A stretch of 64,000 nt of DNA from an uncultured Methanosarcinales archaeon (GTDB taxonomy: Archaea > Nanobdellota > Nanobdellia > Woesearchaeales > UBA9642): positions 7,232 through 71,231 of the forward strand of contig CAZQDS010000001.1 in NCBI GenBank assembly GCA_964591655.1, in the 5' to 3' direction. Positions 1 through 64,000 of this stretch are shown piece by piece. How positions within the stretch are numbered: the stretch's first letter is position 1; each line of letters opens with the position of its first letter. A program made the position numbers and the translations under genes. The notes below the pieces were generated by a model. The model did no database searches, was not told the origin of the DNA, and saw nothing but the letters and a program-made list of their open reading frames with translations.

Positions 1-8
1 CTAACGCT

Positions 9-359
9 ATGCAAAGCCATTCTGATCAAAGCAGGTTCCAGAACAGCCAAGTGGCAGATAGTATGGATTCGAAAAACAAGGAGCTTATATTCCACATCAA
101 CAATGCAAAAAATTACAGATTCACGAAACAAGGTACGTTTGCAACTACGGGCAGCCTTGTCGAATTGATAGTGAACAACAAAGAAAACCGGCACTATATG
201 ATTCTTCCATTCTTAGGAGGATATGGCTGCGAAATAGATGGCAAATCGATATACATCATATCTCCAAAAGCGCCGCTGACACTACATATCATCAATAAAT
301 CTAAAGATAGCAAGTTTTCATTTAGAGGATTCGAGTATATCATAAAAGAAATATTCTAG
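9..359 (+). CDS. hypothetical protein (116 aa)
   Basis: ORF with ATG start; no recognisable motif. Lies upstream of the kinase gene. Confidence 0.3.
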   Translation: MQSHSDQSRFQNSQVADSMDSKNKELIFHINNAKNYRFTKQGTFATTGSLVELIVNNKENRHYMILPFLGGYGCEIDGKSIYIISPKAPLTLHIINKSKDSKFSFRGFEYIIKEIF

Positions 360-428
360 ACATCTATGGCGCGCCGGAAGTCCATATAAAAAGGAATATT
401 TTATATAATCTGCCGCTTTAAGCGCAAT

Positions 429-1382
429 ATGAAATATTTGCGTCAAATTAATAGCATAATAAATTCTAAAAAAAAACACATGGGTATTCCTGAAAAAATT
501 GTGAAAATAGAGCTATCAGAATTGGGCCGGGGAGAAAATTCGAGGAGCATTTTGGCAATAATAAACAAAAAATACAAGTTTGTCTTTAGGATAATATTGA
601 AAAACGTTTTCGAACAACATTCTTCTTTTGAAATGATGAATAAGATACACGCAGACATAGGTCCAAGATTCATTTTGTTCGATGATACAAGAAAGCACAT
701 GCAATTTCCTTATGCGATTTTTACATATGTAGAGGGCAAATCAAAGAAAAAATGGTCTAAAAAGGATTTGATGCTACACGCAAAATCCCTGGCACTTTTA
801 CATAGGGATTCTGAATTTCCCATCTCGCGAGCCCATAGACGTTCGGCCATCGACCCCGAGAAGAAGTTAAGGCATGATTTGAAATTGTTTAAAGGATCAA
901 GCGAAAATCCATCTGTTAAAATGCTGTTGCCAAAAATCATCAGATTCATACGCGATAATAAAAATTATTTTCCCCAAAAGAAAATGAATATCATACATGG
1001 AGACGCATGCAGCATAAATATCATGTTTCATAGCAATTCGGCCAGGTATATCGATTGGGAAAACTGCGCTTTCGGAGACAATGCAGAAGATATGGCGAGG
1101 ATATTTATACTAGGACATGGAGTTGAACCGTGGTTCATTGGACTAAGCGAATCTCGTCTTGAATCTTTTATAAAAGAATACATGAAATATTACCCTGACA
1201 TCAATCTGTATCCTCGGGTAATTGTTTGGAACATAACAAAATTATTCACTTCGCTTTTATATTTCATTTGGCGCATAAATAATTTTGATAAAAATAAAGT
1301 AATGTACCCAAAACACATGTATGAACAAGCAATCATCTCGATAACTGTTTTTCTTAAAAAAAGATTAGACACAAAAATATAA
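429..1382 (+). CDS. phosphotransferase family kinase (APH/choline-kinase-like fold)
   Basis: Catalytic-loop-like 'IIHGDACSINIMF' (HGD) and 'IDWENCAFGD' (DWE...D) motifs typical of the aminoglycoside phosphotransferase / ChoK family. Substrate unknown. Confidence 0.55.
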   Translation: MKYLRQINSIINSKKKHMGIPEKIVKIELSELGRGENSRSILAIINKKYKFVFRIILKNVFEQHSSFEMMNKIHADIGPRFILFDDTRKHMQFPYAIFTYVEGKSKKKWSKKDLMLHAKSLALLHRDSEFPISRAHRRSAIDPEKKLRHDLKLFKGSSENPSVKMLLPKIIRFIRDNKNYFPQKKMNIIHGDACSINIMFHSNSARYIDWENCAFGDNAEDMARIFILGHGVEPWFIGLSESRLESFIKEYMKYYPDINLYPRVIVWNITKLFTSLLYFIWRINNFDKNKVMYPKHMYEQAIISITVFLKKRLDTKI

Positions 1383-1499
1383 TTATATAATTACATATAA
1401 TAATTATAATTGGCAAAAGTATATATATTTTTCTAACATATATAGAATTATTCCGGAGCAAAAGGAAAGCTTTCCGTAATGGCTCGGAGATAAGACAAA

Positions 1500-1961
1500 A
1501 TGAACACCGATGATCTGAAGATAATTGCGCATTTGAGACAGGATTCGAGAAGGAATTTGACTAAGATAAGCAAACAAACATTGATGCCTGTAAGCACTAT
1601 ATTTGACAGGATGAAGAAATACAATAAGGAGATAATAACGAAGAGCACCGTCTTGGTCGATTTCAAGAAACTCGGATACGACATTAAAGTAAATATTCTT
1701 GTAAAGATATGTCAAGAGAAGAGGGAGCCCTTGAAGAAGTTCCTAGAATCCTGCCTCGCAGTCAATTCAGTATACCGTATCAACAATGGTTTTGACTATT
1801 TCATTGAGGCCATATTCAAGGACATGCTGCAATTAGAGCAGTTCAATGACAAGATTGATTCGATCGGCGCAGAATTGAAACAAGTCCATTACATACTCGA
1901 AGAGATTAAGAGGGAAGATTTCATAAGTCAACCGGACTTGGTCGACATGATGGGAAAATAA
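1500..1961 (+). CDS. Lrp/AsnC-family transcriptional regulator
   Basis: N-terminal HTH ('DLKIIAHLRQDSRRNLTKISKQTLMPVSTIFDRMKKY') plus C-terminal RAM-like domain; about 150 aa. Confidence 0.55.
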   Translation: MNTDDLKIIAHLRQDSRRNLTKISKQTLMPVSTIFDRMKKYNKEIITKSTVLVDFKKLGYDIKVNILVKICQEKREPLKKFLESCLAVNSVYRINNGFDYFIEAIFKDMLQLEQFNDKIDSIGAELKQVHYILEEIKREDFISQPDLVDMMGK

Positions 1962-2047
1962 GCACATGAAGAATCTCCGGAATAACCCAGAAAAATTCCG
2001 ATTTTCACCAGATAACGCTTATTAAAGCAAGAAACATACAATGATGA

Positions 2048-2515
2048 ATGGAAAATAAAATGTTAAACACTAAAGAAAAAAGATTGATTGTCGCATTAAG
2101 GAAGAAGGACAGCCAAAACATAATGAATGTGTCGAAAAAACAAGAGATACCGAAAAGCACATTGTATGACATAATGCATAAGCTTCAGAGGACAGAGATA
2201 GTGAGACAGATAACAAAGATATCATTCGAGAAAATAGGGTTCCCTATAAAGATATTTTTCATAATACGGACAGACAACCAGAACAAAGAGAGACTTAAAC
2301 AGTTTTTATTGTCAGAAAAAAACGTGAACAACATACACCTGATCAACAACAGCACGAGCTTCCATGTTGAATGCATATTCAAGAACCAGAAGTCTGCAGA
2401 GGAATTTTTAGAATTGCTCGAAGAACAAATCCCTCTGACACAATTATCGGCATATAATCTCCTGGAAACTATCCGAGAAGAAAACTTCCTCACGGAAGAA
2501 GAGCATTTCGCATAG
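2048..2515 (+). CDS. Lrp/AsnC-family transcriptional regulator (tandem paralogue)
   Basis: Same architecture as the upstream gene ('KEKRLIVALRKKDSQNIMNVSKKQEIPKSTLYDIMHKL'); tandem duplicate. Confidence 0.55.
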   Translation: MENKMLNTKEKRLIVALRKKDSQNIMNVSKKQEIPKSTLYDIMHKLQRTEIVRQITKISFEKIGFPIKIFFIIRTDNQNKERLKQFLLSEKNVNNIHLINNSTSFHVECIFKNQKSAEEFLELLEEQIPLTQLSAYNLLETIREENFLTEEEHFA

Positions 2516-2576
2516 GAACCGGATGAATTGGGGATAAGATACAGAAAAAGATAGCGATAGCTATGGAGACATTAAA

Positions 2577-3731
2577 ATGCAAGATGTTGCGACGATAGTG
2601 AAAGACTATCAGTACTCGAATGATTTCAGCCTGACTACCCAGTTGAAGAGCTGGATGGCCATAAATCCCAGTTATGGATGCATTTGGGATTGTGCATACT
2701 GCATACAGCATAAGGATGCCTTTTTTGATAAATCAGACTATAAGAAAGTCATGAAAATAAGAAACATCTCTGGAGGAGAGATAACTCCTGAAGAGGTGGT
2801 GGCTGAAATAATGACTAATCCTAGAATAACAAACAACACGCCATTGGCATTCTACAATTTTTCAGATCCGTTCCTGCCGCAGAATAAGAGAGATCTGATA
2901 AGCATATTGAAAGGATTGGACAATAGGGAATTCAGGAACCCCATAGGCCTGATAACAAGGACATTTGCAGACAATGAAACAGTTGAAGCCATAGCACAAT
3001 TAGAAAATATAAAACCAGTGATCATAGTGTCTTATGCAGGCTATTCTAACAAAGAGATAGAATCTGCACCAAACAGTAAGCGTGTTGAGATGATGAAACG
3101 TTTCCATGATGCAGGAGTCCCTATTTTACAATACATGAGGCCGCTTGTCAAGGAATGGATGGAAGAAGGACAGATAGAAAAGGCCCGCGATACAGTGATA
3201 GACAAGATAGACGGAGTGGTCATGAGCGGGATAAGGCTTACCCCAGAGATAATATCAAAAATACAAAAACGGAACGTGACCGTTCCATTCACCAAGAATT
3301 ATGAGAATAAATACTTCCCAGAATCATTGCAGGAGGAAGTCGTTAAAGCATATGACGGGGTCGCCCCTGTCTTCAGATACACTAGTTGTGCGGTATCCAC
3401 GATGCTAGAAAGGCCGGATTATAACGCGCACCTGCAATACACGAAATTCACGAATAAAACCGACGATAATGAATGCAAGCTACCATGCAAATCGGGGCAA
3501 TCTAAGATATGCGCGGGATGTAAGACTCCGTTGGAGTCTACAGTCAAGGAATTGCTTTCGAAGATAGATAAAAAAGATGTTGAATTTGAGATAAAGAACG
3601 AGGGAGTGATATATGTCAAGACAGAGATGGACAAGCAAGAGAAGACGTTCTTGAGGCACAACACATCAAACCATGTGGAATCATTGGACGAGGAAGATCA
3701 TAAGGATCAAGTGTATGTGATGAAAAGCTGA
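2577..3731 (+). CDS. radical SAM protein with C-terminal Cys-rich (auxiliary Fe-S, SPASM/twitch-like) region
   Basis: CX3CX2C motif 'CIWDCAYC' near the N-terminus. Six further Cys in the last ~60 aa ('SCAV...ECKLPCKSGQSKICAGC'). Confidence 0.55.
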   Translation: MQDVATIVKDYQYSNDFSLTTQLKSWMAINPSYGCIWDCAYCIQHKDAFFDKSDYKKVMKIRNISGGEITPEEVVAEIMTNPRITNNTPLAFYNFSDPFLPQNKRDLISILKGLDNREFRNPIGLITRTFADNETVEAIAQLENIKPVIIVSYAGYSNKEIESAPNSKRVEMMKRFHDAGVPILQYMRPLVKEWMEEGQIEKARDTVIDKIDGVVMSGIRLTPEIISKIQKRNVTVPFTKNYENKYFPESLQEEVVKAYDGVAPVFRYTSCAVSTMLERPDYNAHLQYTKFTNKTDDNECKLPCKSGQSKICAGCKTPLESTVKELLSKIDKKDVEFEIKNEGVIYVKTEMDKQEKTFLRHNTSNHVESLDEEDHKDQVYVMKS

Positions 3732-3735
3732 CAAA

Positions 3736-4314
3736 ATGAAAAATGATGGATATTTTGGGAGAAAAGCAAGACTTGCACATCTGAAAGAATTGATAGGAGA
3801 GAAAAGTTTTAACAAAATTTCAGATTTCGGATGTAAGGAAGGATACTTGCTGCATAATCTTGATGCGAAAGAAAAAAACGGATACGACATGCATCCTGTG
3901 GAAGAGTTCGACGACATACGATATGCAGAAGCAGACATAGCATGCGCCACATCAGAAAACAATGATTTGATAGTGTGCAGTGAAGTGATAGAGCATATGC
4001 GAGATGATGTTGAGGCCATAAGAAATATCCATAAGTCCTTGAAGATAGGAGGATTTGTTTTTCTGACGACGCTGAACAAGAATACGGGATTCGACAAGTC
4101 CGAAATAGATAAGAAGCGAGGACATCTCAGGAGATATGGTCCTGAATTGAAAGTTTTGATGGAAAAGGAAGGATTCTCTACAATAAGATTTTATCCGTTC
4201 AGAGGCAAGCATTATTACGATTGTAAAAATGACGGGACATCATATTACCCGAAAATGGACGGCGACTCGCAAGGTTTCGCTTCAGGATGGATATATTTTG
4301 GTGTAAAAAAATGA
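3736..4314 (+). CDS. class I SAM-dependent methyltransferase
   Basis: Motif I-like 'ISDFGCKEG' and 'LIVCSEVIEHMRDDVEAIRNIHKSLKIGGFVFLTT' (typical MTase motif II-IV region). Starts 4 bp after the rSAM gene. Confidence 0.5.
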   Translation: MKNDGYFGRKARLAHLKELIGEKSFNKISDFGCKEGYLLHNLDAKEKNGYDMHPVEEFDDIRYAEADIACATSENNDLIVCSEVIEHMRDDVEAIRNIHKSLKIGGFVFLTTLNKNTGFDKSEIDKKRGHLRRYGPELKVLMEKEGFSTIRFYPFRGKHYYDCKNDGTSYYPKMDGDSQGFASGWIYFGVKK

Positions 4315-4826
4315 TTGAAGAAAACTATGATATAATATTAATTGGTGGAGCAAAAGGAACAGGAAAGAGCACCATAACAAAGAAAATCAGCGAAATAACT
4401 GGAAAAAACCATCTGCACACAGGCACACTATTTTTAGACGCCGATAAGAATCTAGAAATTTATGAGAAGATGCTCTTTGAAAAGGTTGCGGGATTCTCAG
4501 GCATAATGGATACACATTATGCGGGGTATCATGCGGATGGTTTCTGTAGAGGCATAAGTGAAGGCTTGTTGAAAAATATTGGGAAGATGAAGACCGGGCT
4601 CGTGCTCATAGAGTTGGATGTCGACACATTATATGAAAGAAGGATGATTGATAAAAAGATCAGGATAATGGATAAGAAACATATGTCAGAAGAGCTTTAT
4701 TGGAACAGAAAATATTTTAATGAGTATTGTGATGAACTCCGTATTGAAGGGAAATCATTGTCTAATTACGATCTTGAAAATACCATAAATGGAGTGATAG
4801 GGTATCTCGGAGGAAAAAATGGATAA
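4287..4826 (+). CDS. P-loop NTPase / nucleotide(-side) kinase-like
   Basis: Walker A '[13 protein letters not shown]'. About 180 aa; overlaps flanking genes (operon). Confidence 0.45.
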
Positions 4827-5244
4827 GCCGAAGAAGCAGATAGTCATAGTTAAATCTTTGATTGTTGATGATGGAAAAGTGCTCCTCGTAAGAAGAAGGA
4901 GAGAGTGGCATAAGGAATCTCATGATAAATGGGAATTTCCTGGCGGGAAGATAGATTTTGGAGAGACGCCTGAAGAGGCCGCAGTAAGGGAGGCAAAGGA
5001 AGAATCAGGATATGATGTCAAGATATTGCAGCTTTTGCCTAAGATAATCTCTGCTCAATGGGAATATGAAGATAGGATGAGCCAACAGATACTCATCTGT
5101 TACGTGTGCAAAAAGATAAGCGGCGATCCGATATTGGGCGATCATGGTGTTTCTGAAATAAGATGGTTCTCTAAAGAAGATGCTCTAGGACTGGAATGCC
5201 TTCCAGGAACGAAGGAATTTTTAGTCACTTTCTTCCCTGAGTGA
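4819..5244 (+). CDS. NUDIX hydrolase
   Basis: Nudix box '[23 protein letters not shown]'. Confidence 0.65.
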
Positions 5245-5368
5245 CAATTAATCTATGAAACCATTCTTTAAAAGTAAAAAACCGTAACATATTTAAAGTA
5301 GTATTCATATGCGTTTGACATAATCTTATAATAGTAAAAAAAAGAGGGGGTGAGGACCGACATGTTTA

Positions 5369-6202
5369 TTGTCGGAGGGAAAAATGATAGTTAAAGACGA
5401 ATTTTTAAGCAAACTAAGAAGGCACTTCGGACTTAATCTTTACGAAGTCAAGATATGGACTGCGCTGCTTTCCAGAGGCATAAGCACTGCTGGAGAACTT
5501 TCTGACATAGCGAACGTCCCAAGATCAAGAAGCTACGATATTCTTGAATCGCTGGAGAAGAAAGGATTTGTAGTCATGAAGATAGGGAAGCCCATAAAGT
5601 ATATAGCGGTCTCCCCGAAAGAGATTGTTGACAGGGTAAAGAAGAACGTCCGTGTAGAATCGGAAGACAGGCTGAAGAGACTTGAAGAATTGAAAGGCAC
5701 AGACATCGTGGACGAGTTGAACAACTTGCACACGCAAGGCATAGAGCTTGTAGAGCCTACAGAATTGTCTGGATCGTTGAAGGGAAGGCACAACCTATAC
5801 AATCATATGGAGTTGACGATAAAGAATGCTGAAGAGACAGTCACGATAATGACTACGACACAAGGATTGTTGAGGAAGATCGAAGGCATGAAGCCCGTGT
5901 TTGAGCAGTTGAAGAAACGTGGCGTAAAGATAAGGATATGCGCACCTTTGACTAAAGAGGCAGTCCCTGCAATAAAGGATCTTGGCAATGTCGCTGAAGT
6001 GAGAGGCACCGATGCGAAGGCAAGATTTGTCATCGTCGACCGTAAAGAGCTGCTTTTCATGATAACAGACGACACACAGGTCCATCCGACATATGACGTC
6101 GGAATATGGGTGAACACCCCATTCTTTGCGAATGCTCTTGAAGAATTGTTCGAGCTTGCATGGAAAGAGATGAAGCCTGCGAAACAAGTCTTGAAATTAT
6201 AA
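5369..6202 (+). CDS. TrmB-family transcriptional regulator
   Basis: N-terminal wHTH 'LYEVKIWTALLSRGISTAGELSDIANVPRSRSYDILESLEKKGFV' is characteristic of TrmB. Paralogue of 27074..27877. Confidence 0.7.
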   Translation: MSEGKMIVKDEFLSKLRRHFGLNLYEVKIWTALLSRGISTAGELSDIANVPRSRSYDILESLEKKGFVVMKIGKPIKYIAVSPKEIVDRVKKNVRVESEDRLKRLEELKGTDIVDELNNLHTQGIELVEPTELSGSLKGRHNLYNHMELTIKNAEETVTIMTTTQGLLRKIEGMKPVFEQLKKRGVKIRICAPLTKEAVPAIKDLGNVAEVRGTDAKARFVIVDRKELLFMITDDTQVHPTYDVGIWVNTPFFANALEELFELAWKEMKPAKQVLKL

Positions 6203-6229
6203 GTGCAAATATTTTTTTATTTTTTTATA

Positions 6230-7117
6230 TTATTTTTGTTCTTTCTCAATCAAATACAACAGCTCGTTCTCTATAAGTATTTTCTCATATTTCCATTGAA
6301 GTTTCTCGAGCAATTTCTCAAGCCATACTCGACGATATTCTTTTATCTCGCGCACTCCAGAAAGCGATAATGTGGGGAAAGTGACTGCGATCAATTTGGT
6401 GTCGAGCGACTTGAATAATTTTTCTGTGATGTTCCTTTCTACACGCTCCAGGCCATCCAGTGTCTTGAATATGAAACACACATCACATTTTATTTTAGAT
6501 AGTTTCTTCAGGCTCTCTTTCTCCACTAAATCGAGAGGAAAAACTTCGTTGTCAATTCTTGTCTTAGAAAAATATTCTTTCAAGAACTTGCAGTCCTCTG
6601 AAGAGATGTCTGATGCGTAGTATTTCTTTATCTTGTCCCTGACGAATATGTTCGCGATCGGATTGAGGCCGCATGCGAGATCAAGAATGACGGCTTTTCC
6701 TTTCACATTCTCAAATATTCTCTCATACAATTCCTTATAATGGCCGAGTCGTTCATTTGTAGATTTGTGTAATTTCAACAATTCTATGTGTGTATCAATA
6801 TCGTTTTCGTCGATTAATTTTTTTAGTATCTTGTTCTTCTTCTCATACTCTTTCAATATGAACGCGCCATACACTTTCCGAAGCTCTGCACGGACATTCT
6901 TTATCAGGAAATCATGCTCCTTGCTCTTCGTGAATTGCTTATAATTCTTGCTCTTCGATAATTTTTCAAGTATCTTTTCCTTATACTGATAATTGCTGAT
7001 GTCAGAGAAGAACTCTCTTAATTTTCTCGCGACAAAATCCTCATCTAAGGCCCGCAACTCCTTCTTATCTTTAACATCGCTTACAATATCTTCAAAGAAA
7101 GCCATTTCTTCCATATC
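6230..7117 (-). CDS. FmrO/Rmt-ArmA-family 16S rRNA (guanine-N7) methyltransferase homologue
   Basis: 'AVILDLACGLNPIANIF...YASDIS' and 'LIAVTFPTLSLSGV' closely mirror RmtB/ArmA motifs ('VLDIACGLNPLAL', 'AVSFPTRSLGG'). The ORF track extends to 7183, but the likely start is the Met (MEEMAFF) whose ATG overlaps the Pelota stop. Confidence 0.5.
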   Translation of the reverse strand, partial: DMEEMAFFEDIVSDVKDKKELRALDEDFVARKLREFFSDISNYQYKEKILEKLSKSKNYKQFTKSKEHDFLIKNVRAELRKVYGAFILKEYEKKNKILKKLIDENDIDTHIELLKLHKSTNERLGHYKELYERIFENVKGKAVILDLACGLNPIANIFVRDKIKKYYASDISSEDCKFLKEYFSKTRIDNEVFPLDLVEKESLKKLSKIKCDVCFIFKTLDGLERVERNITEKLFKSLDTKLIAVTFPTLSLSGVREIKEYRRVWLEKLLEKLQWKYEKILIENELLYLIEKEQK

Positions 7118-8162
7118 AATAATTCTCCTTCCAGCGTAAAAGACAGGCAATCCCCGATAGTCCGTCAAGCTTCCTTGCCGCATCTTCTGAACTTATTATC
7201 CTTATCTCCGCATTCAATGTTTCTGCCTGTTCCATCATTGAATCTATCTGCCCATAGGACTTTTCTGAACGCATCTTCCTTATAAGGTTCTCCGATATAA
7301 GCAGCACCGAGATGTTCCCTGAATCTATCTTAGACTTCACATCAGCAATCCCGTATGCCGCATTCTCCTTGCTTATTGCGCCGAGCAATTCCTCTATCAA
7401 TGTTGTCTCTCTCGAAGATTGATCCTTTTCAAGCACCGTCTTAAGCTCGGGCCTCTTGAGTATCTCGTTTATCGTGCTTCCATCTATGCTGGAACATGAC
7501 GCGAGCGTAATCTTCTTTCTCAGCACTTCATCATCCAATTCCTTCAAAAGATACTCTTTCCAGAATGCAGGGCTCGCCAATACTATGCTGTTGAAAAGGT
7601 ATTTGTTATCGTAATCTTTCATTTTAGTTATTATCTCTTTGTAGAAGCTTGTCTTTTTCTCATCTGACTGCTCTTTCTTTGCGACATCGCCTTTTATCTC
7701 AAGGAGTATATCATAGCCATTATTCTTCAATAAGGCAAATATTGCCTCTTCCCTATCAAATGCGACAACTAGGACATGGAATGTCGTCTGTTTTGTCCCG
7801 TCATCAAGTTTTTTCAGGACATATTTTGTCCAATGGTCCTTCTCTATGCTTATGACTGTGCCTTCTTCTATGCCGAACGTGTGATACTCGCCCCTAGGGA
7901 CGTCTTCGGGTCCTTCAATTATCGGACCGGACACCCTCAACATCTCTTCGAAAGAAATCTTTTCGACCTTTATCTTCAAAAACACATTTATCCGCGATAT
8001 CTTTGATTTCTCATCAGCGCCACCCATCTTGATCTTCCTTTCAGTCATTCCACCAACTATATCTGATGGCTCTATTATCCCCTCTAAATACCACAGGTCG
8101 TCAGGGGCCTCTACCCTTATTTTTATCATCCCGTGTTTCAGGTCTTTTTGCAGCATCTTCAT
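7116..8162 (-). CDS. pelA: Pelota (Dom34) mRNA surveillance / ribosome rescue factor
   Basis: N-terminus 'MKMLQKDLKHGMIKIRVEAPDDLWYLEGIIEPSDIVGGMTERKIK' and an aRF1-like central/C-terminal domain; 348 aa. Confidence 0.75.
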   Translation of the reverse strand: MKMLQKDLKHGMIKIRVEAPDDLWYLEGIIEPSDIVGGMTERKIKMGGADEKSKISRINVFLKIKVEKISFEEMLRVSGPIIEGPEDVPRGEYHTFGIEEGTVISIEKDHWTKYVLKKLDDGTKQTTFHVLVVAFDREEAIFALLKNNGYDILLEIKGDVAKKEQSDEKKTSFYKEIITKMKDYDNKYLFNSIVLASPAFWKEYLLKELDDEVLRKKITLASCSSIDGSTINEILKRPELKTVLEKDQSSRETTLIEELLGAISKENAAYGIADVKSKIDSGNISVLLISENLIRKMRSEKSYGQIDSMMEQAETLNAEIRIISSEDAARKLDGLSGIACLLRWKENY

Positions 8163-8319
8163 ACAGCAATAGAATGAGACCCGTTATTTAAATTTAATTG
8201 TGATACATGACAATACGTAGCGCCATATATTGTGCTCAGGCAAGCACACAGATATATTGAGAATATAGTAAGATTTATAAACCGCAACAACGAAGAATTT
8301 ACATTAATTAACGACAAAG

Positions 8320-10002
8320 GTGAGCGTGATGCGTAAAGGACAATCTTCAAGCAGCGCAGCTGCATTTATCGCAATAATGACTGTGATAATCATTCTATAC
8401 ATATTATTCCTGCCTCCAGACATCAGGGAAGATCTTCTGTCTGACGGAAGTTCAGGTGGTGGAGGAAGCGGCGGCGGAGGCACAGGCTCAGGCACAACAA
8501 ATGTGTTGTTGAGGGAGACTGTAGGAAAAGTCTCATACCTCAAGGATACAGAAAAATATTATGACATACCCACCGTACGTGTCTATGCACCGACTTCTGG
8601 ACAGTTATTGAAAGGCGTCCCTTCGATTTTCATAAAGAATGCGTTGTTTGACAAGACACAATCGACATATAATATGAATTTTGATATAGACAAAAAATCT
8701 ACGACCAATATAATGTTGAGCTTCAACGTTAAAAACCATTACGGCCCATTATCGATATCATTGAATGATAGGGAGATATTCAATGGTGAAGTCGATGGCA
8801 ATAAGTTCTTAAGGATATCCGATTCAGACATTTTCGGGACTAATGAATTGAAACTCAGCGTCCCTAATCCGGGAGTGGTATTCTGGAAATCGAGCACGTA
8901 CAGCATAGAAAATCTTCAGATAACGGGTGATGTGACCGACTACAGCAGCAGCGTATCTTCACAGAGGTTCACTTTGACACAGACAGAAAAAGATAACCTA
9001 GAATCCGTGACCCTCTATTTCAGGCCGGTATGCACTATATCAGAAGTCGGGCCATTAGAGATACAATTGAACAAGAGGGTAATATTTGACTCTGTTGCAG
9101 ATTGTGGAACAAGAAGTTTTGCATCGCTGGACATAAACGAGATTGATGCAGGTTCAAATGAACTGAAGTTCAGCGTGGAGAAGGGATCATACCTATTGGA
9201 CAATCTTGCTGTAAAAGTGGATCTAGAGAAGCCCACATACAAGACATATTTCTTTGACATAGATGATGAATTCTTCATCAAGGACCCTGAACAGGCGAGA
9301 TGCGGCGATTATGACGATATCTGCCCGTCAGGATGCTCAGACATAAAGGATGCAGACTGCTGTTTCAGGCATAACGGGAATTGGTGCGCACTTCCGACAA
9401 GAAATGCAAACGACAGATGCGTATATTATGTCGATCCAGGTGATTGCGACCTTTGTCCGACAGGCTACTATGATGATTCATTCGACGTCCCAGACACCTG
9501 TGAAGAGAGGTGTGGAGACAATGATGACGGCATATGTCCTGAAGACTGCCCGAGCCCGTCAAGCGATTATGACGCAGATTGCTGTTATGAGGAGAACCCT
9601 GATTATTTCTTCTGTCAAGAAGTGCCTATAACAGGGTTGACGGATAAATGTAGGGCATCAGTCAGCTATACACAATGTGAATTATGCCCTTCAGGATATG
9701 AAGATGAAGACGGATCTGAGCCGGATTCCTGCGACGGCAGCATATATGAATATGAAGAGCTTGATGAATCGTTGGATACTGATTATGAAATGAGGCTTGT
9801 CGTCAGGTTCGTCAATGACGAGGACAGGAAAAGGATTGACGTAAACATAAACGGACATAAAGTGTCTATCGATACTAGGGAAATAGAATTCAAGAGGAAT
9901 ATCGATGATTACGTCAGGTCAGGAAGCAATAGCATAGAGCTTATTCCAAGAGAGGATGTAGACATCGCAGAATTACGGATTGAACTGATAAAGGTAAGCT
10001 GA
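8320..10002 (+). CDS. secreted/anchored Cys-rich repeat protein
   Basis: N-terminal TM/signal, then a Gly-rich linker (GGGGSGGGGTGSGT). The C-terminal half has two ~70-aa internal repeats with 'ICPxxC...DADCC...C(D/E)LCP(T/S)GY(Y/E)D...D(T/S)C' spacing. Confidence 0.5.
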   Translation: MSVMRKGQSSSSAAAFIAIMTVIIILYILFLPPDIREDLLSDGSSGGGGSGGGGTGSGTTNVLLRETVGKVSYLKDTEKYYDIPTVRVYAPTSGQLLKGVPSIFIKNALFDKTQSTYNMNFDIDKKSTTNIMLSFNVKNHYGPLSISLNDREIFNGEVDGNKFLRISDSDIFGTNELKLSVPNPGVVFWKSSTYSIENLQITGDVTDYSSSVSSQRFTLTQTEKDNLESVTLYFRPVCTISEVGPLEIQLNKRVIFDSVADCGTRSFASLDINEIDAGSNELKFSVEKGSYLLDNLAVKVDLEKPTYKTYFFDIDDEFFIKDPEQARCGDYDDICPSGCSDIKDADCCFRHNGNWCALPTRNANDRCVYYVDPGDCDLCPTGYYDDSFDVPDTCEERCGDNDDGICPEDCPSPSSDYDADCCYEENPDYFFCQEVPITGLTDKCRASVSYTQCELCPSGYEDEDGSEPDSCDGSIYEYEELDESLDTDYEMRLVVRFVNDEDRKRIDVNINGHKVSIDTREIEFKRNIDDYVRSGSNSIELIPREDVDIAELRIELIKVS

Positions 10003-10009
10003 TCCTAAA

Positions 10010-11974
10010 ATGAGATTTCTAGGACGATTGGTGGGAAAAACAGAGGTGGCTAAAGAGAACATTAAGGACGAGATAAATACACGTATAGATAATACGAAGC
10101 AGAATTGGAGTGATTTCAAGCAAAGGACTTCTGAAAGATATGATTCTGCAAAAGAAAAGACCCGTACATTCGCCAATAATGTCGCTCATCCGATAGATTA
10201 TTCTAAAAGGAGTTTTGAAGAAGGGCGAGCAGAGGCATTAAGGGAGCGAGAAAGAGAGCGCGAGCTCATAGAAGAGAGATTCGCCCGTGAATTAGAATCT
10301 GAGAAGAGAAAGATCCAATCAGCATCATCTAACAGGGAGAAGATGTTGGGCGCTGCAGCCATTGTCGCGCCTGAAGCAGGCCCTGCAATAGGGATGGCTG
10401 AAGAGAAGATGCATGAGAAAGATAATAAGAAGATTCAGAAAGAAGAAGAAAAATTGATGAAGAAGGAAGAAAGAGAATTGGATAAATCTAGCGGTAATGA
10501 TAAGAAATTCATGAACCGCATTGATGACTTGAGACAGGGCCCCAGTAGGGGCAGCGGATGGATGCAGAGGGGGCCAGGGATATTGTTCATACTTGCAGTT
10601 TTCGCATATTTCTTCGACTTGTTCACGGGATTCACTAGGCCGCCGAATTATGGCGTCATCCTACTCTATGGATTCATGATAATCATCGCAATGATTATGA
10701 CAAAAGTGTCGACCAATAAGTGGGTTAAAGACAGTGATTTTATGGGTTTTGTTGCGGCCATAGCATTCACTGTTGCATATCCATGGGTCATTGATGTGTT
10801 GAGGGAAAATATTCCTTATCAATTCTTGGTGGACCTGTTAGGACCGTTCCTGCTGTTCCCTCCAATGATAATGTATCTGATGTTCAAATACCCAGAGAAT
10901 AGTGCGATGCATAAGACGGCCGTATGGATAATAATTGCGCTGGCACTCTATGCTTTCTTAGTGTTATTGAATAGTCCTACGCTTCAAGGAACGACTGTTG
11001 CAGGGAAGATAACGATTACTAAACCATGGGATCTGATTAAAGACTTCGGAGGGAATGTCGTCGATGCCGCAACAGGGGCGGTGAATAATATGGAAAGGTC
11101 TTTCCAGATAGCGATAGCGAAAGCTACCGGACAAAAATATGAAGGTGAAGAAGAGGAACAGCGAGGCATCCTCATCGAGAACGTCAAAGCTGTCGAGAAG
11201 AATTATTACACGAGTTCAGACATCTATGTCCAGGGCAAGATAAAGGCGCAGAATCTTGTCGGGGAAGTGAATGTGAGGACAAGATGTTACGTCAAAAATA
11301 AGGGAAACGGGACTACGTATCCTGAGATGTTGACGATGGTGACAAACGACGAGAACATCATTGACTGCCATCTAGGGCAATTGCCGAAGGGGAATTATCA
11401 GGTGTTTGTCGCGGCAACATTCATTTTCATAACGGATGCAGACATACAGTATTATTTTGTTGATGAAAAGACACGGCCGGAACTCTATGACAAGATGAAC
11501 ATACCTGATAAAGCCATGGCCACATATACCGGAGGCCCTGTTGAAGTAGGGTTGCCTTCACTGAATCTGCCTTTAAGGCTGAGCGCTGATGGGAGCAATC
11601 CGCGCGTAGGCAATTATCCTTTCGGAGTATCTCTCACAAACAAATGGAGTCAGGGGAAGGTTAACAGGGGGATCAATTATACATTAGAGGTCCCTGACGG
11701 TTTTGAATTGAAGGAATGCAACAGGGTGCTGACTTATTCTGGCCAAAAGAGCAGCGAGAGTGGACGAAGATGGGTATATACTTTCGATACGGACGATCAG
11801 AACATAAAAGAGACATTTGATAGTGTGACATGCAGGATGCATGCAGTCAACCCTTCATCGATATTCAACGGAGATATAGTCGCAATGAAGACATTCAACG
11901 CCAGGGCAGTCTATGAGTATACTGTTGAAGGAAGCGTAAGCATAAATGTCCAGCAAGATTATTATGGAGGATGA
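10010..11974 (+). CDS. polytopic membrane protein with N-terminal charged coiled-coil domain
   Basis: About 190 aa K/E/R-rich N-terminus, about 4 hydrophobic helices (residues ~195-330), and a large C-terminal non-cytoplasmic domain. 8 bp from the upstream gene. Confidence 0.5.
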   Translation: MRFLGRLVGKTEVAKENIKDEINTRIDNTKQNWSDFKQRTSERYDSAKEKTRTFANNVAHPIDYSKRSFEEGRAEALRERERERELIEERFARELESEKRKIQSASSNREKMLGAAAIVAPEAGPAIGMAEEKMHEKDNKKIQKEEEKLMKKEERELDKSSGNDKKFMNRIDDLRQGPSRGSGWMQRGPGILFILAVFAYFFDLFTGFTRPPNYGVILLYGFMIIIAMIMTKVSTNKWVKDSDFMGFVAAIAFTVAYPWVIDVLRENIPYQFLVDLLGPFLLFPPMIMYLMFKYPENSAMHKTAVWIIIALALYAFLVLLNSPTLQGTTVAGKITITKPWDLIKDFGGNVVDAATGAVNNMERSFQIAIAKATGQKYEGEEEEQRGILIENVKAVEKNYYTSSDIYVQGKIKAQNLVGEVNVRTRCYVKNKGNGTTYPEMLTMVTNDENIIDCHLGQLPKGNYQVFVAATFIFITDADIQYYFVDEKTRPELYDKMNIPDKAMATYTGGPVEVGLPSLNLPLRLSADGSNPRVGNYPFGVSLTNKWSQGKVNRGINYTLEVPDGFELKECNRVLTYSGQKSSESGRRWVYTFDTDDQNIKETFDSVTCRMHAVNPSSIFNGDIVAMKTFNARAVYEYTVEGSVSINVQQDYYGG

Positions 11975-13369
11975 ATGAGCAAGACACATCTATTTATCGG
12001 ATTGATGATCATTCTTGTCATGGTCAGTGCGTGTGACGGACAGAAAACGACCACTAACTATCATCTGGGGACGCAAGGCATTGTGTTAGAGAAATTATCT
12101 AGCAACCCGGATATTGTTTATGAGGAAGAAACATTCGCATTCGGGATGATGCTGAAGAATCAGGGGGCTGCAGATGTCGAAGGAGGCGTCCTCATGGTGA
12201 ATTTCGATGATTTCTTCCTGGAATTAGACGATTATCAATCACAGAGCGGAAAGACACAGCAAGTGACCCTAGAAGGCAAAAGCATAGAGAGCCCTATGGG
12301 AGGGGCTGATTATCTTGAATGGGTATTCAAATCAAAAACCCTTGAGGTGATCAGGACAGGTGTCGAAAGCAAAGTGAATTTCAACGTGTGCTATAATTAT
12401 AATACTGATTTGACGACAGAAGTATGTCTCGATACACGAACAAGGACTTCAGACCAGAGGAGCTATGCCTGCAAAAGCAAGGACTACTCTAGCAATTCCG
12501 GGCAGGGGGCGCCCATATCCATAACAAAAATAGAGCCGGAGATGATGCTCGTAGGCAACAATGTCAGGCCATTATTCAGGATATACATAAAAAATGAAGG
12601 AGAAGGATATACTTTGAGCCCGGAAAAAAATCTCTGCACGAACCCTACAAAGAATGCCTCTGAACTTAACAAATTGAAAGTCAGTGCATGGATATCCGAC
12701 GATATGCCATTAGAATGCAACCCTGAAGAAGTGCGATTGGTGGACGGGGAGACTATCGCGAGATGTTATGTTGAAGATGGGGACTTGGAGGAATTCGGCA
12801 GGGAGACCGTCAATTATCTGACCATATTGCGTGTATTATTAGAATACGATTATGTGGATTCAGAAGTCATCAATCTCAAGATAAACAGGATCAATGAGAT
12901 AGACATAAAGAGTCCGAGTGTTTGCGGATATTACGAGATGCAACAGGGTGACCGATGCATACCGTTGTGTGATTTCTGCGTCAACAATCCTAATGACGAA
13001 GCATGCAAACGAAACATGAATGCATCGATCGGATTCGATTGGAACGATGCGTCTGATTTCAGATGCGCATGCAGCAAAGAAAAATGTTTGGCATTGAATA
13101 AGGAGGGGAAATGCATATTCGGATATTGTCCAGGAAGTAGCTATTGTTGCTCTACAGATGAATGCAGAGAAAAGGCCGATGGCGCCAAGTGCGGAGACAA
13201 TAATGTGTGCATCGCGAACATATGTATGCGAGGCGTGACTCAATGTGATTATAAGTTCGGCATGCAGAATTATACTTGCAACAGCAGGCCAGACTGCATC
13301 AACACCACAATAAAGACAGGATATTGCCCTGGCGATGAGAATAATGTTTGCTGCAAAACGACAAATTAG
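11975..13369 (+). CDS. lipoprotein, paralogue family member 1, with Cys-rich C-terminal extension
   Basis: Lipobox-like 'VMVSAC'; conserved core 'VCYNYNTDLTTEVCLD...SNSGQGAPISITKIEPE'. The C-terminal ~150 aa carry more than 25 Cys. Confidence 0.5.
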   Translation: MSKTHLFIGLMIILVMVSACDGQKTTTNYHLGTQGIVLEKLSSNPDIVYEEETFAFGMMLKNQGAADVEGGVLMVNFDDFFLELDDYQSQSGKTQQVTLEGKSIESPMGGADYLEWVFKSKTLEVIRTGVESKVNFNVCYNYNTDLTTEVCLDTRTRTSDQRSYACKSKDYSSNSGQGAPISITKIEPEMMLVGNNVRPLFRIYIKNEGEGYTLSPEKNLCTNPTKNASELNKLKVSAWISDDMPLECNPEEVRLVDGETIARCYVEDGDLEEFGRETVNYLTILRVLLEYDYVDSEVINLKINRINEIDIKSPSVCGYYEMQQGDRCIPLCDFCVNNPNDEACKRNMNASIGFDWNDASDFRCACSKEKCLALNKEGKCIFGYCPGSSYCCSTDECREKADGAKCGDNNVCIANICMRGVTQCDYKFGMQNYTCNSRPDCINTTIKTGYCPGDENNVCCKTTN

Positions 13370-13444
13370 ACGAAAAATATGCTTGAATACGCTAAACAAG
13401 ATTGATTTAAAAACAAAATCTTTATATACTAAAAACGTAAGGAA

Positions 13445-14671
13445 TTGATAAATATGTTTTTTATGAATAAGAGATGGGCTTTCGTATTGATGATTATAGC
13501 TGTATTAGTAATTTCTGGATGCGGCGTAGGTCCTAATCGGGGAACTAGTTATCAAAAAAAGTATTATCAAGGATATGATAGCCTGGACATAAAATTCTTG
13601 GATGAGAGCCCTCCGACAAGATTCTATTATGATTCTGAAGGGATAGACAATGAGATCCCTGTTGTCGTGGAAGTACGGAATAAGGGCGCATCAGATGCGT
13701 ATGGCGCAATATATATTCATGGATATGACCCTAAAATAGTGGAGGTTGCTGGTGGAGGGATACCTGGCCAGGGAAATATTAATTGGAACCCTGGGAGCGG
13801 AGTCCTTAACATCGGCGGCATATATATCGGACTTCCTGGCGGAGGAAACTATGGACAAGGTAATATCGGATTCATCTCTCCGAACGGAAATTATTATGGT
13901 GCGTCAGTATTTACTCAAAACAACAATTTTGTAGGGCTTAATTTGAATATAAATCTAAATAGCAACAGGATAGGTGCAAGGCTTGCAGATCCGGTATGGG
14001 GTGCGATGCAAGGGACATATGGATGGAATGCGCCTATCGCTTTAGAGGGAGACACTCCTGAAAGCCCTGGTGGAGGGATGGAAGTCTATGAATTCCCATC
14101 ATACATTTATTATCTTCCGGAATCGCTGGACCAGTTCAGGCAACCAATAATGGTCACCGCGTGTTATAGTTATGTCACTAGGGCGACAACGATGGTGTGT
14201 ATCGACCCTAAACCTAATAGCAATTCTAAAAAAGCATGCATCGCAAGAGATGTCAGCCATTCAGGAGGACAGGGCGCGCCGGTGGCAGTGACACGTGTAG
14301 AGCAGCAGGCAAGCTCTGGAAAAGTCGTATTTACAATAAGTGTCAAGCACAGTAAAAAGAATAGTCTTGATGAATTGTTCGACATTACACAATTATTCTA
14401 CAAGTGCAATCCGCATGCGGGAGCGATAGTCAAGCCTTCTGATAAGAATGTAGTGGACATATTATACGTAGAACTATCGGGAGAGGACATAACGATGAGC
14501 TGTTCTGGCGGCGGAAAGATAAGGCTAGATACGGCAGGTAATGGCCAATTCACATGTACTGCTTACATGAACCAGATGTCTGAGTCAGCATATGAAGCGC
14601 CCTTGCTTGTGGAGCTAGGATACGGTTATGGGAAAAATATTTATAAAGAGATAACTATTAAGAAGATATAA
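13445..14671 (+). CDS. lipoprotein, paralogue family member 2
   Basis: Lipobox 'VISGC'; core 'ACYSYVTRATTMVCID...HSGGQGAPVAVTRVEQQ'. Confidence 0.5.
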   Translation: MINMFFMNKRWAFVLMIIAVLVISGCGVGPNRGTSYQKKYYQGYDSLDIKFLDESPPTRFYYDSEGIDNEIPVVVEVRNKGASDAYGAIYIHGYDPKIVEVAGGGIPGQGNINWNPGSGVLNIGGIYIGLPGGGNYGQGNIGFISPNGNYYGASVFTQNNNFVGLNLNINLNSNRIGARLADPVWGAMQGTYGWNAPIALEGDTPESPGGGMEVYEFPSYIYYLPESLDQFRQPIMVTACYSYVTRATTMVCIDPKPNSNSKKACIARDVSHSGGQGAPVAVTRVEQQASSGKVVFTISVKHSKKNSLDELFDITQLFYKCNPHAGAIVKPSDKNVVDILYVELSGEDITMSCSGGGKIRLDTAGNGQFTCTAYMNQMSESAYEAPLLVELGYGYGKNIYKEITIKKI

Positions 14672-14684
14672 AGAAGGTGATCTT

Positions 14685-15674
14685 ATGAGATTAGCAAATG
14701 TATTGGCAATTTTGGCTGTTATGGCCGTTATGGTTTTGTCTGGATGTACAAACACAGACAATAGAGGCGGGAAAGCATTTATCGGCGGAACAGAAGGTTT
14801 AAGGACTTCATTTCTTGGCGGAAACCCTCCTGACGAGATATTCGATGGCGGACAATCGACTTTCGCAATCGTCGTGAAACTTGAGAATGTCGGTGAAGAT
14901 GACATGGCCGCTAATGAAGGATATGTGAAGATAAACGGTCTCGATCCTGGAACATATGGCATGGGCAATCCTAAAAAGATGATTGATGTGGCCATTCCTG
15001 GCGCAAAGAAGAATTTTGACGGTTCAGTCCTTAATGGAGGCATTGCGACTGTAGAATTCGGAGACTTATCATACGAGCCGGTAATACAAGGAAATCTTCA
15101 ACAGACAGTCTGGGCAGATATCTGTTACAAATATACTACGAGGACAACAACACAATTATGTATAAAGAAGGATCCACAATTATTGCTTGGAGACAAGAAG
15201 ATATGTGATGTTGAGGGCGAGAAGTATCCACAGAATGCCGGAGCACCTATCCAGATCACTTCATTGAAGGAGAGCTTTGCAGGAAACGGTAAAGTGGGCA
15301 TAAGCATGATCCTCAGCCACATGGGCACAGGAGATGCATTCTTCGATCCTAGAGTTAGTTTGAATGATAATGCATGTAATGATGTAGAGTCAAACACTAA
15401 CAGGGGAAGAGTACATGTAAAAGTTTTGCCTGTAAGGATTGGCGGCGCACAGATAACGCCAGTATGTACTGGATTGTCTGAGCCTTCAGGAACTAACGAG
15501 GGATATATCAGGTTATACAAGGACGGTTCTGGAAGAGAGCAGTTCAGCCTGTATTGTACAGTCGATGCATCATCAACAGACAGCATCTTTGAAGTCCCTA
15601 TTGAAGTAGAGACAGACTATCTATACTTGCAGCACTTAGAGAAAGAGATAACTATAAGGCACGTAATTGGCTGA
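14685..15674 (+). CDS. lipoprotein, paralogue family member 3
   Basis: Lipobox 'VLSGC'; core 'ICYKYTTRTTTQLCIK...QNAGAPIQITSLKES'. Confidence 0.5.
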   Translation: MRLANVLAILAVMAVMVLSGCTNTDNRGGKAFIGGTEGLRTSFLGGNPPDEIFDGGQSTFAIVVKLENVGEDDMAANEGYVKINGLDPGTYGMGNPKKMIDVAIPGAKKNFDGSVLNGGIATVEFGDLSYEPVIQGNLQQTVWADICYKYTTRTTTQLCIKKDPQLLLGDKKICDVEGEKYPQNAGAPIQITSLKESFAGNGKVGISMILSHMGTGDAFFDPRVSLNDNACNDVESNTNRGRVHVKVLPVRIGGAQITPVCTGLSEPSGTNEGYIRLYKDGSGREQFSLYCTVDASSTDSIFEVPIEVETDYLYLQHLEKEITIRHVIG

Positions 15675-15711
15675 GTATAGGATAATTTTTTATTATTTTT
15701 CTTTATTTTAG

Positions 15712-16335
15712 GTGAACAAAATGTGGCTACACAAACATGGTTGGAAGTATTATCATTCTGGTTTTGAAGAAGCATATTCTTTGTTGCAGAAATTCAGTCA
15801 GAATTTCGATAATCCTCAAGGCAGTCAAGACACAGATATTATAAAAAGCGTTGTTGCTCGAATGAAAAAACTGAATAAAGAGCTTCTAGAACATACCACG
15901 AACATAGCGCAAGAAATTCGGAAAGAGGATAATTTACTGAAGAAGATTGAGAATAATATATATGAGGTCCATCTCGTCAATAAGATTAAGAACAAGCAAC
16001 CTCTGCAAAGCTACGAGAACGAGCTCTCAAACGAATTCAAAATTATAGAAACGCTTTATTTACAATTGGAGAAAGACTGCGCAAATTCTTTAGCAATCTG
16101 TGATAAGACCAAGATTAATAAGGAATGGAATAGGGAATTGCAGGGTGAGGCCGCCACAATAATTAGCAGGCTCAAAAGCATAGAGAGCGCATCATTGAAA
16201 CTGGCAGAATACTTGAAAAAAGTGCTCCCGCAGCTTGATGAATATAAGGAATGGATCAAGAAACAGGAAGAAGGGACTGAATGGATGGAAAACTGTGTCA
16301 GGAGCTGGGTAAGAACTGCTGAAGACACAAAATAA
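15712..16335 (+). CDS. coiled-coil hypothetical protein
   Basis: 207 aa, heptad-rich, no TM segment; last gene of the same-strand block. Confidence 0.4.
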   Translation: MNKMWLHKHGWKYYHSGFEEAYSLLQKFSQNFDNPQGSQDTDIIKSVVARMKKLNKELLEHTTNIAQEIRKEDNLLKKIENNIYEVHLVNKIKNKQPLQSYENELSNEFKIIETLYLQLEKDCANSLAICDKTKINKEWNRELQGEAATIISRLKSIESASLKLAEYLKKVLPQLDEYKEWIKKQEEGTEWMENCVRSWVRTAEDTK

Positions 16336-16351
16336 TATTTCTTTTTAAGGA

Positions 16352-17308
16352 TTATCTAGAAACTGTCAATATGAATCTTGCTATAAGGCTCTCTAATTGC
16401 AGGAATTCATCGCTTCCTTCTACCATCCTGAATTCTATCTCTGCACAGTCTTTCATCATCTCTAGACGTTTTTCTGGGGTGATGTTCAGTTTCCATACTT
16501 CCTTATGCAATTGCTTTATTATGTCGATGCCTGATAATCCGTAATTGAGCATTGTGTCTAATAGTTTTGATTTGGCCTTTTCGAAGTCTTTCTTTATCAC
16601 ATGGTCGAGTATCTGGCTTATCTCTTTCGGCCTGGCGAATCCTGCAACCTCAAACACGACGGCCTCAGTTATCTTATTGCTCAATACTGCGCATGCCTGC
16701 ATTATGTTCTCGAGCTTTCTCACATCGCCTTCTGAAACTTCAACAAGTGCGTCTTTTCCGCCTGCATCTATCGATAATTTCTCTCTTGTGGCGATTGTCT
16801 CTATTATCTCGAATATCTCCTCTTTTGATAATGGCTTGAACCTGAATACTGCGCATCTTGATTGTATCGGCTCTATGATTTTTGATGAGTAATTGCAGCT
16901 GAGTATGAATCTGCATGTCTGTGAATAGTTCTCCATTGTCCTCCTTAATGCCTGCTGTGCCTCTCTCGTCAATGCATCGCATTCATCTAGGTATATTATC
17001 TTGAACGGCACATCTCCAATGGATTTTGTCCTTGCGAATTCTTTTACTTTGACTCTTATTACATCTATTCCCCTTTCATCTGATGCGTTCAATTCTAAGA
17101 AGTTTTCATGCCAAGAATCTCCATATAATTGCTTAACCACAACTAATGCGAGCGTGGTCTTCCCTACGCCTGCAGGCCCTGCAAAGAGTACATGAGGCAT
17201 ATTCTTCTGGTCGACAAACCCCTTTATCCTCTTGACAATCTCTTTCTGCCCTTTCACTTCCTTAAACGTATCTGGCCTGTACTTTTCTGTCCATAATGAA
17301 TATTCCAT
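16352..17308 (-). CDS. rfcS: replication factor C small subunit
   Basis: 'WTEKYRPDTFKEVKGQKEIV...LFAGPAGVGKTT' (RFC box II/III, Walker A), 'YLDECDAL' (DEAD-like), SRC motif region; 318 aa with no intein. Confidence 0.9.
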   Translation of the reverse strand: MEYSLWTEKYRPDTFKEVKGQKEIVKRIKGFVDQKNMPHVLFAGPAGVGKTTLALVVVKQLYGDSWHENFLELNASDERGIDVIRVKVKEFARTKSIGDVPFKIIYLDECDALTREAQQALRRTMENYSQTCRFILSCNYSSKIIEPIQSRCAVFRFKPLSKEEIFEIIETIATREKLSIDAGGKDALVEVSEGDVRKLENIMQACAVLSNKITEAVVFEVAGFARPKEISQILDHVIKKDFEKAKSKLLDTMLNYGLSGIDIIKQLHKEVWKLNITPEKRLEMMKDCAEIEFRMVEGSDEFLQLESLIARFILTVSR

Positions 17309-17342
17309 ACTATAAGAATCTGTGAAGAATTTAAAAAGTTAT

Positions 17343-19141
17343 TTACCTATCTCTCAGCATCGCTGTCAAGTAAGGCCATAATTCTGCTTCCGGATCAGAA
17401 TATTTTATCAATAGCACTTGGCTTCCTGAAGTGTTTGTGTACTCATAATATGCTCCGCCTATCGTCTTATTGACATATTCTATGTTGAAAGAGTTGTTCT
17501 GAGGAATATTCTGTCCTGTCATATTTAGATACATCAATGTCATCAATTCCTGAACTTGCTCATCATACTTCCTTTCTTCAACGCCATAAACTTTCAGGGT
17601 GTTATTGTTCAGCACATATAGTCTTTCATAATTTTTAGTCTGCGCAGCCAATCCTAAAGGCTCTGAAGGAGTATACCCGAATAGGTTTTGGAAGAATCCT
17701 ACTATTGCATTCCATATGTTGCTGAAGAATCCTCCTTCAATATTTAATTCTGAATCGCTCACCAGATAATAAAATGAGTCTAAATTGACATAAAGATATA
17801 GGGCGCCGTTGGTGGCACCATAATGCCCGCACTTCACAAATGTTGCTTCGGCATCATATCCGTCGCAGACACGATAACTTTCTCTCACAAACGAAGGGAC
17901 TATCAATTCTATGTCTAAAACATTTCCTGTCAAATCCGCGATATGTTTTTGGTACAATCTCCACATTATATCATCTGATCCATCTACATCTGTCGTCGGA
18001 TCTTCTGCATAGAATCCTGTGATTATCCTTTCTTCATCGCCCTCTTTTGATATCAGCACGCAACCGCCAGGGATGACTCCTGAATCTACGCCTATAAGGT
18101 TGTTGAATATTGCCCCAGTATCATCACAGAATATTATGTATGGTTTGTCTGCAGAGATGTTCTCTAAAACATTGGCTATTAGGAACGTCTTCGTCGTCCA
18201 TTCGCCGTTCATGCAATAATGGTTACCTTGATTCATCACGAAATTATTGTTTATGAACTGTCCATTCTTTATGCACGAGCTTCTCGAATTATTTAAAGAG
18301 TCGATGAATGCTTGTCTGTTTTCTGGAGTCGTTCCGAATGTGTTACTGACGAAACAATCACTGTCTCTTATGCAATATCCTGATTCTTCGAAGTTCCAAT
18401 CATACTTGACTTGTGCCTCTTCCCAATTGGCATAATTAGAATCATTCAATATGCACCTGTATCCTCTTGAAAGCCAATGCATCGTCGTATTTACATGAGT
18501 CCTATAATAAGAATTGATATCTATTATGCTCCATAGATTAGAATTATTAGAGATATACCATGGATCAGATGTCACACATTGGCTTCCATCCCAACAATAC
18601 TCTGCAGGACAACAAGCAGTAGTAAGGTTTATCGGAGGCTGCAACTGTTGTTGCGCATCAATCGGAGAGACTTCCTTGAACGATATATCATCGAATTTCG
18701 CTTCAGTACATCCGGCATCAACATGTATCCTCACACTTACGTTTTTGAAATATCCTTGTGATGCGTCTGGATCGCTGGCTGGAAGAAGAACGGTTTTTGA
18801 ACCGCTGGTAGTTAATCTGAATGGCACATCATTAAAACAACCAGTCTGTACCCAATTTGTTCTGCTTAAACAACGACCATCATTCAAATCAACCCTTACG
18901 ACACATCCTGCGGCGACAGTTATGTTCGCCCTCAAAGTATATTCTTTCCCTAACCTAATATCGAATGGATCTGAATAGATATCGATAGCTGTGCCCGAGG
19001 TCGTTGTGCCTACTAAAACCAATTCTTCATTCACAGACCATCCTGTGCTTGTTGTACGCCAGCCACTCATGTCTGCATAAGCGCTCGGCAATAAAACTAA
19101 TGAAATTAATGCAATAATCCATAATGTTGTATTCTTCATTT
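17343..19141 (-). CDS. large secreted Cys-rich protein
   Basis: Probable start at 'MKNTTLWIIALISLVLLPSAYA' (signal peptide), abutting the stop of the upstream giant gene. Many Cys ('TACCPAEYCWDGSQC'). Confidence 0.5.
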
Positions 19142-22100
19142 TAATTTCCGGTATTGTTTCCTTGTTGTGCACATACTGTTGGAGGACAATCGCCACCAAA
19201 CTTTCCATTCTTCAACAACTCAGTAGCAGGAGGAATAGATTTCAGGTGTAGTTCTGAAGGGGTCGCGGGATAATACGAGTTATCAACTATATCGTATGAT
19301 TGCCCTATTCCCGGAGTATATTGTCTCCATATTCCATTGAAGCAATAATAATCATCTCTGACTTCACATTGGTCATTTACATAAGTATTCACCAATTGTG
19401 GATAGCTTGTCTGATATGTTCCATCATAACTTACTCTTATAGAATAATATTTTCCTGATGGAACTTGACATCCAATAAAAGTGTTGTTGAAATATAATAA
19501 ATCAGAATAATTATAAGATTTTAATTCATCTAACATACTAAAAAATTTAGTGTTATCTTCATAATATCCGTGTGATTTCCAAACAGATTCTCCTTCAGGA
19601 ACACCTATTCCTGCAAAGCATCCGGCAGATTTATCCCATGTCGGAACAGAACTATCATTAAAGTATTCAGGATATTTAGTAGGGTCAGTAATATCCGTGT
19701 CATCTCCACAACAATGATGTCCTGTCCATATATATGGCCATTGTGCTTCACATGTTACGGCGTATCGCCCGTATCCTTCAAGCCATGCGTCATCACCGAT
19801 AAAGAATGTGTCTGTCGGATTGGTTATTTCTGAATCTAATTGAGGAATCCATGCAGCGAACCCTCCTGTACAATAATGGTTATCTGACCCGGCAGTGGCT
19901 TGTGTAGGGTCTATTGTTAAGTATATATTATCATATTTGAATTCTGCAATACTAGGGAATACGCTTCCATTTAAATCTACTTTTATTGTTTGTAGTATTT
20001 GCTGTTTATTTTCAGGTTTTATCCTTATCTTAATATGATGTGGAATCAATTCCTGATCTCCGTTTGTAGAATAAGTAGTTAATAAATCGTAAGGAACATC
20101 ATTTATATAAACTTTCCCTACCCTATTTTTACGATTGTATACTACGTCCATTTCTATATAATCAAAATAACTTAGGAAAAAATTCTTGTCATCAATATTT
20201 GTGAGAGAGTATCGCACAGATGTTTCAGTCGTAAACCTTTTTGCTAAATCATCTATTTTTGATATGCCTGATTTAAAACGATCATAGGATTTTATAATAT
20301 TATAATTGAGCCCTAATGAAAATATCCTGTTTTGTGTTATATCAACATATGGTGTTCCGCCAAACTGCTTAAAATTATTACAATCACCTACACAGCACTG
20401 TCCAAAATAATTATTTGACTCTGATGCAAAACAAGAGAAGGTGGCATTATTCTCGTTTTCAAAAAAAGAGAATGGGAAAAAAAGTTTGTCCATAAATACG
20501 CCGAAACAACAATATGTGTCATCATCAATCATCACATCTTGATCTGGCGGAGCACATATTAGGTTTTCTGTTTTTTCATAAGGCGTGCCTCCTGCCAGAG
20601 TACATTCATCCTCATTTGTTATTAGGGTTCCGAGCAGACATTCTTTATCTTCAGGATCTCCAAAACAGCATCTTTCTCCTTGAGGATACACTATTGCTCC
20701 GTTAACGCAAACATTACCTAAAGCGCAAGGAAGCCCTCTCCCAAAATCTTGCGCTGCACAAGATTTTCCTTCATCATAGGTAGATAAATCTGAACATAAT
20801 CTTTCATTTTGTTTACATATTTCCTTCAAAATCTCTTCTTCGCCAAATCCTCCCGCACCCAAACAAAAAGGATTGGTTGGGTATAACAAACAAAAATAAT
20901 TTTCTGTACTCGCATCAGAGAAACAGTAACATCCTTTTGCCGATTCTGGGTCTGCAAAAATATTTTTTGGTTCTCCATTCTCACAACAAGGATATTGTAT
21001 TGGCACATTATTACAATCATAGTGCGGATTTCCTGTTAATATTGTAGCTATATCACTACACTCCATGTTGTTTAAATTTCTATTAGGCGGTGCAGGGAAA
21101 GAATCATATTCTAACACGGGCAATCCTTTCAATCCAGTCGTTCCATCCGCATTACAATAATACCACTTGTCCGAATTTGATATATAATCGACTGTTTTTC
21201 CAGAAAAATTCAATGGAGTTATCAAGAAAGGTTTTTCTGGAGCAGATATCCACATCCATTTATCTTCTGTGCCACCATAAAAGTTTGTTTTATTGTTATA
21301 ACATAAATATTTATTATCAGGAGTTACATACCCATAGTCTCCGCCATTCAATGGAAAACTTATTCTAATATAATCTACCCATGATTCTTGCCCAGTATTA
21401 TGTGTGGTCACTCTCAAAATCCTTAATCGCACATCGTTGACTGTTATTGAACAAGATCTTTCAACACCCGGCGTTACTGGATGTAATATGACGCCATGCA
21501 TTCTGCCCGGATCGCCCACTACTCTAAGAGGGTCGCATCCCTCAACAGTGATGTCAGCGTTATTAATGAAAAATCCTGTTCCAGTATCATCCATAAAATA
21601 AACACGTAAGGTCGCGCCTGATTTTGAAGGGTCGTCATTTATCGTGAAAGTCGTCTTTTGATTATTATAAGAATAAGAAATATCTTTCATGGCACCACTA
21701 TTCGCGGTGATTAATTTCAAAAAGCCATCTTCAATAGTTGGAGAAGGATAGCCCGGTTGTGGTTGCCAACCATTACTATTATCATTGAAAGGTTCGAAAA
21801 ACAATTCGTCTTCGCTAAAGTCATCTCCGCAACAACCATCGGCACCATCATTTGCAGAAGGATTATACCAGGGCTCCATCTCTATAAGCGGTTTTATTGA
21901 GCAATTGACTCCTCCACTCGTACAATCTTCATCATCTGTGTCTGTTTTTCCATCAAAATCATTATCATATTCATCGTTACATCTTGTTTCCTTATCATAT
22001 TCGCAAACACCTATCTTGCCATTGAAATCAAGTGGTCCTGTACGGGTTTTACAATCTTCATCAAAGCAATCGACATTTGGTTCTCCGAAATTAGGATAAC

Positions 22101-22920
22101 TGTCATTTCTAGCTAAATATCCTCTTGTAGTAAAATACTTCGTATGATCATACCATGAAACATTTACACCATCATCGGCATAAGTCCAATCGACATCATT
22201 GTCACGAAAATCATTACAGATAGTCTCGGTTTCTGTAATATAAGAATTCCATACAGAAGTGTATCTACTAGGAGGCATTACTGCGGCAAACGGATAATGA
22301 TTTCTAACATCATTGCCGCTCGCATCTACAAGTCGTACACGCATGAAATCCTTGCCGCCGCTTTCATGATAAAGAATAACTATCTTATTCCAGCCGCGCG
22401 TAACAGGGATGGCGGCGCTACTCCAGCCCCCTCCAGAGGTAATTGTGAAAGTGTGGGTATATGTTTGAGTTTCTGTTGTACCGACAAGCTCAAAGACTGC
22501 GAGTGTAAATGTATCATCAACACGATAGTTTATATAAAAATCCTTGTTAGAGGCAGAATACACAACGAAATCTGCTCTGGCATAATACGGACCGGTACAA
22601 TCGCCATCATCATCAAAATCTTCTGCGCCCTGATCAGCCATACAAAATCCAGCAAAATAATTTTCGTCCCACCCACGATCACCAGAATCAGAAGCAAAAA
22701 TTTTACCTAATACGGGCTCTCCACGATTAGTCCAATCTGATGGGAAACTCGGGCAAGAAAAATCACAAGTATGATATAAAAACTGATGCTCTCCATATGG
22801 ATAATTATCCCAGAATGAATCATTATAGAAAACCGGATCAAATTCTGCTCTTACACTAACCGATAATAATACGAATAGAACAGATATCAATAACCCTTTC
22901 CAGATTAGTTTCATAAACAC
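19141..22920 (-). CDS. giant secreted Cys-rich protein (1259 aa) with thrombospondin-type-3-like Ca-binding motif
   Basis: Signal peptide 'MFMKLIWKGLLISVLFVLLSVSVRA'; 'CNDEYDNDFDGKTDTDDEDC' (DxDxDGxxDxDDxDC); repeated 'CCGDD' motifs; more than 80 Cys. Confidence 0.55.
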   Translation of the reverse strand: MFMKLIWKGLLISVLFVLLSVSVRAEFDPVFYNDSFWDNYPYGEHQFLYHTCDFSCPSFPSDWTNRGEPVLGKIFASDSGDRGWDENYFAGFCMADQGAEDFDDDGDCTGPYYARADFVVYSASNKDFYINYRVDDTFTLAVFELVGTTETQTYTHTFTITSGGGWSSAAIPVTRGWNKIVILYHESGGKDFMRVRLVDASGNDVRNHYPFAAVMPPSRYTSVWNSYITETETICNDFRDNDVDWTYADDGVNVSWYDHTKYFTTRGYLARNDSYPNFGEPNVDCFDEDCKTRTGPLDFNGKIGVCEYDKETRCNDEYDNDFDGKTDTDDEDCTSGGVNCSIKPLIEMEPWYNPSANDGADGCCGDDFSEDELFFEPFNDNSNGWQPQPGYPSPTIEDGFLKLITANSGAMKDISYSYNNQKTTFTINDDPSKSGATLRVYFMDDTGTGFFINNADITVEGCDPLRVVGDPGRMHGVILHPVTPGVERSCSITVNDVRLRILRVTTHNTGQESWVDYIRISFPLNGGDYGYVTPDNKYLCYNNKTNFYGGTEDKWMWISAPEKPFLITPLNFSGKTVDYISNSDKWYYCNADGTTGLKGLPVLEYDSFPAPPNRNLNNMECSDIATILTGNPHYDCNNVPIQYPCCENGEPKNIFADPESAKGCYCFSDASTENYFCLLYPTNPFCLGAGGFGEEEILKEICKQNERLCSDLSTYDEGKSCAAQDFGRGLPCALGNVCVNGAIVYPQGERCCFGDPEDKECLLGTLITNEDECTLAGGTPYEKTENLICAPPDQDVMIDDDTYCCFGVFMDKLFFPFSFFENENNATFSCFASESNNYFGQCCVGDCNNFKQFGGTPYVDITQNRIFSLGLNYNIIKSYDRFKSGISKIDDLAKRFTTETSVRYSLTNIDDKNFFLSYFDYIEMDVVYNRKNRVGKVYINDVPYDLLTTYSTNGDQELIPHHIKIRIKPENKQQILQTIKVDLNGSVFPSIAEFKYDNIYLTIDPTQATAGSDNHYCTGGFAAWIPQLDSEITNPTDTFFIGDDAWLEGYGRYAVTCEAQWPYIWTGHHCCGDDTDITDPTKYPEYFNDSSVPTWDKSAGCFAGIGVPEGESVWKSHGYYEDNTKFFSMLDELKSYNYSDLLYFNNTFIGCQVPSGKYYSIRVSYDGTYQTSYPQLVNTYVNDQCEVRDDYYCFNGIWRQYTPGIGQSYDIVDNSYYPATPSELHLKSIPPATELLKNGKFGGDCPPTVCAQQGNNTGN

Positions 22921-23052
22921 CCTCTTTCCATCATTTCTCGACTTTATGCTTTTTAAATATTACTATTTTGTGCGTATTCATGACTTCAATCCTGCTTAAA
23001 CCCTTATTAACCTTTATATATAAGCTAATCATACTGATATTGGTGAATAAAT

Positions 23053-25260
23053 ATGAATAAGGTTTTATCATTATATATTGTCGGTTTATTGTTATTTGGA
23101 GGAATCGTATTGCTTGCAGGGTGTACCCCACAGGCACCCGCAACAGCGACTCCAGAAGGAGGAACGTATCTCGCCAATAGTACAGATATGCCTACTGGTG
23201 AAGATGCTGCCGCATTGTCTGGCAATGTAATAAGATTTAATTCTACTGCAGAATTGGATGCATTCTTGAGAGAGAGACAATCCTCTTATCCGTCTGTTTA
23301 TCGTGGCGGTGTAATGATGGATGCGATGGTGTCTGCGACTGGCGGTGCCAAAAGCGCAGGTGCTCCTGTAGCTTCTGGTGCAGAAGAGTATTCGCAGACC
23401 AATGTTCAGGTTGAAGGTGTCGATGAAGCAGACTTCGTAAAGAATGATGATAAATATATTTATTTGGCTCAAGACAATAAGCTGATAATAGTGGATGCAT
23501 TTGATGAGAAGGAGATAGTTTCAGAGACTGATCTTCCTAAAAATGCTTATGCATCAAATCTTTTCCTTTATGGCGACAAGGTTGTTGTCCTTGCGCATTC
23601 TAGTGAGGAATCTTTCTATTTCAGGAAGTATGATATAATGCCGCAGCCTTCTTATGAGTCTGTGACTAAGGTGCTGATATATGATGTCTCTGACAGGAGC
23701 GACCCGGAATTGACCGAAGATTTCAAAGTCTCTGGAGATTATTTCCAGTCAAGGATGATCGATGATGTCGTTTATCTTGTCGCGGTCAAATATGCACAGT
23801 ATCCTGTCATGCCTCCTATAATATATGCTGAAAAGATGATCTCTCCGCCGATATATTATTTTGATAATGGTGAGGAACAATACAACTATAACACTATAGT
23901 CTCAATAAATGTCGATACGGAGAAGATTGTAGATTCTGAAGTGTATCTTTTAGGATACAGCAACACTTTGATGATGTCAGAAGATAACATATACATCGCA
24001 TACCAGAAACAGCCATATAGGTGCTGGGGATGGTATTGCAGAGACAATAGTTATGACAAAGAAAGGTTTACAGAAGTTGTCGTCCCATTATTAGAGGGAG
24101 AATTGAAGAGAGACATCCAGATAGTATTGAATAGCAAGGATTCTGATGATGAGCAATGGAATAAGATATCTGAGATATTGACTGGATTCTTTGAAAACAT
24201 AAGGGACGATGAGACTGCTCAAGACCAATATGACGAGATGCTTTCAGACATACAGGACGCATTAGATGATTATGATGCGAAACAATTGCTTGAGAACTCA
24301 AAGACAGTAATCCATAAGATTTCAGTAGATGATGGTGAATTAGACTATCAATCCAAAGGAGAGGTGGATGGAAGACTATTGAACCAATTCAGCCTTGATG
24401 AATATAAAGGATATCTAAGAGTTGCGACGACTGTCGACTTGTGGATGAATACTGGAAGGAAGACATACAATAATGTGTATGTCCTGGATAAAGATATGGA
24501 TGTTGTCGGTTCAGTCGAAGATATAGCGAAGAACGAGACAATATACTCTACAAGATTCATGGGCGACAAATTATATATGGTCACTTTCAGGCAGATCGAC
24601 CCGTTCTTCGTCATTGATTTATCAGACCCCGAGGATCCGGAGATACTTGGTAAATTGAAGATCCCCGGATATTCAAGTTACTTGCACCCATATAATGAGA
24701 ATTTCATAATAGGCGTAGGTAAAGAGACTGGGGAGAATCAATGGGGCGGTGTGTCGACAAAAGGCGTTAAATTATCATTGTTTGACGTTACAGACATGGA
24801 AAAACCTGAAGAAGTAGATAAGTATGAGATAGGGATGGAAGGGACAGACAGTCCGATACTTTATGAGCATAAGGCATTCCTTTTGTTCAACAACATATTA
24901 GTCATACCGATATCTGAAGTGACTTCAAGAGAGACAGGAAGATATGGCTATGATTATAAGTATTGGGATGGCGCATACGTGTTTGAAGTCTCAGAAGATG
25001 GGTTCGAATTGCTCGGGAAAGTAAAGCACGACTCGAGAAGCACATCGTATTATGCGTGGTGGGACAGGGCATCTGTAACGCGAAGCATAATAATGGATAA
25101 TGAATTGTTCACGATAAGCAACAAGTACATAAAAGTGAACGATCTTGACAATGAATTGGACTCATTAGGAAGCATAGAACTCCCATATGAGAACAACTAT
25201 TATCCTATGTATGCGACAGGCGGCGGAGTCGCTGTTTCAGAACCTGCAATAATGGAATAA
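23053..25260 (+). CDS. beta-propeller domain lipoprotein (Beta_propel-like family)
   Basis: Lipobox 'LLAGC'; 'SQTNVQVEGVDEADFVKNDDKYIYL' matches the hallmark of the archaeal/Firmicute secreted beta-propeller family. Confidence 0.55.
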   Translation: MNKVLSLYIVGLLLFGGIVLLAGCTPQAPATATPEGGTYLANSTDMPTGEDAAALSGNVIRFNSTAELDAFLRERQSSYPSVYRGGVMMDAMVSATGGAKSAGAPVASGAEEYSQTNVQVEGVDEADFVKNDDKYIYLAQDNKLIIVDAFDEKEIVSETDLPKNAYASNLFLYGDKVVVLAHSSEESFYFRKYDIMPQPSYESVTKVLIYDVSDRSDPELTEDFKVSGDYFQSRMIDDVVYLVAVKYAQYPVMPPIIYAEKMISPPIYYFDNGEEQYNYNTIVSINVDTEKIVDSEVYLLGYSNTLMMSEDNIYIAYQKQPYRCWGWYCRDNSYDKERFTEVVVPLLEGELKRDIQIVLNSKDSDDEQWNKISEILTGFFENIRDDETAQDQYDEMLSDIQDALDDYDAKQLLENSKTVIHKISVDDGELDYQSKGEVDGRLLNQFSLDEYKGYLRVATTVDLWMNTGRKTYNNVYVLDKDMDVVGSVEDIAKNETIYSTRFMGDKLYMVTFRQIDPFFVIDLSDPEDPEILGKLKIPGYSSYLHPYNENFIIGVGKETGENQWGGVSTKGVKLSLFDVTDMEKPEEVDKYEIGMEGTDSPILYEHKAFLLFNNILVIPISEVTSRETGRYGYDYKYWDGAYVFEVSEDGFELLGKVKHDSRSTSYYAWWDRASVTRSIIMDNELFTISNKYIKVNDLDNELDSLGSIELPYENNYYPMYATGGGVAVSEPAIME

Positions 25261-25319
25261 TTTTATTTTTTTAATTATTTTAATTCTTTTAATAAGAGTA
25301 TATTAATATTATAAATCTA

Positions 25320-26012
25320 TCAATATATCTTATCTCTCTTATTCTCTTCTTTTTTTATCAATAAGAGCATCTCTTTCTCATGGCCTGCCCCGATCACTGT
25401 AAGGATTTTCTTTTCAGGATTCTTCTCCATTATCTTTACAAGATTCTTTGCCATGACAACATTCCTTTCATGTATCAGCACATTATATAGAGAAGGATAT
25501 CTGTCTTTCAACTGGTTCATCATCTCTGATATCAATTTCTCCTTCGGGACCTCGTTAAGGTTGATTTTTATCTTCTGTTTTGAGAACGGGCTTCGAATTA
25601 TATCCCATAATAATCGCATCTTTTCCTTGAACGTGAATTCTTTAGAGAACCTCTTCAATGTGATCTCTATATCTTGATCTATCAACATCAATTGCTTGTT
25701 GTTGCTCTTTGCGAGATTGACTGCCGTCAACATGTCGCTTCCCGGCTTTATACCGACGACATTACCTAATTTTCTTTGGAGGACGCCAGCAATTACCGCA
25801 AACAGGTATCCCTGCAAACCATATCTCTTTATTCCTGACAAAGAATAATCTGGTTTGGCATCTGTCAACAATGCGTGCAGCCTCTTATGGTCCAATTCTA
25901 CACAGACGATGTCAGGATCTAATCCTGAGAACCTGTCATTTATCTCCTTGACAGACTGTCTAGCGATGTGACTCGTCCCTATGATGAGAAGATTCTTGTA
26001 ATGCTCCGTCAT
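25320..26012 (-). CDS. TraB/PrgY-family protein
   Basis: 'LLIIGTSHIARQSVKEI...PDIVCVELDHKRL' is a TraB family signature (GTSHVS...VELD). Confidence 0.5.
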   Translation of the reverse strand: MTEHYKNLLIIGTSHIARQSVKEINDRFSGLDPDIVCVELDHKRLHALLTDAKPDYSLSGIKRYGLQGYLFAVIAGVLQRKLGNVVGIKPGSDMLTAVNLAKSNNKQLMLIDQDIEITLKRFSKEFTFKEKMRLLWDIIRSPFSKQKIKINLNEVPKEKLISEMMNQLKDRYPSLYNVLIHERNVVMAKNLVKIMEKNPEKKILTVIGAGHEKEMLLLIKKEENKRDKIY

Positions 26013-26042
26013 GATATTGGTAGAAAGAAGGTAATTATAAAT

Positions 26043-26420
26043 TTATTTCTTAATATTGTGTCTACCCTTAAAATAGGAATAAGCATTTTTTGCTACCCCA
26101 ACCAATAATAGGACAGAAAGCGCGGTTAGGACTCGGGAATAATTCCTCTCTGTACGTATATCGTCTGCCTTGACATCTAATCGGTCAAGCTCCTTCATAT
26201 CGATTGAAGTCATTTTTCCTTCCAATGATTTCTTTGTAGATTCAAAATCGTTGAAAAAGACGTGATCATCCAATGATATGTTATTTTTTGAATTGAAGCC
26301 CTTAAGATCTTCATAGAAAATGTTCATCTCTTTATTAGAGTCAACATACATATCGTAACTTATTTTTCCTGCTCCTGCTGCCACAACAAGAAACGCTCCG
26401 GCATAAATCAATTGTTTCAT
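26043..26420 (-). CDS. small type-I membrane/secreted protein
   Basis: N-terminal hydrophobic signal and C-terminal TM helix followed by a basic tail (KGRHNIKK). Confidence 0.35.
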   Translation of the reverse strand: MKQLIYAGAFLVVAAGAGKISYDMYVDSNKEMNIFYEDLKGFNSKNNISLDDHVFFNDFESTKKSLEGKMTSIDMKELDRLDVKADDIRTERNYSRVLTALSVLLLVGVAKNAYSYFKGRHNIKK

Positions 26421-26570
26421 TTTATTGCTAAACGAATTTTATTATCGATTATCATTAAACCCAAGCCGAGCCAAGAATGTTGGCTCGACTCAGGAAAAAG
26501 AGGTGAGTTAGCTTGAAAAGATGACTTGCAAAAATCCGAAGATTTCTAGTGAGTCGACCCGCTATGACGA

Positions 26571-27032
26571 TTACTTGCAATAATTCGTAAATTTTTGGTG
26601 TGTCGTCTGGTTATTGTCTTGCTCGCCTGCTTTGATTATTTTATTATTAGGCGTGAATATAGTATTTAATCTATCTACTAATTCACTCCTGTCATATGTT
26701 GTTCTTACACATATCAAATATGTTGAAACAACCCCATCGACGGTCGCATTCAACCCATCATCATTTGCCGAAAGGATTATGGGTTTTTTTCCGGCGCCAA
26801 AGATGTTTCGGCTTGCTTCTTTTGATCCTGCGTAATTCCTCACGACATTATAATCTAGATGGATGTCTTTCTTTAAGAGCGTTTTATTGATATTTCTTAC
26901 GGCACCCATCATATTTTTTAAATTTATATCTCCGTCCATATCGATATAAAGAATTATATTTGTTAATTGTTTTTTATCTTTATTCAATCCGCCATCGAAA
27001 ACGTCATATCGTGGATCATAATATTTTTTCAT
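26571..27032 (-). CDS. hypothetical protein (153 aa)
   Basis: ORF only; its 3' end is part of an imperfect direct repeat (see findings). Confidence 0.35.
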   Translation of the reverse strand: MKKYYDPRYDVFDGGLNKDKKQLTNIILYIDMDGDINLKNMMGAVRNINKTLLKKDIHLDYNVVRNYAGSKEASRNIFGAGKKPIILSANDDGLNATVDGVVSTYLICVRTTYDRSELVDRLNTIFTPNNKIIKAGEQDNNQTTHQKFTNYCK

Positions 27033-27073
27033 AAATATTCACCTTATTTTTTGTATTTATAAATATAAAAAAA

Positions 27074-27877
27074 TTATTTCTTCTTCCACATCTGCTCGAA
27101 CATTTCTTTCAATGTGTTTGCGAAGTAAGGTGTCTTGACCCAGACTCCGACATCATAGCTCGGATGTACGTCCTTGTCATCTGTCAACATGAACAGTATA
27201 TGTTGATCATCGACAATGATGAATCTTGCATTCATGCTTGGAACGCTCTTCACTTCTGCTATCCCTTTCAATTCTGCAGAATATTTCTCTAGATCCTTAT
27301 CTTTTCCTTGTGGAACGAGAACTTTCACTGCGACGCCCTTATCTGAAAGCTTCTTCAGTGTCTTCTTCATGTGCTGTGTCTTTCTTGATAATCCTTCATG
27401 TGAAGTCATTATGCAGACAGTCTTCTCTGCACCTTTTATCATTGATTCCATATGATCATAGATGTTTGTCCTATCTTTTACCAAACCGACCATTTCTGTA
27501 GGTTCGACCATGTCTATGCCGTGTGTATGTAATTCGGTCAATTGGTTCAGAATTTGAGAATCCTTCAATTCATCCATCTGTAATTCTTTCTGGACCGATT
27601 CTTCTTTTATCCTTTTCTTTATGGTGTTTATTACTTCTGATGGAGGTATTGCCATATATTTTATAGGTTTCCCCAGTTTCATTATGATGAATCCTTTCTT
27701 CTCTAATGATTCTAGAACGTCATATGTCCTTGATCTTGGGACGTTGGAGATGTCGCTTAATTCTCCTGCTGAACTTACTCCTCTTGATAAGAGTGCTGCC
27801 CATATCTTTGCTTCATAAGAATTCAATCCGAAATCCTTCATCTTCTTTACTAATTCTGGTTGTACTAACATTTTCAT
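27074..27877 (-). CDS. TrmB-family transcriptional regulator (paralogue)
   Basis: 'SYEAKIWAALLSRGVSSAGELSDISNVPRSRTYDVLESLEKKGFI' is nearly identical in motif to 5369..6202. Confidence 0.7.
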   Translation of the reverse strand: MKMLVQPELVKKMKDFGLNSYEAKIWAALLSRGVSSAGELSDISNVPRSRTYDVLESLEKKGFIIMKLGKPIKYMAIPPSEVINTIKKRIKEESVQKELQMDELKDSQILNQLTELHTHGIDMVEPTEMVGLVKDRTNIYDHMESMIKGAEKTVCIMTSHEGLSRKTQHMKKTLKKLSDKGVAVKVLVPQGKDKDLEKYSAELKGIAEVKSVPSMNARFIIVDDQHILFMLTDDKDVHPSYDVGVWVKTPYFANTLKEMFEQMWKKK

Positions 27878-28096
27878 TTACCCCCAACGGTCATAATTAT
27901 AAAACAAATCACAGTCTGAAAAGACTTGTTGTCTAGGGGAAGTAAATACTCTTTATAAAGGTTATTATTTTGTTGCTATTCTTGAGTGAATACTATTTTG
28001 GATGTTGTTTTTAGATGTTGTTTTTAGTGCTTACATTTTTTATATTGATCCTAATATATCGGAATTTGACCAGTATTTGATGGAATCTTACAGACT

Positions 28097-28114
28097 CCTT
28101 TGTTTCTTCTGGAA
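28097..28114 (-). promoter_or_regulatory. ORB-like origin recognition box 1
   Basis: Exact 18-mer cctttgtttcttctggaa. Its reverse complement TTCCAGAAGAAACAAAGG resembles the archaeal mini-ORB core TTCCAGTGGAAAC. Confidence 0.55.
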
Positions 28115-28149
28115 ATTTGTTTTGAGTGTTTGAACGATTGTGCTTCTTT

Positions 28150-28260
28150 TTTCTCTTCTTTATTTATTTACTATATTGAAAATAATATATATAATATATA
28201 TAATATATATAATAAATAATAAATATAATAATATGTATAAAAGAAAACATATATTGAAAG
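28150..28260. promoter_or_regulatory. AT-rich duplex-unwinding-element candidate
   Basis: Run of almost pure A/T ('ataatatatataatatatataatatatataataaataataaatataataatatg') between the two ORB-like repeats. Confidence 0.5.
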
Positions 28261-28531
28261 AAATATTTATTGTTATTTTTACAGTTTTTGTGCTTAAATC
28301 ACGATAGTTGGCGTTCTTTGAGAGTGATGTGTGAGAAGAAATATCTATTCATTTTAAATATAAGTTTAAAACATCTTTAACAGATTCCGATAACATTTTC
28401 CATTTCTCCATAAGAAATCATGGGGTGGTATAGTGTTTCAAAACGATAATTCAGATAAGGTACATTCATTCATTTATATTCTAAGAATAGGTTTCTTTAA
28501 TATATTATAGAAATACAAAATATTTATATAA

Positions 28532-28549
28532 CCTTTGTTTCTTCTGGAA
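28532..28549 (-). promoter_or_regulatory. ORB-like origin recognition box 2 (overlapping the orc1/cdc6 promoter)
   Basis: Second exact copy of cctttgtttcttctggaa, about 12 bp upstream of a TATA-like 'tattataag' (28561..28569). An RBS-like 'gagggg' (28583..28588) precedes the ATG at 28594. Confidence 0.55.
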
Positions 28550-28593
28550 GTAGTTCAGTCTATTATAAGTTATATTCGTGCTGAGGGGTTTAA

Positions 28594-29799
28594 ATGGTTA
28601 TAAGTGATTTTTTAGAAAATTTCATAAAAAAAGAATCTCTGTTCAAGAACAAAGCAGTCCTGCAAAGCTCATATTTTCCAGAGGAAGTATTGCATAGGGA
28701 GGAACAGATAAATCAGATAGCGAAAATACTTGCGCCAGGTCTTAGGGCGGAAAGGCCATCAAATATATTCGCATACGGAAAGACCGGTACAGGGAAAACA
28801 CTCACGATACAATACACCCTAAAGGAGATAATCAAGATATCTCAGAGAGAGAACATCCCTCTGAAATATATCTATATCAACTGCAAACTGAAAAAAGTTG
28901 CAGATACAGAATACAGGCTTATAGCAGAAATAGCAAGACATCTAGGGAAGACCATTCCTCCGACAGGACTTCCTACTGATGAAGTCTACAACATATTCTA
29001 CAGGGCCATCAATCAAGAAAAGAAAGTGATAATAATAGTGCTAGATGAGATAGATCAATTGGTGAAGAAAATAGGTGATGAAGTTATATATAATCTCACG
29101 AGGATAAATACGGAGCTGAAAGAAAGCCAGCTAGCAATAATCGGCATAAGCAACGATGTAATGTTCGCTGACAATCTGGACCCGAGAGTAAAAAGCTCAC
29201 TTAGTGAAGAGGAGATAGTGTTCCCATCATATAATGCAATACAGATACAGGACATATTGAAGAAAAGGTGCAATGAGGCCGTAAAAGATGGGGTGATAGA
29301 GGACGGCGTGATAGCGAAGTGTGCAGCATACGCCGCCAGGGAGCACGGCGACGCGAGAAGGGCATTGGAGCTGATAAGGGTCGCAGTAGAGATCGCAGAA
29401 AGAAAAGGGATATCGAGCATAACATTGAAAGAGCTCGATGAGTCGGAAGAAAAGATAGAGAAAGACAGGGTCATAGATATAATAACGACCCAGCCGAAAC
29501 AATTCCAGCTCGTTCTTTATTCGATACTTATCATCGGGAACAGGAAAAAGAGCAACGACCCGATATTTACAGGAGACATATATCTGTTGTACAAGGACCT
29601 ATGCAACAAGACAAACCTTCGGCCGCTCACCCAAAGGAGGGTGTCTGATGTGATTTCAGAGTTTGACCTTTTAGGGATAATCAATGCCAAAGTAATAAGC
29701 AAGGGGAGATATGGGCGGACGAGAGAAGTGAACATAGTCACGAACGAAACCACCAACAACAAGATAATATCCTTGTTAGAAACATCATTGAACCTTTGA
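28594..29799 (+). CDS. cdc6: Orc1/Cdc6 replication initiator
   Basis: AAA+ Walker A 'FAYGKTGTGKTL', Walker B 'IIVLDEID', sensor regions and a C-terminal winged helix; 401 aa. Confidence 0.9.
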   Translation: MVISDFLENFIKKESLFKNKAVLQSSYFPEEVLHREEQINQIAKILAPGLRAERPSNIFAYGKTGTGKTLTIQYTLKEIIKISQRENIPLKYIYINCKLKKVADTEYRLIAEIARHLGKTIPPTGLPTDEVYNIFYRAINQEKKVIIIVLDEIDQLVKKIGDEVIYNLTRINTELKESQLAIIGISNDVMFADNLDPRVKSSLSEEEIVFPSYNAIQIQDILKKRCNEAVKDGVIEDGVIAKCAAYAAREHGDARRALELIRVAVEIAERKGISSITLKELDESEEKIEKDRVIDIITTQPKQFQLVLYSILIIGNRKKSNDPIFTGDIYLLYKDLCNKTNLRPLTQRRVSDVISEFDLLGIINAKVISKGRYGRTREVNIVTNETTNNKIISLLETSLNL

Positions 29800-29827
29800 T
29801 ATTCACGATCTTTATTTTTTTATAACA

Positions 29828-31642
29828 ATGAAAATGGATAAACAACAAATAATAAGATTTTATTTGGAGAACAAGATATTGTTGAGTCCGGAATTGCTCG
29901 AATATCTAGATAAACCTTTCCCCCTGAACACCAATTTCTCAGTCCTCAATAAGGATGCGCTGCTGATAACTGAGAATAAGATACCTATAAACATCGCGGA
30001 TTATGAGCGGGCAGTGGTCCTTAAAGAAAAGAACCACAATAAAAGACTTTATGAGAAGTTCCAGGAATACATAATCAACAACATCAGGAAAGTGCAGACA
30101 GACATAAAAAAGAGCGATACAAAAGAAGACGAGCGCCTGAAAGAAACAGCAAGAGAAATAGAAGACACTCGCGCGGAGAAAAATGCCTTAACGGATGTCG
30201 ATAGAAAATACGATGTGGGTGCCGAAGAAAAAACATCCGCTGAAGAGACGCCCTCAGATAAGATAAAGAATGCGTCCGTCGAAAAAAATGACAGGCAGAA
30301 AGAAAACGCAGAAACGGTGTCTGAGTCAAAGCTCGACGCATATAAAGAGAACCTGATAAGGACCAACAGGATAAGGATAATCAGCGATTACAGGGAAAAG
30401 AGCAAGAAAAGAAGTGTGCAGGATTTTGTAGGGTTCTTCAATTCCAGATTCAAGGAACTCGAGAAGATATTGCGCTCGAGGCAAGAGTTGCAAAACCTCA
30501 CATCAATATCGAGGATAAACTCCAAGAAGGAGAAAGACAATGTCGCCCTGATAGGGATAGTCTACGACAAGCAGACGACAAAAAACAACAACATAATGTT
30601 GACATTGGAGGATCAGACAGGGACTGTGAAGGTCGTCGTGACACAGGCCAAAGAGGAGCTGTTCGCTCTGGCACAAGAGATACAATTAGATGAGACAATA
30701 GGCGTGACAGGGATGTACGATGGCCTGATATTCGCCAACAACATACTGTTGCCGGACATACCGTTGACAAAAGAGCTGAAAAAATCTCCGGAGGAAGGAT
30801 ATTTCGCCGTGATAACGGATCTGCAAGTAGGGAACAAGCTTTTCTTGGAGGAAGAATTCAAGAAATTTTTACAGTGGCTGAACGGCGAAGCAGGGAGTGA
30901 AACACAGAAAGAGATAGCATCTAAAGTGAAATACTTATTCATTGTCGGCGACATGGCCGAAGGCGTAGGGATATATCCTGATCAAGAATATGATCTGAGC
31001 ATAATAGATGTGCGTGACCAATATAGGAAATTGGCAGAATATCTCAAGGACGTAAAGATACCTATATTCATCTGTCCAGGAAATCACGACGTAGGAAGAT
31101 TGAGCGAGCCGCAGCCAGGGTTCAGGGACGAATATAGCAAGCCATTATGGATGCTCCCTAACGCAATATGCCTGAGCAACCCTTCGCTGGTCAATATATT
31201 CTCATCGGACAGCTTTGAAGGATTTGACGTATTGTTATATCATGGAGGATCATTCTTCTATTATTTCAACAACATCCCTACAATAAGGCAGAAAGGCGGC
31301 GCGACAAGGTCGGACCTCGTGATGAAATATCTGTTGCAGAGAAGACACTTGGCACCCTCACACACATCCACAGTATATATCCCTGATGCGCAAAGAGATC
31401 CCTTGGTCATCGATAGGGTCCCTGATTTTTTCTTTTCAGGACACGTGCACAGGGCCACAGTCAATAATTATCGCAATGTCACTTGCATAAATGCTTCATG
31501 CTGGGTCGCAAAGACAGATGAACAGGAAAGGAGGGGCCTCGACCCGCAACCCGGGAGAGCGTTCATCATTAACATGCAGACGAGAGAAGTGAAGATAATG
31601 AACTTCCTATCCAAAGATGAGGGCACAGAGAAAAATGAGTGA
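29828..31642 (+). CDS. polB: DNA polymerase II (PolD) small subunit DP1
   Basis: Calcineurin-like phosphoesterase motifs 'ICPGNHDVGRL' and 'FFSGHVHRA'. OB-fold middle region. The stop overlaps the DP2 start. Confidence 0.9.
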   Translation: MKMDKQQIIRFYLENKILLSPELLEYLDKPFPLNTNFSVLNKDALLITENKIPINIADYERAVVLKEKNHNKRLYEKFQEYIINNIRKVQTDIKKSDTKEDERLKETAREIEDTRAEKNALTDVDRKYDVGAEEKTSAEETPSDKIKNASVEKNDRQKENAETVSESKLDAYKENLIRTNRIRIISDYREKSKKRSVQDFVGFFNSRFKELEKILRSRQELQNLTSISRINSKKEKDNVALIGIVYDKQTTKNNNIMLTLEDQTGTVKVVVTQAKEELFALAQEIQLDETIGVTGMYDGLIFANNILLPDIPLTKELKKSPEEGYFAVITDLQVGNKLFLEEEFKKFLQWLNGEAGSETQKEIASKVKYLFIVGDMAEGVGIYPDQEYDLSIIDVRDQYRKLAEYLKDVKIPIFICPGNHDVGRLSEPQPGFRDEYSKPLWMLPNAICLSNPSLVNIFSSDSFEGFDVLLYHGGSFFYYFNNIPTIRQKGGATRSDLVMKYLLQRRHLAPSHTSTVYIPDAQRDPLVIDRVPDFFFSGHVHRATVNNYRNVTCINASCWVAKTDEQERRGLDPQPGRAFIINMQTREVKIMNFLSKDEGTEKNE

Positions 31643-34600
31643 AAATAGGTGTATTGAAAAAAATGGTTGATTGTTCGAAAGAGATGCAAAAATATTTCGA
31701 TGAATTGGAAGAAAGATGTTTCAAAGAGTTCAAGATAGCTTCAGATTCCCGAAAGAAAGGCTATGATCCGGCCACAGTCCCAGAGATAATACTCGCGAAG
31801 AACATGGCTGAAAGGGTAATAGGTCTGATAAGCGTAATCGCTCCCCAATTAAAGAACACCGGCGCAACAGAAAGGATAACGGAATTAGAGAAGGAATACG
31901 GCATACTCGATTGGCGTGTAGCATTCACTATCGCAGAAGAGGTCGCGAGAGAAAAATTTTGTAAATTTAAAGACCAAAAAGAGGCAATAGAAGTGGGCAT
32001 ACGTACAGGATTCGCATATGTCACGGTGGGTGTGGTGTCCAGTCCCATAGAGGGATTCACACATATAGACATAATGGACAGGATGGATGGTGCAGGAAAA
32101 TATTTTTGTGTTAATTTTTCTGGTCCGATAAGGAATGCCGGCGGGACGGCCGCAGCCGTCTGTGTCTTGATTGCCGATTTCTTGAGAAAGAAATTCGGAT
32201 ATGCCAAATATGATGCTACAGAATTGGAAATAAAGAGGACTTATTCTGAAGTGGAGGATTACCACACGAGGTTCAGTCCAAGGCAATATTTTCCCAGCAG
32301 GGAAGAGATAGACTTCCTGATGAGGAATGTCCCTGTGCAATTGGGAGCAGAGCCTTCAGAAAGATATGAGGTTTCCAACTATAAGGACCTTCCAAGAGTT
32401 CCAACGAACATAATCAGGAGCGGCTTCTGTCTGCTATATACTGATTGTATCCCCTTGAAGTCTGCAAAATTATGGAAACAGCTCAGCAAATGGGGCAAGA
32501 ATTTTGACATGGAAGATTGGATGTTTTTAGAGGAATATCTGAAGATCCAAAAATCTGCAAAGGCTTTGAAGAAAAAGGCAGAATCTTCAGGAAAGATAAC
32601 TCCAGATTATACATACATAAAAGATCTCGTCGCTGGAAGACCTGTCTTAGGTTATCCGTTGAGGAATGGCGCGTTCAGGCTAAGGTATGGGCGTTCAAGG
32701 GTTTCCGGGTATTCCGCGCAATCGGTACATCCTGCAACGATGCAAGTGCTTAATGGATATGTGGCTACGGCGACACAATTGAAGGTTGAGCGTCCAGGAA
32801 AGGCGACAGCGATATCGAGCTGCGACACCATAGATGGGCCGATCGTAAAGCTATATAACGGCAACGTATTGTTTTTAGAGACTGAAGCGATGGCCAAGCA
32901 GTATAAGAAAGAGGTCAAGGAAATACTTTACCTGGGGGATATCTTGGTCTCTTATGGAGATTTTTTCAATAGGAATCACCCTTTAGCGAACCCAGGATAT
33001 TGCCAGGAGTATTGGGTCCTGGAATTTGAGAAATCTGCATTTGAGAAATTTCCTTTGGATATAGAGGACCCTGAAGACGCTTACATAACGAGCTCTGATT
33101 ATAAAAAAATCGACCTTCAGAAACTTGCAGACGATGTACGGATATCTAAAGATAAGTTAGAGGTCATATTCAGGAAGCCTTTACGTACAAAACTCTCGGC
33201 AGATGCCGCCATAAGCATCTCTAGGAAATTAGATGTGCCGCTACACCCATATTACACTTATTATTGGAAATCATTGAATATCTACGAATTGAAGTCATTG
33301 ATTAACTGGTTCTTGGAAGCGAAGATATTGCATTATGAAAATAAACCGGACGCCAAAGTGGAAAAGATAGTCCTTCCGAAAGGAGAGGGGAAGAGGGCCT
33401 TGGAGCTTCTCGGGATCCCTCACCTGTTTGTGAATAACGAGTTCGTCGTCATAGAAGGAGACCACGCAGATGCATTGTTGGCGACATTGAATATACATGA
33501 GATAATGCTGAAGGACGATATAGAATCAATAAATAAGATAATCTCAGAAACACAGCCAGACATAGGCAAAGAAGATGAGCTGCTGTTGAAGATAATAAAC
33601 AGGATATCTCCTTTCCCGATAAGGGATAAGGCCGGCATATTCATAGGTTCGAGGATGGGGAGGCCAGAAAAAGCCAAGATGAGAAAGCTTGCCGGACAGC
33701 CGAACATGTTGTTTCCTGTGGGGGAAGAAGGAGGCAAGATGAGGAGCCTGCAATCTGCTATGGAGGCAGGAAAGATAACCTCAAGCTTCCCGATATTCTA
33801 TTGCGAGAAATGTAATAGGACGACTCCCCTGTCGATATGTGAAATGTGTGATAAGCCTACAACGAAAAAGATGTATTGCCGGGAATGTAAAAATACAGAA
33901 TGCGTCAATGAGTCCCACCCGAAATTCACATACTCTAATTACGCTTTGAATATCAATGAGATATTTCCGTTGATGCTGAAAAAACTCAATACAAAGATAT
34001 ATCCTGACATGATAAAAGGGATAAAAGGCACAGCGAACATAAACCATGTTCCTGAACATTTGGTTAAAGGGATACTGCGCGCAAAACACAGCGTATCGGT
34101 ATTCAAGGACGGGACAGTGAGGTACGACATATCTGAAGTGCCATTGACACATTTCAAACCTAAAGAGATAGGTGTGGGTGTAGAGAAGCTCCGTAAATTA
34201 GGATATGTCAGAGATACTAAAGGACGCCCATTAGAGCGAGAAGATCAAGTGCTTGAGCTAAAACCGCAAGACATAGTCCTCCCTTGCAGTCCAGATAGTC
34301 CTGATGAATCGGCAGACGAAGTCTTGTTCAGGACAGCAAATTTCATAGATGAATTGCTGGAAAAATTGTATGGGCAGAAACCATATTACAGGTTTAAAGA
34401 AAGACAGGACTTGGTCGGAACGGCAGTCATAGGTCTTGCGCCGCACACATCGGCAGGAATACTCGGCAGGATAATAGGATTTTCGAAGACACAGGCATAC
34501 CTTGCACATCCGATGTTCCATGCAGCGATGAGAAGAGATGCGGATGGAGATGAATCATGTATATTGTTGCTTCTTGACGGGCTTTTAAATTTCTCCAAAG

Positions 34601-35289
34601 AATACCTTTCGAACAAGAGGGGTGCTACGATGGATGCACCGTTGGTGCTTACATATATATTGAACCCTGCCGAAGTCGATGACATGGTATTCGATCTTGA
34701 TATAGGATGGAGATATCCTCTGGAGCTTTACGAAGCGGCAAAAGAGTTCAAGCCTGCACACACAATAAAGATAAATCAGTTAGGCAAACACATCGGAACG
34801 TCATTCCAATATGAAGGGATGGGATTCACACATGACACGGAAGATTTCAATGCAGGGATATTATGTTCGGAATATAAGCTTCTTCCTTCGATGGAAGAGA
34901 AACTTTTCGGACAGATGGATCTGGCGATGAAGATACGCGCAGTCGATTCTGGCGATGTGGCAAGATTGGTCATCGAGAAACACTTCATAAGAGATATAAA
35001 AGGAAACTTAAGAAAATTCTCCACACAGCAATTCAGATGCAGCAATTGCAATGAGAAGTATCGTAGGCCGCCATTAGCAGGAAAATGCACAAAATGTAAT
35101 GGAAAGATAATATTCACTATATCGGAAGGCTCTATAATAAAATATCTTGAACCGACGATAAGTTTGGGGGAGAAGTTCAAGATCCCCGCATATTTGACAC
35201 AGACCATAGAATTGACGAAACAAAGGATAGAGAGTTATTTCGGCAAGGAAGCAGAAAGCCAGGCAGGATTAGGGAAGTGGTTCGGGTGA
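31639..35289 (+). CDS. polC: DNA polymerase II (PolD) large subunit DP2
   Basis: Catalytic region 'AHPMFHAAMRRDADGDE' and C-terminal Zn-finger cysteines ('CSNCNEKYRRPPLAGKCTKCNGK'). 1216 aa, with no obvious intein. Confidence 0.9.
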   Translation: MKIGVLKKMVDCSKEMQKYFDELEERCFKEFKIASDSRKKGYDPATVPEIILAKNMAERVIGLISVIAPQLKNTGATERITELEKEYGILDWRVAFTIAEEVAREKFCKFKDQKEAIEVGIRTGFAYVTVGVVSSPIEGFTHIDIMDRMDGAGKYFCVNFSGPIRNAGGTAAAVCVLIADFLRKKFGYAKYDATELEIKRTYSEVEDYHTRFSPRQYFPSREEIDFLMRNVPVQLGAEPSERYEVSNYKDLPRVPTNIIRSGFCLLYTDCIPLKSAKLWKQLSKWGKNFDMEDWMFLEEYLKIQKSAKALKKKAESSGKITPDYTYIKDLVAGRPVLGYPLRNGAFRLRYGRSRVSGYSAQSVHPATMQVLNGYVATATQLKVERPGKATAISSCDTIDGPIVKLYNGNVLFLETEAMAKQYKKEVKEILYLGDILVSYGDFFNRNHPLANPGYCQEYWVLEFEKSAFEKFPLDIEDPEDAYITSSDYKKIDLQKLADDVRISKDKLEVIFRKPLRTKLSADAAISISRKLDVPLHPYYTYYWKSLNIYELKSLINWFLEAKILHYENKPDAKVEKIVLPKGEGKRALELLGIPHLFVNNEFVVIEGDHADALLATLNIHEIMLKDDIESINKIISETQPDIGKEDELLLKIINRISPFPIRDKAGIFIGSRMGRPEKAKMRKLAGQPNMLFPVGEEGGKMRSLQSAMEAGKITSSFPIFYCEKCNRTTPLSICEMCDKPTTKKMYCRECKNTECVNESHPKFTYSNYALNINEIFPLMLKKLNTKIYPDMIKGIKGTANINHVPEHLVKGILRAKHSVSVFKDGTVRYDISEVPLTHFKPKEIGVGVEKLRKLGYVRDTKGRPLEREDQVLELKPQDIVLPCSPDSPDESADEVLFRTANFIDELLEKLYGQKPYYRFKERQDLVGTAVIGLAPHTSAGILGRIIGFSKTQAYLAHPMFHAAMRRDADGDESCILLLLDGLLNFSKEYLSNKRGATMDAPLVLTYILNPAEVDDMVFDLDIGWRYPLELYEAAKEFKPAHTIKINQLGKHIGTSFQYEGMGFTHDTEDFNAGILCSEYKLLPSMEEKLFGQMDLAMKIRAVDSGDVARLVIEKHFIRDIKGNLRKFSTQQFRCSNCNEKYRRPPLAGKCTKCNGKIIFTISEGSIIKYLEPTISLGEKFKIPAYLTQTIELTKQRIESYFGKEAESQAGLGKWFG

Positions 35290-35354
35290 AATAGATATAT
35301 CGGATTTGAAATTTTAGAAAATATTTATAAAGAGTATTTGTATTGTAAAATAAT

Positions 35355-36764
35355 ATGAAAGTATTGCTAATGATGTTTTTTCTCATTCTAGTTTCCGGAT
35401 GTGTGAATATCGTTAATGATGCACCACAAGTAGTATCTACAGAATTGAATGAATCATCTGGGCAGCAAGATAAGGTCAATATAATTACTGATGACGCGAC
35501 CGATTCGAATGTATCTGTGCTTAATTTATCTACGCTTAATATGAGTGGCATAGAAGAATCTGACAACGCAACTGATAAAGAAAAAGATTCCTGCGTCCCT
35601 ACAAGGATGACTTTTTCAAGAAAGGAATCTGAAGCGCCGACAGGTTATCACTTCGAGTACATTAATATCAGCGGGAAGGTTTACGGTTTCGCATATTCAG
35701 ATACGGGCAATCTTGAAGTAGAACGACTTAAAAAGATACGCGGAGATATAGAATTGCGGCTAAGTATACCGACGGAAGCATATGCGCCAAAAGAGGCCGT
35801 GCGTATAGATGATTATTCTGCTGTAAGGATAATTTCAAAAAATAAAACAAGAATAGACTCATTGCATCACAATACTTCTTTTTCAATCGATATATTTGAG
35901 TTGAATGATTGTGCGCATATTTCGTTTGAGAAGGAACCAATAATCACCTTGAATTGTTATTCACAAACAGGGGATTGTATAGGCCCGGCGAGTAGCATGT
36001 ATTACATAAGTGTATCGGTGTTCGATGCCGAGAGTTATCCAGATATTAACATTACGTTGCGCATTGATGATGGCCCGGCACTTATGCCTACACGAGAACC
36101 ATCCAATCTCTTTAACACATATTCTTCTCAGTATGATTTTCCGGCGTACACATTCCGGCCCGCAAACCACGTACTTACAGTCACGGCGTATACCGATTAT
36201 GGCTTAGAATACACACGCAATTACCATCTAAATATCCTTCCAGATGACCAGGTCGGAGTTGAGTTGTTCTCTAAGTCTGAAATATGTAATTCGAAAGGAG
36301 AATCAGAATCGTTAAGATATTACGACAGTATAGATGGGAAGGATATACTGCGGCACGATTATTATCCGCAGAACATAACTCTCTCATCAGGAGAATGTGC
36401 TGACTCCGGGCATGAATTGACAATTTGCGAGACGGGTTTAAATTATATAGGAAGCGGCAATGTTTATAAGATATTCCGTCTAGTAAATGCAAAATCTTAT
36501 TGTTATTATGACTTCAATATACCTGATTCATGTTACTCTGAAGAGATAATAGAAGAGGGGGACAGTTTCACCTCCCGCTACACAGAATACGATTTCATCA
36601 AGGCCTACAAGAACCCGAAAGTCCTCTTCTTATATGACAATGAGAGGAAATGGTATGTTTATTATCCATATGATGTGTCCTCCGGATATTATTCTAGTAT
36701 GCGATTAAATTCTAACAATGACGGATCATATACAGTCATGACTCAGAAGCCCTCCTGTTCTTAA
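35355..36764 (+). CDS. secreted hypothetical protein (469 aa)
   Basis: Signal/lipobox-like 'LILVSGC', Asn/Ser/Tyr-rich, several Cys. Confidence 0.4.
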   Translation: MKVLLMMFFLILVSGCVNIVNDAPQVVSTELNESSGQQDKVNIITDDATDSNVSVLNLSTLNMSGIEESDNATDKEKDSCVPTRMTFSRKESEAPTGYHFEYINISGKVYGFAYSDTGNLEVERLKKIRGDIELRLSIPTEAYAPKEAVRIDDYSAVRIISKNKTRIDSLHHNTSFSIDIFELNDCAHISFEKEPIITLNCYSQTGDCIGPASSMYYISVSVFDAESYPDINITLRIDDGPALMPTREPSNLFNTYSSQYDFPAYTFRPANHVLTVTAYTDYGLEYTRNYHLNILPDDQVGVELFSKSEICNSKGESESLRYYDSIDGKDILRHDYYPQNITLSSGECADSGHELTICETGLNYIGSGNVYKIFRLVNAKSYCYYDFNIPDSCYSEEIIEEGDSFTSRYTEYDFIKAYKNPKVLFLYDNERKWYVYYPYDVSSGYYSSMRLNSNNDGSYTVMTQKPSCS

Positions 36765-37172
36765 CTATATCTTAGAATTTATTGCTGATTTCGCGCCGCA
36801 TGCCTGACATCTCATGAATGTAACGATTCCCTCTTTAGAAAGTTTTGTGTCCGGTTTACCGCACTCTTTGCATATCACGAACTGATCTACATACTGCTCT
36901 ATCTTCTCATTTATTTTCGAACTAGGTATCTTTGTGTTGAACACTAATAATTGTTTCTTTACCTCTCCTTTTGCTGCAGTCTCCCTTGAGATAAACTTTA
37001 GTAAATGCTCAGGAGTCCTCCTAAGAGCGGATGCTATCTGGAAGAAATTGCTTATGACAGTCTTATTGCCTTCGAGATGTCCGCTGACTTTAGGAACAAC
37101 AAACCTTTCTGAAGCTACAGAAACCTCTGGCAAATTCTTCTTTCCCCTGTCGAGCATCAGTTCATAATCCAT
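36765..37172 (-). CDS. eif2b: translation initiation factor 2 beta subunit
   Basis: C4 zinc ribbon 'CKECGKPDTKL...CQACGA' and a conserved N-terminal helix; 135 aa. Confidence 0.8.
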   Translation of the reverse strand: MDYELMLDRGKKNLPEVSVASERFVVPKVSGHLEGNKTVISNFFQIASALRRTPEHLLKFISRETAAKGEVKKQLLVFNTKIPSSKINEKIEQYVDQFVICKECGKPDTKLSKEGIVTFMRCQACGAKSAINSKI

Positions 37173-37229
37173 AAACTCAAGAATTTATGATGACTTATAA
37201 ATCTTTTCACTTTTCATAAAATATTTATA

Positions 37230-37628
37230 TTGTCGGAATGCTTTGGAAGCATGGTTTTCATCAATTACGTGGGTAGGGATGTCTCGCTTGAGGAAAAGCT
37301 CATGCCAGAGGACATGAGTTCGACCCGGCCGCCAAAGTTTGAAGAAATATCGACTTATGACCACAGATATATTTTTCCTGATAATGATTATGATGCCGTT
37401 GAAGTGGATTTTCTAGGTGCAGGTCCCGGGTGGGAGATAAGAGGGATGTTTGTCCCTGGCAATTCGAGGCCTTACGTGTTGAGGAATCTTCCAGGACCCG
37501 AGAAATATCGTACGAAAAAACATGAATTTGTGCATAAGGATTTCTATGATTCAGGAATTCCGCAATCAGAGTCTGAAGTTAGGAGGATAACTTCAACTAT
37601 CACGAATTTTACTGATTATTATATGTGA
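37230..37628 (+). CDS. hypothetical protein (132 aa)
   Basis: ORF only. Confidence 0.3.
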   Translation: MSECFGSMVFINYVGRDVSLEEKLMPEDMSSTRPPKFEEISTYDHRYIFPDNDYDAVEVDFLGAGPGWEIRGMFVPGNSRPYVLRNLPGPEKYRTKKHEFVHKDFYDSGIPQSESEVRRITSTITNFTDYYM

Positions 37629-37673
37629 GTCAATAAAATCAAAATACATAAATAACTTTATAAATCTCTTTTC

Positions 37674-38576
37674 TTGAATGAAAGAATGGTTTTGGAATCG
37701 TTGATAAGTCCGGAAAAGGCAGAAAACAAGCCAGCACTGCTAATATTTCTAGGATTTATTTACACGAGTTTGGCGATGTTCTTGGCGTACATGATATTCA
37801 AGCAGTATTCTAGCCTATTCATGGTGTTTTTAGCGACGATAGCTTCAGTTCCTTTGATGTATCGATTGATAAAGATGGAGGAAGAAAAGGATTTGACGGA
37901 CACTTCAGAAGTGATGCTGCTGAAAGAGCATTGGAAAGCTTTATCTGCACTCATGTATCTTTTTTTGGGCGCAACTCTTGCATTCGTCTTTTGGTACACG
38001 GTCCTTCCTTCTGACACCATATCTGTGCTTTTTGAGAGCCAGACATCTACAATCATATCGATAAATGGGCGCACCACAGAGATCAGTGGCGCAGGAGATA
38101 TTACTGGAAACGCCATAACGGGTAGGGCGACATCTTTCAGCGTCTTCTCAAAGATATTCTTCAACAACGTCAAAGTTCTTTTGTTTTGTGTGCTGTTCAG
38201 TTTCTTGTATGGCGCGGGCGCGATATTCATCCTTTTATGGAACGCATCAGTCATAGGCACCGCTATAGGTAATTTCATAAGGAGCAACATATCAGCATTG
38301 GCGACTCAGGCAGGGGGAGCGACCATAGGAGGATATTTTTCTGTCGTTTCAGTAGGGCTGTTCAAGTACGTGATACATGGTTTTCCGGAGATACTCGCGT
38401 ATTTTGTAGGTGCACTTGCAGGAGGGATAATAAGCATCGCAATAATAAACCACGATGTCGCGACAAGGAAATTCGAGCACGTGTTGCTCGATGCGGCAGA
38501 TCTGATGATGCTTGCATTAGTGATAACTTTCGTCGCAGCATTATTAGAAGTATATGTGACGCCGGCGATTTTCTAG
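37674..38576 (+). CDS. polytopic membrane protein (SpoIIM/DUF95-like?)
   Basis: About 6 predicted TM helices; Gly/Ala-rich helices near the C-terminus. Confidence 0.35.
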   Translation: MNERMVLESLISPEKAENKPALLIFLGFIYTSLAMFLAYMIFKQYSSLFMVFLATIASVPLMYRLIKMEEEKDLTDTSEVMLLKEHWKALSALMYLFLGATLAFVFWYTVLPSDTISVLFESQTSTIISINGRTTEISGAGDITGNAITGRATSFSVFSKIFFNNVKVLLFCVLFSFLYGAGAIFILLWNASVIGTAIGNFIRSNISALATQAGGATIGGYFSVVSVGLFKYVIHGFPEILAYFVGALAGGIISIAIINHDVATRKFEHVLLDAADLMMLALVITFVAALLEVYVTPAIF

Positions 38577-38616
38577 GGACCGTCACGTGAAGTAGGTCTA
38601 GGGTTTTTATCCCGAA

Positions 38617-39261
38617 CTACATCAACTTTATCTTTCCAGGCTTCCTCTCGAAGATATCGCCGCGGAGTATCATATCTTGTATAAGATCTTCGGCATTCTT
38701 TATCTTAGAAAAACGTATTATCTCATCAATGTCTGCCCCTTCGCCGCCATCTAGTTCTTTGATCAATGCGATTATCCGCTCTTTAGAGCCGAGCGTGTTT
38801 GTGCTCTCCACGATTTCTGCGTCTTTTTTCACATCATGGCGCGTAGTTGTCCTTATCTTCTTGATCAATGATAGCTCTTTCTTCCTATACGCGATCCATG
38901 CCTTGTCCTTGATTTTCTTGACCAAATCCAACGTCAAATAAATCTGCGAGTTATACTCTCTAGGCCTGGCGATCAGCAATACGGGGTCGCCTATCGAGAT
39001 ATTCATCAAAAGCTCCTTCTTATCGAAAACTCTTGCAACTATTTGTCCAGTACCGTCATCTACAGTCATGGATGATTCGTCCTTATTGACAACCACTGCG
39101 ATTATGTTCACTCTGGAGAAATCTCCATAATCAGTCATCAGATAACTTGATTCCCAACCAGGCCTTTTCACAAAAACACCCTTGTTAAGATTATCTATGC
39201 TGCACTTGAATGCTGTCTGCCGTTTGAAATCCGTTTTTTGTTCTTCAGCCATTTTGATCAT
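38617..39261 (-). CDS. OB-fold plus C-terminal winged-helix protein (RPA32/Stn1-like architecture)
   Basis: Central OB-like core 'VNIIAVVVNKDESSMTVDDGTGQIVARVF...GDPVLLIARPREY'; C-terminal 'RIIALIKELDGGEGADIDEIIRF...ILRGDIFERKPGKI' wH-like. 38 bp downstream of mcm on the same strand. Confidence 0.35.
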   Translation of the reverse strand: MIKMAEEQKTDFKRQTAFKCSIDNLNKGVFVKRPGWESSYLMTDYGDFSRVNIIAVVVNKDESSMTVDDGTGQIVARVFDKKELLMNISIGDPVLLIARPREYNSQIYLTLDLVKKIKDKAWIAYRKKELSLIKKIRTTTRHDVKKDAEIVESTNTLGSKERIIALIKELDGGEGADIDEIIRFSKIKNAEDLIQDMILRGDIFERKPGKIKLM

Positions 39262-39299
39262 CGATATTATGATTGGATCTATTTCATGATACTTTGGAT

Positions 39300-41327
39300 T
39301 TATAATCTGCTTATGAAATTGGATCTCGGCGCGAATATGTCCCCCGCCTTTTTCAGCCTGTCAAGTATCTCCTCTGTCTTCTCTTGGTCTATGCCTTTGT
39401 CTTTTGCCCTCATAACAATATCATCGACGGGTATTTGTTTACCTATCTGTCCCTCTAGTTCGTGGATTATCTCTTTGATGGTCGATATTGTTCCTCTCTG
39501 GCTTGCAGTTATCCCTGTCGTTATCCTGTCAATATCCAATTTTCCTGTTTCTGGGTCTACACCTATCTGTGATAAGCAGAAATGCACGAGCTCTATGGCT
39601 CTTTTTGCATCGGTCTTTGTCACTTTATCTGATAGTCTGGACCTTGCGCTCGCCTCACTCAATCTTATGAGCGCCTCTAATTGCCTGGCCGATATCGGGA
39701 TCGATTTATATCCCTCTTCACCCTCACCAGTGGATCGCATTTTTACATAATACTCCTTTATCTCTTCTAATGCGCCATCGGTCATCTGCGGGTTGATGTG
39801 CTGTCTTCCGTAGGCGATATATTTTTTTAATATCTGTGTAGGTATGTCTATCTCTCCTCCAGATGATTCCTTATGGAGTTTTAATATGAAATCTGCAGTC
39901 CTTTCATCTTTTGCCTTATTAGGGATGTCTCTTATGGGGAATATCAGGTCGAACCTGTTGATCAATGTCGATGGCAGCTCAATCTGTTTAGGGATCAATT
40001 CATACGGATCGAACCTTCCGAATTTTGGGTTTGCTGCCGCCAAAACAGTTGTTTCAGCACGTAGTGTCGCAGAGATGTTTGCCTTGTTTATGGAGATGGT
40101 CTGCTGTTCCAATGCCTCGTGCATTGCTGAAGTGTCCTCTTTAGTCATTTTATCCAACTCATCTATACAGCAGATTCCCCTGTTTGTCAGCACAAGTGCT
40201 CCGGCCTCTAATGCATATCCTCTCAGGAATTCGTCCTTGACGACTGTCGCAGTCAATCCTGCAGCGCTCGCACCCTTTCCAGAGACATATCTTGATTTTG
40301 GCGCAACGATGGAGACCCTCTTCAGCATCTGGCTCTTTCCAGATCCAGGATCTCCTATCAGGAGCACATGTATGTCTCCTCTTGTAACAGAGCCATCATC
40401 TTTCTTTTTTCTTACTCCGCCGAATAGTTGTAATATCAAGGCCTCTTTCACTTTTTCATGACCATATATCGAAGGGGCGACAGAATTGATTAGTCTCTTC
40501 GTGAGTTTAGGGTCTTCAGACAGCTCCTTTATCTCTTTGACTTCTTCATCAGTTATTAATAATTCGGTGAAATCTTCTGCTACGGCCTCTACATGGTTTG
40601 CTTCCAGCATCAAGTCGAATCTTGTAAGTTTTCCGCCGTCTCTTGCGATTATAGGGACTTCTTTCAACACTCCTGTGATTATGTTTTTAGATCCAGGATT
40701 CGTCTTTTTTTCAGACATGGGACTGACTAGGTCTGATTTCAAGAATATATCCAGCCGTTTTGGCTGTTCTGAACCTTCTAATTCTTCAGGCGCTTCTTCA
40801 AGAACTATCTTTTGCGCATCGATCATCTCTTTACTTATTAATTTGAATTTGCCTTTTCTTCCGCAACCACATTTTGTCGGCTCCCTGAATTTTGTATCGA
40901 ACTGTAAGACCGTCAAAGTGTTTCCACAACTAGGACATTCGAATCTTGCAGATGTGACTTGCGGTCTGACGTCTGATTTCTGTCGTATTATCCCGGTGAC
41001 TTGTATGAATTTGTTTAAGTGGGTGCTTCTGATGTTCCTTATCATCTCCTGCTGTGTTTTCGGCAGATTCCTGACCCTGACTTTGAAGTCTTTTATATTG
41101 AATCCGAATTGTTCTATGCTTATCTCTGCAGCCCTTATCGTGTCTTCAGGATTGTCTATCAGGTCTTGTGCAAGGTCTAGGTTGAACTTACTCAATTCAC
41201 TGAAATTAATGGATATTGATTTGTCTCCCTTGGACATCGCCTGATGCAATTGTTTTTTATATATCAGGTCAAAGAATTCATGAAACTTATCTATCTGTTC
41301 TGTGACGTCCATGGCTTTCAGGAACAT
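39300..41327 (-). CDS. mcm: MCM replicative helicase
   Basis: Zn finger 'CPSCGN...CGCG', Walker A 'LLIGDPGSGKSQML', Walker B 'CIDELDKM', arginine finger 'SARQLEALIRLSEA'. 675 aa, with no intein. Confidence 0.9.
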   Translation of the reverse strand: MFLKAMDVTEQIDKFHEFFDLIYKKQLHQAMSKGDKSISINFSELSKFNLDLAQDLIDNPEDTIRAAEISIEQFGFNIKDFKVRVRNLPKTQQEMIRNIRSTHLNKFIQVTGIIRQKSDVRPQVTSARFECPSCGNTLTVLQFDTKFREPTKCGCGRKGKFKLISKEMIDAQKIVLEEAPEELEGSEQPKRLDIFLKSDLVSPMSEKKTNPGSKNIITGVLKEVPIIARDGGKLTRFDLMLEANHVEAVAEDFTELLITDEEVKEIKELSEDPKLTKRLINSVAPSIYGHEKVKEALILQLFGGVRKKKDDGSVTRGDIHVLLIGDPGSGKSQMLKRVSIVAPKSRYVSGKGASAAGLTATVVKDEFLRGYALEAGALVLTNRGICCIDELDKMTKEDTSAMHEALEQQTISINKANISATLRAETTVLAAANPKFGRFDPYELIPKQIELPSTLINRFDLIFPIRDIPNKAKDERTADFILKLHKESSGGEIDIPTQILKKYIAYGRQHINPQMTDGALEEIKEYYVKMRSTGEGEEGYKSIPISARQLEALIRLSEASARSRLSDKVTKTDAKRAIELVHFCLSQIGVDPETGKLDIDRITTGITASQRGTISTIKEIIHELEGQIGKQIPVDDIVMRAKDKGIDQEKTEEILDRLKKAGDIFAPRSNFISRL

Positions 41328-41390
41328 TCAGCTAAGCTAAACTGTCCATCCCCCTCAAATTTTAAAAGTAAAAAAATTGAAAATATTTTA

Positions 41391-41449
41391 TTGAAATTTA
41401 TTAAAAATTTCAATTTTTAATTCCAAAACTTATTTTCTAAATAAGTTTT
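41391..41449. terminator. two perfect inverted repeats in the tbp-mcm intergenic region
   Basis: 41391..41413 is ttgaaattt-attaa-aaatttcaa. 41425..41449 is aaaacttattt-tct-aaataagtttt (11-bp arms), immediately 3' of the TBP stop. Confidence 0.35.
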
Positions 41450-41450
41450 G

Positions 41451-42074
41451 TTATATCTTCTTCAATATGACTATCAACTTGTCAAGCGCTTGTCTCGCTT
41501 CTTCTTCAGATTTTGTTCCCGTACATACTACTTTTCCGTTGCTGAAAAGCAAGAATGTCGCTTTTGCCTCTATCATCTTATATACTAGTCCCGGGAATTG
41601 TTCCGGCTCATATTCTGTGTTCGGAAGCTTCATCGCTAATGTATTCAGGTTGAGGTCCATCCCGGTTGTTCCTGCAGCGACCATGTTCTGTATTGTTATT
41701 TTTGGCTTGATAGTTATCTTTATGCCTATCTTTTGTAGGCTCTCTATTATTTTTTGTATGGACTCTTCCACTTTTTGTATGCTTCTTGCTCCTGTGCAGA
41801 CTATTTTTCCTGAGCTGAATATCAATGCTGATGTCTTAGGGTCCTTTATCCTTATTACCAATCCAGGGAACTGTTCCGGATTGTATTCTGTGTTGCTTAA
41901 TGTTGCAGCCATCTTTTCTAATGGTATGTTGTGCTCGAGTGAAGAGCTTACGACTATGTTCACTATCTGAAGATCTTTTGTTGATTCCTGATTCTTTTCA
42001 GAAGTTTTCTTTGTCGGTTTTTTTGCCATTTTACTTCCCCCTAACCTGTTGGTTATTGAATGTTTTTTTGTCAT
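41451..42074 (-). CDS. tbp: TATA-box binding protein
   Basis: Two direct repeats with 'PEQFPGLV(I/Y)' in each and a basic N-terminal extension; 207 aa. Confidence 0.9.
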   Translation of the reverse strand: MTKKHSITNRLGGSKMAKKPTKKTSEKNQESTKDLQIVNIVVSSSLEHNIPLEKMAATLSNTEYNPEQFPGLVIRIKDPKTSALIFSSGKIVCTGARSIQKVEESIQKIIESLQKIGIKITIKPKITIQNMVAAGTTGMDLNLNTLAMKLPNTEYEPEQFPGLVYKMIEAKATFLLFSNGKVVCTGTKSEEEARQALDKLIVILKKI

Positions 42075-42236
42075 TTTTTTTAGAGTATATAAATGCTTAT
42101 TTATAAAGGAAATCTTTGATTATTTATAAATGCTATGATTGATTGTCCTGTGTAAGCACGTTTTATACTTAAAACCCTCCATGAGAAATGAAGGTCTGCT
42201 GTCATTTTCAGGAGGCAAACCTTTGTTTCTTGTGGA

Positions 42237-42968
42237 GTGCTTGATTTTCCGATTTTGAGCACAGAAAATGCCACATTTCTTACATCAGTATACAAAAACA
42301 ACCCCTATGTTTCATGTGGAAACTTGAAAGGAGTGATTATTAGAAAACTATATATCTTGTATTTGTTTCTTATGTTCATGGATATAATAAAATTCAACGG
42401 ATTTCCATCAAATCCTGAATTCAATCTTCATGAAGTGACGAAGCTTCTTCTGGAGAATGGTGTTGATGGGTACATGATCACTCCGTCATCTGATTTTTTC
42501 TCTTACGTTTACGATATAGGAGAGACACATAATGCGAAAACACTTAATAAATTGCTTGAAACTTCAGATATAGAATTGCCAAAGCAACCATTTTTCTCGC
42601 TTTTCTATCGATTGGATGTGAGCGATTTCAACGCAGCATATCTTTATGGGCCCGGCTTTAAGGAATATCTCACGATGAAAACCCCTCGGCTCGAGAACAT
42701 AACGAATATCAGCAGAGGACTGAGCCAAATTGTCAGGATACCGTTGATTGCAGTATATGATGGAGAAAGATGGGCGTTGCCGAAATTCCAAGTTTATGAA
42801 AATGGGACGGTCACAAAAGAATCTGCCCTCGCAGGCAAAGAGCCTTTCAATCCCGATTACGGGGATAAAGACGAGCAGAAACTCATGGATAATTTTCGCA
42901 AAGCTTTTGATAATTATGATTCATTGGACGATGTGCTTGACAGATTCAGCAGGCTGTTCTTAGAGTGA
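42237..42968 (+). CDS. hypothetical protein
   Basis: ORF only; the true start is probably an internal Met (MFMDIIKF). Confidence 0.3.
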   Translation: MLDFPILSTENATFLTSVYKNNPYVSCGNLKGVIIRKLYILYLFLMFMDIIKFNGFPSNPEFNLHEVTKLLLENGVDGYMITPSSDFFSYVYDIGETHNAKTLNKLLETSDIELPKQPFFSLFYRLDVSDFNAAYLYGPGFKEYLTMKTPRLENITNISRGLSQIVRIPLIAVYDGERWALPKFQVYENGTVTKESALAGKEPFNPDYGDKDEQKLMDNFRKAFDNYDSLDDVLDRFSRLFLE

Positions 42969-42972
42969 TTAA

Positions 42973-43677
42973 TCATATCACAAATCTTTCTACTATCTTC
43001 CCTAATTCTTCGACATTATGCGCTTCAAAATTCCCTTTGTTAACGGCCGGATTGTTCCAATCGACGACTATCGTCTTTATGCCTAATTCCTTGCATGTGA
43101 GGATGTCCTTGTCTCCTTGACCGATGTAAAAGAGTGGCTTACCATGTTTCTTGATAAAAAGTTCGATCAATTCTTTCTTGCTAGGGACCTCTTCCATGGG
43201 ACTCGCGGAAACGATGTCGAACAGGTCCTTGCAGTTTATCTTTTCAAGTATGCCATTTATTGCTGCTGTAGGTGCAGAAGTGATAAGGACTATGACGAAT
43301 CTCTTCTTCATGCTTTTCAAATACTCCGCAAAATCCTCGACAAGATCCCATTTCTTTATCGATTCGACGACCATCATCGAGTAGATGTTCCTCGCGAACG
43401 CATTTCTGGTCTTTATATCTATATCCCCGAGATATTTCTTCATTATCTCCTGCACATCAGAGAAATAATCTTCCTTGAATGCCAGCTCATTTATAGAATA
43501 ATCCCTGATGAGCTCGCCCATGACCCTGAACCATTCCTTATGCGCAGCATCAAAAGGCCTCTGTTTAATCAATGCAACATTCAAGTCAATGATGATTGCA
43601 GGCTTAGACATAACAGGGCAAAAGCATGTCAGGTTAAAATATTTTACTGAATAAAAAGAATAAACTATATAAAACAT
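42973..43677 (-). CDS. HAD-superfamily hydrolase-like (degenerate motif I)
   Basis: Motif I-like 'IIIDLNVAL' (D-x-N), 'VLITSAP' (motif II), and 'YIGQGDKDILTCKELGIKTIVV' (motif IV GDxxxD). Confidence 0.4.
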   Translation of the reverse strand: MFYIVYSFYSVKYFNLTCFCPVMSKPAIIIDLNVALIKQRPFDAAHKEWFRVMGELIRDYSINELAFKEDYFSDVQEIMKKYLGDIDIKTRNAFARNIYSMMVVESIKKWDLVEDFAEYLKSMKKRFVIVLITSAPTAAINGILEKINCKDLFDIVSASPMEEVPSKKELIELFIKKHGKPLFYIGQGDKDILTCKELGIKTIVVDWNNPAVNKGNFEAHNVEELGKIVERFVI

Positions 43678-43693
43678 TTATATTCCACATTCA

Positions 43694-44131
43694 TTGGTGA
43701 TTGTAATGGAAAGGCATGGTGTTCAGATAATAACTTATGATAATAATGGAGAATTATTCTTCTTGATATTGAGAAGGGTCGAAGGATGGCATGGTTGGGA
43801 GTTCCCGAAGACATTGCTTGAAGACGGAGAGGGTGAGGAGACTGCAATAAACAGGCTTGTCAAAGAGCAGGTAGGGATATCCAAGTTCAAGATAGTTAAA
43901 GAGCTTAATTCTACATGCGCATTCCAGGACGGGCAGGACACTCACGTATTCCAATTCTATCTGATAAACGCATCGATGAACATCCCTGTAAAGAATTATG
44001 CTGCAGGAAAGAAGCATGATAATTATCTATGGGCGATGCTCGATTCAGTGCAGAACAAGCTGACATGGGAGCCTGAAAAGGTCGCACTGAAAGAAGCCCT
44101 GGAAGAAGTGAAGAAAGTGGAAGGGTTATAA
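43694..44131 (+). CDS. NUDIX hydrolase
   Basis: Nudix box 'GEGEETAINRLVKEQVGI'. Confidence 0.55.
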   Translation: MVIVMERHGVQIITYDNNGELFFLILRRVEGWHGWEFPKTLLEDGEGEETAINRLVKEQVGISKFKIVKELNSTCAFQDGQDTHVFQFYLINASMNIPVKNYAAGKKHDNYLWAMLDSVQNKLTWEPEKVALKEALEEVKKVEGL

Positions 44132-44186
44132 TTTTTTTAATATTTTTTCTGAAATAAAATAAAAAAATATAATTGAAAAATTATTC

Positions 44187-45128
44187 TTAGCAGTTTGTCT
44201 CATACTTGAATGCGTTGCATGAGCACCTGTATGTCCATGGCGGACCCTGTCCTACGCCGACGCAGTTCCCTGTCTGGCATTCTCCTCCATGCGCACATAG
44301 TTCCCCTACGGCTTTCTTAGTCGGCTGTTGAGGTGCAGGATTGTCCACACAGAAGTTCAATGGTGCCGCTTGCGATCCTCTCGGCCTTGCATTGTCGAAT
44401 GGACACGTCTTGAGCAATTGTGAATCCGCACAAGGCACAGTACACACGACAATCCCGTTCTCTTCGCATTTCACTGCCTTGGCATTTATGCTTCCGATCG
44501 TCGTCACGCAGAATGTATCGCCGCCTTTATATGCTGCACATGTGACGAGCTTCTTGTTTGTCTGGTAGAATTCACACACCCTGTTTCCAGGATATTCTCC
44601 TATGTCCTGTGATTGTTGAGGTGGAGAGAGCACTATCGGCACTTGTGCCTTGTTCATTCCTATGCTTATGAATGGTCTCGCGACAAACAATAATACTCCT
44701 CTGAAGAACATGTTCGCTTCTATCTTTATCTTCTTCTGTTTATACAGATATGCGAATGTCCCCATCCTATCTGTGCTTTGCAGCATCGCGTCAAAATCCT
44801 CTTCACTTACGTATGCCGTGTATGACGGCTTTGCAGAGACTTCTTTTGAGAATGAGATTATCTTTCCGCTTTTCAATGTGAGCATGAACTGTTTAGAATC
44901 CCCTACTCTGACATTGAAATCGCCGTTCTTGTACAATGTCTTTACATATCCCGGGATCTCTGGCTGGCAGGAGTTCAATTGATCATTCAATTGAGGTATC
45001 TCCTCGATGAATGCGTTAGTATATTTTGCACCGACAGTTATCGTGCACTCCGCAGATGCGAACGCCGCTAAAGAAATAAACATCAACATATATATCCATA
45101 TCTTCATATTATCGACCCCCTTATGCAC
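44187..45128 (-). CDS. secreted Cys-rich protein
   Basis: Signal peptide 'MKIWIYMLMFISLAAFASA'; C-terminal Cys cluster 'CAHGGECQTGNCVG...YRCSCNAFKYETNC'. Confidence 0.4.
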   Translation of the reverse strand: MHKGVDNMKIWIYMLMFISLAAFASAECTITVGAKYTNAFIEEIPQLNDQLNSCQPEIPGYVKTLYKNGDFNVRVGDSKQFMLTLKSGKIISFSKEVSAKPSYTAYVSEEDFDAMLQSTDRMGTFAYLYKQKKIKIEANMFFRGVLLFVARPFISIGMNKAQVPIVLSPPQQSQDIGEYPGNRVCEFYQTNKKLVTCAAYKGGDTFCVTTIGSINAKAVKCEENGIVVCTVPCADSQLLKTCPFDNARPRGSQAAPLNFCVDNPAPQQPTKKAVGELCAHGGECQTGNCVGVGQGPPWTYRCSCNAFKYETNC

Positions 45129-45191
45129 ATAGTATCTTTTTTATATTTAAAGGTTGTGGAATGCTCAAGAATTACAAATGATATTGATATC

Positions 45192-45869
45192 TCATCTCAT
45201 CAAGTCATCGACTTCTCTTTTCGTCAAGTATCTCCATTTGCCTATCTTGACGTCCATCCTAAGATTTCCTATCTTCACCCTAGAAAGCTCTTTGACGAAA
45301 TATCCTTGCTTGAAGAACAGCCTCTTGATTATGTGTTTCTTGCCCTCATGTATTGTGACTTCTACCTGGTCCTTCTGGAACAGTTTTATCTTCGCCTTTA
45401 TCCACCCGTCCTGCAGGTTTATCCCTTGTTCCATCTTTTTTATGTCCTTCTCTTCAATCCTCTTGTCGAGTTTCACATAGTATGTCTTCTCTTTCTCATA
45501 TCTTGGATGTGTTATCTTGTTCGCGAAGTCTCCATCGTTTGTCAATAAGAGAAGCCCTGTCGTGTTCTTGTCCAGTCTGCCTACAGGAAAAATCCTGTCG
45601 GGGATGTTTATCAATTGCAATACTGATTTTGTTCCTGGCGCAAGCGTCGATTCATAATGCTTCGGCTTGTTCAGCATTATATATATCGGCTTGGCTTTTT
45701 TTATGGATTCATCATTTGCCAATATCTCGTCCTTCTCAGGATCTGCCTTATCGCCAAGCTTTATCCGCTTACCATTGACTAACACTTTTCCTTTAGAGAT
45801 TAGCTCTTCAGCATGTCTCCTGGAGCAGTACCCTGCATTCGCCATTATCTTCTGAACACGTTCTTCCAT
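45192..45869 (-). CDS. RsuA/RluB-type pseudouridine synthase
   Basis: S4 domain 'ANAGYCSRRHAEELISKGKVLVNGK' and catalytic 'VGRLDKNTTGLLLLTNDG'. Confidence 0.7.
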   Translation of the reverse strand: MEERVQKIMANAGYCSRRHAEELISKGKVLVNGKRIKLGDKADPEKDEILANDESIKKAKPIYIMLNKPKHYESTLAPGTKSVLQLINIPDRIFPVGRLDKNTTGLLLLTNDGDFANKITHPRYEKEKTYYVKLDKRIEEKDIKKMEQGINLQDGWIKAKIKLFQKDQVEVTIHEGKKHIIKRLFFKQGYFVKELSRVKIGNLRMDVKIGKWRYLTKREVDDLMR

Positions 45870-45929
45870 GATTCAAGGGATATCATTCTGTATATAAACA
45901 TTTTTAAAATTAGCACACATTCTAGGAGT

Positions 45930-46454
45930 ATGTTCGATGTCGTGATGCCGAATAAGAATGAGGAAGAATTCATTGAGATGGCACTCTCTTTAGGGTATGA
46001 CGAGATAGTCTTCTTGACAAAAGACATCAGATATAGATATTCCTCGAATAAGATCAAGGTAAGGACTGCGTTCCTTGTCTCGACAACAAACCAGATAAGC
46101 GTCGCGAGAAAGAATTTTGATTACGTGTTCGCGAATGCAGAAAGACAATTCTTCGAATCTAAAGTCGATTATATAATAAATGCGGAATTGTATGATAGAA
46201 AGGACTCTTTCCATTATAAGAGGACTGCGCTCAACCAGGTGCATGCAAAACTTTGCAGAGAAAAAAATATCTGCTTAGTATTCTCATTCAATAATATCTT
46301 GGCAAGAAACAGGATACAGACACTTGGCAGGATGTTTCAGAATGCGACGATAGCGAAGAAATACAAGTTATCGACTGCGGCATTCAGCATGGCGCACGAT
46401 CCGATGAATATGAAATCCAGAACAATATTGGACGCGTTTAGAAGCATCCTATGA
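45930..46454 (+). CDS. RNase P protein subunit Rpp30-like (Rnp3)
   Basis: Start chosen at the internal Met 'MFDVVMPNKNEEEFIEMALSLGYDEIV'. Blocks 'QVHAKLCREKNICLVFSFNNIL' and 'KLSTAAFSMAHDPMNMKSRTILDAF' parallel archaeal Rpp30 ('HVLAKL..KNVALGFSL', '[23 protein letters not shown]'). Confidence 0.5.
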   Translation: MFDVVMPNKNEEEFIEMALSLGYDEIVFLTKDIRYRYSSNKIKVRTAFLVSTTNQISVARKNFDYVFANAERQFFESKVDYIINAELYDRKDSFHYKRTALNQVHAKLCREKNICLVFSFNNILARNRIQTLGRMFQNATIAKKYKLSTAAFSMAHDPMNMKSRTILDAFRSIL

Positions 46455-46496
46455 TTAAATTTATATATTGTCTATTTTTTCTTTAAATGTGATACG

Positions 46497-46901
46497 ATGA
46501 CATATATGAGCCCAGTCGATTTTAGATTTTTCAACAAATTTTATCAGCATCTTGAAACGCGTAGTTTGAAAGGAGATGCATTTAGAGACACTCTCGGCTA
46601 TATGAAAATTCTAGTCGATAAAATGAATAAGCTCTATGATGTGAATTTAGGATATGATTATAAAAGCGAATCTCATACACTCAAGAGGTTTTTTTGTGAT
46701 GCCCTGATTTGCAAAGAAAGCGAATATAAAAAATTTGTCAGCAATCTATCTGAAGTTGTAGATTTTATGGATAAAAATGTGCGTGCCCCTATTAGGAGTT
46801 CATTGAAGGAGTCTCTGGAAAAAGATTTGGGCACAATAATAAGACATATCAAGATTAAGACATTAGCGGACCTTAGGTCTCCAGTGAAAGATAATTCTTG
46901 A
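46497..46901 (+). CDS. hypothetical protein (134 aa)
   Basis: ORF only. Confidence 0.3.
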   Translation: MTYMSPVDFRFFNKFYQHLETRSLKGDAFRDTLGYMKILVDKMNKLYDVNLGYDYKSESHTLKRFFCDALICKESEYKKFVSNLSEVVDFMDKNVRAPIRSSLKESLEKDLGTIIRHIKIKTLADLRSPVKDNS

Positions 46902-46942
46902 GAGTCCATAACATTTAAATAATCTAGAAAAATTCTACATTT

Positions 46943-47371
46943 ATGAATAGCAAATTTCCTGGCGATGAAAATTATTCTTTTATTGCATACTCTTCTTCAT
47001 TGAAAAATTTTTTGGACATATGGGATGGCACGTATGTGCATTCAGATAGCGACAAGAAAAAAATTCTTGGTGATGCCAAGAGATTCATAACCGCAATAAA
47101 AGGCGTGGCGCAGGTCGGCGATATAGGATTTGGCGATTTAGCTGGAAGAACCTATAGGATCATGATTGCTGAAAAATTGAACCTTCAATCTACAGAACAG
47201 TTCGACTTGTTCATAAATGACTTGTCAAATATCGTCGATGCATTATATGAAGGTGAATCATTGCCAAAAAGAAGCGATGTGTATTTCGGCTTGCAAAAAA
47301 TCGAGCGATACCTATCTTCAGAAGCGGCGAAAAAACAATTTAAGTATATCCATTCCAATGATGACGATTAA
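46943..47371 (+). CDS. hypothetical protein (142 aa)
   Basis: ORF only. Confidence 0.3.
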   Translation: MNSKFPGDENYSFIAYSSSLKNFLDIWDGTYVHSDSDKKKILGDAKRFITAIKGVAQVGDIGFGDLAGRTYRIMIAEKLNLQSTEQFDLFINDLSNIVDALYEGESLPKRSDVYFGLQKIERYLSSEAAKKQFKYIHSNDDD

Positions 47372-47416
47372 AAAACACCCATAACATTTAAATACTCTTC
47401 AAAACCAGATTTCTAC

Positions 47417-48196
47417 ATGTATGGGTATTGGTATTCGGTCAAGGAGAACTTTTCTTTCTCAAGGATAGAATTATCACAATTGTTCTGGACATCGCTGGCT
47501 TTCGGGTTCGCGTTGTCTTTCAGGAAATGGGGTACCGGAGACAGTGTCGATGTCCCTGTAGGAATAGTCAATCTCCTATTTGCGACAGTCGTAGTGCTGT
47601 TGTGTATGTATGTGCATGTTTCATTGCAGAAACTCGTGGCCATAAAATTAGGCTATAAGGCAACGTACTCATATTGGCTTAACGGTGCATTGTTCGCCGT
47701 CTTCTTGGCGTTCTTATCATTCGGTTATATAGCATTCATACTTCCTGGCGCCGTCATGGTCGAACACATTCCTCGTCTGAGGGTCGGGAAATTCAGGTAT
47801 GGTACGAATCTTAAGGATATCGCAAGAGTGGCGTTGGCAGGTCCGGTGTCCCATATACTGCTTGTCTTGATAATCGGCCCGTTGTTTTTCGTTTCTGGAA
47901 GGAACGACGTATTGTTATCTATGATAATAGTCAATCTGTTGCTTGCGATATATTCCATTCTGCCGATACCAAAAATAGACATGCCTAGCAAGATGGATTC
48001 GGGATCTGATGGATTGGGGTTGTTCTATTTTTCAAGGACCTTATATGTCCTCGTCTTAGTTACTGTACTGGCGTTTTCCGCCCTCGTATTCTCGTCAGCG
48101 AATTCTGTAGGCATGGGGTGGTTATTCATAATAGCATTCGTAATAGGATGCATATTTGCTCTTTTCTATAGTGTTTCACTCGAGCAAAAAAATTAG
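47417..48196 (+). CDS. polytopic membrane protein
   Basis: 7-8 hydrophobic helices; no catalytic motif recognised. Confidence 0.4.
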   Translation: MYGYWYSVKENFSFSRIELSQLFWTSLAFGFALSFRKWGTGDSVDVPVGIVNLLFATVVVLLCMYVHVSLQKLVAIKLGYKATYSYWLNGALFAVFLAFLSFGYIAFILPGAVMVEHIPRLRVGKFRYGTNLKDIARVALAGPVSHILLVLIIGPLFFVSGRNDVLLSMIIVNLLLAIYSILPIPKIDMPSKMDSGSDGLGLFYFSRTLYVLVLVTVLAFSALVFSSANSVGMGWLFIIAFVIGCIFALFYSVSLEQKN

Positions 48197-48325
48197 CTCC
48201 GTCGAAAAAAACTCAAAATGTTTCGACAATGTTTTACCGTCTACAAATTTAATTTCTCCGACTGAAAAATAATAAACTTTATAAACTAGTTACTCCAGGA
48301 TACACTATAACTCGTATGAGTTGGG

Positions 48326-48577
48326 GTGACTAATATGGAAACAGTTGCAAAAGTTGGAGTAAAGAAACAAAAGGGATACCTGTATTTCGTAGATAAACAG
48401 GGAGACATCTCAGCTGCTACAATGGCTCGAGGCGGCGGAAAAGCAAAGAAGGGCTCAAAGAAGGTAGCAAAAGTTGGAGTAAAGAAAGAGAAGGGCTACT
48501 TATATTTCGTAGATAAGAAGGGAAACGTCTCTAGGGCAAAGATGGCTCGAGGCGGAAGAAAGAAAAAGAGAAAATAA
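48326..48577 (+). CDS. small highly basic protein made of two tandem ~38-aa repeats
   Basis: 'VAKVGVKKQKGYLYFVDKQGDISAATMARGGGKAKKG' followed by 'VAKVGVKKEKGYLYFVDKKGNVSRAKMARGGRKKKRK'. The repeat is also obvious at the DNA level. Confidence 0.5.
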   Translation: MTNMETVAKVGVKKQKGYLYFVDKQGDISAATMARGGGKAKKGSKKVAKVGVKKEKGYLYFVDKKGNVSRAKMARGGRKKKRK

Positions 48578-48655
48578 TAAAAATTTGTTAAACAAATTTT
48601 TAGAACAAGAAATTGTAACACAATTTCTTTGTAAATCTTTTTTAGTATTTTTTTC

Positions 48656-48680
48656 TAAAGAGGCAAAACCTCTTTTTTTA
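48656..48680. terminator. hairpin plus T-tract terminator between convergent genes
   Basis: aagagg-caaaa-cctctt followed by T7 (aaagaggcaaaacctcttttttt). Confidence 0.5.
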
Positions 48681-48699
48681 TTCTATTTTTTTGATTGCA

Positions 48700-48948
48700 C
48701 TACTTGCGCTTACATTTCTTCCAGTAGATGATTCCTACCAGAACAGATACTATTAGCGATGCCGTAGTATATATTATTCTAAAAAATTCCCATCTGGAAT
48801 AATCGCAACTAAACAGGTCATCGCTCACTTTGATGCAAGACATCTTTACGCTCATGCTAGAATTCACCACTATCAACAGTGCGCCCGTCAAAAAAACAAA
48901 AATCAACAATCCTAGGCCTATTGCTCTAATAACCGGTTTCATAATCAA
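48700..48948 (-). CDS. small membrane protein (82 aa)
   Basis: Two hydrophobic helices; basic C-terminus. Confidence 0.35.
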   Translation of the reverse strand: MIMKPVIRAIGLGLLIFVFLTGALLIVVNSSMSVKMSCIKVSDDLFSCDYSRWEFFRIIYTTASLIVSVLVGIIYWKKCKRK

Positions 48949-49042
48949 GAAATAGTGGCGCTATATTATAAATATTGTTTTTTTGAAGAAGTATTAAAAA
49001 AAAGAAATAAAAATTTCAGAAATCGGCGATTTCTGAACCCCT

Positions 49043-49402
49043 TTACTCGTCATGCGCTAAAGCATAGATGGCTTTCAATGCGACTATGATTGTTGCTGGT
49101 ATGACGAATGTCATCAATGCTTTTAATGTTCCCTCTAGGAATTCGCCAACACCTGCGACAGCACCTAACGTAGTGCTTCCGAAGTTTGCCACGATTACTA
49201 GTGATATTGCTGCTAGTAAGAATGGTGTTGTCTCTCTTCCTGTCACATTTAGGAATCCTACTATCAATCCAAGCACTATCAATACTGTCGTAGTCACAGC
49301 GCCTGCTCCTGAGAAGATTCCTACTATCAAAGCAATTATAACACCAATTATAAATGCCCAGCTACCTACTTTTGCCAACAAATCTGTAGATCCTTTTGCC
49401 AT
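49043..49402 (-). CDS. small membrane protein (119 aa)
   Basis: Gly/Ala/Ile-rich, 3-4 TM helices. Confidence 0.4.
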   Translation of the reverse strand: MAKGSTDLLAKVGSWAFIIGVIIALIVGIFSGAGAVTTTVLIVLGLIVGFLNVTGRETTPFLLAAISLVIVANFGSTTLGAVAGVGEFLEGTLKALMTFVIPATIIVALKAIYALAHDE

Positions 49403-49512
49403 TTTTAATCACCCTCCAAAATAGTTGATCTATAGAGGATAAATGGTACATATTTATAAATTTTTCTTTAAGTCGTTTCCAGAAAATTTATAAAAAACAC
49501 CCCTTTCTTAGC

Positions 49513-50076
49513 ATGGGTGAGACCATGATAGGTTGGATAATTACCGGCGTAGCAGTATTCATTGTGTTTATACTGATAGTGATGTATAATAGGTTTGTTG
49601 TTCTAAGGAACAGGATAGATAATGCTTGGGCCCAGATCGATGTTCAGCTCAAGAGAAGGTATGATCTGATACCTAATCTTGTTGAGACTGTCAAGGGATA
49701 TGCGAAGCATGAGAAAAAGGTCTTCACAGAAGTGACAAAGGCAAGGACTGCCATGATGGAAGCGAAGACTATCCCCGAAAAAGCAAAAGCGAACAATATG
49801 CTGACTGAGACTTTGAAAAGCTTATTTGCTGTTGCAGAGAACTATCCTAAACTAGAGGCATCAGAGAATTTCAGGATGCTGCAGGAAGAGCTTTCAGGAA
49901 CAGAGAGCAAGATAGCATATGCAAGGCAGGCATACAACGATTCTGTGCTTTCATACAATAATGGCACACAGCAGTTCCCAGGAAGCATCGTTGCAGGGAT
50001 GTTCAATTTCAAGCAGAGAGATTTCTTCAAGACAGAAGGTGCAGAGAAAGAGAATGTTGCTGTGAAGTTCGAGTAA
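49513..50076 (+). CDS. lemA: LemA-family protein
   Basis: N-terminal TM plus '[23 protein letters not shown]...[25 protein letters not shown]' (LemA signature). Confidence 0.75.
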
Positions 50077-50106
50077 TTTTTTTAGTTTTTTTATCTTATC
50101 TAATCG

Positions 50107-51015
50107 GTGATATTGATGGCTAACGCATTCGACGAGGTAGCAAAGAATAAGTTCAAGAGTTATCTCTTGATGTTCTTATTTGCCGCGATATTGATAGGAT
50201 TGGCATATGTAATAGGGTTGTGGTATGGAAACGGTAGTCCTGCTATCATAATAGGTTTCATGTTCATCGCATTCATAATATCTATATGCATGGCGCTCGC
50301 AAGTTATTTCTGGGGCGATAAGGCAGCATTGCAGATAAGCAACGCGAGGCCGGCAGACAGGCGACAGCATGCACATTACATAAATAGTGTGGAAGGTTTG
50401 GCTATTGCTGCACAAGTTCCTGTCCCTAAAATCTATGTCATCCCGGACCAATCGATCAATGCTTTCGCTACAGGCCGCGATCCTGAGCATGCAAGCATTG
50501 CCGTAACTGAAGGCGCATTAAAAAAGTTGAATCGCGTAGAGCTTGAAGGAGTCATCGCACACGAGATGGCACATGTGAAGAATTATGATATGCGATTGAT
50601 GACTGTCACAGTGATCCTTGTCGGCCTGATAGCACTATTGAGCGATCTATTCATAAGAAGCATGTGGTTCGGTGGTGGGAAGAGCGATAACAACGGGAAG
50701 GGGAACGCAGTGATACTCCTCGTAGGGATTGCTCTTGCGATACTCGCACCCCTATTTGCAGAGTTGATCAAGCTGGCGATAAGCAGGAAGAGGGAATATG
50801 CTGCAGATGCAACGGGCGCAATACTCGGTAGACATCCTCAAGGTCTGGCCGATGCATTGAAAAAGATAAAGAAGGATTCCGAAGAGACAAAAGTCGCCAC
50901 GAAAGCGACAGCGCACCTATATTTCAGCAACCCATTCAAGAAAGGAGCGTTCTCCAGTCTATTCTCGACACATCCTCCGATAGAAGAAAGGATAAGAAGA
51001 TTAGAAGCAATGTAG
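50107..51015 (+). CDS. htpX: HtpX-like M48 zinc metalloprotease
   Basis: 'HEMAHVKNYD' (HExxH), downstream 'EYAAD'; 4 TM helices. Confidence 0.75.
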   Translation: MILMANAFDEVAKNKFKSYLLMFLFAAILIGLAYVIGLWYGNGSPAIIIGFMFIAFIISICMALASYFWGDKAALQISNARPADRRQHAHYINSVEGLAIAAQVPVPKIYVIPDQSINAFATGRDPEHASIAVTEGALKKLNRVELEGVIAHEMAHVKNYDMRLMTVTVILVGLIALLSDLFIRSMWFGGGKSDNNGKGNAVILLVGIALAILAPLFAELIKLAISRKREYAADATGAILGRHPQGLADALKKIKKDSEETKVATKATAHLYFSNPFKKGAFSSLFSTHPPIEERIRRLEAM

Positions 51016-51032
51016 GCTTTTCTAAATATTTT

Positions 51033-51689
51033 TTATTGTTTCAAAACAAACAATTCCTTATTCAGCAAATTTTTTTCTAGGAGAGAATTTATCCTGTCTT
51101 TAAGTGCCATTCTCTCTTCAAATAACATTTCGATAGGGTCCTTATGGTCTGATCGTCCATTAGTCCGTGAACACGCCTCATAAAAATCCACTATACTCAC
51201 CCATTTTGACAATTCGATGCCCGTCTCTAACGTGTCTTTCTCCATCTTTATCCCGTTAACCTCTTTCAACTCTTCAGGATAAGACCCGAAATAACTTTTA
51301 TCTTGATATTTATGATGATATCCTGACACTATTGCTGCAACAGGGAATATTTTTGCCAGAAGGGCATATCCTAATTCAGGATGCTTCTTTATAGGGTGTC
51401 CTTCTGGGGGTATGCTCCTGAACGCTTTTCCATCAGCATCGAACAGCTCTTTTGGGAGGAATGATTTCCCTATGTCATGCATCAATCCTGCAGTGATTAT
51501 TGTATTATCAGAAAACTCTTTGAACATTTCCTTAAGATTATATGTGCCTATGGCGATATATGTGGAATGCGTCAATAACGCATTATTCACGTCATGTAGT
51601 CTTTTCAGATTATTTTTTATGAATTTTTTCTCTACTTCTCCATAATTGCCGATTTCCAACAATCTATCTATGACTTTGTAGTATGTCAT
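51033..51689 (-). CDS. HD-domain phosphohydrolase
   Basis: 'AGLMHDIGKSFLP' HD motif. Confidence 0.55.
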   Translation of the reverse strand: MTYYKVIDRLLEIGNYGEVEKKFIKNNLKRLHDVNNALLTHSTYIAIGTYNLKEMFKEFSDNTIITAGLMHDIGKSFLPKELFDADGKAFRSIPPEGHPIKKHPELGYALLAKIFPVAAIVSGYHHKYQDKSYFGSYPEELKEVNGIKMEKDTLETGIELSKWVSIVDFYEACSRTNGRSDHKDPIEMLFEERMALKDRINSLLEKNLLNKELFVLKQ

Positions 51690-51693
51690 TCTC

Positions 51694-52464
51694 TCACTCT
51701 AGCAATGTCAATGCAAACATAGAAGCTATTCCTAGAAGCATCATCAAGACTTGAAGGACGCTTATCTTCAATGTCCCTTCCTCGTGAGCGCTCTTGTGCA
51801 GTTGAGGTATCAATGTTGCGGCAACGATATATATTAGCGTTCCCGCAGAGAATGGTAGAAGGAATGCTAGCAACCCCTCTGTTTTTATCAATATGAATCC
51901 TATTATTGCGCCTATTATCGCTGTTGCAGACACTAAAAGGTTGAACATTATCGCTTTAGTTTTTGAATATCCTCCTGCAAGAAGCACCGCGAAATCTCCT
52001 ATCTCTTGAGGTATCTCGTGAAGTATGACCGCTATGGTTGTCGCTATCCCTACAGGGATGCTTATGACGTAGCTTGTCGCTATTATTATTCCGTCTATGA
52101 AATTATGGAATGCGTCCCCGAAAAGGTTCATTGTCGCGAATGCGTGTGTGTGCTCCTTATGGGGCAGGTCTTTATTGTGTATGTGTCTATGCTTGTAGTG
52201 TATTATCTTCTCTATTATGAATGAGAATACTATCCCGAACAATATGTATGTCGATGTCGTTGTCGTCTCATATTCAGTGAATGCTTCTGGAAGGAGGTGT
52301 ATGAACACATCCCCTATCAGTACGCCTACTGCGAAGCTTATGACATAGATGAGTATTTTTTTTATCTTTGATTCCTTCAAGAAAAAAAGTATCACTCCTA
52401 CAAGAGAAAGTATGCTTACTATGACTACGCTCGATAGGCCGTATATCACTGTTTGTATATCCAT
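51694..52464 (-). CDS. ZIP-family metal (Zn/Fe) transporter
   Basis: 'HLLPEAF' and 'HEIPQEIGDFAVLL' ZIP signatures; about 8 TM helices. Confidence 0.7.
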   Translation of the reverse strand: MDIQTVIYGLSSVVIVSILSLVGVILFFLKESKIKKILIYVISFAVGVLIGDVFIHLLPEAFTEYETTTTSTYILFGIVFSFIIEKIIHYKHRHIHNKDLPHKEHTHAFATMNLFGDAFHNFIDGIIIATSYVISIPVGIATTIAVILHEIPQEIGDFAVLLAGGYSKTKAIMFNLLVSATAIIGAIIGFILIKTEGLLAFLLPFSAGTLIYIVAATLIPQLHKSAHEEGTLKISVLQVLMMLLGIASMFALTLLE

Positions 52465-52547
52465 GTAGTTGGTAACTTAGAGGTATTTATATATCTTACT
52501 GGACATCCCCCCAAAACCTATTTAAACATGGTTCTGTTCTCTTTTTC

Positions 52548-54122
52548 ATGCTTCAGCTTCATCAGACATTATCATATTATAAGAGAAAAGAGGTCCAGAA
52601 ACTTCTTCTCATGTATGCGCAGGACAAGGAGATTGCCGTGCGTTATAATGAATCATTCGGGAAGCGTCCTGATGCATTGATGTACGAGAATGATGTGCTT
52701 GAATCTGCAAAGAAGGGCGCGACAAGTTTCCATTGCTCTGAAGAGCTATGGACTAATCCGTTGCAGATAAATCCTAACCTGAAAAAGAACGAGATCGATG
52801 ATCTGCGTAAAGGATGGGACTTGATACTGGACATAGATTGTCCTTATTGGACATTCTCAAGGCTTGCAGCTTACGTTTTCATCAAAGCATTGAAGGATCA
52901 CGGCGTCAGTTCTGTGACAGTTAAATTCTCAGGAAGCAAGGGATTCCATATTGCTGTGCCTTTCGAGGCATTCCCGAAGAAGCAATATTATCTTGACGGG
53001 AAATATTATGCTGTAAAAGAATTGTTCCCTGAAGGACCGAGAAGGATTGCGGCATATCTTGTCGATTACGCTGATAAGACATTGATAAAGATAGATGATG
53101 AGAAGATCACTTTCGGGAAGGTCTCTGTCCCTATAAGCAAGCTTGAGTCAGAGACAGGAACTAAGCGAGCGGACATGATTGTTACGAAATGCAACAAGTG
53201 CAATTCATCAATAACTGAGATGAAACAGTCAAGGATACAGTATATCTGTCCTAATTGCGAATACTCTGTAGAGGATGCAGATAAACAGTTCATGCAATGC
53301 CCGAAATGCAAGAAGATAATGGAGAAACATTCCTTGAATAAGAGCATCTGTAAATGCGGCTCTAATTCTGTAAGGACAGAATTCGACCTCTCAAAGATAG
53401 TCGCGGTCGACACGATACTGATAAGTTCCAGGCATCTTTACAGGATGCCATATTCTCTGCACGAGAAAACAGGATTAGTGTCTATGCCTTTCGACATAAA
53501 GCACATATTGAAATTTGAGAAATCAGAGGCCTCACCTGATAAGTTCAAGCCATACAAATTCTTAGACCGCACGGAATGTAAAGTCGATGAGGCAGAACAA
53601 TTATTCCAGAAAGCATTCGATTTCCAGACAGAGAAACAGAAGAAAGACATCTTGAAGAAAGATTACGTGAAAGAATACGGTTCAGGCAAAGGACAGGACA
53701 TGGAAGGGAATGCGCAGGCTGTCCCTGAAGAATATTTCCCTCCATGCATAAAGAAGATATCTTCCGGTTTGGAAGACGGGAAGAAAAGGGCATTGTTGAT
53801 ATTGATAAATTTCCTTTCATCATGCAATTGGCCTCATGAAAAGATTGAGGAGTATGTTTTGAAATGGAATGAAAGGAATTCTCCGGATAAACTTCGTGAA
53901 ACTTATATCAAAGGACAATTACGTTATCATAAGACACAGAAGGAGAAATTATCTCCTCCTAATTGCGACAATCGCGGATACATGATCGACACACAATTCT
54001 GCCAGCCAGACGAATTCTGCAAAAAGATCAAGAATCCCGCACAATATGCATCAAGGAAAGTATGGATGGCGAACAACGCTGGCGGAAGAAAGAAGAAGGC
54101 GGGGAAGAAGGGCGCGAATTGA
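52548..54122 (+). CDS. DNA primase, single-chain PriS catalytic domain fused to a PriL-CTD-like Cys-rich domain
   Basis: PriS catalytic 'LILDIDCPYW' (DxD) and 'FSGSKGFHIAVPF'. Internal Zn knuckles 'CNKCNSS...CPNCEY' and 'CPKCKK...CKCGSN'. C-terminal ~150 aa with four spaced Cys ('PPCIKKI', 'SSCNWPHEKIEEYVLKW', 'PPNCDN', 'FCQPDEFC'), consistent with a PriL-like 4Fe-4S module. 524 aa. Confidence 0.7.
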   Translation: MLQLHQTLSYYKRKEVQKLLLMYAQDKEIAVRYNESFGKRPDALMYENDVLESAKKGATSFHCSEELWTNPLQINPNLKKNEIDDLRKGWDLILDIDCPYWTFSRLAAYVFIKALKDHGVSSVTVKFSGSKGFHIAVPFEAFPKKQYYLDGKYYAVKELFPEGPRRIAAYLVDYADKTLIKIDDEKITFGKVSVPISKLESETGTKRADMIVTKCNKCNSSITEMKQSRIQYICPNCEYSVEDADKQFMQCPKCKKIMEKHSLNKSICKCGSNSVRTEFDLSKIVAVDTILISSRHLYRMPYSLHEKTGLVSMPFDIKHILKFEKSEASPDKFKPYKFLDRTECKVDEAEQLFQKAFDFQTEKQKKDILKKDYVKEYGSGKGQDMEGNAQAVPEEYFPPCIKKISSGLEDGKKRALLILINFLSSCNWPHEKIEEYVLKWNERNSPDKLRETYIKGQLRYHKTQKEKLSPPNCDNRGYMIDTQFCQPDEFCKKIKNPAQYASRKVWMANNAGGRKKKAGKKGAN

Positions 54123-54182
54123 AAATAAAATCCGTCAAACTCTTTGATCATTCGAAACTCAGCTAAACTGCGTTCGCAGAGT

Positions 54183-54383
54183 TTATTTTTCAGAAAGAAT
54201 ATAGAGACTCATCGAACAAAAAATGCCTTTAGCGAAGAAATATATCCCTATAGCAACCCACATGAAACTTTCCTCAAAATCCATGCGAGAATAATATAGC
54301 ATAATTGCTGCGGCAAGAGTGCATAATATAAATATAAGTATGCTCGCAAACGGAACCAATTTTCGTATGAATTGCAACGACAT
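54183..54383 (-). CDS. small membrane protein (66 aa)
   Basis: Two hydrophobic helices; weak. Confidence 0.25.
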   Translation of the reverse strand: MSLQFIRKLVPFASILIFILCTLAAAIMLYYSRMDFEESFMWVAIGIYFFAKGIFCSMSLYILSEK

Positions 54384-54463
54384 GGTATAATCATATTACT
54401 AAGCCTATTTATATCTTTCGGAAAAATAACTTGAAACTAATCGATATCAGTTTCTCAAAAGAA

Positions 54464-55381
54464 TTACAATTTCACTTTCATGAAATCATATGCGACTTCT
54501 ACGTTCTCATAGACGTCTCTGGCGTCTTCTAACACCTCGCCAGGTGTCTTGTATCTTTGTGAGATGTGTGTCAATATGAGTTTTTTTGAATTAGAGTTTG
54601 ATGCGAGCAATGCTGCCTGTTTTGCAGTCAAGTGCTTGTTGTTCTCTGCTTTTTCTTCTATTGCAGATGAATAAGATGCCTCGCATATCAACAAGTCCGC
54701 ATCTTCGGCAACGAGTGATGCGCCAGGGCATAATCCCGTGTCTAAGACTATGCCGATTTTTTTACCTCTCTTGATTGTAGAGACCATGTCTGGAGTGATT
54801 GTCTTCCCCCCTAATTGTACGTCTATCCCTTTCTGTATCTTCCCGATTAATGGTCCTTCAGTCAATCCGATTGCCGAAGCCTTCTTCATATCTATCTTCC
54901 TCACATCCTTTTCTATGAATCTGTATCCCAAGCAGGGTATTCCATGATCAAGTGCTGCAGCCTCTATGTAGAATTCCTCCTTGTCAAGAACGACCATCTT
55001 CTCATTCTTCTTAGGATTTATCTCATGCACTTGCATCATCAGCTTATTATCGAATATGCATGTTTGCAGGAGATGTTCAATCCTTTTTTCAGTCTCTCTA
55101 GGGCCGAATATCACTAATTTTTTCCTATCCTCATTCTGCGCATTCTGATTGCCAAGGGTCTGTATCAATCCGATCAATCCGGACACATGATCCCCGTGCC
55201 AATGGGATATGAGAACATGTGTGACTTTATTCCTGTTTATCCCTGCAATATTCATCTGCCTCTGCGTTCCTTCTCCGCAATCGAACAGCAATCCGTAAGT
55301 GTCATAACTAAGAAAGATTCCCGTCACGTTTCTCTCCTTTGTAGGCACCATGCAAGATGTGCCTAAGAATGTGAGCTCCAT
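54464..55381 (-). CDS. rnz: ribonuclease Z (tRNA 3' endonuclease)
   Basis: 'VLISHWHGDHVSGLIGL' metallo-beta-lactamase motif; short-form tRNase Z length (305 aa). Confidence 0.8.
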   Translation of the reverse strand: MELTFLGTSCMVPTKERNVTGIFLSYDTYGLLFDCGEGTQRQMNIAGINRNKVTHVLISHWHGDHVSGLIGLIQTLGNQNAQNEDRKKLVIFGPRETEKRIEHLLQTCIFDNKLMMQVHEINPKKNEKMVVLDKEEFYIEAAALDHGIPCLGYRFIEKDVRKIDMKKASAIGLTEGPLIGKIQKGIDVQLGGKTITPDMVSTIKRGKKIGIVLDTGLCPGASLVAEDADLLICEASYSSAIEEKAENNKHLTAKQAALLASNSNSKKLILTHISQRYKTPGEVLEDARDVYENVEVAYDFMKVKL

Positions 55382-55413
55382 GATATATTAGAATAGAAAT
55401 AGGTTTATAAAGT

Positions 55414-55968
55414 TTAAGGGTCGTATTGTTTCAGCGGTTCTGTAAAAATAAGGACATAATTATCCATCTCTTTTTCATCTTGTAGCATCATGGAAGGGAC
55501 CTTCATCGCCAGATAATTATTTCCTATAAAATATCTCGGGGCATATTGATGGATGTTCCATTTTCTTGTAGAAAATGTTTTTTTGCTCAACGGTATTATT
55601 ATTGAGAAGTCTTGCAAGATTATATCTACGCTTTCTTTGATGACGTTGAATGGCACGAGGCGATTCTTTAATAGGCCTCCGAATTTTGAATTTTCGGAAT
55701 ATCTGACGTCCGATACTTCTTGCGCAGGATGTTTTCTCCATCTCGTGTTTTTTTTGACATAGACTGTCGCAAACTTATTTTTTATGAGGGATAATTTATT
55801 TGCATGATACTTTGCTTGGCTTTGTGAAAGCGGTTCTTTGGCGCTTATTATCATCCCCTCAAGACTGTTGCTTATGATTTCATCAACATTCATCCAATTC
55901 ATATTGTTAGTATTCTCTAGTGGTATATAAATTTTTTTCTTATTAGCCAAACATTTAAAAACCGTCAT
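55414..55968 (-). CDS. hypothetical protein (184 aa)
   Basis: ORF only. Confidence 0.3.
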   Translation of the reverse strand: MTVFKCLANKKKIYIPLENTNNMNWMNVDEIISNSLEGMIISAKEPLSQSQAKYHANKLSLIKNKFATVYVKKNTRWRKHPAQEVSDVRYSENSKFGGLLKNRLVPFNVIKESVDIILQDFSIIIPLSKKTFSTRKWNIHQYAPRYFIGNNYLAMKVPSMMLQDEKEMDNYVLIFTEPLKQYDP

Positions 55969-55976
55969 TCCATTCT

Positions 55977-56585
55977 ATGATAATGCCTGAAGAGCTAATA
56001 GATGCAGACCTGTCGAAACTTAAAGTCAAGGACATAATAATAGATAGCAAACCGAGAAAGGAGAAGGTCAAGGCAGTATTTGCGAACGAAAGAGTGATCG
56101 CTGATGCATCTGATGAATCAAGAGAATTATATAATCAATCCAGATACGGGACAACACTCGAATCAGGGAAATTGCAGTTATCGCTCCTTGAAGCGCTTTA
56201 TCTGATGGAGAAGAACAGGCTCGAGTTGAGAGATTCGAGGAGCAAGGTCTTGAATTTTGAATCATTGCTGAAGAAAGCCACCAAGTTAGAGCCGAATTTC
56301 TATATACGATATTGTGTATTCAAGGACATGCGAAATCGGGGATACATAATAAAGACTGCATTGAAGTTCGGTGCAGACTTCAGGGTATATGATAGAGGTG
56401 TCAAGCCCGGCGAGGACCATGCACGATGGATAATCTATCCTGTCCATGAAGGATCAACACTTACGTGGTATGAGTTCGCGGCAAAGAACAGAGTAGCACA
56501 TTCTACGAAGAAGAGATTGATGATGGGCATAGTAGATGATGAAGGAGACGTCACATATTACGAGATAAAATGGCTAAAGCCGTAA
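55977..56585 (+). CDS. endA: tRNA-splicing endonuclease
   Basis: Catalytic domain 'RGYIIKTALKFGADFRVYDRG...HARWIIYPV' (conserved Y, H, K context). Confidence 0.75.
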   Translation: MIMPEELIDADLSKLKVKDIIIDSKPRKEKVKAVFANERVIADASDESRELYNQSRYGTTLESGKLQLSLLEALYLMEKNRLELRDSRSKVLNFESLLKKATKLEPNFYIRYCVFKDMRNRGYIIKTALKFGADFRVYDRGVKPGEDHARWIIYPVHEGSTLTWYEFAAKNRVAHSTKKRLMMGIVDDEGDVTYYEIKWLKP

Positions 56586-56980
56586 TCCACAAAATTGTTG
56601 CAGTCGTCATACGGGATAATAAGTTCTTTATGGTCCGCAAGAAGGGAAAAGACATATGGACCAGTTTAGGCGGCAAGCCTGAAAAAGGAGAGACTGAGGA
56701 AGAGGCCCTTCTGAGAGAGATTAATGAAGAGATACATTGTAAGGCCATGGTCTTGAGAAAGCTTGGAGATTTCACTGCTAAAGCAGTATTCGATGATGCG
56801 CTTGTAGTGTTATCCACGTATCTTGTAGATTTAGATGGAGACATCAAGCTCGACGATCCTGAACTTGAAGAGTGTGCGTTCATAGGTGCAGATTACAAGG
56901 ATAATGGAATCAAGTTACCTCCATCGATAGAGGAGCAGATAATCCCCTATTGCATAGAGAATAAATTGTTGTATTGGTAA
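56570..56980 (+). CDS. NUDIX hydrolase
   Basis: Nudix box 'GGKPEKGETEEEALLREINEEIHC'. Confidence 0.6.
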   Translation: MAKAVIHKIVAVVIRDNKFFMVRKKGKDIWTSLGGKPEKGETEEEALLREINEEIHCKAMVLRKLGDFTAKAVFDDALVVLSTYLVDLDGDIKLDDPELEECAFIGADYKDNGIKLPPSIEEQIIPYCIENKLLYW

Positions 56981-57061
56981 ACATTTATCGTCATCAATAC
57001 TTTTAATAATATTACTACTGTAAAGAGATAACTTTATAAACTCTTTTTTAATTCTATAAAA

Positions 57062-58015
57062 ATGACTTATTTCGGATTAGACATATTGCCTGCCAAGATT
57101 AATGGCAAGACAGAATTGATTATTGGAGAAATCGGCGGGATAGATACTGGCAGAGTAGGATTCAGTTTGTTATATGATGATAATCGTGTAAATGAGCAAA
57201 TTCGGAGCATGATAAATCTGCGGTATGGAGAGGTGTTGTTCAATAATGGACTATTCAATACGGTCTTTCAAAAAACGGGGTTAAGCGATTATGATTCTGT
57301 TCTAGAGTATGCTTCGAGAAATCTTTTTCAGCAATTTAATGATGATTCAATCTATGTAGAGAGTCCACAGAATCCATTCGGCAAAGAAATTTACTTGGGG
57401 CAGGAGGGGTCATATGTCGCGAACGCGATTAATCCGCCAAAAGGCCCTAAATTAATCAATCCATTTATTGCGCAATATGCGGCAAGAGACAAGGCAAGCC
57501 AATTATTCATAATATCGCATTTCAAAAACAGCATACCATACATACGCGGCGAGATATATGGTGCAAAAGACTCGGACTTATGTGCGATATTGGGACCGAC
57601 AGACAAGGTTGTCGTCAAGCAAAGCACAGGCTCATGTGGCGTAGGCATTGCTGTGCTTTCCAGGAAAGAGATTGTCAGGCGTTCAAGGAATTGGGAGAAA
57701 ACCGGTGATGAATTGGCTTCAAGCCCAGATACTGTAAAGAACCGCTCACTCAGGATAATGCAGCCATTTTATGACACATCTATATCGAATGGCATATATG
57801 GGTCTATACGCTCGGTCGTATGTAATGAGGAATTCGTGGACGCATACATGAGAGTTTCAGAAGATCCCATAGTAAATCTTTCTAGAAATGCAGAGCCGGT
57901 ATCATTGGATGGCGGTTTGAAGAGAGAGGTTGCGAGACTTTCTGAAATGGTTGTTGCTGAGTTCTTAAGGATATCTGCACTTGCAGAGAAGGAGATGCTT
58001 TCTGAGGAAGAGTGA
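57062..58015 (+). CDS. ATP-grasp-like ligase
   Basis: 'KVVVKQSTGSCGVGIAVL' resembles the ATP-grasp phosphate-binding loop; weak. Confidence 0.35.
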   Translation: MTYFGLDILPAKINGKTELIIGEIGGIDTGRVGFSLLYDDNRVNEQIRSMINLRYGEVLFNNGLFNTVFQKTGLSDYDSVLEYASRNLFQQFNDDSIYVESPQNPFGKEIYLGQEGSYVANAINPPKGPKLINPFIAQYAARDKASQLFIISHFKNSIPYIRGEIYGAKDSDLCAILGPTDKVVVKQSTGSCGVGIAVLSRKEIVRRSRNWEKTGDELASSPDTVKNRSLRIMQPFYDTSISNGIYGSIRSVVCNEEFVDAYMRVSEDPIVNLSRNAEPVSLDGGLKREVARLSEMVVAEFLRISALAEKEMLSEEE

Positions 58016-58054
58016 GTTGCTTTGTAGGATAAGTTTTTCTCTCACGATTTTAAA

Positions 58055-58107
58055 TACTTACAATGTAAGTAATTAAAGAAGGCATATTAATACTTACAAT
58101 GTAAGTA
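58055..58107. promoter_or_regulatory. two copies of a perfect 17-bp palindrome upstream of 58210
   Basis: tacttaca-a-tgtaagta at 58055..58071 and 58091..58107. A TATA-like 'tatttaaa' sits about 25 bp upstream of the ATG at 58210. Confidence 0.45.
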
Positions 58108-58209
58108 TAGATATCTTTCTGTGTTTCTCAACATGTCAGAATTGTTCAATGCGTGTTTTAGTGGACAATTCTTGACAAATTATTTAAACCATTACAATTC
58201 TTTAGTAGT

Positions 58210-59163
58210 ATGCTTCAGAACATCCCTAAAGAAAAAATCCTTGAGATAGTGAAACAAGGCCCCACAATCCCGAGCAAGATAGTGAAGATTGTAGGTGGGG
58301 ACACGATGCTCATAGGGGCAATACTCTCAACTATGATAAGCACAGGAGAGGTTAAATATTCCACATTGAAAGTCGGCGGCTCTCCAGTCTATTATGTGCC
58401 TGAACAAGAGGCAAAGTTGGAAGAGTTCATACAATACCTCAATGACAAGGATCAGAAAGTCGCGAGGGCGTTGAAAGAGCAGAAAATTATGCTGGATTCG
58501 AGACAGGACTCGTTGACGAAATTCTCACTCAAGACAATTAAAGACTTTGCAAAGGCATTCGAAGTCAACAACAACGGGAAGAACGAATTATTCTATAGAT
58601 ATTTCCTTATTTCAAAGGAAGATGCTGAATCGCTTGCGAAAGAGATGTTGAAAGAGCACGCCATTATCAGAGAAGCAGAAAAAGAGGCAGCGGCAGAGAA
58701 AGAAGAGGTCGTGACAGCATCTGAAGCTGCCGAAGAGCCTGTGGAAGAACCTGTCAAAGCGACAAAACACCATAAACCAGAAGAGACTCACCATGAGAAA
58801 AAAATAGTGTCGCCGGATGAAGAAAAACATGAGAAAACAAAAGAGAAAACACGTGAGGAGAAGAAAGACTTCTTCGAAGCGATAAAAGAATATGTGCATA
58901 ATGCCGGCTTGGACATAATCAGCAAAGAAAAAATAAAAAAGACGGAATATTCGTTAGTCTTGAAGAATCATGACTCAAACGAGTACATATATTGCATCGC
59001 GAAGGACAAGAAAGCAATAAATGAAGGAGATCTGAGCACTGCTTTCGTCTTTTCTCATCAGAAGAAGATGCCATGCATATTCCTTATGACCGGTAAGCTC
59101 ACGAAAAAAGCGGAATCGATGTCACAGAAAGAGTTCAAGGACATGAAGATAGAACAGTTGTGA
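58210..59163 (+). CDS. hypothetical protein with N-terminal wH-like domain and acidic/charged low-complexity middle
   Basis: N-terminus 'ILEIVKQGPTIPSKIVKIVGG...STGEVKYSTLKVGGSPVYYV' (possible winged helix); 'EKEAAAEKEEVVTASEAAEEPVEEPV' linker. Confidence 0.35.
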   Translation: MLQNIPKEKILEIVKQGPTIPSKIVKIVGGDTMLIGAILSTMISTGEVKYSTLKVGGSPVYYVPEQEAKLEEFIQYLNDKDQKVARALKEQKIMLDSRQDSLTKFSLKTIKDFAKAFEVNNNGKNELFYRYFLISKEDAESLAKEMLKEHAIIREAEKEAAAEKEEVVTASEAAEEPVEEPVKATKHHKPEETHHEKKIVSPDEEKHEKTKEKTREEKKDFFEAIKEYVHNAGLDIISKEKIKKTEYSLVLKNHDSNEYIYCIAKDKKAINEGDLSTAFVFSHQKKMPCIFLMTGKLTKKAESMSQKEFKDMKIEQL

Positions 59164-59170
59164 TCATCAA

Positions 59171-60766
59171 TCACGCGCCATCTATACTTATCAATTCAGA
59201 TGATGCTTTTATCTCTTTCTTACAACGCTCTATTGTAGAATTCATGTACTTATACCATCTCTTTATGCCTAAAATCATGAGGCCTAAAGAGAGTGCATCC
59301 ATCACATAATTAGTTATCCCGTTTGTCTTTTTAGAATAATATTGCCCGACCAACCCTATTCCTATGCCTATTGTCTGTGTTGCCGACTCTATCTTGCCTA
59401 TATGAGAATCAAATATGTTCTCTATATCTGCTCCGCCAGATATGGTGGGATCCTTATTCAATTCATCCATCATGTAATTCAGTCTCAGAATGTTATTTAT
59501 CCTCTCGAAACCTACGGCATTCCATATTTTCAGGCCTTCCTCTCCGACATACCAAGAAAGGAGCAATTCTTTCGGGACTTGCAGGTTGCTCGATGCAAGA
59601 TATGCCAATGGATATTTCCCTAGGAATATGCCTGTATCGATAAGTATATTTTTTTCAAGATCTCGCTTTACATCGCTTATGGTCTCTAAGTACTCTTCTT
59701 TCGAAGGATCTTTTATGACTTTTCTTATCTTATCACATAGGTCTTTTCTCAGTTCAGGGATTGTCTTCCCGGCGAATCCCCAAGATATCTTTCCAATCGT
59801 CTTTTCTACATCGATGCCTGATTTTAGAAGTTTTTTTGTATCCAAAAAAATTATATACTGCTTTATAAGATCCCCTATCGCAGAATAATTTATCGGCTCT
59901 ATCTCTTTCACGGTATTCTTGAATTTCTCATCAGGTATCTTCCAAGAATCTATCTCCTCATTGAACTTGTTCTTGTCCTCTAATAACAGCTTTTCTAATT
60001 TCGATATCCTTACGGGCGCAGAGAACCTGTTCTGTGTCAATCCATATTGTGGAGCGACTTCTCTCGTCAATTCAAGAAGCCTTTCCCATGCGACCACATC
60101 TCTCCTTTCGACAATCTGGTTTATGGTGTTTCTAGGCGATTCCTGTAGCGAGGCATATCTCGCCTGTGGCAATCTAGAGGTGATTGTTGTGGCTTTTTTT
60201 GAGAATCCTTTCTCTGCATTTATCTCTATGAATGATGCCCCGCCGCCTGCAAGGATATACCATGCATCATCTTCAAAATTGTTTATTACCCTCGCAGCGG
60301 TTGTCGTATTAAGTATTGTCTCCGATAAGACATCCACTATCCTGAACTCGACTCTTGATTTAAGTTCAGGCATTATCTCGTAGAGTTTCTTTAACGGGAC
60401 AGATTTTGTCCCGTATATAATCCCCGATAGGAATGAATGGAATTCCGTCTCAGAATTTGTTTTTTGAGTATAGCTCAATAGCGGTTTCTCTCCATTTAGT
60501 GTTTTTTTCTTGAATCGGAATTCGTATTTGGAGTTCTCCGGGCATAAATAGGGTTCGCCCCTATCTGTGAGTGTTGCAACGACACCGTCATATATGGGCC
60601 TTCTTATCTTCAGGTCCAATTCTCTCGGAACATGATTCGACGTCAGTGTTATTATGTTGTCGTTCTTGTGCGGTCCGATATGTCCTATGGTGTAATCGCG
60701 TGCATTCAGGAATCTTGTTATTTCAGATATCACCATTTCATCTGTAGTTTTCTTATATTCTGACAT
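59171..60766 (-). CDS. hypothetical protein (531 aa)
   Basis: Long ORF with no recognisable motif. Confidence 0.35.
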   Translation of the reverse strand: MSEYKKTTDEMVISEITRFLNARDYTIGHIGPHKNDNIITLTSNHVPRELDLKIRRPIYDGVVATLTDRGEPYLCPENSKYEFRFKKKTLNGEKPLLSYTQKTNSETEFHSFLSGIIYGTKSVPLKKLYEIMPELKSRVEFRIVDVLSETILNTTTAARVINNFEDDAWYILAGGGASFIEINAEKGFSKKATTITSRLPQARYASLQESPRNTINQIVERRDVVAWERLLELTREVAPQYGLTQNRFSAPVRISKLEKLLLEDKNKFNEEIDSWKIPDEKFKNTVKEIEPINYSAIGDLIKQYIIFLDTKKLLKSGIDVEKTIGKISWGFAGKTIPELRKDLCDKIRKVIKDPSKEEYLETISDVKRDLEKNILIDTGIFLGKYPLAYLASSNLQVPKELLLSWYVGEEGLKIWNAVGFERINNILRLNYMMDELNKDPTISGGADIENIFDSHIGKIESATQTIGIGIGLVGQYYSKKTNGITNYVMDALSLGLMILGIKRWYKYMNSTIERCKKEIKASSELISIDGA

Positions 60767-60896
60767 TCTGCCTGCCCGCGGGAGTAGTATCTGTAGTCAA
60801 CTCTTTTTTAATGTTTTTATTTTAGAATGGTGAAAAGCGTTTTTTCTTTTCAATCCACATAAGAAAATATATAAACACACTTCCTATTCAAAAGAC

Positions 60897-62006
60897 ATGG
60901 TTGACATGAATGTTTTCAACCCCTGGGAAGTCCGGGGCGACATAGATTATGCGAAATTAATGAATGATTTTGGCGTATCGGAATTAGATTCACTTCCAGA
61001 AATTTTCGATCATGATGTGCTCTTCAGAAGAAAAACGGTATTCGCGCACAGGGGATTCGGCCAGATAGTCAGCGCAATACAGAACAAGAAGCCGTTCGTC
61101 ATGATGACTGGATTGATGCCGACAGGGAAATTCCATATAGGCCATATGCTTGTCGCACAGCAGATGATATTCTACCAGAATCTCGGAGCAAAACTATATG
61201 TTGCTGTTGCAGATATAGAAACATACAATGCGCGTAACCAATCACTTGACGAATCAAGAAAGGTCGCTATTGAGCAATACATAAAGAATTATATCGCACT
61301 CGGGTTGAAGCCAGAGAATCTTGAGATATATTTCCAGAGCGACAGGAGCAAGCATCAAGAAAAAGCGAATGCATATTATCGGCTACAGAATGTTTTGGCG
61401 AGACACGCCACATTCAATGAATTCAGAGCAGTCTATGGGGAAATATCTCCTGGAAAGATGCTTTCAGCATTATTGCAGGCCGCTGACATGCTCCATCCAC
61501 AATTGAAAGAATTTGAAGGACCGATACCTGTTGTTGTTCCAGTAGGCATAGATCAGGATCCGCACATAAGGCTTGCGAGGGATGTCGCATCTAGATGCAA
61601 GGAATTCCAGTCCAAGGAATTATGCTCGACATATCACCTGTTCATGCCAGGACTTTCCGGAGGGAAGATGTCGAGCTCTGATCCGAATTCTTTCATCGCA
61701 TTGACAGACACTCCGAAAGAAGCAGAGAAGAAGATAAAGAAATATGCATTCTCCGGCGGGAAAGACACGGTCGAAGAGCACAGGAGACATGGCGGAAATC
61801 CTGATATCGATGTCTCATTCCTTTACTTGAAATACTTCTTCGAGCCAGATGACAAAAGACTTTCTGGAATCTATCAAGATTACAAATCAGGGAAGATTCT
61901 TTCAGGAGAATTGAAACAGATACTTATAGACAAGATGACGTATTTCTTAGAGCATCACCAGAAGGAATTGGAGAAGGCAGAAAGATATGTGGAGAGGTAT
62001 GTGTGA
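60897..62006 (+). CDS. trpS: tryptophanyl-tRNA synthetase
   Basis: HIGH-class motif 'PTGKFHIGHML'; 'GGKMSSSDPNSFIALTD' closely matches the archaeal/eukaryotic TrpRS KMSAS region. Confidence 0.8.
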   Translation: MVDMNVFNPWEVRGDIDYAKLMNDFGVSELDSLPEIFDHDVLFRRKTVFAHRGFGQIVSAIQNKKPFVMMTGLMPTGKFHIGHMLVAQQMIFYQNLGAKLYVAVADIETYNARNQSLDESRKVAIEQYIKNYIALGLKPENLEIYFQSDRSKHQEKANAYYRLQNVLARHATFNEFRAVYGEISPGKMLSALLQAADMLHPQLKEFEGPIPVVVPVGIDQDPHIRLARDVASRCKEFQSKELCSTYHLFMPGLSGGKMSSSDPNSFIALTDTPKEAEKKIKKYAFSGGKDTVEEHRRHGGNPDIDVSFLYLKYFFEPDDKRLSGIYQDYKSGKILSGELKQILIDKMTYFLEHHQKELEKAERYVERYV

Positions 62007-62569
62007 TGTTCTCAGAAAGAATTGAGTTAGCTATAAATATTGTTGCTAAGGCACATGAAGGACAGTATAGGATATCAAAGCACAAGTGGCCGTATGCGGG
62101 CCACCCTTATAATGTCGCAATAATATTATATTCTCATGGCTTTTCTGAAGATGTCGTTATTGCAGGATTATTGCACGATATTGTTGAAGACACTGATTAC
62201 GATATAGAATTGATTGAAAAAGATTTTGGGGAAGAAGTGAGGGAAATAGTTGATGCTGTAACTCAAAAAAAGAAGATGCACTTCAAAGAAAGGAAACGAT
62301 ATCAATTAGATTATTTGAAGAATTCCTCCATAGATGTCAAGGCGGTGAAGGCAGCAGACAAATTGCATAATCTTTATTCTAAAGTCTTTGCCCTGAGAGA
62401 AAAAGATGATGCATTTATGGACATTCTCGATAGCACGGCAGAAGAATCTTTGGAAGGTTATAAAGAAGTATTGGATGTACTTAGGGACGGATGGAATCAT
62501 CCCATACTTGACGAATTAGAGAAATACATTAAAGAGTATGAGGCGCTTTTGAGGGAGCATGGGCACTAA
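62003..62569 (+). CDS. HD-domain phosphohydrolase
   Basis: 'GHPYNVAIILYSHGFSEDVVIAGLLHDIVEDT'. Confidence 0.6.
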   Translation: MMFSERIELAINIVAKAHEGQYRISKHKWPYAGHPYNVAIILYSHGFSEDVVIAGLLHDIVEDTDYDIELIEKDFGEEVREIVDAVTQKKKMHFKERKRYQLDYLKNSSIDVKAVKAADKLHNLYSKVFALREKDDAFMDILDSTAEESLEGYKEVLDVLRDGWNHPILDELEKYIKEYEALLREHGH

Positions 62570-63596
62570 AATAACCGAGTTGTTGGAGAGCAAGGAGCTG
62601 TCTATCGATGATCTGAAAGGGAAGACTATTGTTGTTGATGCTTTCAATCAATTGTACATGTTTCTTGCATCGATAAGACAACCTGACGGGACGCTTCTCA
62701 AGGACAGCCAAGGGAATGTGACGAGCCATCTCAATGGTCTATTCTATAGGTTCACTAAGTTGATGCAGCATGATATAAGGTTCATATTTGTATTTGATGG
62801 GAAACCACCAGAACTTAAGCTTAAAGAGCGTGCAAGACGTGCAGAGTTGAAGAATGAAGCAGAAAAGAAATATGAAGAAGCAAGAGAGAAGGAAGATCTG
62901 GAAGAGATGAAGAAGTATGCTGCACGGACGTCCAAATTGACCAAGGAAATGATTGCTGATGTGAAGGAATTGATTGATGCACTTGGGATGTGTATCGTGC
63001 AGGCACCATCAGAGGGGGAGGCACAGGCAGCATTGATTGTCAAAAACAAGCAAGCATACGCATCGCTCAGTCAAGATGCTGATTCATTGATATTTGGCTG
63101 TCCTTTGGTCGTAAAGAACCTTACATTGTCCGGAAGAAGAAAACGTGCAGGCAAACTTGATTATGACACTATAACGCCTGAACTGATAAATTTGCATGAT
63201 ACATTGAGAAGTCTTGATATAACGCTTGACCAATTGATCGTCATCGCAATGCTCACAGGAACAGATTACAATATCGGCGGGATAAAAGGCATAGGCCACA
63301 AGACTGCATTGAAATTAGTGAAGGAATACGGCCATAAAGAATCAGACTTCGACAGGCTGTTCAAAGAAAAAGGGTGGGATGAGCATTTCAGTTATTCTTG
63401 GAAAGACGTATTTGACATAATAAAGCACACTGAGACGACAGATGATTATCGCATAGTTTTCAAGGAAGTTGATGATGAAAAAGTCGTCGATATACTCTGC
63501 AAGAAACATGATTTCTCAGAAGAGCGAGTAAGGAAGCTCCTCGAGACGCTCCACACGAAGCCCAAATCACAGAAGGGATTAGGAGAATGGTTCTAG
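62559..63596 (+). CDS. fen: flap endonuclease FEN-1
   Basis: N-domain 'IVVDAFNQLYMF', I-domain 'GEAQAALI', and the C-terminal H3TH region; 345 aa. Confidence 0.9.
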   Translation: MGTKITELLESKELSIDDLKGKTIVVDAFNQLYMFLASIRQPDGTLLKDSQGNVTSHLNGLFYRFTKLMQHDIRFIFVFDGKPPELKLKERARRAELKNEAEKKYEEAREKEDLEEMKKYAARTSKLTKEMIADVKELIDALGMCIVQAPSEGEAQAALIVKNKQAYASLSQDADSLIFGCPLVVKNLTLSGRRKRAGKLDYDTITPELINLHDTLRSLDITLDQLIVIAMLTGTDYNIGGIKGIGHKTALKLVKEYGHKESDFDRLFKEKGWDEHFSYSWKDVFDIIKHTETTDDYRIVFKEVDDEKVVDILCKKHDFSEERVRKLLETLHTKPKSQKGLGEWF

Positions 63597-63608
63597 GCCC
63601 ATTTCGGT

Positions 63609-64000
63609 TTATTTCTTTCTGGCGACATAAATTGTGAATATCGGGTTGTTCAAGAATTTTATGTATCCGTCAGGGGCATATTTTTTGAATTTTTTGGTCG
63701 GCTTGCAATGCGTCATATCTATCAATTCAAATCCTGCTTTTTGCAAGGCTTTTAATTGTTTTCTTAACGATAGATGTACTGTGATCATTTCCATCCCCGG
63801 AAGCATAGTCCATTCGGCTTTGCCATCTTTCCATGCATTACCGAAAGGTATTATCTTGTTTTTATCCTTTATATATCCTATCCCGAGTATTTTTGCTCCT
63901 TTAAACGTTATCTCTTCTCTTGCAGTTATGAATATGCTATCATATGAATAATGGAATGTTCCTCCTTTTTTAAGGACACGGCTTATCTCTTTGAAAGGGG
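63609..64000 (-). CDS. C-terminal part of a class I SAM-methyltransferase-like gene truncated by the window end
   Basis: The minus-strand frame is open from the window edge ('PFKEISRVLKKGGTFHYSYDS...FGNAWKDGKAEWTMLPGMEM...') down to the stop at 63609. 'LKKGG' is an MTase post-motif-II-like element. Confidence 0.35.
   Translation of the reverse strand, partial: PFKEISRVLKKGGTFHYSYDSIFITAREEITFKGAKILGIGYIKDKNKIIPFGNAWKDGKAEWTMLPGMEMITVHLSLRKQLKALQKAGFELIDMTHCKPTKKFKKYAPDGYIKFLNNPIFTIYVARKK

Follow-up and report, generated by a model that had tools for sequence, protein, structure and literature searches.

A two-chain giant cysteine-rich secreted protein as a candidate surface adhesin of Woesearchaeota

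Woesearchaeota are tiny, probably symbiotic archaea. They are among the most widespread archaea not yet brought into culture and are believed to live on the surface of other cells. To our knowledge, no attachment protein is known for this lineage. Large extracellular proteins of other DPANN archaea include the SPEARE proteins of the nanohaloarchaea. Murein-transglycosylase-like proteins of the Woesearchaeota and Pacearchaeota are likewise large, lineage-specific and extracellular (PMC8204110). Such giant secreted DPANN proteins have been proposed as mediators of host attachment and most of their families are unannotated, features shared by the two proteins described here, A and B, which however belong to an unrelated sequence family and lack transglycosylase, protease or nuclease domains.

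Similarities to A and B are also seen with other described systems. Like the fungal PA14 adhesins (Flo1, Epa, Cea1), they are secreted, have Ca-type acidic loops and diversify rapidly at the putative binding end, where local Foldseek matches hint at a distal lectin-type beta-sandwich. Unlike these adhesins, they are archaeal rather than eukaryotic, show no PF07691 sequence match, are modelled with low confidence in the region concerned, have neither a Ser/Thr stalk nor a GPI/cell-wall anchor, and consist in bulk of a Cys-rich core that has no fungal counterpart. The jelly rolls of the CBM4, CBM16 and CBM22 families (PF02018-type, occurring also on phage tail fibres) have the same fold as that predicted for residues 23-160 of B, and a fused relative opens this domain with 'NLIKNxF...GW', which is typical of CBM4/16/22-type domains; in the present protein, unlike in those families, there is no HMM match and no attached catalytic domain, and the first strand is encoded on the other polypeptide, A. 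A Cys-flanked D-x-D-x-D-G-x-x-D-x-x-D loop is shared by A with the NF033662 proteins, the teneurin C-rich region and thrombospondin type-3, although A has a single clear copy and one degenerate upstream copy, with sub-threshold scores, in place of an array. SlaA and SlaB of the Sulfolobales resemble A and B in that tandem genes encode two secreted proteins, one large and one smaller, which presumably form an extracellular complex.

The stretch of DNA analysed (64 kb, hereafter the window) belongs to the core chromosome of an archaeon of the Woesearchaeota (DPANN) and encodes RFC, Cdc6, PolD, MCM and TBP. The long open reading frames span 19141-22920 and 17343-19208 on the minus strand, 23053-25260 on the plus strand (735 aa) and 25320-26012 on the minus strand (230 aa). 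These ORFs, the signal peptides, the acidic Ca-type motif, the beta-propeller (PF09826) and the TraB gene of the original prediction were all found, with some revision of the gene boundaries. The start of A was placed at the ATG at 22914, most likely giving 1257 aa rather than 1259, since a database protein (P0001) has the same length (1257 aa). The 621-aa frame proposed for B is over-extended, since all the orthologues in alignment A2 begin at an MK... signal peptide, and B was accordingly read as 598 aa from the ATG at 19139. The two genes abut as proposed, but without the overlap: the stop codon of A (TAA, 19143-19141) is followed by one A and then by the ATG of B, 1 nt past the stop. The interval between A and the divergent propeller gene is a putative promoter region. 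The features are listed in Table 1.

Table 1. Features of the A/B locus, with window positions and the evidence for each assignment
Feature	Position	Strand	Evidence
Gene A, 1257 aa + stop; N-terminal chain of split giant secreted protein	19141..22914	-	ORF; ATG; family profile match
A signal peptide, aa 1-23 (MKLIWKGLLISVLFVLLSVSVRA)	22846..22914	-	Hydrophobic N-terminus, kept in orthologues
A variable N-terminal beta-sandwich, aa ~110-215, tentatively PA14-like	22270..22587	-	AF2 strands; local Foldseek matches
A acidic Cys-flanked DxDxDG loop, aa 307-333, C-NDEYDNDFDGKTDTDDED-C	21916..21996	-	NF033662 sub-threshold match; family conservation
A first NDG.DGCCGDD motif, aa 355-367	21814..21852	-	Alignment A1
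A beta-rich insertion of ~155 aa, aa 368-523	21346..21813	-	Alignment A1; per-block identity; low-confidence AF2 strands
A conserved Cys-rich family core, aa 524-1220	19255..21345	-	Invariant Cys, Trp, Asp columns in 26 diverse members
A second motif, WTGhhCCGDDT, in core, aa 1061-1073	19696-19734	-	Core alignment
A C-terminal tail 'LKSIPPATELLKNGKFGGDCPPTVC...', aa 1221-1257	19144..19254	-	35 family representatives end at motif; P0049 read-through
Gene B, 598 aa + stop; C-terminal chain	17343..19139	-	Single-chain relatives matched C-terminally by B-family HMM
B signal peptide, aa 1-22	19074..19139	-	Present in all full-length B orthologues
B predicted CBM-like beta jelly roll, aa 23-160	18660..19073	-	AF2; Foldseek
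B conserved core, aa 161-598	17346..18659	-	Alignments A2, A4; moderate AF2 confidence
B conserved amphipathic helix FFSNIWNAIVGFFQNLFGY, aa 471-489	17673-17729	-	Alignments A2, A4
Divergent intergenic region, 138 bp, between A and propeller gene	22915..23052	.	AT-rich TATA-like boxes on both sides, read directly
Lipobox beta-propeller protein, 735 aa	23053..25260	+	PF09826, E 1.4e-152
TraB/PrgY/GumN-family protein, 230 aa	25320..26012	-	PF01963, E 6e-24

No sequence match to A or B was obtained in Pfam, NCBIfam, PHROGs or PDB, and none at the sequence level to any lectin or adhesin family. An exhaustive search with a family profile, of which positions 1-905 are matched by residues 285-1216 of A, identified 441 cluster representatives; B matches its own HMM, and the two regions are fused or adjacent in relatives. 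By profile match to the A core and the B core, they constitute an undescribed family distributed across Woesearchaeota/Nanoarchaeota MAGs, for which neither a Pfam nor an NCBIfam model exists and the literature searched gave no description. With one copy in the window and 33 loci in a set of about 31 MAGs, the family has about one member per genome, at a conserved core-chromosome position, and its apparent status as a conserved, nearly single-copy core gene also fits a structural envelope role. Accessory InlB-B-repeat, PKD and CBM_4_9 domains co-exist with it in some relatives.

The relationship of A and B is explained by comparison with these relatives. The B-family HMM matches the C-terminal part of single chains with an A core (P0049, E 1.7e-146; also P0162, P0005, P0167, P0165 and others), and in many of the 441 representatives the B region is fused C-terminal to the A core. 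P0049, a single ORF of 1879 aa, fills the same TrmB-TraB-Beta_propel(-)-[gene]-RFC slot (locus L043) and crosses the junction uninterrupted ('PNLIKNDFVLGTGWSLLD'), with no signal peptide where that of B would be. Many of the long representatives finish with the 'W.YLT..LR' signature of B, while 35 representatives terminate at the junction motif of A. Since B is fused to the A core in so many representatives and as one ORF in the same genomic context, the sequence comparison establishes the A|B arrangement as a gene fission in the clade of the window, located at the start of the CBM-like jelly-roll domain, with an ancestral single polypeptide of about 1500-2000 aa and a signal peptide gained by B after the fission. 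The tail of A is, by the same comparison, the first-strand stub of the jelly roll that continues in B. The proposal of co-transcribable partners, both secreted and rich in Cys, was borne out, and the link is closer than had been proposed, as the two are halves of one chain in the relatives.

The distribution of the cysteines points in the same direction. An odd number of Cys was counted in 21 of 25 split A chains and in all 14 full-length B chains, and an even number in 74 of 91 single-chain forms (Fisher p = 2.6e-9, counting sequences that are related to one another). Where fused forms have clean HMM boundaries, the count is odd on both sides, in the A part and in the B part, in 12 of 14. Odd split chains, even single chains and odd halves together imply disulfides paired within each chain and, in addition, one bridge between A and B, although parity does not say which Cys form it. 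The content of A is ~4% Cys, with vicinal CC pairs; 51 Cys were counted in A and 68 in A and B together, fewer than the more than 80 initially attributed to A.

Both the proteins begin with Sec-type signal sequences (MKLIWKGLLISVLFVLLSVSVRA|E in A and MKNTTLWIIALISLVLLPSAYA|D in B). Beyond these, neither protein showed a transmembrane segment or an anchor to the membrane or cell wall, and a C-terminal transmembrane segment occurs in almost no family member. The model of whole A is weak (AF2 pLDDT 47). Strands are predicted in its N-terminal beta-sandwich at a pLDDT of only 50-65, and on this model local Foldseek matches were obtained to the PA14 adhesin domains of Cea1A, Epa9A and Flo1 (prob 0.97-1.0, E 3e-3 to 4e-2); a search with the PA14 HMM (PF07691) at E<=10 gave no match in A or in N-terminal segments taken from four orthologues, and the PA14-like character is assigned tentatively.

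The acidic motif 'DNDFDGKTDTDDEDC', at aa 319 of the 1259-aa reading of A, had been likened to thrombospondin type-3 repeats. The DxDxDGxxD Ca-binding loop pattern is indeed present (DNDFDGKTD, aa 317 of the 1257-aa protein), but membership of the TSP3 family was not supported: the TSP_3 (PF02412) and TSP3_bac (PF18884) HMMs gave nothing at E<=0.1 on whole A or at E<=10 on the isolated segment, and a tandem array is absent, DxDxDG occurring just twice, at aa 99 and at aa 317, and not in tandem. The best match is to one acidic double-disulfide repeat (NF033662 acid_disulf_rpt; at E 0.0019, its 17.9 bits fall short of the cutoff of 41, which presumes several repeats, the segment having a single one); the teneurin-4 C-rich region (7plp) was matched at E 0.14. 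Alignments A1 and A3 show the motif to be conserved throughout the family, so that it is not a chance match. Of the motifs said to recur in A, 'CCGDD' occurs twice (aa 363 and 1070), whereas 'GCC' occurs only once, within the first CCGDD, around which G357, D359, C362, G363, D364 and D365 are invariant in alignment A1. The beta-rich insertion that follows is shared with P0003 alone and is missing in the other orthologues. The core contains a beta-sandwich segment (aa ~850-1010).

The model of whole B is weak as well (pLDDT 67), but pLDDT is about 85 for residues 1-135, and residues 23-160 are confidently predicted to adopt a CBM-type beta jelly-roll fold. The top Foldseek PDB matches are CBM4, CBM16, CBM22 and CBM61 (E 3e-5 to 1e-3, prob 1.0, target-normalised TM 0.43-0.55), and CBM-like modules of phage tail fibres were matched in BFVD. 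The CBM_4_9 HMM (PF02018) did not match the B domain, a chimera of the A tail with B, or the fused domain of P0049; it matches somewhere in 2 of 26 family members. The core of B carries 'TTACCPxxYCWDGSxC', and its C-terminus is invariant (LWPYLTAMLRDR), the same signature closing many single-chain relatives. The suggested enrichment of N-x-S/T sequons applies to B, which has 13 where shuffles give 7.1+-2.4 (p about 0.015), and not to A (12 against 11.8).

Evolution has been much faster in A and B than in the adjoining genes. Compared with the closest genome, A is 49% and B 54% identical, whereas RFC (93%), TrmB (94%), TraB (90%) and the propeller protein (85%) fall within 85-94%; in addition, whole modules have been won and lost among the A and B orthologues. 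On account of this fast evolution and the lectin-like folds, we favour an adhesin or host-recognition role, as originally suggested, a role made plausible by the jelly roll of B, the weak PA14-adhesin-like matches in A and the acidic Ca-type loop. The full proposal, to which we give about an even chance, is that A and B are two chains of one giant Sec-exported, disulfide-rich protein that reassembles outside the cell to serve as a surface glycan-binding adhesin or host-recognition protein. The chains would most likely be exported separately via Sec and then reassemble, one inter-chain disulfide (an intra-chain bridge in the single-chain relatives) holding A to B, and the C-terminal 'LLKNGxF' strand of A may complement the jelly roll of B. 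A hypervariable distal part, made up of the N-terminal beta-sandwich of A, the acidic Ca-type loops and optional inserted beta modules, would be seated on the conserved Cys-knotted core. The archaeon being a DPANN episymbiont on this view, the assembly would most likely serve it at the cell surface for adhesion or host recognition; binding to sugars of the partner cell is less certain.

Alternatively, A and B could be the main structural envelope protein, an S-layer-like coat the two subunits of which, large and small, would correspond to SlaA and SlaB, rather than a specific adhesin. This is rather unlikely, although the tandem genes for a large and a small secreted protein, a lineage-wide distribution at about one copy per genome in a conserved position and the sequon enrichment of B all suit it, and surface-exposed S-layer proteins likewise evolve fast. 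Against it, B has no C-terminal transmembrane or other anchor (no hydrophobic segment beyond the signal peptide), most relatives are single, Cys-rich chains, and the N-terminal lectin-like modules and domain shuffling point to ligand binding. No similarity to SlaA/SlaB was found by PDB sequence search, and the ~4% Cys of A, with its vicinal CC pairs, would be unusual among the S-layer proteins known from archaea.

Secreted glycosidases, too, commonly carry CBM- and PA14-type modules. A/B may accordingly be a secreted enzyme, such as a new polysaccharide-degrading or cell-wall-remodelling activity, with the Cys-rich core as an unrecognised catalytic domain and the CBM4/16/22-like and PA14-like modules targeting the substrate. 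The invariant acidic residues of the A core (e.g. E1083, D1087, D923 and D995) and the large extracellular lytic proteins reported for Woesearchaeota (PMC8204110) would agree with this. It is considered improbable, as no enzyme family was matched in Pfam, NCBIfam, PHROGs or PDB, HExxH and GxSxG motifs are absent, and the conserved core positions, mainly Cys, Trp, Gly and Asp, look structural.

The neighbouring genes had been drawn into a still larger scheme, in which a single surface apparatus of many proteins would comprise A, B, the propeller lipoprotein and the products of a six-gene operon at 8.3-16.3 kb. The propeller identification is correct (PF09826 Beta_propel, covered from model position 1 to 494 of 495 with 509.5 bits, the cutoff being 22.4; motif 'QTNVQVEGVDEADFVK' at aa 115), and the protein is a predicted lipoprotein by its LLAGC lipobox (...GGIVLLAG|C, aa 17-24, after a hydrophobic segment). 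Its gene is adjacent and divergent in all the split-clade loci and in L043 and missing within 10 kb of distant family members; speculatively, it may encode a clade-specific docking partner of A/B. The TraB assignment is also correct (PF01963, 85.7 bits against 26.8; TIGR00261, 175.8 bits against a cutoff of 178.35, over model positions 3-221 of 380 only). That protein has no signal peptide or transmembrane segment and is probably a syntenic neighbour functionally unrelated to A/B; its gene is missing from most distant-member loci and lies ~8-9 kb upstream of the A-like gene in L021, L024 and L040, as a piece of a wider conserved chromosome region. The parts of the supposed apparatus are all secreted, lipobox or membrane proteins without known domains, are co-localised in five related genomes, and include one (op1) with a class-III (pilin-like) signal sequence. 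However, the operon adjoins A/B only in the closest genomes, with the housekeeping gene RFC in between; four loci (L013, L014, L016 and L043) keep the TrmB-TraB-propeller-A/B-RFC block with pilin-like genes in the place of the operon, which is also absent near all the distant members. Comparison with the two closest genomes gives no sign of co-evolution, the operon proteins having 71-91% identity there and A and B only about 45-55%. TraB, RFC and the operon are neighbours through chromosome synteny only, and a common apparatus is decidedly improbable.

Influenza HA1-HA2 is a two-chain, disulfide-linked viral glycoprotein. By analogy, A/B would be a surface machine akin to viral receptor-binding/fusion glycoproteins, in which A recognises host glycans while the invariant amphipathic, aromatic helix FFSNIWNAIVGFFQNLFGY and the C-terminus of B engage or perturb the host membrane, so as to start the cytoplasmic bridges by which DPANN archaea draw on their hosts. 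A variable binding chain joined, putatively by a disulfide, to a conserved chain with an amphipathic/hydrophobic helix is the common element; unlike HA1-HA2, the chains come from two genes rather than from proteolysis, and no transmembrane anchor, heptad-repeat evidence or fold similarity was found. We regard it as a long shot; if it is true, A/B would be the first of a new family of archaeal proteins for cell-cell contact/fusion, and its fold would be new as well. A pseudogenising frameshift or assembly error in a single gene, to which the one ORF in the L043 slot might be taken to point, is barely credible, since the split recurs in 35 cluster representatives and in at least nine genomes that differ at species level, in each of which B has a signal peptide, B often has its own N-terminal Cys-rich extension, the junction is clean (TAA-A-ATG) and Cys parity is kept within each chain.

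The locus suggests that giant surface proteins of one family occur throughout the Woesearchaeota. Their evolution, much faster than that of the neighbouring genes, is the signature expected for a host- or phage-facing molecule. A and B provide a natural example of a split protein that would reassemble outside the cell. Should an adhesin role be borne out, host range might be predicted from metagenomes by means of the variable N-terminal modules.

The open reading frames originally predicted between 17 and 26 kb were all found, and several details of the prediction required correction. The gene A, which encodes the N-terminal chain of a giant secreted protein, most likely starts at ATG 22914, judging by the 1257-aa product, identical in length to the database protein P0001. 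B, which encodes the C-terminal chain, had been over-extended to 621 aa; since an MK... signal peptide begins every orthologue, B is 598 aa long with its ATG at 19139, and the supposed shared stop/start is in fact a TAA-A-ATG junction, B's ATG lying one base past A's TAA. The motifs DNDFDGKTDTDDEDC (one copy), CCGDD (two copies) and, in the divergent 735-aa protein, QTNVQVEGVDEADFVK are present as described, but 'GCC', said to recur, occurs once, and the more than 80 Cys residues claimed amount to 51 in A and 17 in B. The abundance of N-x-S/T sequons holds for B (13, against 7.1+-2.4 in shuffles) but not for A (12 against 11.8). Vicinal Cys-Cys pairs number six in A (aa 361, 643, 749, 802, 840, 1068) and one in B (aa 176); the majority are invariant family-wide and two lie within a repeated G-CC-GDD context. 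The signature 'LLY..F..C...YYC.NG.W' marks a sub-module of ~80 aa at the C-terminal end of the A core, which the relative P0089 has in tandem repeat. Overall, the original prediction was partly confirmed as an observation and partly supported as an interpretation.

Positions of the features discussed in the text
Feature	Position	Strand	Basis or remark
Six-gene operon (op1-op6)	8320-16335	plus	no Pfam, NCBIfam or PHROG match
RFC small subunit	16352-17308		neighbour of A/B
B ORF	17343-19208	minus	ORF reading
A ORF	19141-22920	minus	ORF reading
735-aa propeller ORF	23053-25260	plus	ORF reading
230-aa TraB ORF	25320-26012	minus	ORF reading
TrmB-family regulator	5369-6202	plus	
TrmB-family regulator	27074-27877	minus	
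Second TrmB HMM match	5354-6199		E 2e-125
Intergenic region upstream of cdc6/orc1	27878-28593		716 bp
Strongly AT-rich stretch within it	~28160-28250		
Direct repeat CCTTTGTTTCTTCTGGAA	28097 and 28532		exact, 18 nt
cdc6/orc1	28594-29799		
213-aa ORF	45813-46454	plus	

A and B are the two halves of a giant protein found family-wide, and both are secreted. A local B-family HMM matches the C-terminal part of single chains carrying the A core, including P0049 (E 1.7e-146), P0162, P0005, P0167, P0165, P0164, P0128 and others. B's C-terminal signature W.YLT..LR closes many representatives of 1550-2000 aa, and the A-type ending '...LK..PPG.ELIKNG.F..' is found in 35 representatives of about 1100-1300 aa. 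P0049 (1879 aa) fills the A+B slot in its genome (TrmB - small ORF - TraB - Beta_propel(-) - [1879-aa gene] - RFC) and reads 'PNLIKNDFVLGTGWSLLD' across the A/B boundary, where in the split form A ends 'ELLKNGKFGGDCPPTVC...' and mature B begins 'DMSGWRTTSTGW'. As distant members consist of one chain, the split is the derived condition. The split form occurs in at least nine species-level genomes, B has its own signal peptide in all cases, and many B orthologues, though not that of the window, carry an N-terminal Cys-rich extension. The recurrence of the split, the signal peptide and the frequent extension of B together rule out a frameshift, so that an artefactual separation of A from B is scarcely credible.

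The extent of this family was grossly underestimated by a word-indexed homologue search (7-11 relatives of A and 17 of B). When 1.84 billion cluster representatives were searched exhaustively with a profile of the A core (alignment A5), 441 matched at E<=1e-3 and 153 at E<=1e-30, most of them 1000-2700 aa long; Woesearchaeota/Nanoarchaeota MAGs carry the family widely, and it is unannotated. A, B and the operon proteins have no match in Pfam, NCBIfam or PHROGs except for a sub-threshold acidic repeat, and isolated segments (the PA14-like region, the acidic region, the insertion, the B jelly roll and an A-tail+B chimera) gave nothing meaningful in Pfam at E<=10. In 26 diverse members, a Pfam scan found no model for the core and occasional accessory InlB B-repeat, PKD and CBM_4_9 domains. 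The PDB, searched by sequence and by profile with both families (A and B) and with the propeller, returned solely a cystatin match, rejected as spurious, and the teneurin-4 C-rich Ca-binding region (E 0.14). The latter falls on an acidic Cys-flanked loop of A (aa 307-333) that is also matched by NF033662, 'acidic double-disulfide repeat' (E 0.0019, 17.9 bits against a cutoff of 41), and is no chance match, being conserved throughout the family. A TSP3-like Ca-binding motif had been proposed here; TSP3 models do not match, and the motif is better called a conserved Ca-type loop of the DxDxDG form than a TSP3 repeat. No description of the family was found in the literature on Woesearchaeota/DPANN surface or cysteine-rich proteins, CCGDD or PF09826. 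According to Castelle et al. 2021 (PMC8204110), most of the families specific to DPANN lineages consist of functionally unknown proteins that are extracellular or sit in the membrane.

Domain parsing with AF2 was informative for B but not for A. The B model (mean pLDDT 66.6) is confident for residues 1-135 only, which are predicted to form a beta jelly roll whose top PDB matches in Foldseek are CBM4, CBM16, CBM22 and CBM61 (E 3e-5 to 1e-3) and whose BFVD matches are CBM-like modules of phage tail fibres; the B model drew jelly-roll matches only in either database, and none for the B core. The models thus show B beginning with a CBM-like fold. Because residues 1-135 form that domain, the fission point falls at its first strand, and A's tail may complement the jelly roll of B in trans. 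One advance over the original prediction is that the gene was split within a domain, in a lineage-wide family of surface proteins that is undescribed. The A model (aa 24-1223, 11-sequence alignment, pLDDT 47) is too poor for use, and its only high-probability Foldseek matches are local ones of the N-terminal beta-sandwich (aa ~110-215) to the PA14 adhesin domains of Cea1A, Epa9A and Flo1; the Pfam PA14 model does not match A, and a PA14-like fold is put forward as a weak lead.

The functional assignment is a candidate one. A/B may be an adhesin that binds glycans at the surface, or a surface protein for host recognition, a reading that we rate at close to even. An S-layer-like structural coat is unlikely, and a novel secreted enzyme more so, a motif search having found no catalytic motifs in A or B. 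No anchor was found within the sequence of either chain; docking of A/B onto the lipobox propeller is speculation.

The Cys residues point to a covalent link between the chains. Among representatives that are at least 50% different from one another and vary widely in Cys number, the count is odd in 21 of 25 split-type A chains (38 to 63 Cys) and in all 14 full-length B chains (17 to 51), three even-count B sequences that are N-terminally truncated or aberrant being left out. It is even in 74 of 91 single-chain relatives (Fisher p = 2.6e-9, the counts not being fully independent because the sequences are related), and in 12 of 14 fused proteins with clean HMM boundaries both the A part and the B part are odd. 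The simplest reading is that Cys residues are gained and lost in pairs since essentially all are disulfide-bonded. There is good support in these counts for the proposal that all Cys would be paired and that one conserved disulfide would bridge the A and B regions, becoming an inter-chain disulfide in the split form. The unpaired Cys of A would lie outside the 'DCPPTVC' tail, as split A chains without those two Cys remain odd. This bioinformatic evidence for an inter-chain disulfide is the second advance over the original prediction.

The two neighbouring genes were correctly recognised. The 735-aa protein matches PF09826 along the whole model (E 1.4e-152), with a lipobox (LLAG/C) and a low-complexity tether, and the 230-aa protein belongs to the TraB/PrgY/GumN family (PF01963). 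No signal peptide was found in the latter, and its alignment with TIGR00261 is confined to the N-terminal 221 of 380 positions, so that it lacks the membrane half found at the C-terminus in canonical TraB; throughout the related loci this short protein stays 72-90% identical. The block TrmB-TraB-propeller(-)-A-B-RFC is conserved in related loci L001-L005, L010-L014 and L016, and in L043 with A and B fused.

The proposed partnership of A/B with the six-gene operon gained no support. The operon adjoins the block only in closer genomes, class-III-signal pilin-like genes take its place after RFC in L013, L014, L016 and L043, and neither propeller nor operon genes were found within 10 kb of distant family members. 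The present neighbours of A/B being mostly housekeeping genes, partnership with the operon or TraB is not supported; a joint A/B-operon apparatus is most improbable, and the putative propeller link is clade-specific. The operon, conserved in five related genomes, may be an envelope system or a pilus-like one of its own, so far uncharacterised: op1 carries the class-III (pilin-like) signal MRKGQSSSSAAAFIAIMTV... and an acidic, Cys-rich central part, op2 a coiled-coil N-terminus followed by about five TM segments, op3, op4 and op5 are lipobox paralogues with a common 'SGGQGAP(V/I)' motif, and op6 is helical and cytoplasmic with a faint FlaX-like match.

In distant genomes (L006-L009, L017-L042) the fused gene lies between an ~186-aa gene and a Memo (PF01875) gene (22 loci), often with two more giant ORFs downstream (13-15 loci) and with MCM and TBP near. 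One extra ORF, with a pilin-like N-terminus, is about 1300 aa long and the other about 1530 aa; together with the fused homologue they would make up a conserved group of giant secreted proteins. Neither these ORFs nor the Memo gene occur in the window. The 213-aa ORF is 40% identical to the ~186-aa gene directly upstream of the fused homologue in L006 and probably marks the ancestral position of A/B, which, given the replication-gene neighbourhood conserved across loci, moved within that neighbourhood.

Pelota, FmrO and TrmB are also neighbours of A/B, and Cdc6/Orc1, both PolD subunits, MCM and TBP lie farther along. As these are archaeal housekeeping genes and the named relatives are Candidatus Woesearchaeota, Nanoarchaeota or Nanoarchaeia MAGs, the window belongs to the core chromosome of a DPANN archaeon; a mobile-element or viral origin is rejected on the conserved core context (RFC, Cdc6, PolD, MCM) and zero PHROG matches. 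Woesearchaeota-type A/B-family genes also occur in records named 'uncultured Methanosarcinales archaeon' (binchicken assemblies L010 = CAZJFT010000005.1, L015, L018, L021 and others) and 'Bdellovibrio sp.' (L019, RFKI01000151.1), labels that look wrong or generic; L010 shares the window synteny, with a 93% identical RFC. An Rfam scan found no RNA genes in the window, and promoter and terminator counts, from bacterial models, equalled those of shuffles, a comparison that carries no information for an archaeon. The intergenic region upstream of cdc6/orc1 may be the replication origin; TTCCAGAAGAAACAAAGG, the reverse complement of its repeat, is similar to archaeal ORB elements.

By sequence identity to the window proteins, A and B are the fastest-evolving in the locus. 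In the closest genome, L001, the identities are 93% for RFC, 94% for TrmB, 90% for TraB, 85% for the propeller and 73-91% for the operon proteins, with 49% for A (over 78% of its length) and 54% for B; for L013, L014 and L016 the figures remain at 76-82% for RFC and are about 30-32% for A and B. The first ~330 aa of A are not alignable among orthologues, a beta-rich insertion of ~155 aa (aa 368-523) is common to the orthologue P0003 only, and the N-terminal Cys-rich extension has been gained and lost among B orthologues. Conservation of the core combined with shuffling of the distal end is what one typically sees in surface molecules that experience diversifying selection.

Follow-up and report, generated by a model that had tools for sequence, protein, structure and literature searches.

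The 716-bp gap at positions 27878-28593 of the 64,000-nucleotide stretch of DNA analyzed here (the window) is probably, with a likelihood of roughly 0.8, a chromosomal replication origin of the widespread oriC1 kind in a Woesearchaeota-type (DPANN) archaeon. Built like known archaeal origins, it is an expected feature, in which a few conserved details are previously undescribed. No DPANN origin described at the sequence level was found in the searched literature, and DPANN archaea are uncultivated; a recent study of 208 complete Nanobdellota genomes simply rotated them to the ORC1 gene (10.64898/2026.05.13.725050). An explicit origin model for one large DPANN order, comprising an ORB consensus and its polarity, an unwinding element, a palindrome and a candidate autorepression operator, would extend the canonical archaeal design to DPANN rather than overturn current understanding. 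Such a model could help to locate origins in metagenome-assembled genomes and allow growth to be estimated from gradients of coverage, and it carries the testable hint that the initiator may also control the helicase operon.

The gap lies between a TrmB-like gene and orc1, in the following setting:

27074-27877, - strand: divergent gene for a TrmB-like regulator (Pfam TrmB, 3.9e-23), the left bound of the origin region
28594-29799, + strand: orc1/cdc6 initiator gene, Orc1-1 class (Pfam Cdc6_C, Cdc6_lid and AAA)
29828-35289, + strand: PolD operon, with DP1 at 29828-31642 and DP2 at 31639-35289 (Pfam)

The gene calls of an earlier note on this DNA were correct for Orc1/Cdc6, DP1 and DP2. The initiator additionally matches NCBIfam NF001625 above the cut-off, and among solved structures it comes closest to S. 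solfataricus Cdc6-1 (2qby_A, 1.4e-102), followed by A. pernix ORC1 (2v1u_A, 3.6e-92). Its DNA-contact motifs are kept in the alignment, including QRRVSD in the HTH, GRYGxT in the wing and TGL in the ISM; as in origins of the oriC1 type, the gap is adjoined by a cognate Orc1-1-class gene with winged-helix and ISM motifs. No second orc1/cdc6 paralog is present within the 64-kb window. The Pyrococcus-type arrangement oriC-cdc6-DP1-DP2, which the earlier note had recognized, is present here, and the order orc1-DP1-DP2 recurs in 66 of 75 related loci, with the TrmB-like gene in the same divergent position in about 20. The window as a whole is a replication island that encodes RFC-s, Orc1, PolD, MCM, an RPA32-like protein, PriS and FEN1; Rfam families and tRNAs were found nowhere in it.

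The sequence motif that first drew attention to the gap, the 18-mer CCTTTGTTTCTTCTGGAA, occurs exactly twice in the 64-kb window by exact search (28097-28114 and 28532-28549, both on the + strand), as had been claimed. Its reverse complement, TTCCAGAAGAAACAAAGG, matches the ORB core, in agreement with the earlier ORB-like reading, and the 18-mer forms the core of a full 22-bp archaeal ORB with the consensus TTCCAnnnGAAAyaaaGGkG. The window ORBs are of this 22-bp type, and their G-string follows GAAAy after 4 nt. When up to three mismatches are allowed, the window contains four matches to the 18-mer against 0.10 expected from shuffles, the two inexact ones lying at 42220-42237 and 42304-42321. 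A 22-nt ORB matrix, for which only related loci served as the training set and the window was left out, finds six sites above 16 bits where 0.19 are expected, and the G-string shows up at ORB positions that had been left out of site selection. All strong matches in the 64 kb fall within two gaps adjoining replication genes. In a correction to the earlier note, the motif is not limited to the orc1 region, since a further ORB cluster, at a distance of 13.6 kb, precedes TBP-MCM.

The same distribution is evident among relatives. Across 70 related Orc1 loci, the 800-bp regions upstream of orc1 contain 167 ORBs (3.4 per kb) and the remaining 693 kb contain 19 (0.027 per kb), a density difference of about 125-fold that is circular to the extent that the matrix was trained on those same loci. 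This circularity is absent from the untouched window and from a count made with the a-priori pattern TTCCANNNGAAA alone, which yields 2.53 per kb upstream of orc1 and 0.023 per kb elsewhere. It could be argued that the two 18-mers arose by chance or represent a generic intergenic repeat without initiator function, as AT-rich intergenic DNA is rich in short repeats (13 direct-repeat families are listed) and a nearby tandem 13-mer is one of them. This explanation is extremely improbable in view of the excess of matches over shuffles, the restriction of strong matches to two gaps beside replication genes, the rarity of the motif in related DNA outside the orc1-upstream regions (693 kb), and the presence of a G-string in a motif that is kept across genomes where the surrounding DNA has diverged. 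The tandem 13-mer itself (GATGTTGTTTTTA x2) is present on the + strand at 28001-28026, where the earlier note had placed it, and is probably incidental because it is without conservation in the closest relatives.

Within the gap, the ORBs and the elements between them are arranged as follows:

28094-28115, - strand: distal ORB, left member of the inverted pair (24.8 bits; the - strand reads TTTCCAGAAGAAACAAAGGAGT), holding the first 18-mer
28150-28260: AT-rich duplex unwinding element, with its core at 28159-28258
28164-28185: conserved quasi-palindrome, TTATTTACTATATTGAAAATAA, inside the unwinding element
28405-28426, + strand: inverted ORB, right member of the pair (22.3 bits; TCTCCATAAGAAATCATGGGGT)
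28529-28550, - strand: promoter-proximal ORB (22.7 bits), holding the second 18-mer

At a threshold of 10 bits these three ORBs are the only sites in the gap upstream of orc1, and each of them, at 22-25 bits, contains both the dyad core and the G-string. The ORB at 28405-28426 had been overlooked, and with only the two 18-mers in hand their direct orientation had seemed atypical; the orientation is in fact typical, because the third ORB is inverted relative to the distal copy and pairs with it across the AT tract. The two 18-mers do occupy positions on either side of that tract, but the flanking pair of likely functional relevance is 28094-28115/28405-28426. Thus, as is characteristic of oriC1-type origins, at least two inverted ORBs flank an AT-rich unwinding element. 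In the alignment of the intergenic region, most of which has diverged, the inverted ORB stands out as one of two conserved islands, and an ORB of + orientation at -90 to -260 from orc1 is the rule among relatives, as is an ORB of - orientation at -230 to -800 in most of them. The order -+- found in the window is also the commonest (16 of 51 loci), followed by -+ (12 of 51). Overall, the layout of ORB(-), AT tract, ORB(+), an optional ORB(-) and orc1-DP1-DP2 recurs in dozens of related Woesearchaeota loci. The central proposal of the earlier note, an ORB-bearing origin directly upstream of orc1/cdc6-polD, gains support from the motif statistics, from where the least stable DNA lies and from this conserved layout.

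No other part of the window is as unstable as the AT tract. Its description as some 110 bp of essentially pure A/T (28150-28260) was slightly overstated, since the segment is 91% A+T, although it does contain the longest pure A/T run of the window (56 bp, 28179-28234). Positions 28159-28258 constitute both the most AT-rich 100 bp (94%) and the least stable, with a nearest-neighbor dG of -88.9 against a window mean of -129.4 (sd 7.3). The complete spacer between the inverted ORBs (28116-28404) is 289 bp long and 80% A+T; it exceeds the ~100-130 bp of the most compact examples, which counts against the origin assignment. In related loci, a 60-mer from the top 1% in AT content lies inside the ORB(-)..ORB(+) spacer in 45 of 47 cases, and the AT maximum of the whole locus falls within the spacer in 37 of 47.

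The quasi-palindrome within the unwinding element belongs to a family with the consensus TTATTTwCTATATwGAAAATAA (also written TTATTTTCTATATwGAAAATAA). With a matrix trained without the window, the copy at 28164-28185 scores 30.0 bits, compared with a shuffle maximum of 18.6, and it is the sole site above 12 bits within the 64 kb. Of 48 ORB-flanked spacers, 35 contain the core of the palindrome; 37 matches lie at most 900 bp upstream of orc1, versus 6 elsewhere in Orc1 loci, and in compact spacers (85-122 bp) the motif is found approximately midway. It is a candidate binding site for some factor, or a candidate melting or start site.

From sequence, statistics, conservation and geometry, we infer Orc1 binding, MCM loading, firing and repression along the following lines. 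Monomers of the single Orc1/Cdc6 encoded next door would bind the three 22-bp ORBs. The distal and inverted ORBs face one another across the unwinding element, with the TTCCA dyad ends directed inward and the G-strings outward, and the two initiators bound there would bring MCM hexamers to the unstable AT tract between them, the site at which melting would begin. The palindrome would probably serve as the site of an accessory factor or as the initial melting point. At the third ORB, which occupies the stretch from the orc1 TATA box to the transcript start, a bound initiator would be expected to block TFB and RNA polymerase, resulting in self-repression.

This last step depends on the structure of the orc1 promoter, for which a further element is relevant:

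28523-28531, + strand: conserved orc1 TATA box, TTTATATAA, adjoining the proximal ORB at its G-string end

Evidence for the box is a conserved block, AAATATTTATATAACC, in alignment A1. The proximal ORB comes right after a TATA-like element in 32 loci, where the order TATA-ORB-ATG is kept, with the ATG in many of them 3-25 nt after the ORB. The second 18-mer is thus not upstream of the TATA element, as had been supposed, but immediately downstream of the conserved one. The TATA-like element that the earlier note had placed at about 28561-28570 is not conserved, and several relatives have no room for it. Autoregulation of orc1, as the note had suggested, is likely, and the proximal ORB is a candidate autorepression operator; autorepression fits the location of this ORB, which follows the TATA box but comes before the expected transcript start. 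An archaeal parallel to the autoregulation of E. coli dnaA via promoter DnaA boxes has been drawn previously (PMC3936714). The likeness lies in initiator sites that reside in the initiator's own promoter, adjacent to the origin, whereas the protein family and the promoter type differ, the filled element here being the TATA-to-start spacer of an archaeal promoter.

One ORB clearly lies within a core promoter, and the same genome has ORB clusters without an unwinding element. It is therefore conceivable that the region is regulatory only, consisting of Orc1 operators and the AT-rich promoter zone of orc1-polD, with replication starting elsewhere or without a fixed origin. In line with this, the window reveals neither a skew switch nor a gene-orientation switch around 28 kb. 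When GC and AT skew at fourfold sites are regressed on gene strand and on the side of 28.25 kb, the side coefficient is 0.0005 +/- 0.02, a weak test at 64 kb, and no alternative split point of the expected sign is better within this window, whose length is uninformative in that respect. T. kodakarensis is reported to need neither its Cdc6 nor its presumed origin for replication (PMC5663688), and given this precedent ORBs and Cdc6 are no proof of use. However, a promoter needs no inverted ORB pair 290 bp upstream around the least stable DNA, and the ORB-AT-ORB module is kept in 45-47 relatives and contains an origin-specific palindrome. In one related locus (L008), moreover, the module lies downstream of polD, detached from the orc1 promoter. 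On balance a purely regulatory role is improbable, and the origin reading is preferred.

Comparison with characterized systems places the putative origin within familiar archaeal variation. In A. pernix, which has two origins, ORB4 (CTCCACAGGAAACGGAGGGGT) appears to have the same dyad-to-G-string spacing as the window motif. The ORC1-ORB pair of that organism (2v1u) further resembles the window in its 22-bp-class ORB (PMC1904270) and in an initiator close to the one encoded here (3.6e-92). Sulfolobus oriC1, an Orc1-1-dependent origin, has three ORBs beside the orc1-1 gene, two of them inverted around an AT-rich unwinding element, and each inverted ORB binds one Orc1 monomer with defined polarity (PMC12141716). 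The window shares the three ORBs, the inverted pair around the unwinding element and a short conserved motif inside it (PMC12141716), and among solved structures its Orc1 is closest to S. solfataricus Cdc6-1. The two differ in that the spacer is 289 bp here and ~130 bp for ORB3-DUE-ORB2, in that one origin-type initiator is present here as opposed to three origin systems, and in the internal motif, as the Sulfolobus ucm (ATTATACAAAC) and the TTTTCTATATwGAAAA-type palindrome are different sequences.

In H. hispanica, the left side of oriC1 reads CCCCCC and the right side GGGGGGGG, and it is the AAA+ domain that binds the G-string (PMC3936714). There too an AT-rich minimal origin lies between inverted ORBs with the G-strings outermost, a polarity that matches the window (PMC3936714), although the G-strings of the halophile are extended. 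Pyrococcus and other Thermococcales share the order oriC-cdc6-DP1-DP2, with more replication genes nearby (PMC2643942). The Pyrococcus origin likewise has inverted ORBs around AT-rich DNA, with Cdc6 bound to the ORBs (PMC1904270), and differs in its 34-bp ORBs, in a G-string ~5 nt further from the dyad and in many 13-bp mini-ORBs (PMC1904270). Another common property is a second ORB cluster outside the origin; that of Pyrococcus sits inside dp1, whereas the dp1 of the window (29828-31642) contains no ORB match above 10 bits.

The second cluster of the window is found upstream of the TBP-MCM genes:

42176-42197, + strand: ORB nearest the TBP gene, CCTCCATGAGAAATGAAGGTCT (18.3 bits)
42217-42238, - strand: middle ORB, ACTCCACAAGAAACAAAGGTTT (19.7 bits), conserved
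42301-42322, - strand: distal ORB with a full G-string, TTTCCACATGAAACATAGGGGT (24.7 bits)
38617-42029, - strand: downstream gene row of TBP (41451-42029), MCM (39300-41327) and an RPA32-like gene (38617-39261)

TBP and MCM are identified by Pfam and the RPA32-like protein by a match to 8oej_B (E 4.8e-07), and the synteny of the three genes is kept in MCM loci. The first ORB precedes the first conserved TATA box of TBP by 44 nt and converges with the middle ORB at a start-to-start distance of 41 bp, which recurs in at least 12 related loci; in relatives, the counterpart of the third ORB is separated from the middle one by 84 or 104 bp. Three strong ORBs that are conserved upstream of TBP (3.6 per kb in relatives, versus 0.035 per kb elsewhere) and adjoin a helicase gene might be taken for an additional origin, or for the real one, particularly as several archaea have multiple origins (PMC4010727). 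That the cluster plays such a part is unlikely, as it contains no -..+ pair around an AT-rich stretch (AT content within 42176-42322 is ordinary, at 55-78%, with no exceptional tract), the origin palindrome is absent from it in all MCM loci, and no initiator gene adjoins it, the window having one orc1. The only candidate partner, a fourth ORB match at 41906-41927 within the TBP gene, arises from the codons for IPLEKMA, whose synonymous positions vary freely in 29 genes, and for this reason the cluster has no valid inverted partner. The cluster is without an unwinding element and is therefore probably regulatory.

A precedent for such a cluster is oriC2D of H. hispanica, a separate group of ORBs with no origin activity and a control role, for which initiator titration has been proposed (PMC3936714). 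The cluster at 42.2 kb similarly lacks an unwinding element, a palindrome and a valid inverted partner; however, oriC2D comprises 11 ORBs in 722 bp directly downstream of its cdc6, as opposed to three phased ORBs located 12.4 kb from orc1 and upstream of TBP-MCM. More tentatively, it is possible, if rather doubtful, that Orc1/Cdc6 is dual-purpose in Woesearchaeota, controlling TBP-MCM-RPA32-like expression as well, and that a lineage-specific factor recognizes the palindrome at the origin. Orc1 would then mark the origin, repress its own promoter and occupy a conserved, helically phased three-ORB array (41 and 84/104 bp), so that the helicase and a general transcription factor would have their expression coupled to the level or nucleotide state of the initiator. 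Conceivably, the palindrome factor would play the role that UBP and ucm have in Sulfolobus, by way of an unrelated sequence.

The gap upstream of orc1 is probably a chromosomal replication origin, a reading to which we assign a probability of about 0.8. The gene calls made for its surroundings in the earlier note (Orc1/Cdc6, PolD DP1 and PolD DP2) hold, and a divergent TrmB-like regulator can be added to them. The 18-mer CCTTTGTTTCTTCTGGAA does occur exactly twice, at 28097-28114 and 28532-28549, and a tandem 13-mer is present at 28001-28026. When up to three mismatches are allowed, the window contains four matches to the 18-mer vs 0.10 expected, the two further ones lying at 42220-42237 and 42304-42321.

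A scan with the Orc1 protein yielded 75 related loci, with identities from 93% down to 38% and record titles that mostly name Woesearchaeota, Nanoarchaeota or Methanosarcinales, which makes the source a Woesearchaeota-type DPANN archaeon. All TTCCA...GAAA sites of these loci were collected, with flanking positions playing no part in the selection. The consensus, tTTCCAnanGAAAyaaaGGkGt, is informative in the unselected flanks, and judged by its sequence this dyad core followed by a G-string is the classical design of the origin recognition box (ORB). A matrix built from the related-locus sites, with the window left out, finds six sites above 16 bits in 64 kb vs 0.19 in block shuffles; three are in the orc1-upstream gap and three are upstream of TBP. 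Both 18-mers, previously termed ORB-like, sit inside full ORBs.

Features of the orc1-upstream gap and its neighbours
27074-27877, divergent: TrmB-like regulator
28094-28115, - strand: distal ORB (24.8 bits), holding the first 18-mer
28405-28426, + strand: inverted ORB TCTCCATAAGAAATCATGGGGT (22.3 bits), overlooked in the earlier note
28523-28531: conserved orc1 TATA, preceding the proximal ORB
28529-28550, - strand: promoter-proximal ORB (22.7 bits), holding the second 18-mer
28594-29799: Orc1/Cdc6
29828-31642: PolD DP1
31639-35289: PolD DP2

The '+' ORB had escaped attention because its first base deviates from TTCCA. Since it is inverted relative to both 18-mers, the ORBs on either side of the AT tract, 28094(-) and 28405(+), form an inverted pair whose dyad ends face each other and whose G-strings point away from the tract, and the direct orientation that had seemed atypical no longer applies. 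The same polarity is found in the experimentally dissected oriC1 of H. hispanica, where the mutated G-strings read CCCCCC (left) and GGGGGGGG (right), and where the AAA+ domain makes contact with the G-string (PMC3936714). The tract itself is present, and its earlier description as essentially pure A/T is slightly overstated: 28150-28260 is 91% A+T, and the longest pure A/T run of the window measures 56 bp (28179-28234). Of all 100-bp stretches in the 64 kb, 28159-28258 is the most AT-rich (94%) and has the lowest thermodynamic stability (dG -88.9 vs a mean of -129.4, sd 7.3). A block at 27944-27995 (CTTTATAAAG...TTTTGTTGCTATT...AGTGAATACTA), situated between the distal ORB and the TrmB-like gene, is conserved in two related Orc1 loci (L002 and L005) and may be a promoter or operator of that gene.

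Across 70 related Orc1 loci, the 800 bp preceding orc1 hold 167 ORB matches (3.4 per kb), compared with 19 (0.027 per kb) in the other 693 kb. Because the matrix was trained on the counted loci, the count was repeated with the a-priori pattern alone, giving 2.53 per kb upstream of orc1 vs 0.023 elsewhere. At least two ORBs are present in 44 of the 51 loci whose upstream sequence extends to 800 bp or more, and the commonest orientation string among these 51, '-+-' (16 loci, followed by '-+' in 12 and '-++' in 6), is the window's own. Where a '-' ORB is directly followed by a '+' ORB (47 loci), the spacer has a median length of 266 bp; it contains a top-1% AT 60-mer of the locus in 45 cases and the locus-wide AT maximum in 37. 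Aligned with its four nearest relatives, the gap is poorly conserved overall, and only two islands stand out, namely the '+' ORB together with its GGGGTGG tail, and the proximal ORB with AAATATTTATATAA before it. At one related Orc1 locus, L008, the arrangement of ORB(-), 92 bp of nearly pure A/T and ORB(+) is found not upstream of orc1 but ~750 bp downstream of DP2. This detachment from the orc1 promoter shows that the ORB-AT-ORB module is an independent unit and not a promoter by-product. The L008 module (13000-13135) is compact and contains the internal palindrome described below, and TBP-MCM is divergent from orc1 there.

Common to the ORB-flanked spacers is a quasi-palindrome, TTATTTwCTATATwGAAAATAA, which takes the perfect form TTTTCTATATAGAAAA in many related loci and whose core is found in 35 of 48 spacers. 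A matrix trained with the window left out detects just one site that exceeds 12 bits in the 64 kb, at 28164-28185, scoring 30.0 bits vs a shuffle maximum of 18.6. In the Orc1 loci, 37 matches lie within 900 bp upstream of orc1 and six elsewhere, one of the six being in the detached L008 module (+7055); in the MCM loci, one match is near a replication gene (L103, a related MCM locus), between two ORBs beside its orc1. In compact origins, with spacers of 85-122 bp, the palindrome lies approximately midway between the ORBs. It holds the same position within the origin as the ucm element of Sulfolobales, which is essential and bound by UBP, although the ucm sequence, ATTATACAAAC, is unrelated (PMC12141716). 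That the TrmB-like neighbour could bind the palindrome is only a guess.

The proximal '-' ORB comes directly after a TATA-like element (TTTATATAA or CTTTATAAA) in 32 loci, of which the window is one; in many of them the start codon follows the ORB within 3-25 nt, and in several relatives a TATA box would not fit downstream of it. The TATA-like element noted earlier at ~28561-28570, which would have placed the ORB upstream of TATA, lies in a lineage-specific insertion. The ORB instead fills the spacer from the conserved TATA to the expected transcript start at ~28552-28556, beyond which comes a predicted 40-nt leader carrying a GAGGGG ribosome-binding site. Archaeal repression typically involves a protein that sits between the TATA box and the start site, and the proposed autoregulation of orc1 is thus supported by the layout, with the ORB downstream of TATA rather than upstream as had been suggested. 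Within the first codons of orc1 (YFPEE) is a weak palindromic ORB-like sequence (28666-28696, TTTCCAGAGGAAG, 10.7 and 12.6 bits), probably a coding coincidence; L005 has a similar site at +82.

The initiator passes the NCBIfam equivalog NF001625, and its closest solved structures are S. solfataricus Cdc6-1 (2qby_A, 1.4e-102) and A. pernix ORC1 (2v1u_A, 3.6e-92), the two initiators with crystal structures on origin DNA. In the Orc1 alignment, conservation extends to the helix-turn-helix (QRRVSD), wing (GRYGxT) and ISM (TGL). No second orc1 occurs within the 64-kb window, and the phylum as a whole is reported to carry ORC1 in single copy (10.64898/2026.05.13.725050). By homology and geometry, Orc1 monomers would occupy the three ORBs with defined polarity, the facing pair across 28116-28404 would recruit MCM into the AT tract, and abundant initiator at the third ORB would shut off orc1 transcription. 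Facing initiators have been shown to recruit MCM at Sulfolobus ORB2/ORB3 (PMC12141716).

Strand composition counts, weakly, against this assignment. When fourfold-site skew was regressed on gene strand and side of the candidate origin, a clear transcription term emerged and, in the small sample of a 64-kb window, no replication term (0.0005 +/- 0.02); nor does gene orientation switch at the candidate origin within the window. The earlier note had held that a missing skew switch would speak against an origin, and by that measure it does so here, but the sample is small and many archaea display little skew. In addition, ORBs and Cdc6 are no guarantee of origin use, as T. kodakarensis illustrates (PMC5663688). 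Placing an archaeal origin beside orc1 through ORBs and an AT tract is routine (Ori-Finder 2, PMC4164010), and the main finding therefore extends a known kind of origin. Full-text literature searches found no paper treating ORBs in DPANN or Woesearchaeota, and a 2026 preprint rotated 208 Nanobdellota genomes to ORC1 without origin analysis (10.64898/2026.05.13.725050). What is added is the corrected anatomy, the origin-internal palindrome and a conserved ORB array before the helicase operon.

Features of the second ORB cluster (ORBs all above 16 bits)
38617-39261, - strand: RPA32-like gene, following MCM
39300-41327: MCM, following TBP
41451-42029, - strand: TBP, with the three-ORB cluster upstream
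42176-42197, + strand: ORB
42217-42238, - strand: ORB
42301-42322, - strand: ORB

Across 54 metagenome-derived MCM loci, the TBP-MCM-RPA32-like gene order is conserved, and the 450 bp preceding TBP carry 3.6 ORBs per kb vs 0.035 per kb elsewhere. Seen from TBP, the layout is '+' at ~-290, '+' at ~-190 and '-' at ~-150, with conserved start-to-start spacings of 41 bp and 84 or 104 bp, approximately whole numbers of helical turns. Such an array could be taken for another replication origin, which is improbable given that it has neither an exceptional AT tract nor the origin palindrome; an apparent inverted partner inside TBP is a coding by-product, leaving the cluster without a valid one. For these reasons we read 42176-42322 as a putative non-origin Orc1-binding array, which may regulate TBP-MCM or titrate the initiator. 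The Pyrococcus dp1 ORB cluster (PMC1904270) and H. hispanica oriC2D (PMC3936714) are similar in spirit but differ in position and number. Two TATA-like boxes precede TBP on the - strand (42120-42131 and 42097-42108; ATTTATAAATAA and CTTTATAAATAA, 23 bp start-to-start); they are invariant in eight aligned sequences and may represent a strong or self-regulated promoter. The cluster lies 44 nt upstream of them and thus outside the core promoter. The TBP-MCM spacer (41328-41450, ~90% A+T), which holds the locus's most AT-rich 60-mer in ~12 of 29 related loci, is probably a terminator plus promoter. The RPA32-like protein (214 aa) has no Pfam family above threshold and gives a weak OB-fold match to the RPA32 subunit of Pyrococcus RPA (8oej_B, E 4.8e-07); its gene comes after MCM in nearly all related loci. 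A 198-aa ORF (42372-42968, +), located between the cluster and the HAD hydrolase gene, has no family match and no counterpart in any of the 54 MCM loci, even those whose MCM is 95% identical and where HAD lies immediately before TBP; this ORF represents either an insertion specific to the lineage or no gene at all.

Further replication and associated genes
16352-17308: RFC small subunit
36765-37172: aIF-2 beta
52548-54122: primase PriS
62559-63596: FEN1

With these genes, Orc1, DP1, DP2, the RPA32-like protein and MCM all within 64 kb, the window is a dense replication island, and its gene set recalls the island around the Pyrococcus origin as well as the known linkage of MCM with aIF-2 beta (PMC2643942). 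TBP-MCM is only a few kb from orc1 in ~9 relatives. At 8320-15674 (+) and 17343-22920 (-) there are successive large ORFs, the longest of 1259 aa, with no Pfam match at E 1e-5. In related loci, matches to MCM (L111, L113, L114, L117, L121, L008 and L025) and DP2 (L041 and L049) are split or stretched by 1-2.5 kb, as expected of putative inteins, and the window's own MCM and DP2 are uninterrupted.

Follow-up and report, generated by a model that had tools for sequence, protein, structure and literature searches.

Sul7d (Sso7d/Sac7d) and Cren7, found in Crenarchaeota, are lysine-rich proteins of 7–9 kDa encoded by stand-alone genes and made largely or wholly of beta-sheet, with an added C-terminal helix in Sul7d. 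Each forms a single five-stranded SH3-like barrel that binds DNA non-specifically through a beta-sheet face and basic residues. Histone H1, HupB and Hc1-type proteins carry DNA-binding tails composed of K/R/A/P/T residues, and AT-hook (HMGA-like) proteins carry R-G-R hooks with a canonical GRP core. The cold-shock protein CspA is a five-stranded OB barrel in which the RNP1 motif KGFGFI lies in a strand of the pattern K-G-aromatic-x-aromatic-hydrophobic, after which come a tight turn and another strand. Antiparallel beta units of 30–40 residues with an aromatic hairpin, placed in tandem within 80–90 amino acids, are seen in WW domains, in the lectins RSL and BambL and in Beta-prop_YycP; the two-repeat RSL and BambL trimerise into six-bladed propellers.

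Here we describe a small gene that resembles each of these in part. It is present once in the window (the whole stretch of 64,000 nucleotides that was analysed) and encodes an 80-amino-acid protein of 8.75 kDa and pI 10.6, with 26 lysines and arginines against 5 acidic residues (net charge about +21), no cysteines and no signal peptide or other secretion signal. Its small size and strongly basic charge are those of the nucleoid-associated/chromatin architectural class. Like Sul7d and Cren7 it is lysine-rich, predicted to be all-beta and encoded by a stand-alone gene, and by analogy it may bind DNA in the same non-specific manner. However, the models show tandem three-stranded units joined by a flexible basic linker in place of a single barrel, and members of the family come from DPANN archaea, many bacterial phyla and viruses and not from Crenarchaeota. 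The linker, the tail and the (T/A)ARRKPARRK extensions of this family are of the same compositional type as the K/A/P-rich tails of H1-like proteins and HupB, and a near-invariant A-R-G-G after each unit recalls the hooks of AT-hook proteins, although the GRP core is absent. These likenesses are compositional only, and what is conserved here is not low-complexity sequence alone but a folded beta core. The resemblance to CspA extends to small size, basic charge and the strand–turn–strand pattern, but CspA has no tandem repeat; the cold-shock profile (PF00313) gave no match in the query or in 45 family members, and the modelled strand count and order are unlike those of an OB barrel. In contrast to WW domains and propeller lectins, the protein has no Trp-Trp/Pro signature, is strongly basic, has a flexible linker and gave no structural match. 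Finally, its similarity to the A8 hairpin of adenylate-forming enzymes is a local one, GYLYFVD(R)KKD. Small, basic nucleic-acid-binding or chromatin proteins are a known kind, while this family, its three-stranded tandem unit and its cross-domain spread appear to be undescribed and uncurated. The features of the locus are as follows.

48278–48285, plus strand: TATA-box-like TTTATAAA with an A-rich upstream flank, about 50 nt 5' of the start codon (read from the sequence).
48323–48329, plus strand: Shine-Dalgarno sequence GGGGTGA, 5 nt before the ATG (ortholog comparison).
48335–48577, plus strand: coding sequence with stop codon, METVAKVG...RKKKRK, 80 amino acids (homolog starts, Shine-Dalgarno position).
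48344–48463, plus strand: unit 1, 40 amino acids, consisting of beta1, basic loop KVGVKK, beta2 GYLYFVD, turn KQGD, beta3 ISAAT, MARGG and the K/G-rich linker GKAKKGSKK (Tandem Repeats Finder, AlphaFold2).
48464–48574, plus strand: unit 2, 37 amino acids, consisting of three equivalent strands, MARGG and the basic tail RKKKRK (Tandem Repeats Finder, AlphaFold2).
48578–48602 and 48607–48629, plus strand: two perfect A/U-rich hairpins directly past the stop codon (RNA folding).
48657–48682, plus strand: terminator-like, G+C-containing hairpin AAAGAGG-CAAAA-CCTCTTT followed by T7 (RNA folding).

The plus-strand reading frame ends with TAA at 48575–48577 and had been listed with a GTG start at 48326, giving 83 amino acids. 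This GTG falls within the Shine-Dalgarno sequence, and close homologs begin with METVAKVG at a methionine that aligns with ATG 48335; most other members begin with MAEKVAKVG. We therefore place the start at ATG 48335, and the preliminary description of an 83-residue Lys/Arg-rich protein stands as to composition and is corrected to 80 residues as to length. Either GGAGG or GGGGTGA is found at the same spacing from the ATG in every archaeal ortholog locus. Further upstream, TTTATAAA, a putative promoter element judging from its sequence, sits in the block AAACTTTATAAAC, which is kept 5' of the gene in its closest relatives (loci L001, L002, L026 and L047). At the other end, the T7 hairpin lies between convergent genes, the minus-strand reading frame ending at 48700, and the downstream hairpin region has a fold z-score of −3.45. 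The TATA-like upstream region and the hairpin/T7 terminator that had been ascribed to the gene are thus both borne out. Rfam and tRNA scans of the window returned nothing relevant. Taken together, the conserved Shine-Dalgarno and TATA-like blocks, the terminator hairpins and the purifying selection described below mark a real, separate small gene.

Selection on the protein was estimated from pairs of orthologs. Over the first 34 codons, comparison with L001, whose protein is 99% identical, gave 18 synonymous differences over about 23 synonymous sites, which is saturated, and no non-synonymous difference over about 79 sites. Other pairs gave dN/dS values of about 0.015–0.08. Such a pattern of substitution shows that the protein is real and that purifying selection on it is very strong.

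The family to which the gene belongs is large. A word-indexed search found relatives in 2,210 clusters at 90% identity, and an HMM search run exhaustively on 1.84 billion representatives gave 1,199 clusters at 50% identity with E≤1e-3, 458 of them with E≤1e-10. A scan of GTDB with one genome per species confirmed at least 579 loci, or species. The exact protein sequence has been deposited under Woesearchaeota as 'hypothetical protein'; close relatives are likewise labelled Woesearchaeota, among them one that is 97% identical (L002, Woesearchaeota UBA12459). The best 80 loci also carry the labels Omnitrophota, Elusimicrobiota/Endomicrobia, Planctomycetota, Nitrospirota, Auribacterota, Spirochaetales, Clostridia and Babeliaceae, as well as Myxococcota and 'delta proteobacterium' on contigs of 1.1 and 2.8 Mb. 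All the labelled sources are uncultured or metagenome-assembled genomes. Bacterial members are 56–75% identical to the query, and the G+C content of the loci ranges from 23% to 74%. Relatives are encoded by 11 IMG/VR viral contigs, including single-unit proteins of 43–50 amino acids (L089–L092), and tblastn found no match in cultured-phage genomes and plasmids. The names found are all 'hypothetical protein' except for one JGI entry, '20S proteasome' (P0037), which we take to be an annotation error. That the gene in the window truly belongs to this conserved family is almost certain.

Some of the taxon labels are doubtful. The L047 locus ('Alphaproteobacteria') and the 'Methanosarcinales' loci have the gene order of Woesearchaeota loci; L047 is a mis-binned archaeal contig, and the 'Methanosarcinales' loci probably are too. 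The same explanation was rejected for the loci that were tested: a class A penicillin-binding protein, TolQ/ExbB and a sigma-54 activator are encoded near the gene in L011, L062 and L071, and L030 and L043 lie on bacterial contigs of 1.1–2.8 Mb. A BamD-like TPR protein is also among the neighbors of bacterial loci. Bacterial provenance is solid.

The patchy distribution across domains, the copies on viral contigs, the very high K/R content and the membrane-anchored fusions of some members would also suit a polycation that acts on other polyanions or on membranes, such as a polyphosphate- or acidic-lipid-binding protein or an antimicrobial or toxin-like peptide, possibly borne by a mobile element. 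We consider this very improbable. The protein has no secretion signal, PADLOC gave no match, no immunity or antitoxin gene is conserved next to it, and no member was found on plasmids or in cultured-phage genomes. In addition, purifying selection acts on the folded core and not on charge alone, which argues for a specific, structured interaction.

The two units are readily recognized in both protein and DNA, as had been proposed. Tandem Repeats Finder reports a repeat over 48347–48569 with a period of 120 nt, 1.9 copies, 80% matches and a score of 304, and the 30-residue cores of the units share 80% of their residues and 81% of their nucleotides. The two-unit repeat is far beyond chance. It had further been described as a recent duplication, and this could not be upheld. 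Most retrieved members from Archaea, Bacteria and viruses have the two-unit form (347 of 413 retrieved protein sequences fit the motif pattern, most of them 75–110 amino acids long), and members with 4–6 or more units exist (P0121, P0123). Across 82 loci, the mean identity between unit 1 and unit 2 of the same protein is 0.74, about the same as between different proteins, where it is 0.71 for unit 1 against unit 1, 0.70 for unit 2 against unit 2 and 0.69 for unit 1 against unit 2. Both units are under nearly equal constraint. Residues specific to one unit are nevertheless found family-wide: in 280 proteins, core position +4 is F in 63% and Y in 37% of first units but F in 95% and Y in 5% of second units, position +5 is L in 40% of first units against 4% of second units, and position +15 is K in 48% against 86%. 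Because these preferences hold across 280 proteins, the duplication is older than the family's spread.

Two observations did favor a recently duplicated, lineage-specific or even spurious reading frame. In the window copy the units are 80% identical in DNA, and 17 of 23 codons are shared between them against about 9.3 expected, the largest excess among the 82 loci. However, the 99% identical protein of L001 shows no such excess (11 shared codons against 11.2 expected), dN/dS is near zero, most of the retrieved homologs from all three kinds of genome have the two-unit pattern, and the preferences at +4 and +5 extend through the family. The chance that the gene is recent or spurious is therefore negligible, refuted as it is by the two-unit architecture across the family. 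Codon sharing is mildly in excess in the family as a whole (952 codons common to both units against about 853 expected) and extreme in L061, an Endomicrobium MAG in which the units are 97% identical in DNA. The family-wide excess is best explained by short tracts of gene conversion that arose occasionally, and that of the window is better read as one such tract, or as chance, than as a recent duplication.

To describe the units, we derived a consensus and modelled two proteins. The consensus consists of beta1, a K-V-G-V-K-K/R loop, the strand G-Y-L-Y-F-V/I-D, a turn K-x-G-D/N, V-S-R-A-K-M and the near-invariant A-R-G-G. The conserved basic loop spans 9 residues (K-V-G-V-K-K/R-E-K-G), and in the motif-selected set of members the near-invariant residues are L, Y, D, K and Gly residues together with M and R of M-A-R-G-G. 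The inter-unit linker is K/G-rich and varies in length among members, and a K/R tail ends the protein. Invariant residues lie on both faces of beta2, of which one may pack while the other may be functional. AlphaFold2 was run twice and independently, on the window protein with an alignment of 45 sequences and on a Nitrospirota homolog with 48. The former model (pLDDT 87.5, pTM 0.72) has strands at residues 2–5, 15–19 and 25–29 and again at 41–45, 55–59 and 65–69; the latter (pLDDT 87.6, pTM 0.70) has them at 3–6, 16–20 and 26–30 and at 44–47, 57–61 and 67–71. The pattern of two times three strands is thus reproducible between the archaeal and the Nitrospirota models, and the prediction for each unit, about 30 residues long, is a three-stranded antiparallel mini-sheet. 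By part, pLDDT is 91–95 in the cores (93–94 in the strands of unit 1), about 73 in the linker and 64–70 in the tail.

The models agree with the preliminary description of a very basic protein built of beta structure around the KGYLYFVDKxG hairpin, but they do not support its suggestion of an SH3-like or KOW-like fold. Both show two sets of three strands, not a five-stranded barrel, and the 45 members gave no match to KOW, SH3, Sul7d, Cren7 or the cold-shock domain at E≤1. KOW (PF00467) was listed neither for the query at E≤10 nor for the 45 members at E≤1, and the Sul7d (PF02294) and Cren7 (PF11520) profiles matched neither query nor members. Foldseek found no structural neighbor in the PDB or among viral structures, and SH3-like or KOW-like folds, including Sul7d and Cren7, are not among the Foldseek matches listed.

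The preliminary description could not place the protein in a named family, and the library searches agree: Pfam, NCBIfam, PADLOC and PDB sequences gave nothing usable, and PHROGs gave a single weak match (phrog_9154, function not annotated). The possibility that the protein would prove to be a ribosomal protein or a member of another characterized family found no confident match in Pfam, NCBIfam or PDB sequences. Pfam-A searches with the whole protein (E≤10), with a single unit and with 45 members (E≤1) returned sub-threshold noise only, such as DotY, Ribophorin_I, HepII_C, GldM_2nd and sCache_2; Choline_bind_2 and DUF5050 also appeared below threshold among the 45 members. PDB chain sequences, ribosomes included, gave no match at E≤10. 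The sole NCBIfam matches, BaiB, FadD4 and CaiC (E of 4e-4 to 0.1), fall on the motif GYLYFVD(R)KKD. Homology to adenylate-forming enzymes (acyl-CoA ligases) was rejected, since these matches reach 11–19 bits against cut-offs of 650–850 and cover 23–28 residues only; we read the likeness as a convergent beta-hairpin sequence. Literature searched on the motif, the Pfam accession and nucleoid-associated proteins of DPANN, Omnitrophota or Woesearchaeota contained no description of the family, and the libraries and sources searched hold no curated family or name for it. No likeness in sequence or structure to a known DNA- or RNA-binding fold was found, an observation that weighs against a DNA-architectural reading.

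A precomputed match to PF27482 (Beta-prop_YycP), flagged as faint and present in a minority of members, raised the question of a self-assembling beta-repeat scaffold or lectin-like oligomer that would bind a glycan, a cell-envelope polymer or a protein. Sub-threshold matches to other beta-repeat families, the members with four or more units and the fusions to membrane anchors and OmpA would fit such a scaffold. On the other hand, all the Pfam matches are far below threshold, and the models show three short strands per unit with a variable, K/G-rich linker of lower confidence where a blade would have its fourth strand. The protein also has no signal peptide, a charge of +21 is atypical of lectins, and H1-like tails and nuclease or zinc-ribbon fusions would be left unexplained, so that we regard a scaffold or lectin of this kind as improbable. 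Beta-prop_YycP itself was set aside as a name for the family, the match being faint. The multi-blade propeller architecture of Beta-prop_YycP is not seen here, where 80 amino acids are predicted to form two three-stranded units around a flexible K/G linker of variable length. No characterization of YycP was found in the literature searched. The aromatic hairpin does resemble propeller-blade and sugar- or choline-binding repeats, and this, together with the membrane-anchor and OmpA fusions, counts against a DNA-architectural reading.

Several clues to function, all of them circumstantial, come from other members. Long, low-complexity K/R/A/P/T tails such as TARRKPARRK and AKKAVKK are present in 30 of 350 two-unit homologs, mostly from high-G+C bacteria. 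Fusion partners of the unit pair are an Mrr_cat restriction endonuclease (P0197), HIT hydrolases (P0143, P0254), multiple zinc ribbons, in some cases with GAF and Prok-RING (P0142, P0156, P0170, P0183, P0223), and both membrane anchors and OmpA (P0164, P0201, P0210, P0250). A combination of HIT with a DNA-binding finger is known from aprataxin. With regard to gene neighborhoods, no operon partner is conserved across the family in 82 loci, where synteny is clade-specific only. The gene lies directly 5' of uvrA in 10 of 11 loci labelled Omnitrophota or Planctomycetota, adjoins the origin-associated oapA/B/C and mre11/herA in one Woesearchaeota clade, and follows an HTH_17 gene in Elusimicrobia loci; on viral contigs it is found among helicase, RDF-like, ParB-methylase, C5-methylase and deaminase genes. 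The neighborhood is uninformative in the clade of the window itself: the upstream gene encodes a 259-residue membrane protein without a Pfam match, and LemA and HtpX lie downstream. The neighborhood signals may be within-clade synteny and nothing more, and the absence of a universal partner gene speaks against a DNA-architectural reading of the family.

Our best guess is a nucleic-acid-binding or chromatin role. Charge, H1-like tails, fusions to Mrr, HIT and zinc ribbons and neighbors in DNA metabolism favor a protein that binds nucleic acid non-specifically, probably as an architectural or nucleoid-associated protein of double-stranded DNA, a reading to which we give a probability of roughly 0.45 on these circumstantial grounds. 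In proposing it, we infer binding itself, DNA in preference to RNA, abundance of the protein and the identity of its contact residues. Signs of abundance are indirect, namely a strong Shine-Dalgarno sequence in all archaeal loci and the conserved TATA-like block. The beta units would work as a pair of contact modules that present conserved Tyr, Arg and Lys residues on a conjectural binding surface, and the K/G linker and K/R tail would supply electrostatic affinity in the manner of H1-like tails.

RNA is the other candidate ligand. Exposed strand aromatics could stack on single-stranded RNA, in the manner of cold-shock RNP motifs, while the basic linker and tail bind the backbone, as would suit an RNA chaperone or a ribosome- or translation-associated factor. 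The beta2 strand K-G-Y-L-Y-F-V is rich in aromatics, flanked by basic residues and similar to the RNP1 motif of CspA. The protein is extremely charged, its conservation across domains is as high as a ligand like the rRNA core would lead one to expect, and the HIT fusions could relate to nucleotides or RNA caps. RNA-binding proteins, too, carry K/R-rich tails, which counts against a DNA-architectural reading. However, profiles of the cold-shock, OB, KH, Sm and ribosomal-protein families found no match in 45 members, PDB chain sequences gave none for the query, and neighbor clustering with Pfam searches of the neighbors placed the gene in a ribosomal-protein or translation operon in none of 82 loci. 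The Mrr nuclease fusions and the uvrA, mre11, herA and methylase neighbors point to DNA. We therefore consider an RNA-binding function unlikely.

For the DNA-architectural protein, the 56–75% identity between archaeal and bona fide bacterial members suggests a ligand that is alike everywhere, which fits B-DNA better than a lineage-specific partner. Cross-domain transfer is known for chromatin proteins, as with HU in Thermoplasma and histones in Bdellovibrio. Since bacteria have HU and Woesearchaeota have both histones and Alba, a role in bulk packaging is not required, a point that counts against the DNA-architectural reading. That Woesearchaeota encode histones and Alba has been reported (PMC6136690). 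A bolder form of the proposal, which we advance tentatively and think doubtful as a whole, is an undescribed chromatin or nucleoid protein with a new DNA-binding fold of tandem three-stranded units, K-V-G-V-K-K loops and A-R-G-G hooks, spread horizontally among DPANN archaea, several bacterial phyla and their viruses and near-invariant since it would read generic B-DNA.

Even without a function, the family merits a curated name, given its approximately 1,200 clusters at 50% identity, its near-zero dN/dS and confident models that have no PDB neighbor. If the DNA-architectural reading is true, the family would be a new small chromatin-type family with a fold of its own, frequent in lineages that have been seen almost exclusively in metagenomes (Woesearchaeota, Omnitrophota, Elusimicrobiota, uncultured Myxococcota, Nitrospirota and Planctomycetota), and would join the few nucleoid proteins that Archaea, Bacteria and viruses have exchanged.

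Across 82 loci, that of the gene under study (window 48335-48577, + strand) among them, the two units of each copy were compared with one another codon by codon. For the whole family, 952 codons were shared between units against about 853 expected, a mild excess, and the largest excess was that of the window copy itself (17 of 23 codons, where 9.3 were expected). In the homolog of an Endomicrobium sp. metagenome-assembled genome (L061:5998-6234), the DNA of units 1 and 2 is 97% identical, with 26 of 27 codons common to both, a pattern indicating that gene conversion or re-duplication took place in that lineage.

Unit number also varies. Proteins of 43-50 aa with just one unit are encoded on four IMG/VR viral contigs, and may be similar to the form that preceded the duplication:

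L089:1852-1989, single-unit version
L090:6004-6141, single-unit version
L091:5998-6129, single-unit version
L092:5995-6147, single-unit version

On other viral contigs, two-unit versions lie beside helicase, ParB-methylase, C5-methylase or deaminase genes. Three long proteins, P0121 (886 aa), P0123 (354 aa) and P0213 (1139 aa), each gave 4-8 matches to the unit profile. In P0213 the repeats stand in a different, G/A-rich context; this protein has the look of a repeat protein of the tail-fibre type, and its matches may represent just an analogous hairpin.

Within the window, the gene has the following neighbours:

46497-46901, + strand, ORF of 134 aa, adjoining the next
46943-47371, + strand, ORF of 142 aa
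47417-48196, + strand, polytopic membrane protein of 259 aa, directly upstream of the gene under study
49513-51015, + strand, LemA-family gene, then an M48 (HtpX-like) peptidase gene

The membrane protein had no Pfam match; within the clade to which the window belongs, 11 loci have it close upstream of the gene, mostly directly so. A Pfam search with the 134-aa and 142-aa ORFs likewise returned no match; they resemble each other only weakly (pairwise E 0.003) and may be distant paralogs. The LemA and M48 pair also lies downstream in the related loci L001, L026 and L047. The whole 64-kb window (1-64000; G+C 39.9%) yielded neither a tRNA nor any Rfam family at the gathering threshold.

Locus L047 is labelled 'Alphaproteobacteria' (G+C 0.35). 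Some of its neighbouring genes, and of those of several loci labelled 'uncultured Methanosarcinales' (L005, L029, L036, L041, L048, L053), also flank the gene in Woesearchaeota loci. The contigs concerned were probably mis-binned or mislabelled in the public assemblies.

Elsewhere, at Omnitrophota- or Planctomycetota-labelled loci, the family gene lies immediately upstream of uvrA in 10 of 11 (L012, L021, L025, L033, L039, L046, L055, L067, L071, L076, L079), usually preceded by an aspartate-dehydrogenase-like gene. In one Woesearchaeota clade (L013, L014, L024, L027, L029, L031, L034, L057 and loci related to them; up to 5 genes on each side of the match), it adjoins genes for origin-associated proteins, namely oapC, oapB and a putative GTPase of the oapA type; mre11-like and herA genes are in the same neighbourhood. 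From these neighbours, the family gene of that clade probably lies near the replication origin.

Follow-up and report, generated by a model that had tools for sequence, protein, structure and literature searches.

Within the 64-kb stretch of archaeal DNA analysed here (the window), one long open reading frame raises the question of whether a single polypeptide combines the two functional parts of an archaeal primase, and whether such a protein is the replicative enzyme of its host chromosome. The gene is complete in the ORF list (52548..54122, plus strand) and codes for 524 amino acids plus a stop codon. A sequence-only reading had proposed that it joins a PriS catalytic domain to a module resembling the Fe-S domain of PriL. 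We find that the gene is very probably the chromosomal replicative primase of a Woesearchaeota-type archaeon (DPANN Cluster 2), and that it belongs to the monomeric fusion family whose type example is NEQ395 of Nanoarchaeum equitans. Direct support for this assignment comes from domain homology, the conservation of catalytic residues and cysteines, the absence of the PriL N-terminal domain (PriL-NTD), the chromosomal context of the gene, and its lineage.

The start of the gene is consistent with that of its relatives, as the N-terminus coincides with the start of most homologues in the alignment, and an identical copy of the 524-residue protein is present in NCBI (P0001). A TATA-like element, ATTTAAAC (52521..52528, plus strand), can be read from the sequence 20-27 nucleotides upstream of the ATG. 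This element is a candidate archaeal promoter for the primase gene, in which case the transcript leader would be very short or missing. The protein carries 16 cysteines in total. Its full-length AlphaFold2 model has a mean pLDDT of 84.6 and consists of a mixed alpha/beta N-terminal domain, beta-hairpins, a linker helix, a low-confidence loop and a helical C-terminal domain. The chain ends in a basic tail rich in lysine and glycine (residues ~506-524; 54063..54119, plus strand) that is predicted to be disordered, with residues 513-524 modelled at a pLDDT below 50. Homologues also end in basic tails of varying length.

The PriS (AEP) catalytic domain spans residues ~1-330 (52548..53537, plus strand), as judged from profile matches, fold comparison and conservation. 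The Pfam family PF01896 (PriS) matches residues 101-317 with 38.6 bits, which exceeds its cut-off of 26.8, and the NCBIfam model TIGR00335 also matches the catalytic half. Motif I reads DLILDIDCPYW and contains D95 and D97, motif II is KFSGSKGFHIAVP with the pattern S128-G129-x-x-G132-x-H134, and motif III consists of AVD288 followed by R295/H296. The sequence-only reading had quoted two canonical PriS motifs for the N-terminal part, and both are present in the sequence. Residues D95, D97, S128, G129, H134, D288, R295 and H296 are invariant in 32 full-length homologues that are 45-86% identical to the protein. An exhaustive family search of 1.84 billion cluster representatives (50% clustering) recovered 658 family representatives at E <= 1e-3, 312 of them at E <= 1e-30, and the catalytic residues are retained in 142-150 of the best 150 of the 658, which are 36-65% identical.

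Foldseek comparison with the PDB likewise relates the catalytic part to human Pri1, P. furiosus 1g71 and chain A of P. abyssi 9f28/9f26 (E 1e-5 to 1e-3), and structures of LigD and Prim-PolC are among the matches in the same range. With the full-length model as the query, Foldseek returned matches to PriS/AEP catalytic domains exclusively and was uninformative for the C-terminal domain. A PDB search with the single primase sequence matched both human PriS and P. abyssi PriL (9f26_B).

The catalytic domain is followed by an interdomain linker (residues ~350-395; 53595..53732, plus strand), defined from AlphaFold2 secondary structure and pLDDT. It is composed of a helix at 350-377 and a loop at 378-388 with pLDDT values below 50. 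The remainder of the ordered chain is a helical domain of the PriL C-terminal type (residues ~396-505; 53733..54062, plus strand), identified through Pfam, NCBIfam, a PDB profile match and cysteine conservation. PF04104 (PriL) matches residues 358-476 with 23.9 bits, above its cut-off of 22.4, and the PriL equivalog models of NCBIfam cover residues 381-519 with a best E of 2e-10. In these NCBIfam models, the aligned part is confined to the last ~40% (positions 212-346 in a model of 360, for example), which argues that PriL-NTD is absent. A profile built from 24 homologues over the C-terminal 180 residues matches P. abyssi PriL (9f26_B) with an E of 7.8e-10, and in this alignment FPPC falls on FPPC and PPNC..C..C on PPNC..C..C. 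Thus, the proposed likeness to the PriL C-terminal domain (PriL-CTD) is borne out by PF04104, by the NCBIfam PriL models and by a profile match in which the cysteines align.

The C-terminal part contains five cysteines (400, 426, 473, 485 and 491). The sequence-only reading had counted four well-spaced ones, and this number holds for the invariant subset: C400, C473, C485 and C491 are present in 32 of 32 homologues (45-86% identity), as conservation in orthologues would have it, whereas C426 is not conserved. The same four are also invariant in the C-terminal alignment behind the PriL profile, and they are retained in 111-123 of the best 150 of the 658 family representatives. K413/R414, W428 and W440 are further invariant positions of this domain. 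The four cysteines most likely carry a [4Fe-4S] cluster, a property that we infer from their conservation and their alignment with PriL.

For a fold search of the C-terminal domain, residues 345-524 were modelled alone, which gave a pLDDT of 80.3 for these 180 residues. Most of the top Foldseek matches were to primase accessory domains: S. solfataricus PriX (5of3_C, 4wyh) came first, and the large primase subunit of yeast (8fod_B, 8foc_B) and its Fe-S domain (6du0, 3lgb_B, 6di6) were also matched. These matches are non-significant (E 0.25-6; TM 0.37-0.45). The structural comparison hints weakly at a PriL-like fold, and it is the sequence profiles that argue for a PriL-CTD.

A further element lies within the catalytic domain. 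The PF01896 match extends over 217 protein residues but 143 model positions, indicating an insert of ~70 residues, which is located between catalytic motifs II and III. Cysteine conservation, weak profile matches and the structural model place this insert at residues ~206-275 (53163..53372, plus strand). Its cysteines form two sets, C215/C218/C234/C237 and C251/C254/C268/C270. Seven of the eight are invariant in the 32-sequence alignment, and the signal at C268 is obscured because the alignment shifts there. The AlphaFold2 model includes beta-hairpins at 211-215, 229-233, 240-243 and 259-263, and the insert gives weak matches to the zinc-ribbon profiles of the Mut7-C C-terminal ribbon, YjdM, TFIIB and TFE. 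We therefore describe this segment as two predicted zinc ribbons that would each bind zinc. The sequence-only reading had noted two Zn knuckles; the zinc-type cysteine sets are indeed present, but the count differs in that four CxxC/CxC knuckles make up the two predicted ribbons.

The surroundings of the gene are those of an archaeal chromosome. ORF scans of the window reveal an RFC small subunit, orc1/cdc6, both PolD subunits (DP1 and DP2), MCM and FEN1, as well as a protein with an eRF1 fold (aRF1 or Pelota type), tRNase Z and a class I (Trp/Tyr-type) tRNA synthetase. Visual inspection of the sequence led us to label a 202-residue ORF at 55977..56585 EndA. In the GTDB species set, the closest genomes that carry the primase are Woesearchaeota MAGs (57-86% identity). 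The order LemA-HtpX-ZIP-primase-tRNase Z-EndA is conserved in the loci of the four closest relatives, and LemA-HtpX-primase persists in more distant loci.

No separate priL gene had been noticed in the window, and this observation stands. Neither PF04104 nor PF01896 matches any of the 30 largest other ORFs, and family profiles found no other copy of PriS or PriL-CTD in the six frames of the 64-kb window. One six-frame match (36768..37184, minus strand; E 0.0018) was rejected as a primase, given that it involves the zinc-ribbon part of the profile only.

Carrying both a fused primase and PolD, the contig falls into the clade formed by Undinarchaeota and Cluster 2 DPANN, and the close homologues narrow this placement to Woesearchaeota-type archaea. 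The DPANN affiliation suggested from the sequence is upheld by the named close homologues (62-76% identity), which are Candidatus Woesearchaeota proteins; Woesearchaeota are part of the clade treated in PMC7414124 and in a 2026 preprint (bioRxiv 10.64898/2026.06.17.729505).

Several other identities for the gene have to be weighed. Monomers that combine an AEP domain with a helical domain are typical of plasmids and viruses (PMC3973330; PMC10250227), and a 2026 preprint argues for an original mobile-element source of the DPANN monomeric primase (bioRxiv 10.64898/2026.06.17.729505). In addition, the full-length model structurally resembles many viral AEP primases, with E values of 8e-9 to 1e-3. 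Thus, the gene could in principle code for the primase-polymerase of an integrated mobile element, of the PolpTN2 or pRN1 replicase type, rather than for the replicative primase of the host. However, the viral fold matches are only 7-20% identical and reflect the common AEP fold, and tblastn with the primase gave no match in 72,556 plasmid and 50,697 phage records. The neighbouring genes have housekeeping functions (HtpX, LemA, a ZIP transporter, tRNase Z and EndA), and Woesearchaeota genomes with primases of 58-86% identity share this gene order. The six-frame scan also leaves the fused gene as the sole primase in the window. PolpTN2, from plasmid pTN2 of Thermococcus nautilus, is an analogous chain with PriS-like and PriL-like parts (PMC3973330). 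Enzymes of its type are plasmid-borne, whereas the window primase is chromosomal and syntenic, and Raymann et al. (PMC3914693) report an independent origin for the pTN2 primase, which has no detectable sequence similarity to those of nanosized archaea. We consider a present-day mobile-element primase to be very unlikely; the primase family as a whole may have come from a mobile element long ago, but this is a question of ancestry and not of what the gene is now.

The nature of the C-terminal domain invites a different doubt, namely that it is a PriX-like or PriCT-like bundle that lacks an Fe-S cluster and uses its cysteines for zinc or for disulfides. PriX, which supplied the two best Foldseek matches of the isolated domain, is cluster-free, and an NCBIfam PriX model gives a weak match at residues 404-471 (E 0.028). 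Moreover, in ~17% of family representatives all four cysteines have gone yet the flanking motifs persist, and cysteine mutants of NEQ395 still prime (PMC10250227). Against this stand the invariance of C400/C473/C485/C491 in all 32 homologues of at least 45% identity and the alignment of these residues with FPPC and PPNC..C..C of P. abyssi PriL. Their 73/12/6 spacing is also near that of the experimentally verified [4Fe-4S] ligands of NEQ395 (75/12/8; PMC10250227). Since PriX itself is considered a variant of PriL (PMC10250227), a PriX fold match is compatible with homology to PriL-CTD, and a cluster-free bundle has little prospect of being the correct description. The least credible proposal makes the protein a LigD/NHEJ-type primase-polymerase that acts in repair. 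It draws on a weak match to the Pfam family LigD_Prim-Pol (PF21686; residues 77-146, 24.7 bits) and on the presence of mycobacterial Prim-PolC and LigD polymerase domains among the top Foldseek matches. The PF21686 score is below its cut-off of 27.4 and covers just the shared AEP core, however, and the LigD-type model TIGR02778 scores 16.3 against a cut-off of 214.7. LigD polymerases do not possess a PriL-CTD, unlike the window primase, no Ku or ligase gene is found among the primase neighbours, and the fused primase is the sole primase in these lineages (PMC7414124, PMC10250227). The chance that the gene codes for such a repair enzyme is negligible.

A chromosomal replicative primase of the fused type fits well with what has been published on these archaea. 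The Nanoarchaeum fusion was noted by Iyer et al. in 2005, according to the citation in PMC3914693. Raymann et al. (2014; PMC3914693) described the N. equitans fusion as a PriS catalytic domain joined to a PriL Fe-S domain, and extended the fused primase to Nanohaloarchaea and Parvarchaeota. Dombrowski et al. (2020; PMC7414124) found the fused gene in all Undinarchaeota and Cluster 2 DPANN, of which it is a synapomorphy, while Cluster 1 DPANN retain separate priS and priL genes. The 2026 preprint, whose phylogeny of monomeric primases includes Woesearchaea, treats the monomeric primase as a synapomorphy of a proposed clade, Nanostetteria (bioRxiv 10.64898/2026.06.17.729505). A separate canonical primase is reported to be absent across the fused-primase clade (PMC7414124, PMC10250227, bioRxiv 10.64898/2026.06.17.729505). 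A preprint on complete Nanobdellota genomes held nothing useful about primase. The statement of the sequence-only reading that PriS-PriL fusions are known from Nanoarchaeota-type archaea is thus correct (PMC3914693, PMC7414124, PMC10250227). The fused primase of the window is an already known type, and it is the expected replicative primase for a genome of this kind and not an unusual one.

The best characterized point of comparison is NEQ395, a protein of 393 residues that a 2023 study established as an active monomeric primase and the sole primase of its genome (PMC10250227). According to that study, NEQ395 binds a [4Fe-4S] cluster through C289/C364/C376/C384, and starts its primers, which are ~9 nucleotides long, at triplets whose central base is T. 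Its domains do not complement each other in trans, a shortened linker leads to more aborted primers, and cysteine mutants lose the cluster and retain priming (PMC10250227). The window primase shares with it a single chain, an N-terminal AEP domain, a helical linker with a flexible loop, a C-terminal PriL-type domain, a DPANN host and the lack of PriL-NTD. By published residue numbers (PMC10250227), D87/D89/H125 of NEQ395 are equivalent to D95/D97/H134, and its linker helix (251-280) and flexible loop (281-288) correspond to the window linker at ~350-395. The loop after the linker helix comprises ~19 residues in the window primase and 8 in NEQ395. The window primase is also longer (524 versus 393 residues) and, unlike NEQ395, whose host is a hyperthermophile, has a basic C-terminal tail. 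The motif II histidine and the start of the linker helix are 126 residues apart in NEQ395 but 216 apart in the window primase, numbers which suggest that NEQ395 cannot accommodate an insert of ~70 residues (PMC10250227).

The canonical PriS-PriL enzymes of P. abyssi (9f26/9f28) and human (4rr2) have the same catalytic fold, catalytic motifs and regulatory-domain cysteine motifs, but consist of two polypeptides and include PriL-NTD, whereas the window primase is a single chain without it. They also differ in the position of the zinc-binding element. We take the zinc-knuckle ligands of human PriS to be located in the loop after motif I. In the alignment, the window primase runs directly from DID into CPYW at the position of the zinc-knuckle loop of human PriS, and the predicted zinc-ribbon pair sits elsewhere, between motifs II and III.

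The family is large, with more than 4,900 primase homologues. Among the 120 best, almost every one is full-length, and any name given is Woesearchaeota or Nanoarchaeota. The window primase also shows homology over its full length to hundreds of family representatives. Full-length homologues named Candidatus Woesearchaeota are 62-76% identical to the window primase, and those named Nanoarchaeota are 46-50% identical. The highest identity (86%) is to proteins from related MAGs, the best homologue named Woesearchaeota being 76% identical. Several records that carry a fused primase are labelled Methanosarcinales or Alphaproteobacteria. Because it marks a lineage, the fused primase can help to flag mislabelled MAG bins. 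Additional domain arrangements were also seen, with LAGLIDADG inteins in some family members (P0170, P0201, P0259) and a C-terminal alpha/beta-hydrolase fusion in one.

Both the insert and the Fe-S cysteines vary within the family. Among 144 near-full-length representatives, about 53-58 (~40%) carry the zinc-ribbon insert, whereas in ~86 the corresponding segment is ~70 residues shorter and free of cysteines. The C-terminal domain of 24 of the 144 (~17%) holds 0-1 cysteines. In such members all four ligands are replaced jointly, and the motifs around them persist (P0128, for example, reads FPPA...PPNY). This loss is found in insert-bearing and insert-free members alike, and thus the family constitutes a natural experiment on the purpose of the [4Fe-4S] cluster in primases. 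The insert and all four Fe-S cysteines occur together in 41 of the 144. The window primase is of this kind and is an ordinary member of the family. There is likewise no family-level difference between it and other primases of the 'Nanostetteria' (Undinarchaeota plus DPANN Cluster 2).

These variations, seen at the level of alignments, appear to go beyond the literature that we searched. A search combining primase, zinc ribbon and Woesearchaeota found no mention of a zinc-ribbon insert in the fused primase. The word 'zinc' is absent from Raymann 2014 (PMC3914693) and from the 2026 preprint (bioRxiv 10.64898/2026.06.17.729505), and in the NEQ395 paper it occurs just twice, one instance being about metal cofactors (PMC10250227).

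Homology suggests how the protein might function. We infer that it is an active primase whose domains divide the labour, in which the N-terminal AEP domain would make the RNA primer by forming a dinucleotide and then extending it. D95, D97 and D288 would hold two catalytic metal ions, and H134 together with R295/H296 would contact the nucleotide. By analogy with PriL-CTD and NEQ395, the PriL-type domain might bind the initiating nucleotide and the template, enabling dinucleotide formation, and might then stay attached to the primer at its 5' end. The helix-plus-loop linker (350-395), as a covalent connection, could substitute for PriL-NTD, the usual tether between the subunits. The role of the insert is more speculative. 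We tentatively raise the possibility that it is a lineage-specific element for recognition of template DNA, one that replaces or extends the canonical zinc knuckle of PriS, which is missing here after motif I, but we regard this proposal as doubtful.

As a fused primase, the window gene teaches nothing about primases that was not already known. The insert and the primases without Fe-S cysteines, on the other hand, are of potential use in studying the purpose of the [4Fe-4S] cluster and the choice of start sites by monomeric primases. If the proposal for the insert is true, Woesearchaeota-type monomeric primases would own a distinct priming-site specificity by means of their zinc ribbons.

The fused primase family, to which the 524-aa protein encoded at window positions 52548..54122 (+) belongs, does not uniformly retain the cysteines of its PriL-CTD-type domain. 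In alignment A3, which contains representatives of the family, all four Fe-S cysteines are substituted, as in FPPA...PPNY, in 24 of the 144 near-full-length proteins (~17%), including P0128, P0143, P0168, P0175, P0180, P0184 and others. These members keep the motifs that flank the lost residues, and the loss is seen in proteins both with and without a zinc-ribbon insert.

This insert, a predicted double zinc ribbon within the PriS domain of the window primase (53163-53372, residues ~206-275), is itself present in only ~40% of the representatives in the same alignment. Unlike the window protein, the monomeric primase NEQ395 of Nanoarchaeum equitans apparently has too little space for it, judging from published residue numbers. 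The papers searched make no mention of the insert. Other members of the family are unusually long, and P0170, P0201, P0259 and P0140 reach 770-1019 aa. Three of these long proteins carry LAGLIDADG inteins inside the primase, and one has a C-terminal alpha/beta-hydrolase domain that may be a gene-calling fusion.

When window positions 49513-56585 are compared with the syntenic loci L001-L004 from MAGs of close relatives, the primase is 86% identical to its L001 counterpart. The neighboring LemA, HtpX, tRNase Z and EndA (the last labelled by eye) reach 90-94% identity with the same locus, and the exception is the ZIP transporter, which falls below the primase at 81%. These sequence identities suggest that the primase evolves somewhat faster than its syntenic neighbors.

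Close homologs of this DPANN primase occur at L001, L006, L009, L010 and L012 in MAG records titled 'uncultured Methanosarcinales archaeon' or 'Alphaproteobacteria bacterium'. The underlying bins are probably mislabelled or contaminated, and comparable cases have been noted (bioRxiv 10.64898/2026.06.17.729505).

Elsewhere in the window, Pfam yields nothing at E <= 1e-3 for five consecutive ORFs at 8320-15674 (+; 560, 654, 464, 408 and 329 aa) or for a pair of large ORFs at 17343-22920 (-; 621 and 1259 aa). These may be the surface-protein blocks named in the sequence-only reading. A 735-aa Beta_propel-domain protein (23053-25260, +; PF09826, E 1e-152, a very strong match) is encoded beside the large unannotated ORFs. 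The gene at 6230-7183 (-) codes for an FmrO-family rRNA methyltransferase (PF07091, E 5e-22), which is unexpected in a DPANN archaeon because the best-known members of this family are aminoglycoside-resistance 16S rRNA methylases.

A low-GC gap of 716 bp (27878-28593) lies directly 5' of orc1/cdc6 (28594..29799), and PolD DP1/DP2 come after that gene. Within the gap, an AT-rich tract (~28160-28280) sits between two identical copies of the 18-nt sequence CCTTTGTTTCTTCTGGAA, which occur at 28097 and 28532. The reverse complement of this repeat, TTCCAGAAGAAAC, resembles the archaeal ORB core. On these sequence features, the gap is a candidate replication origin.
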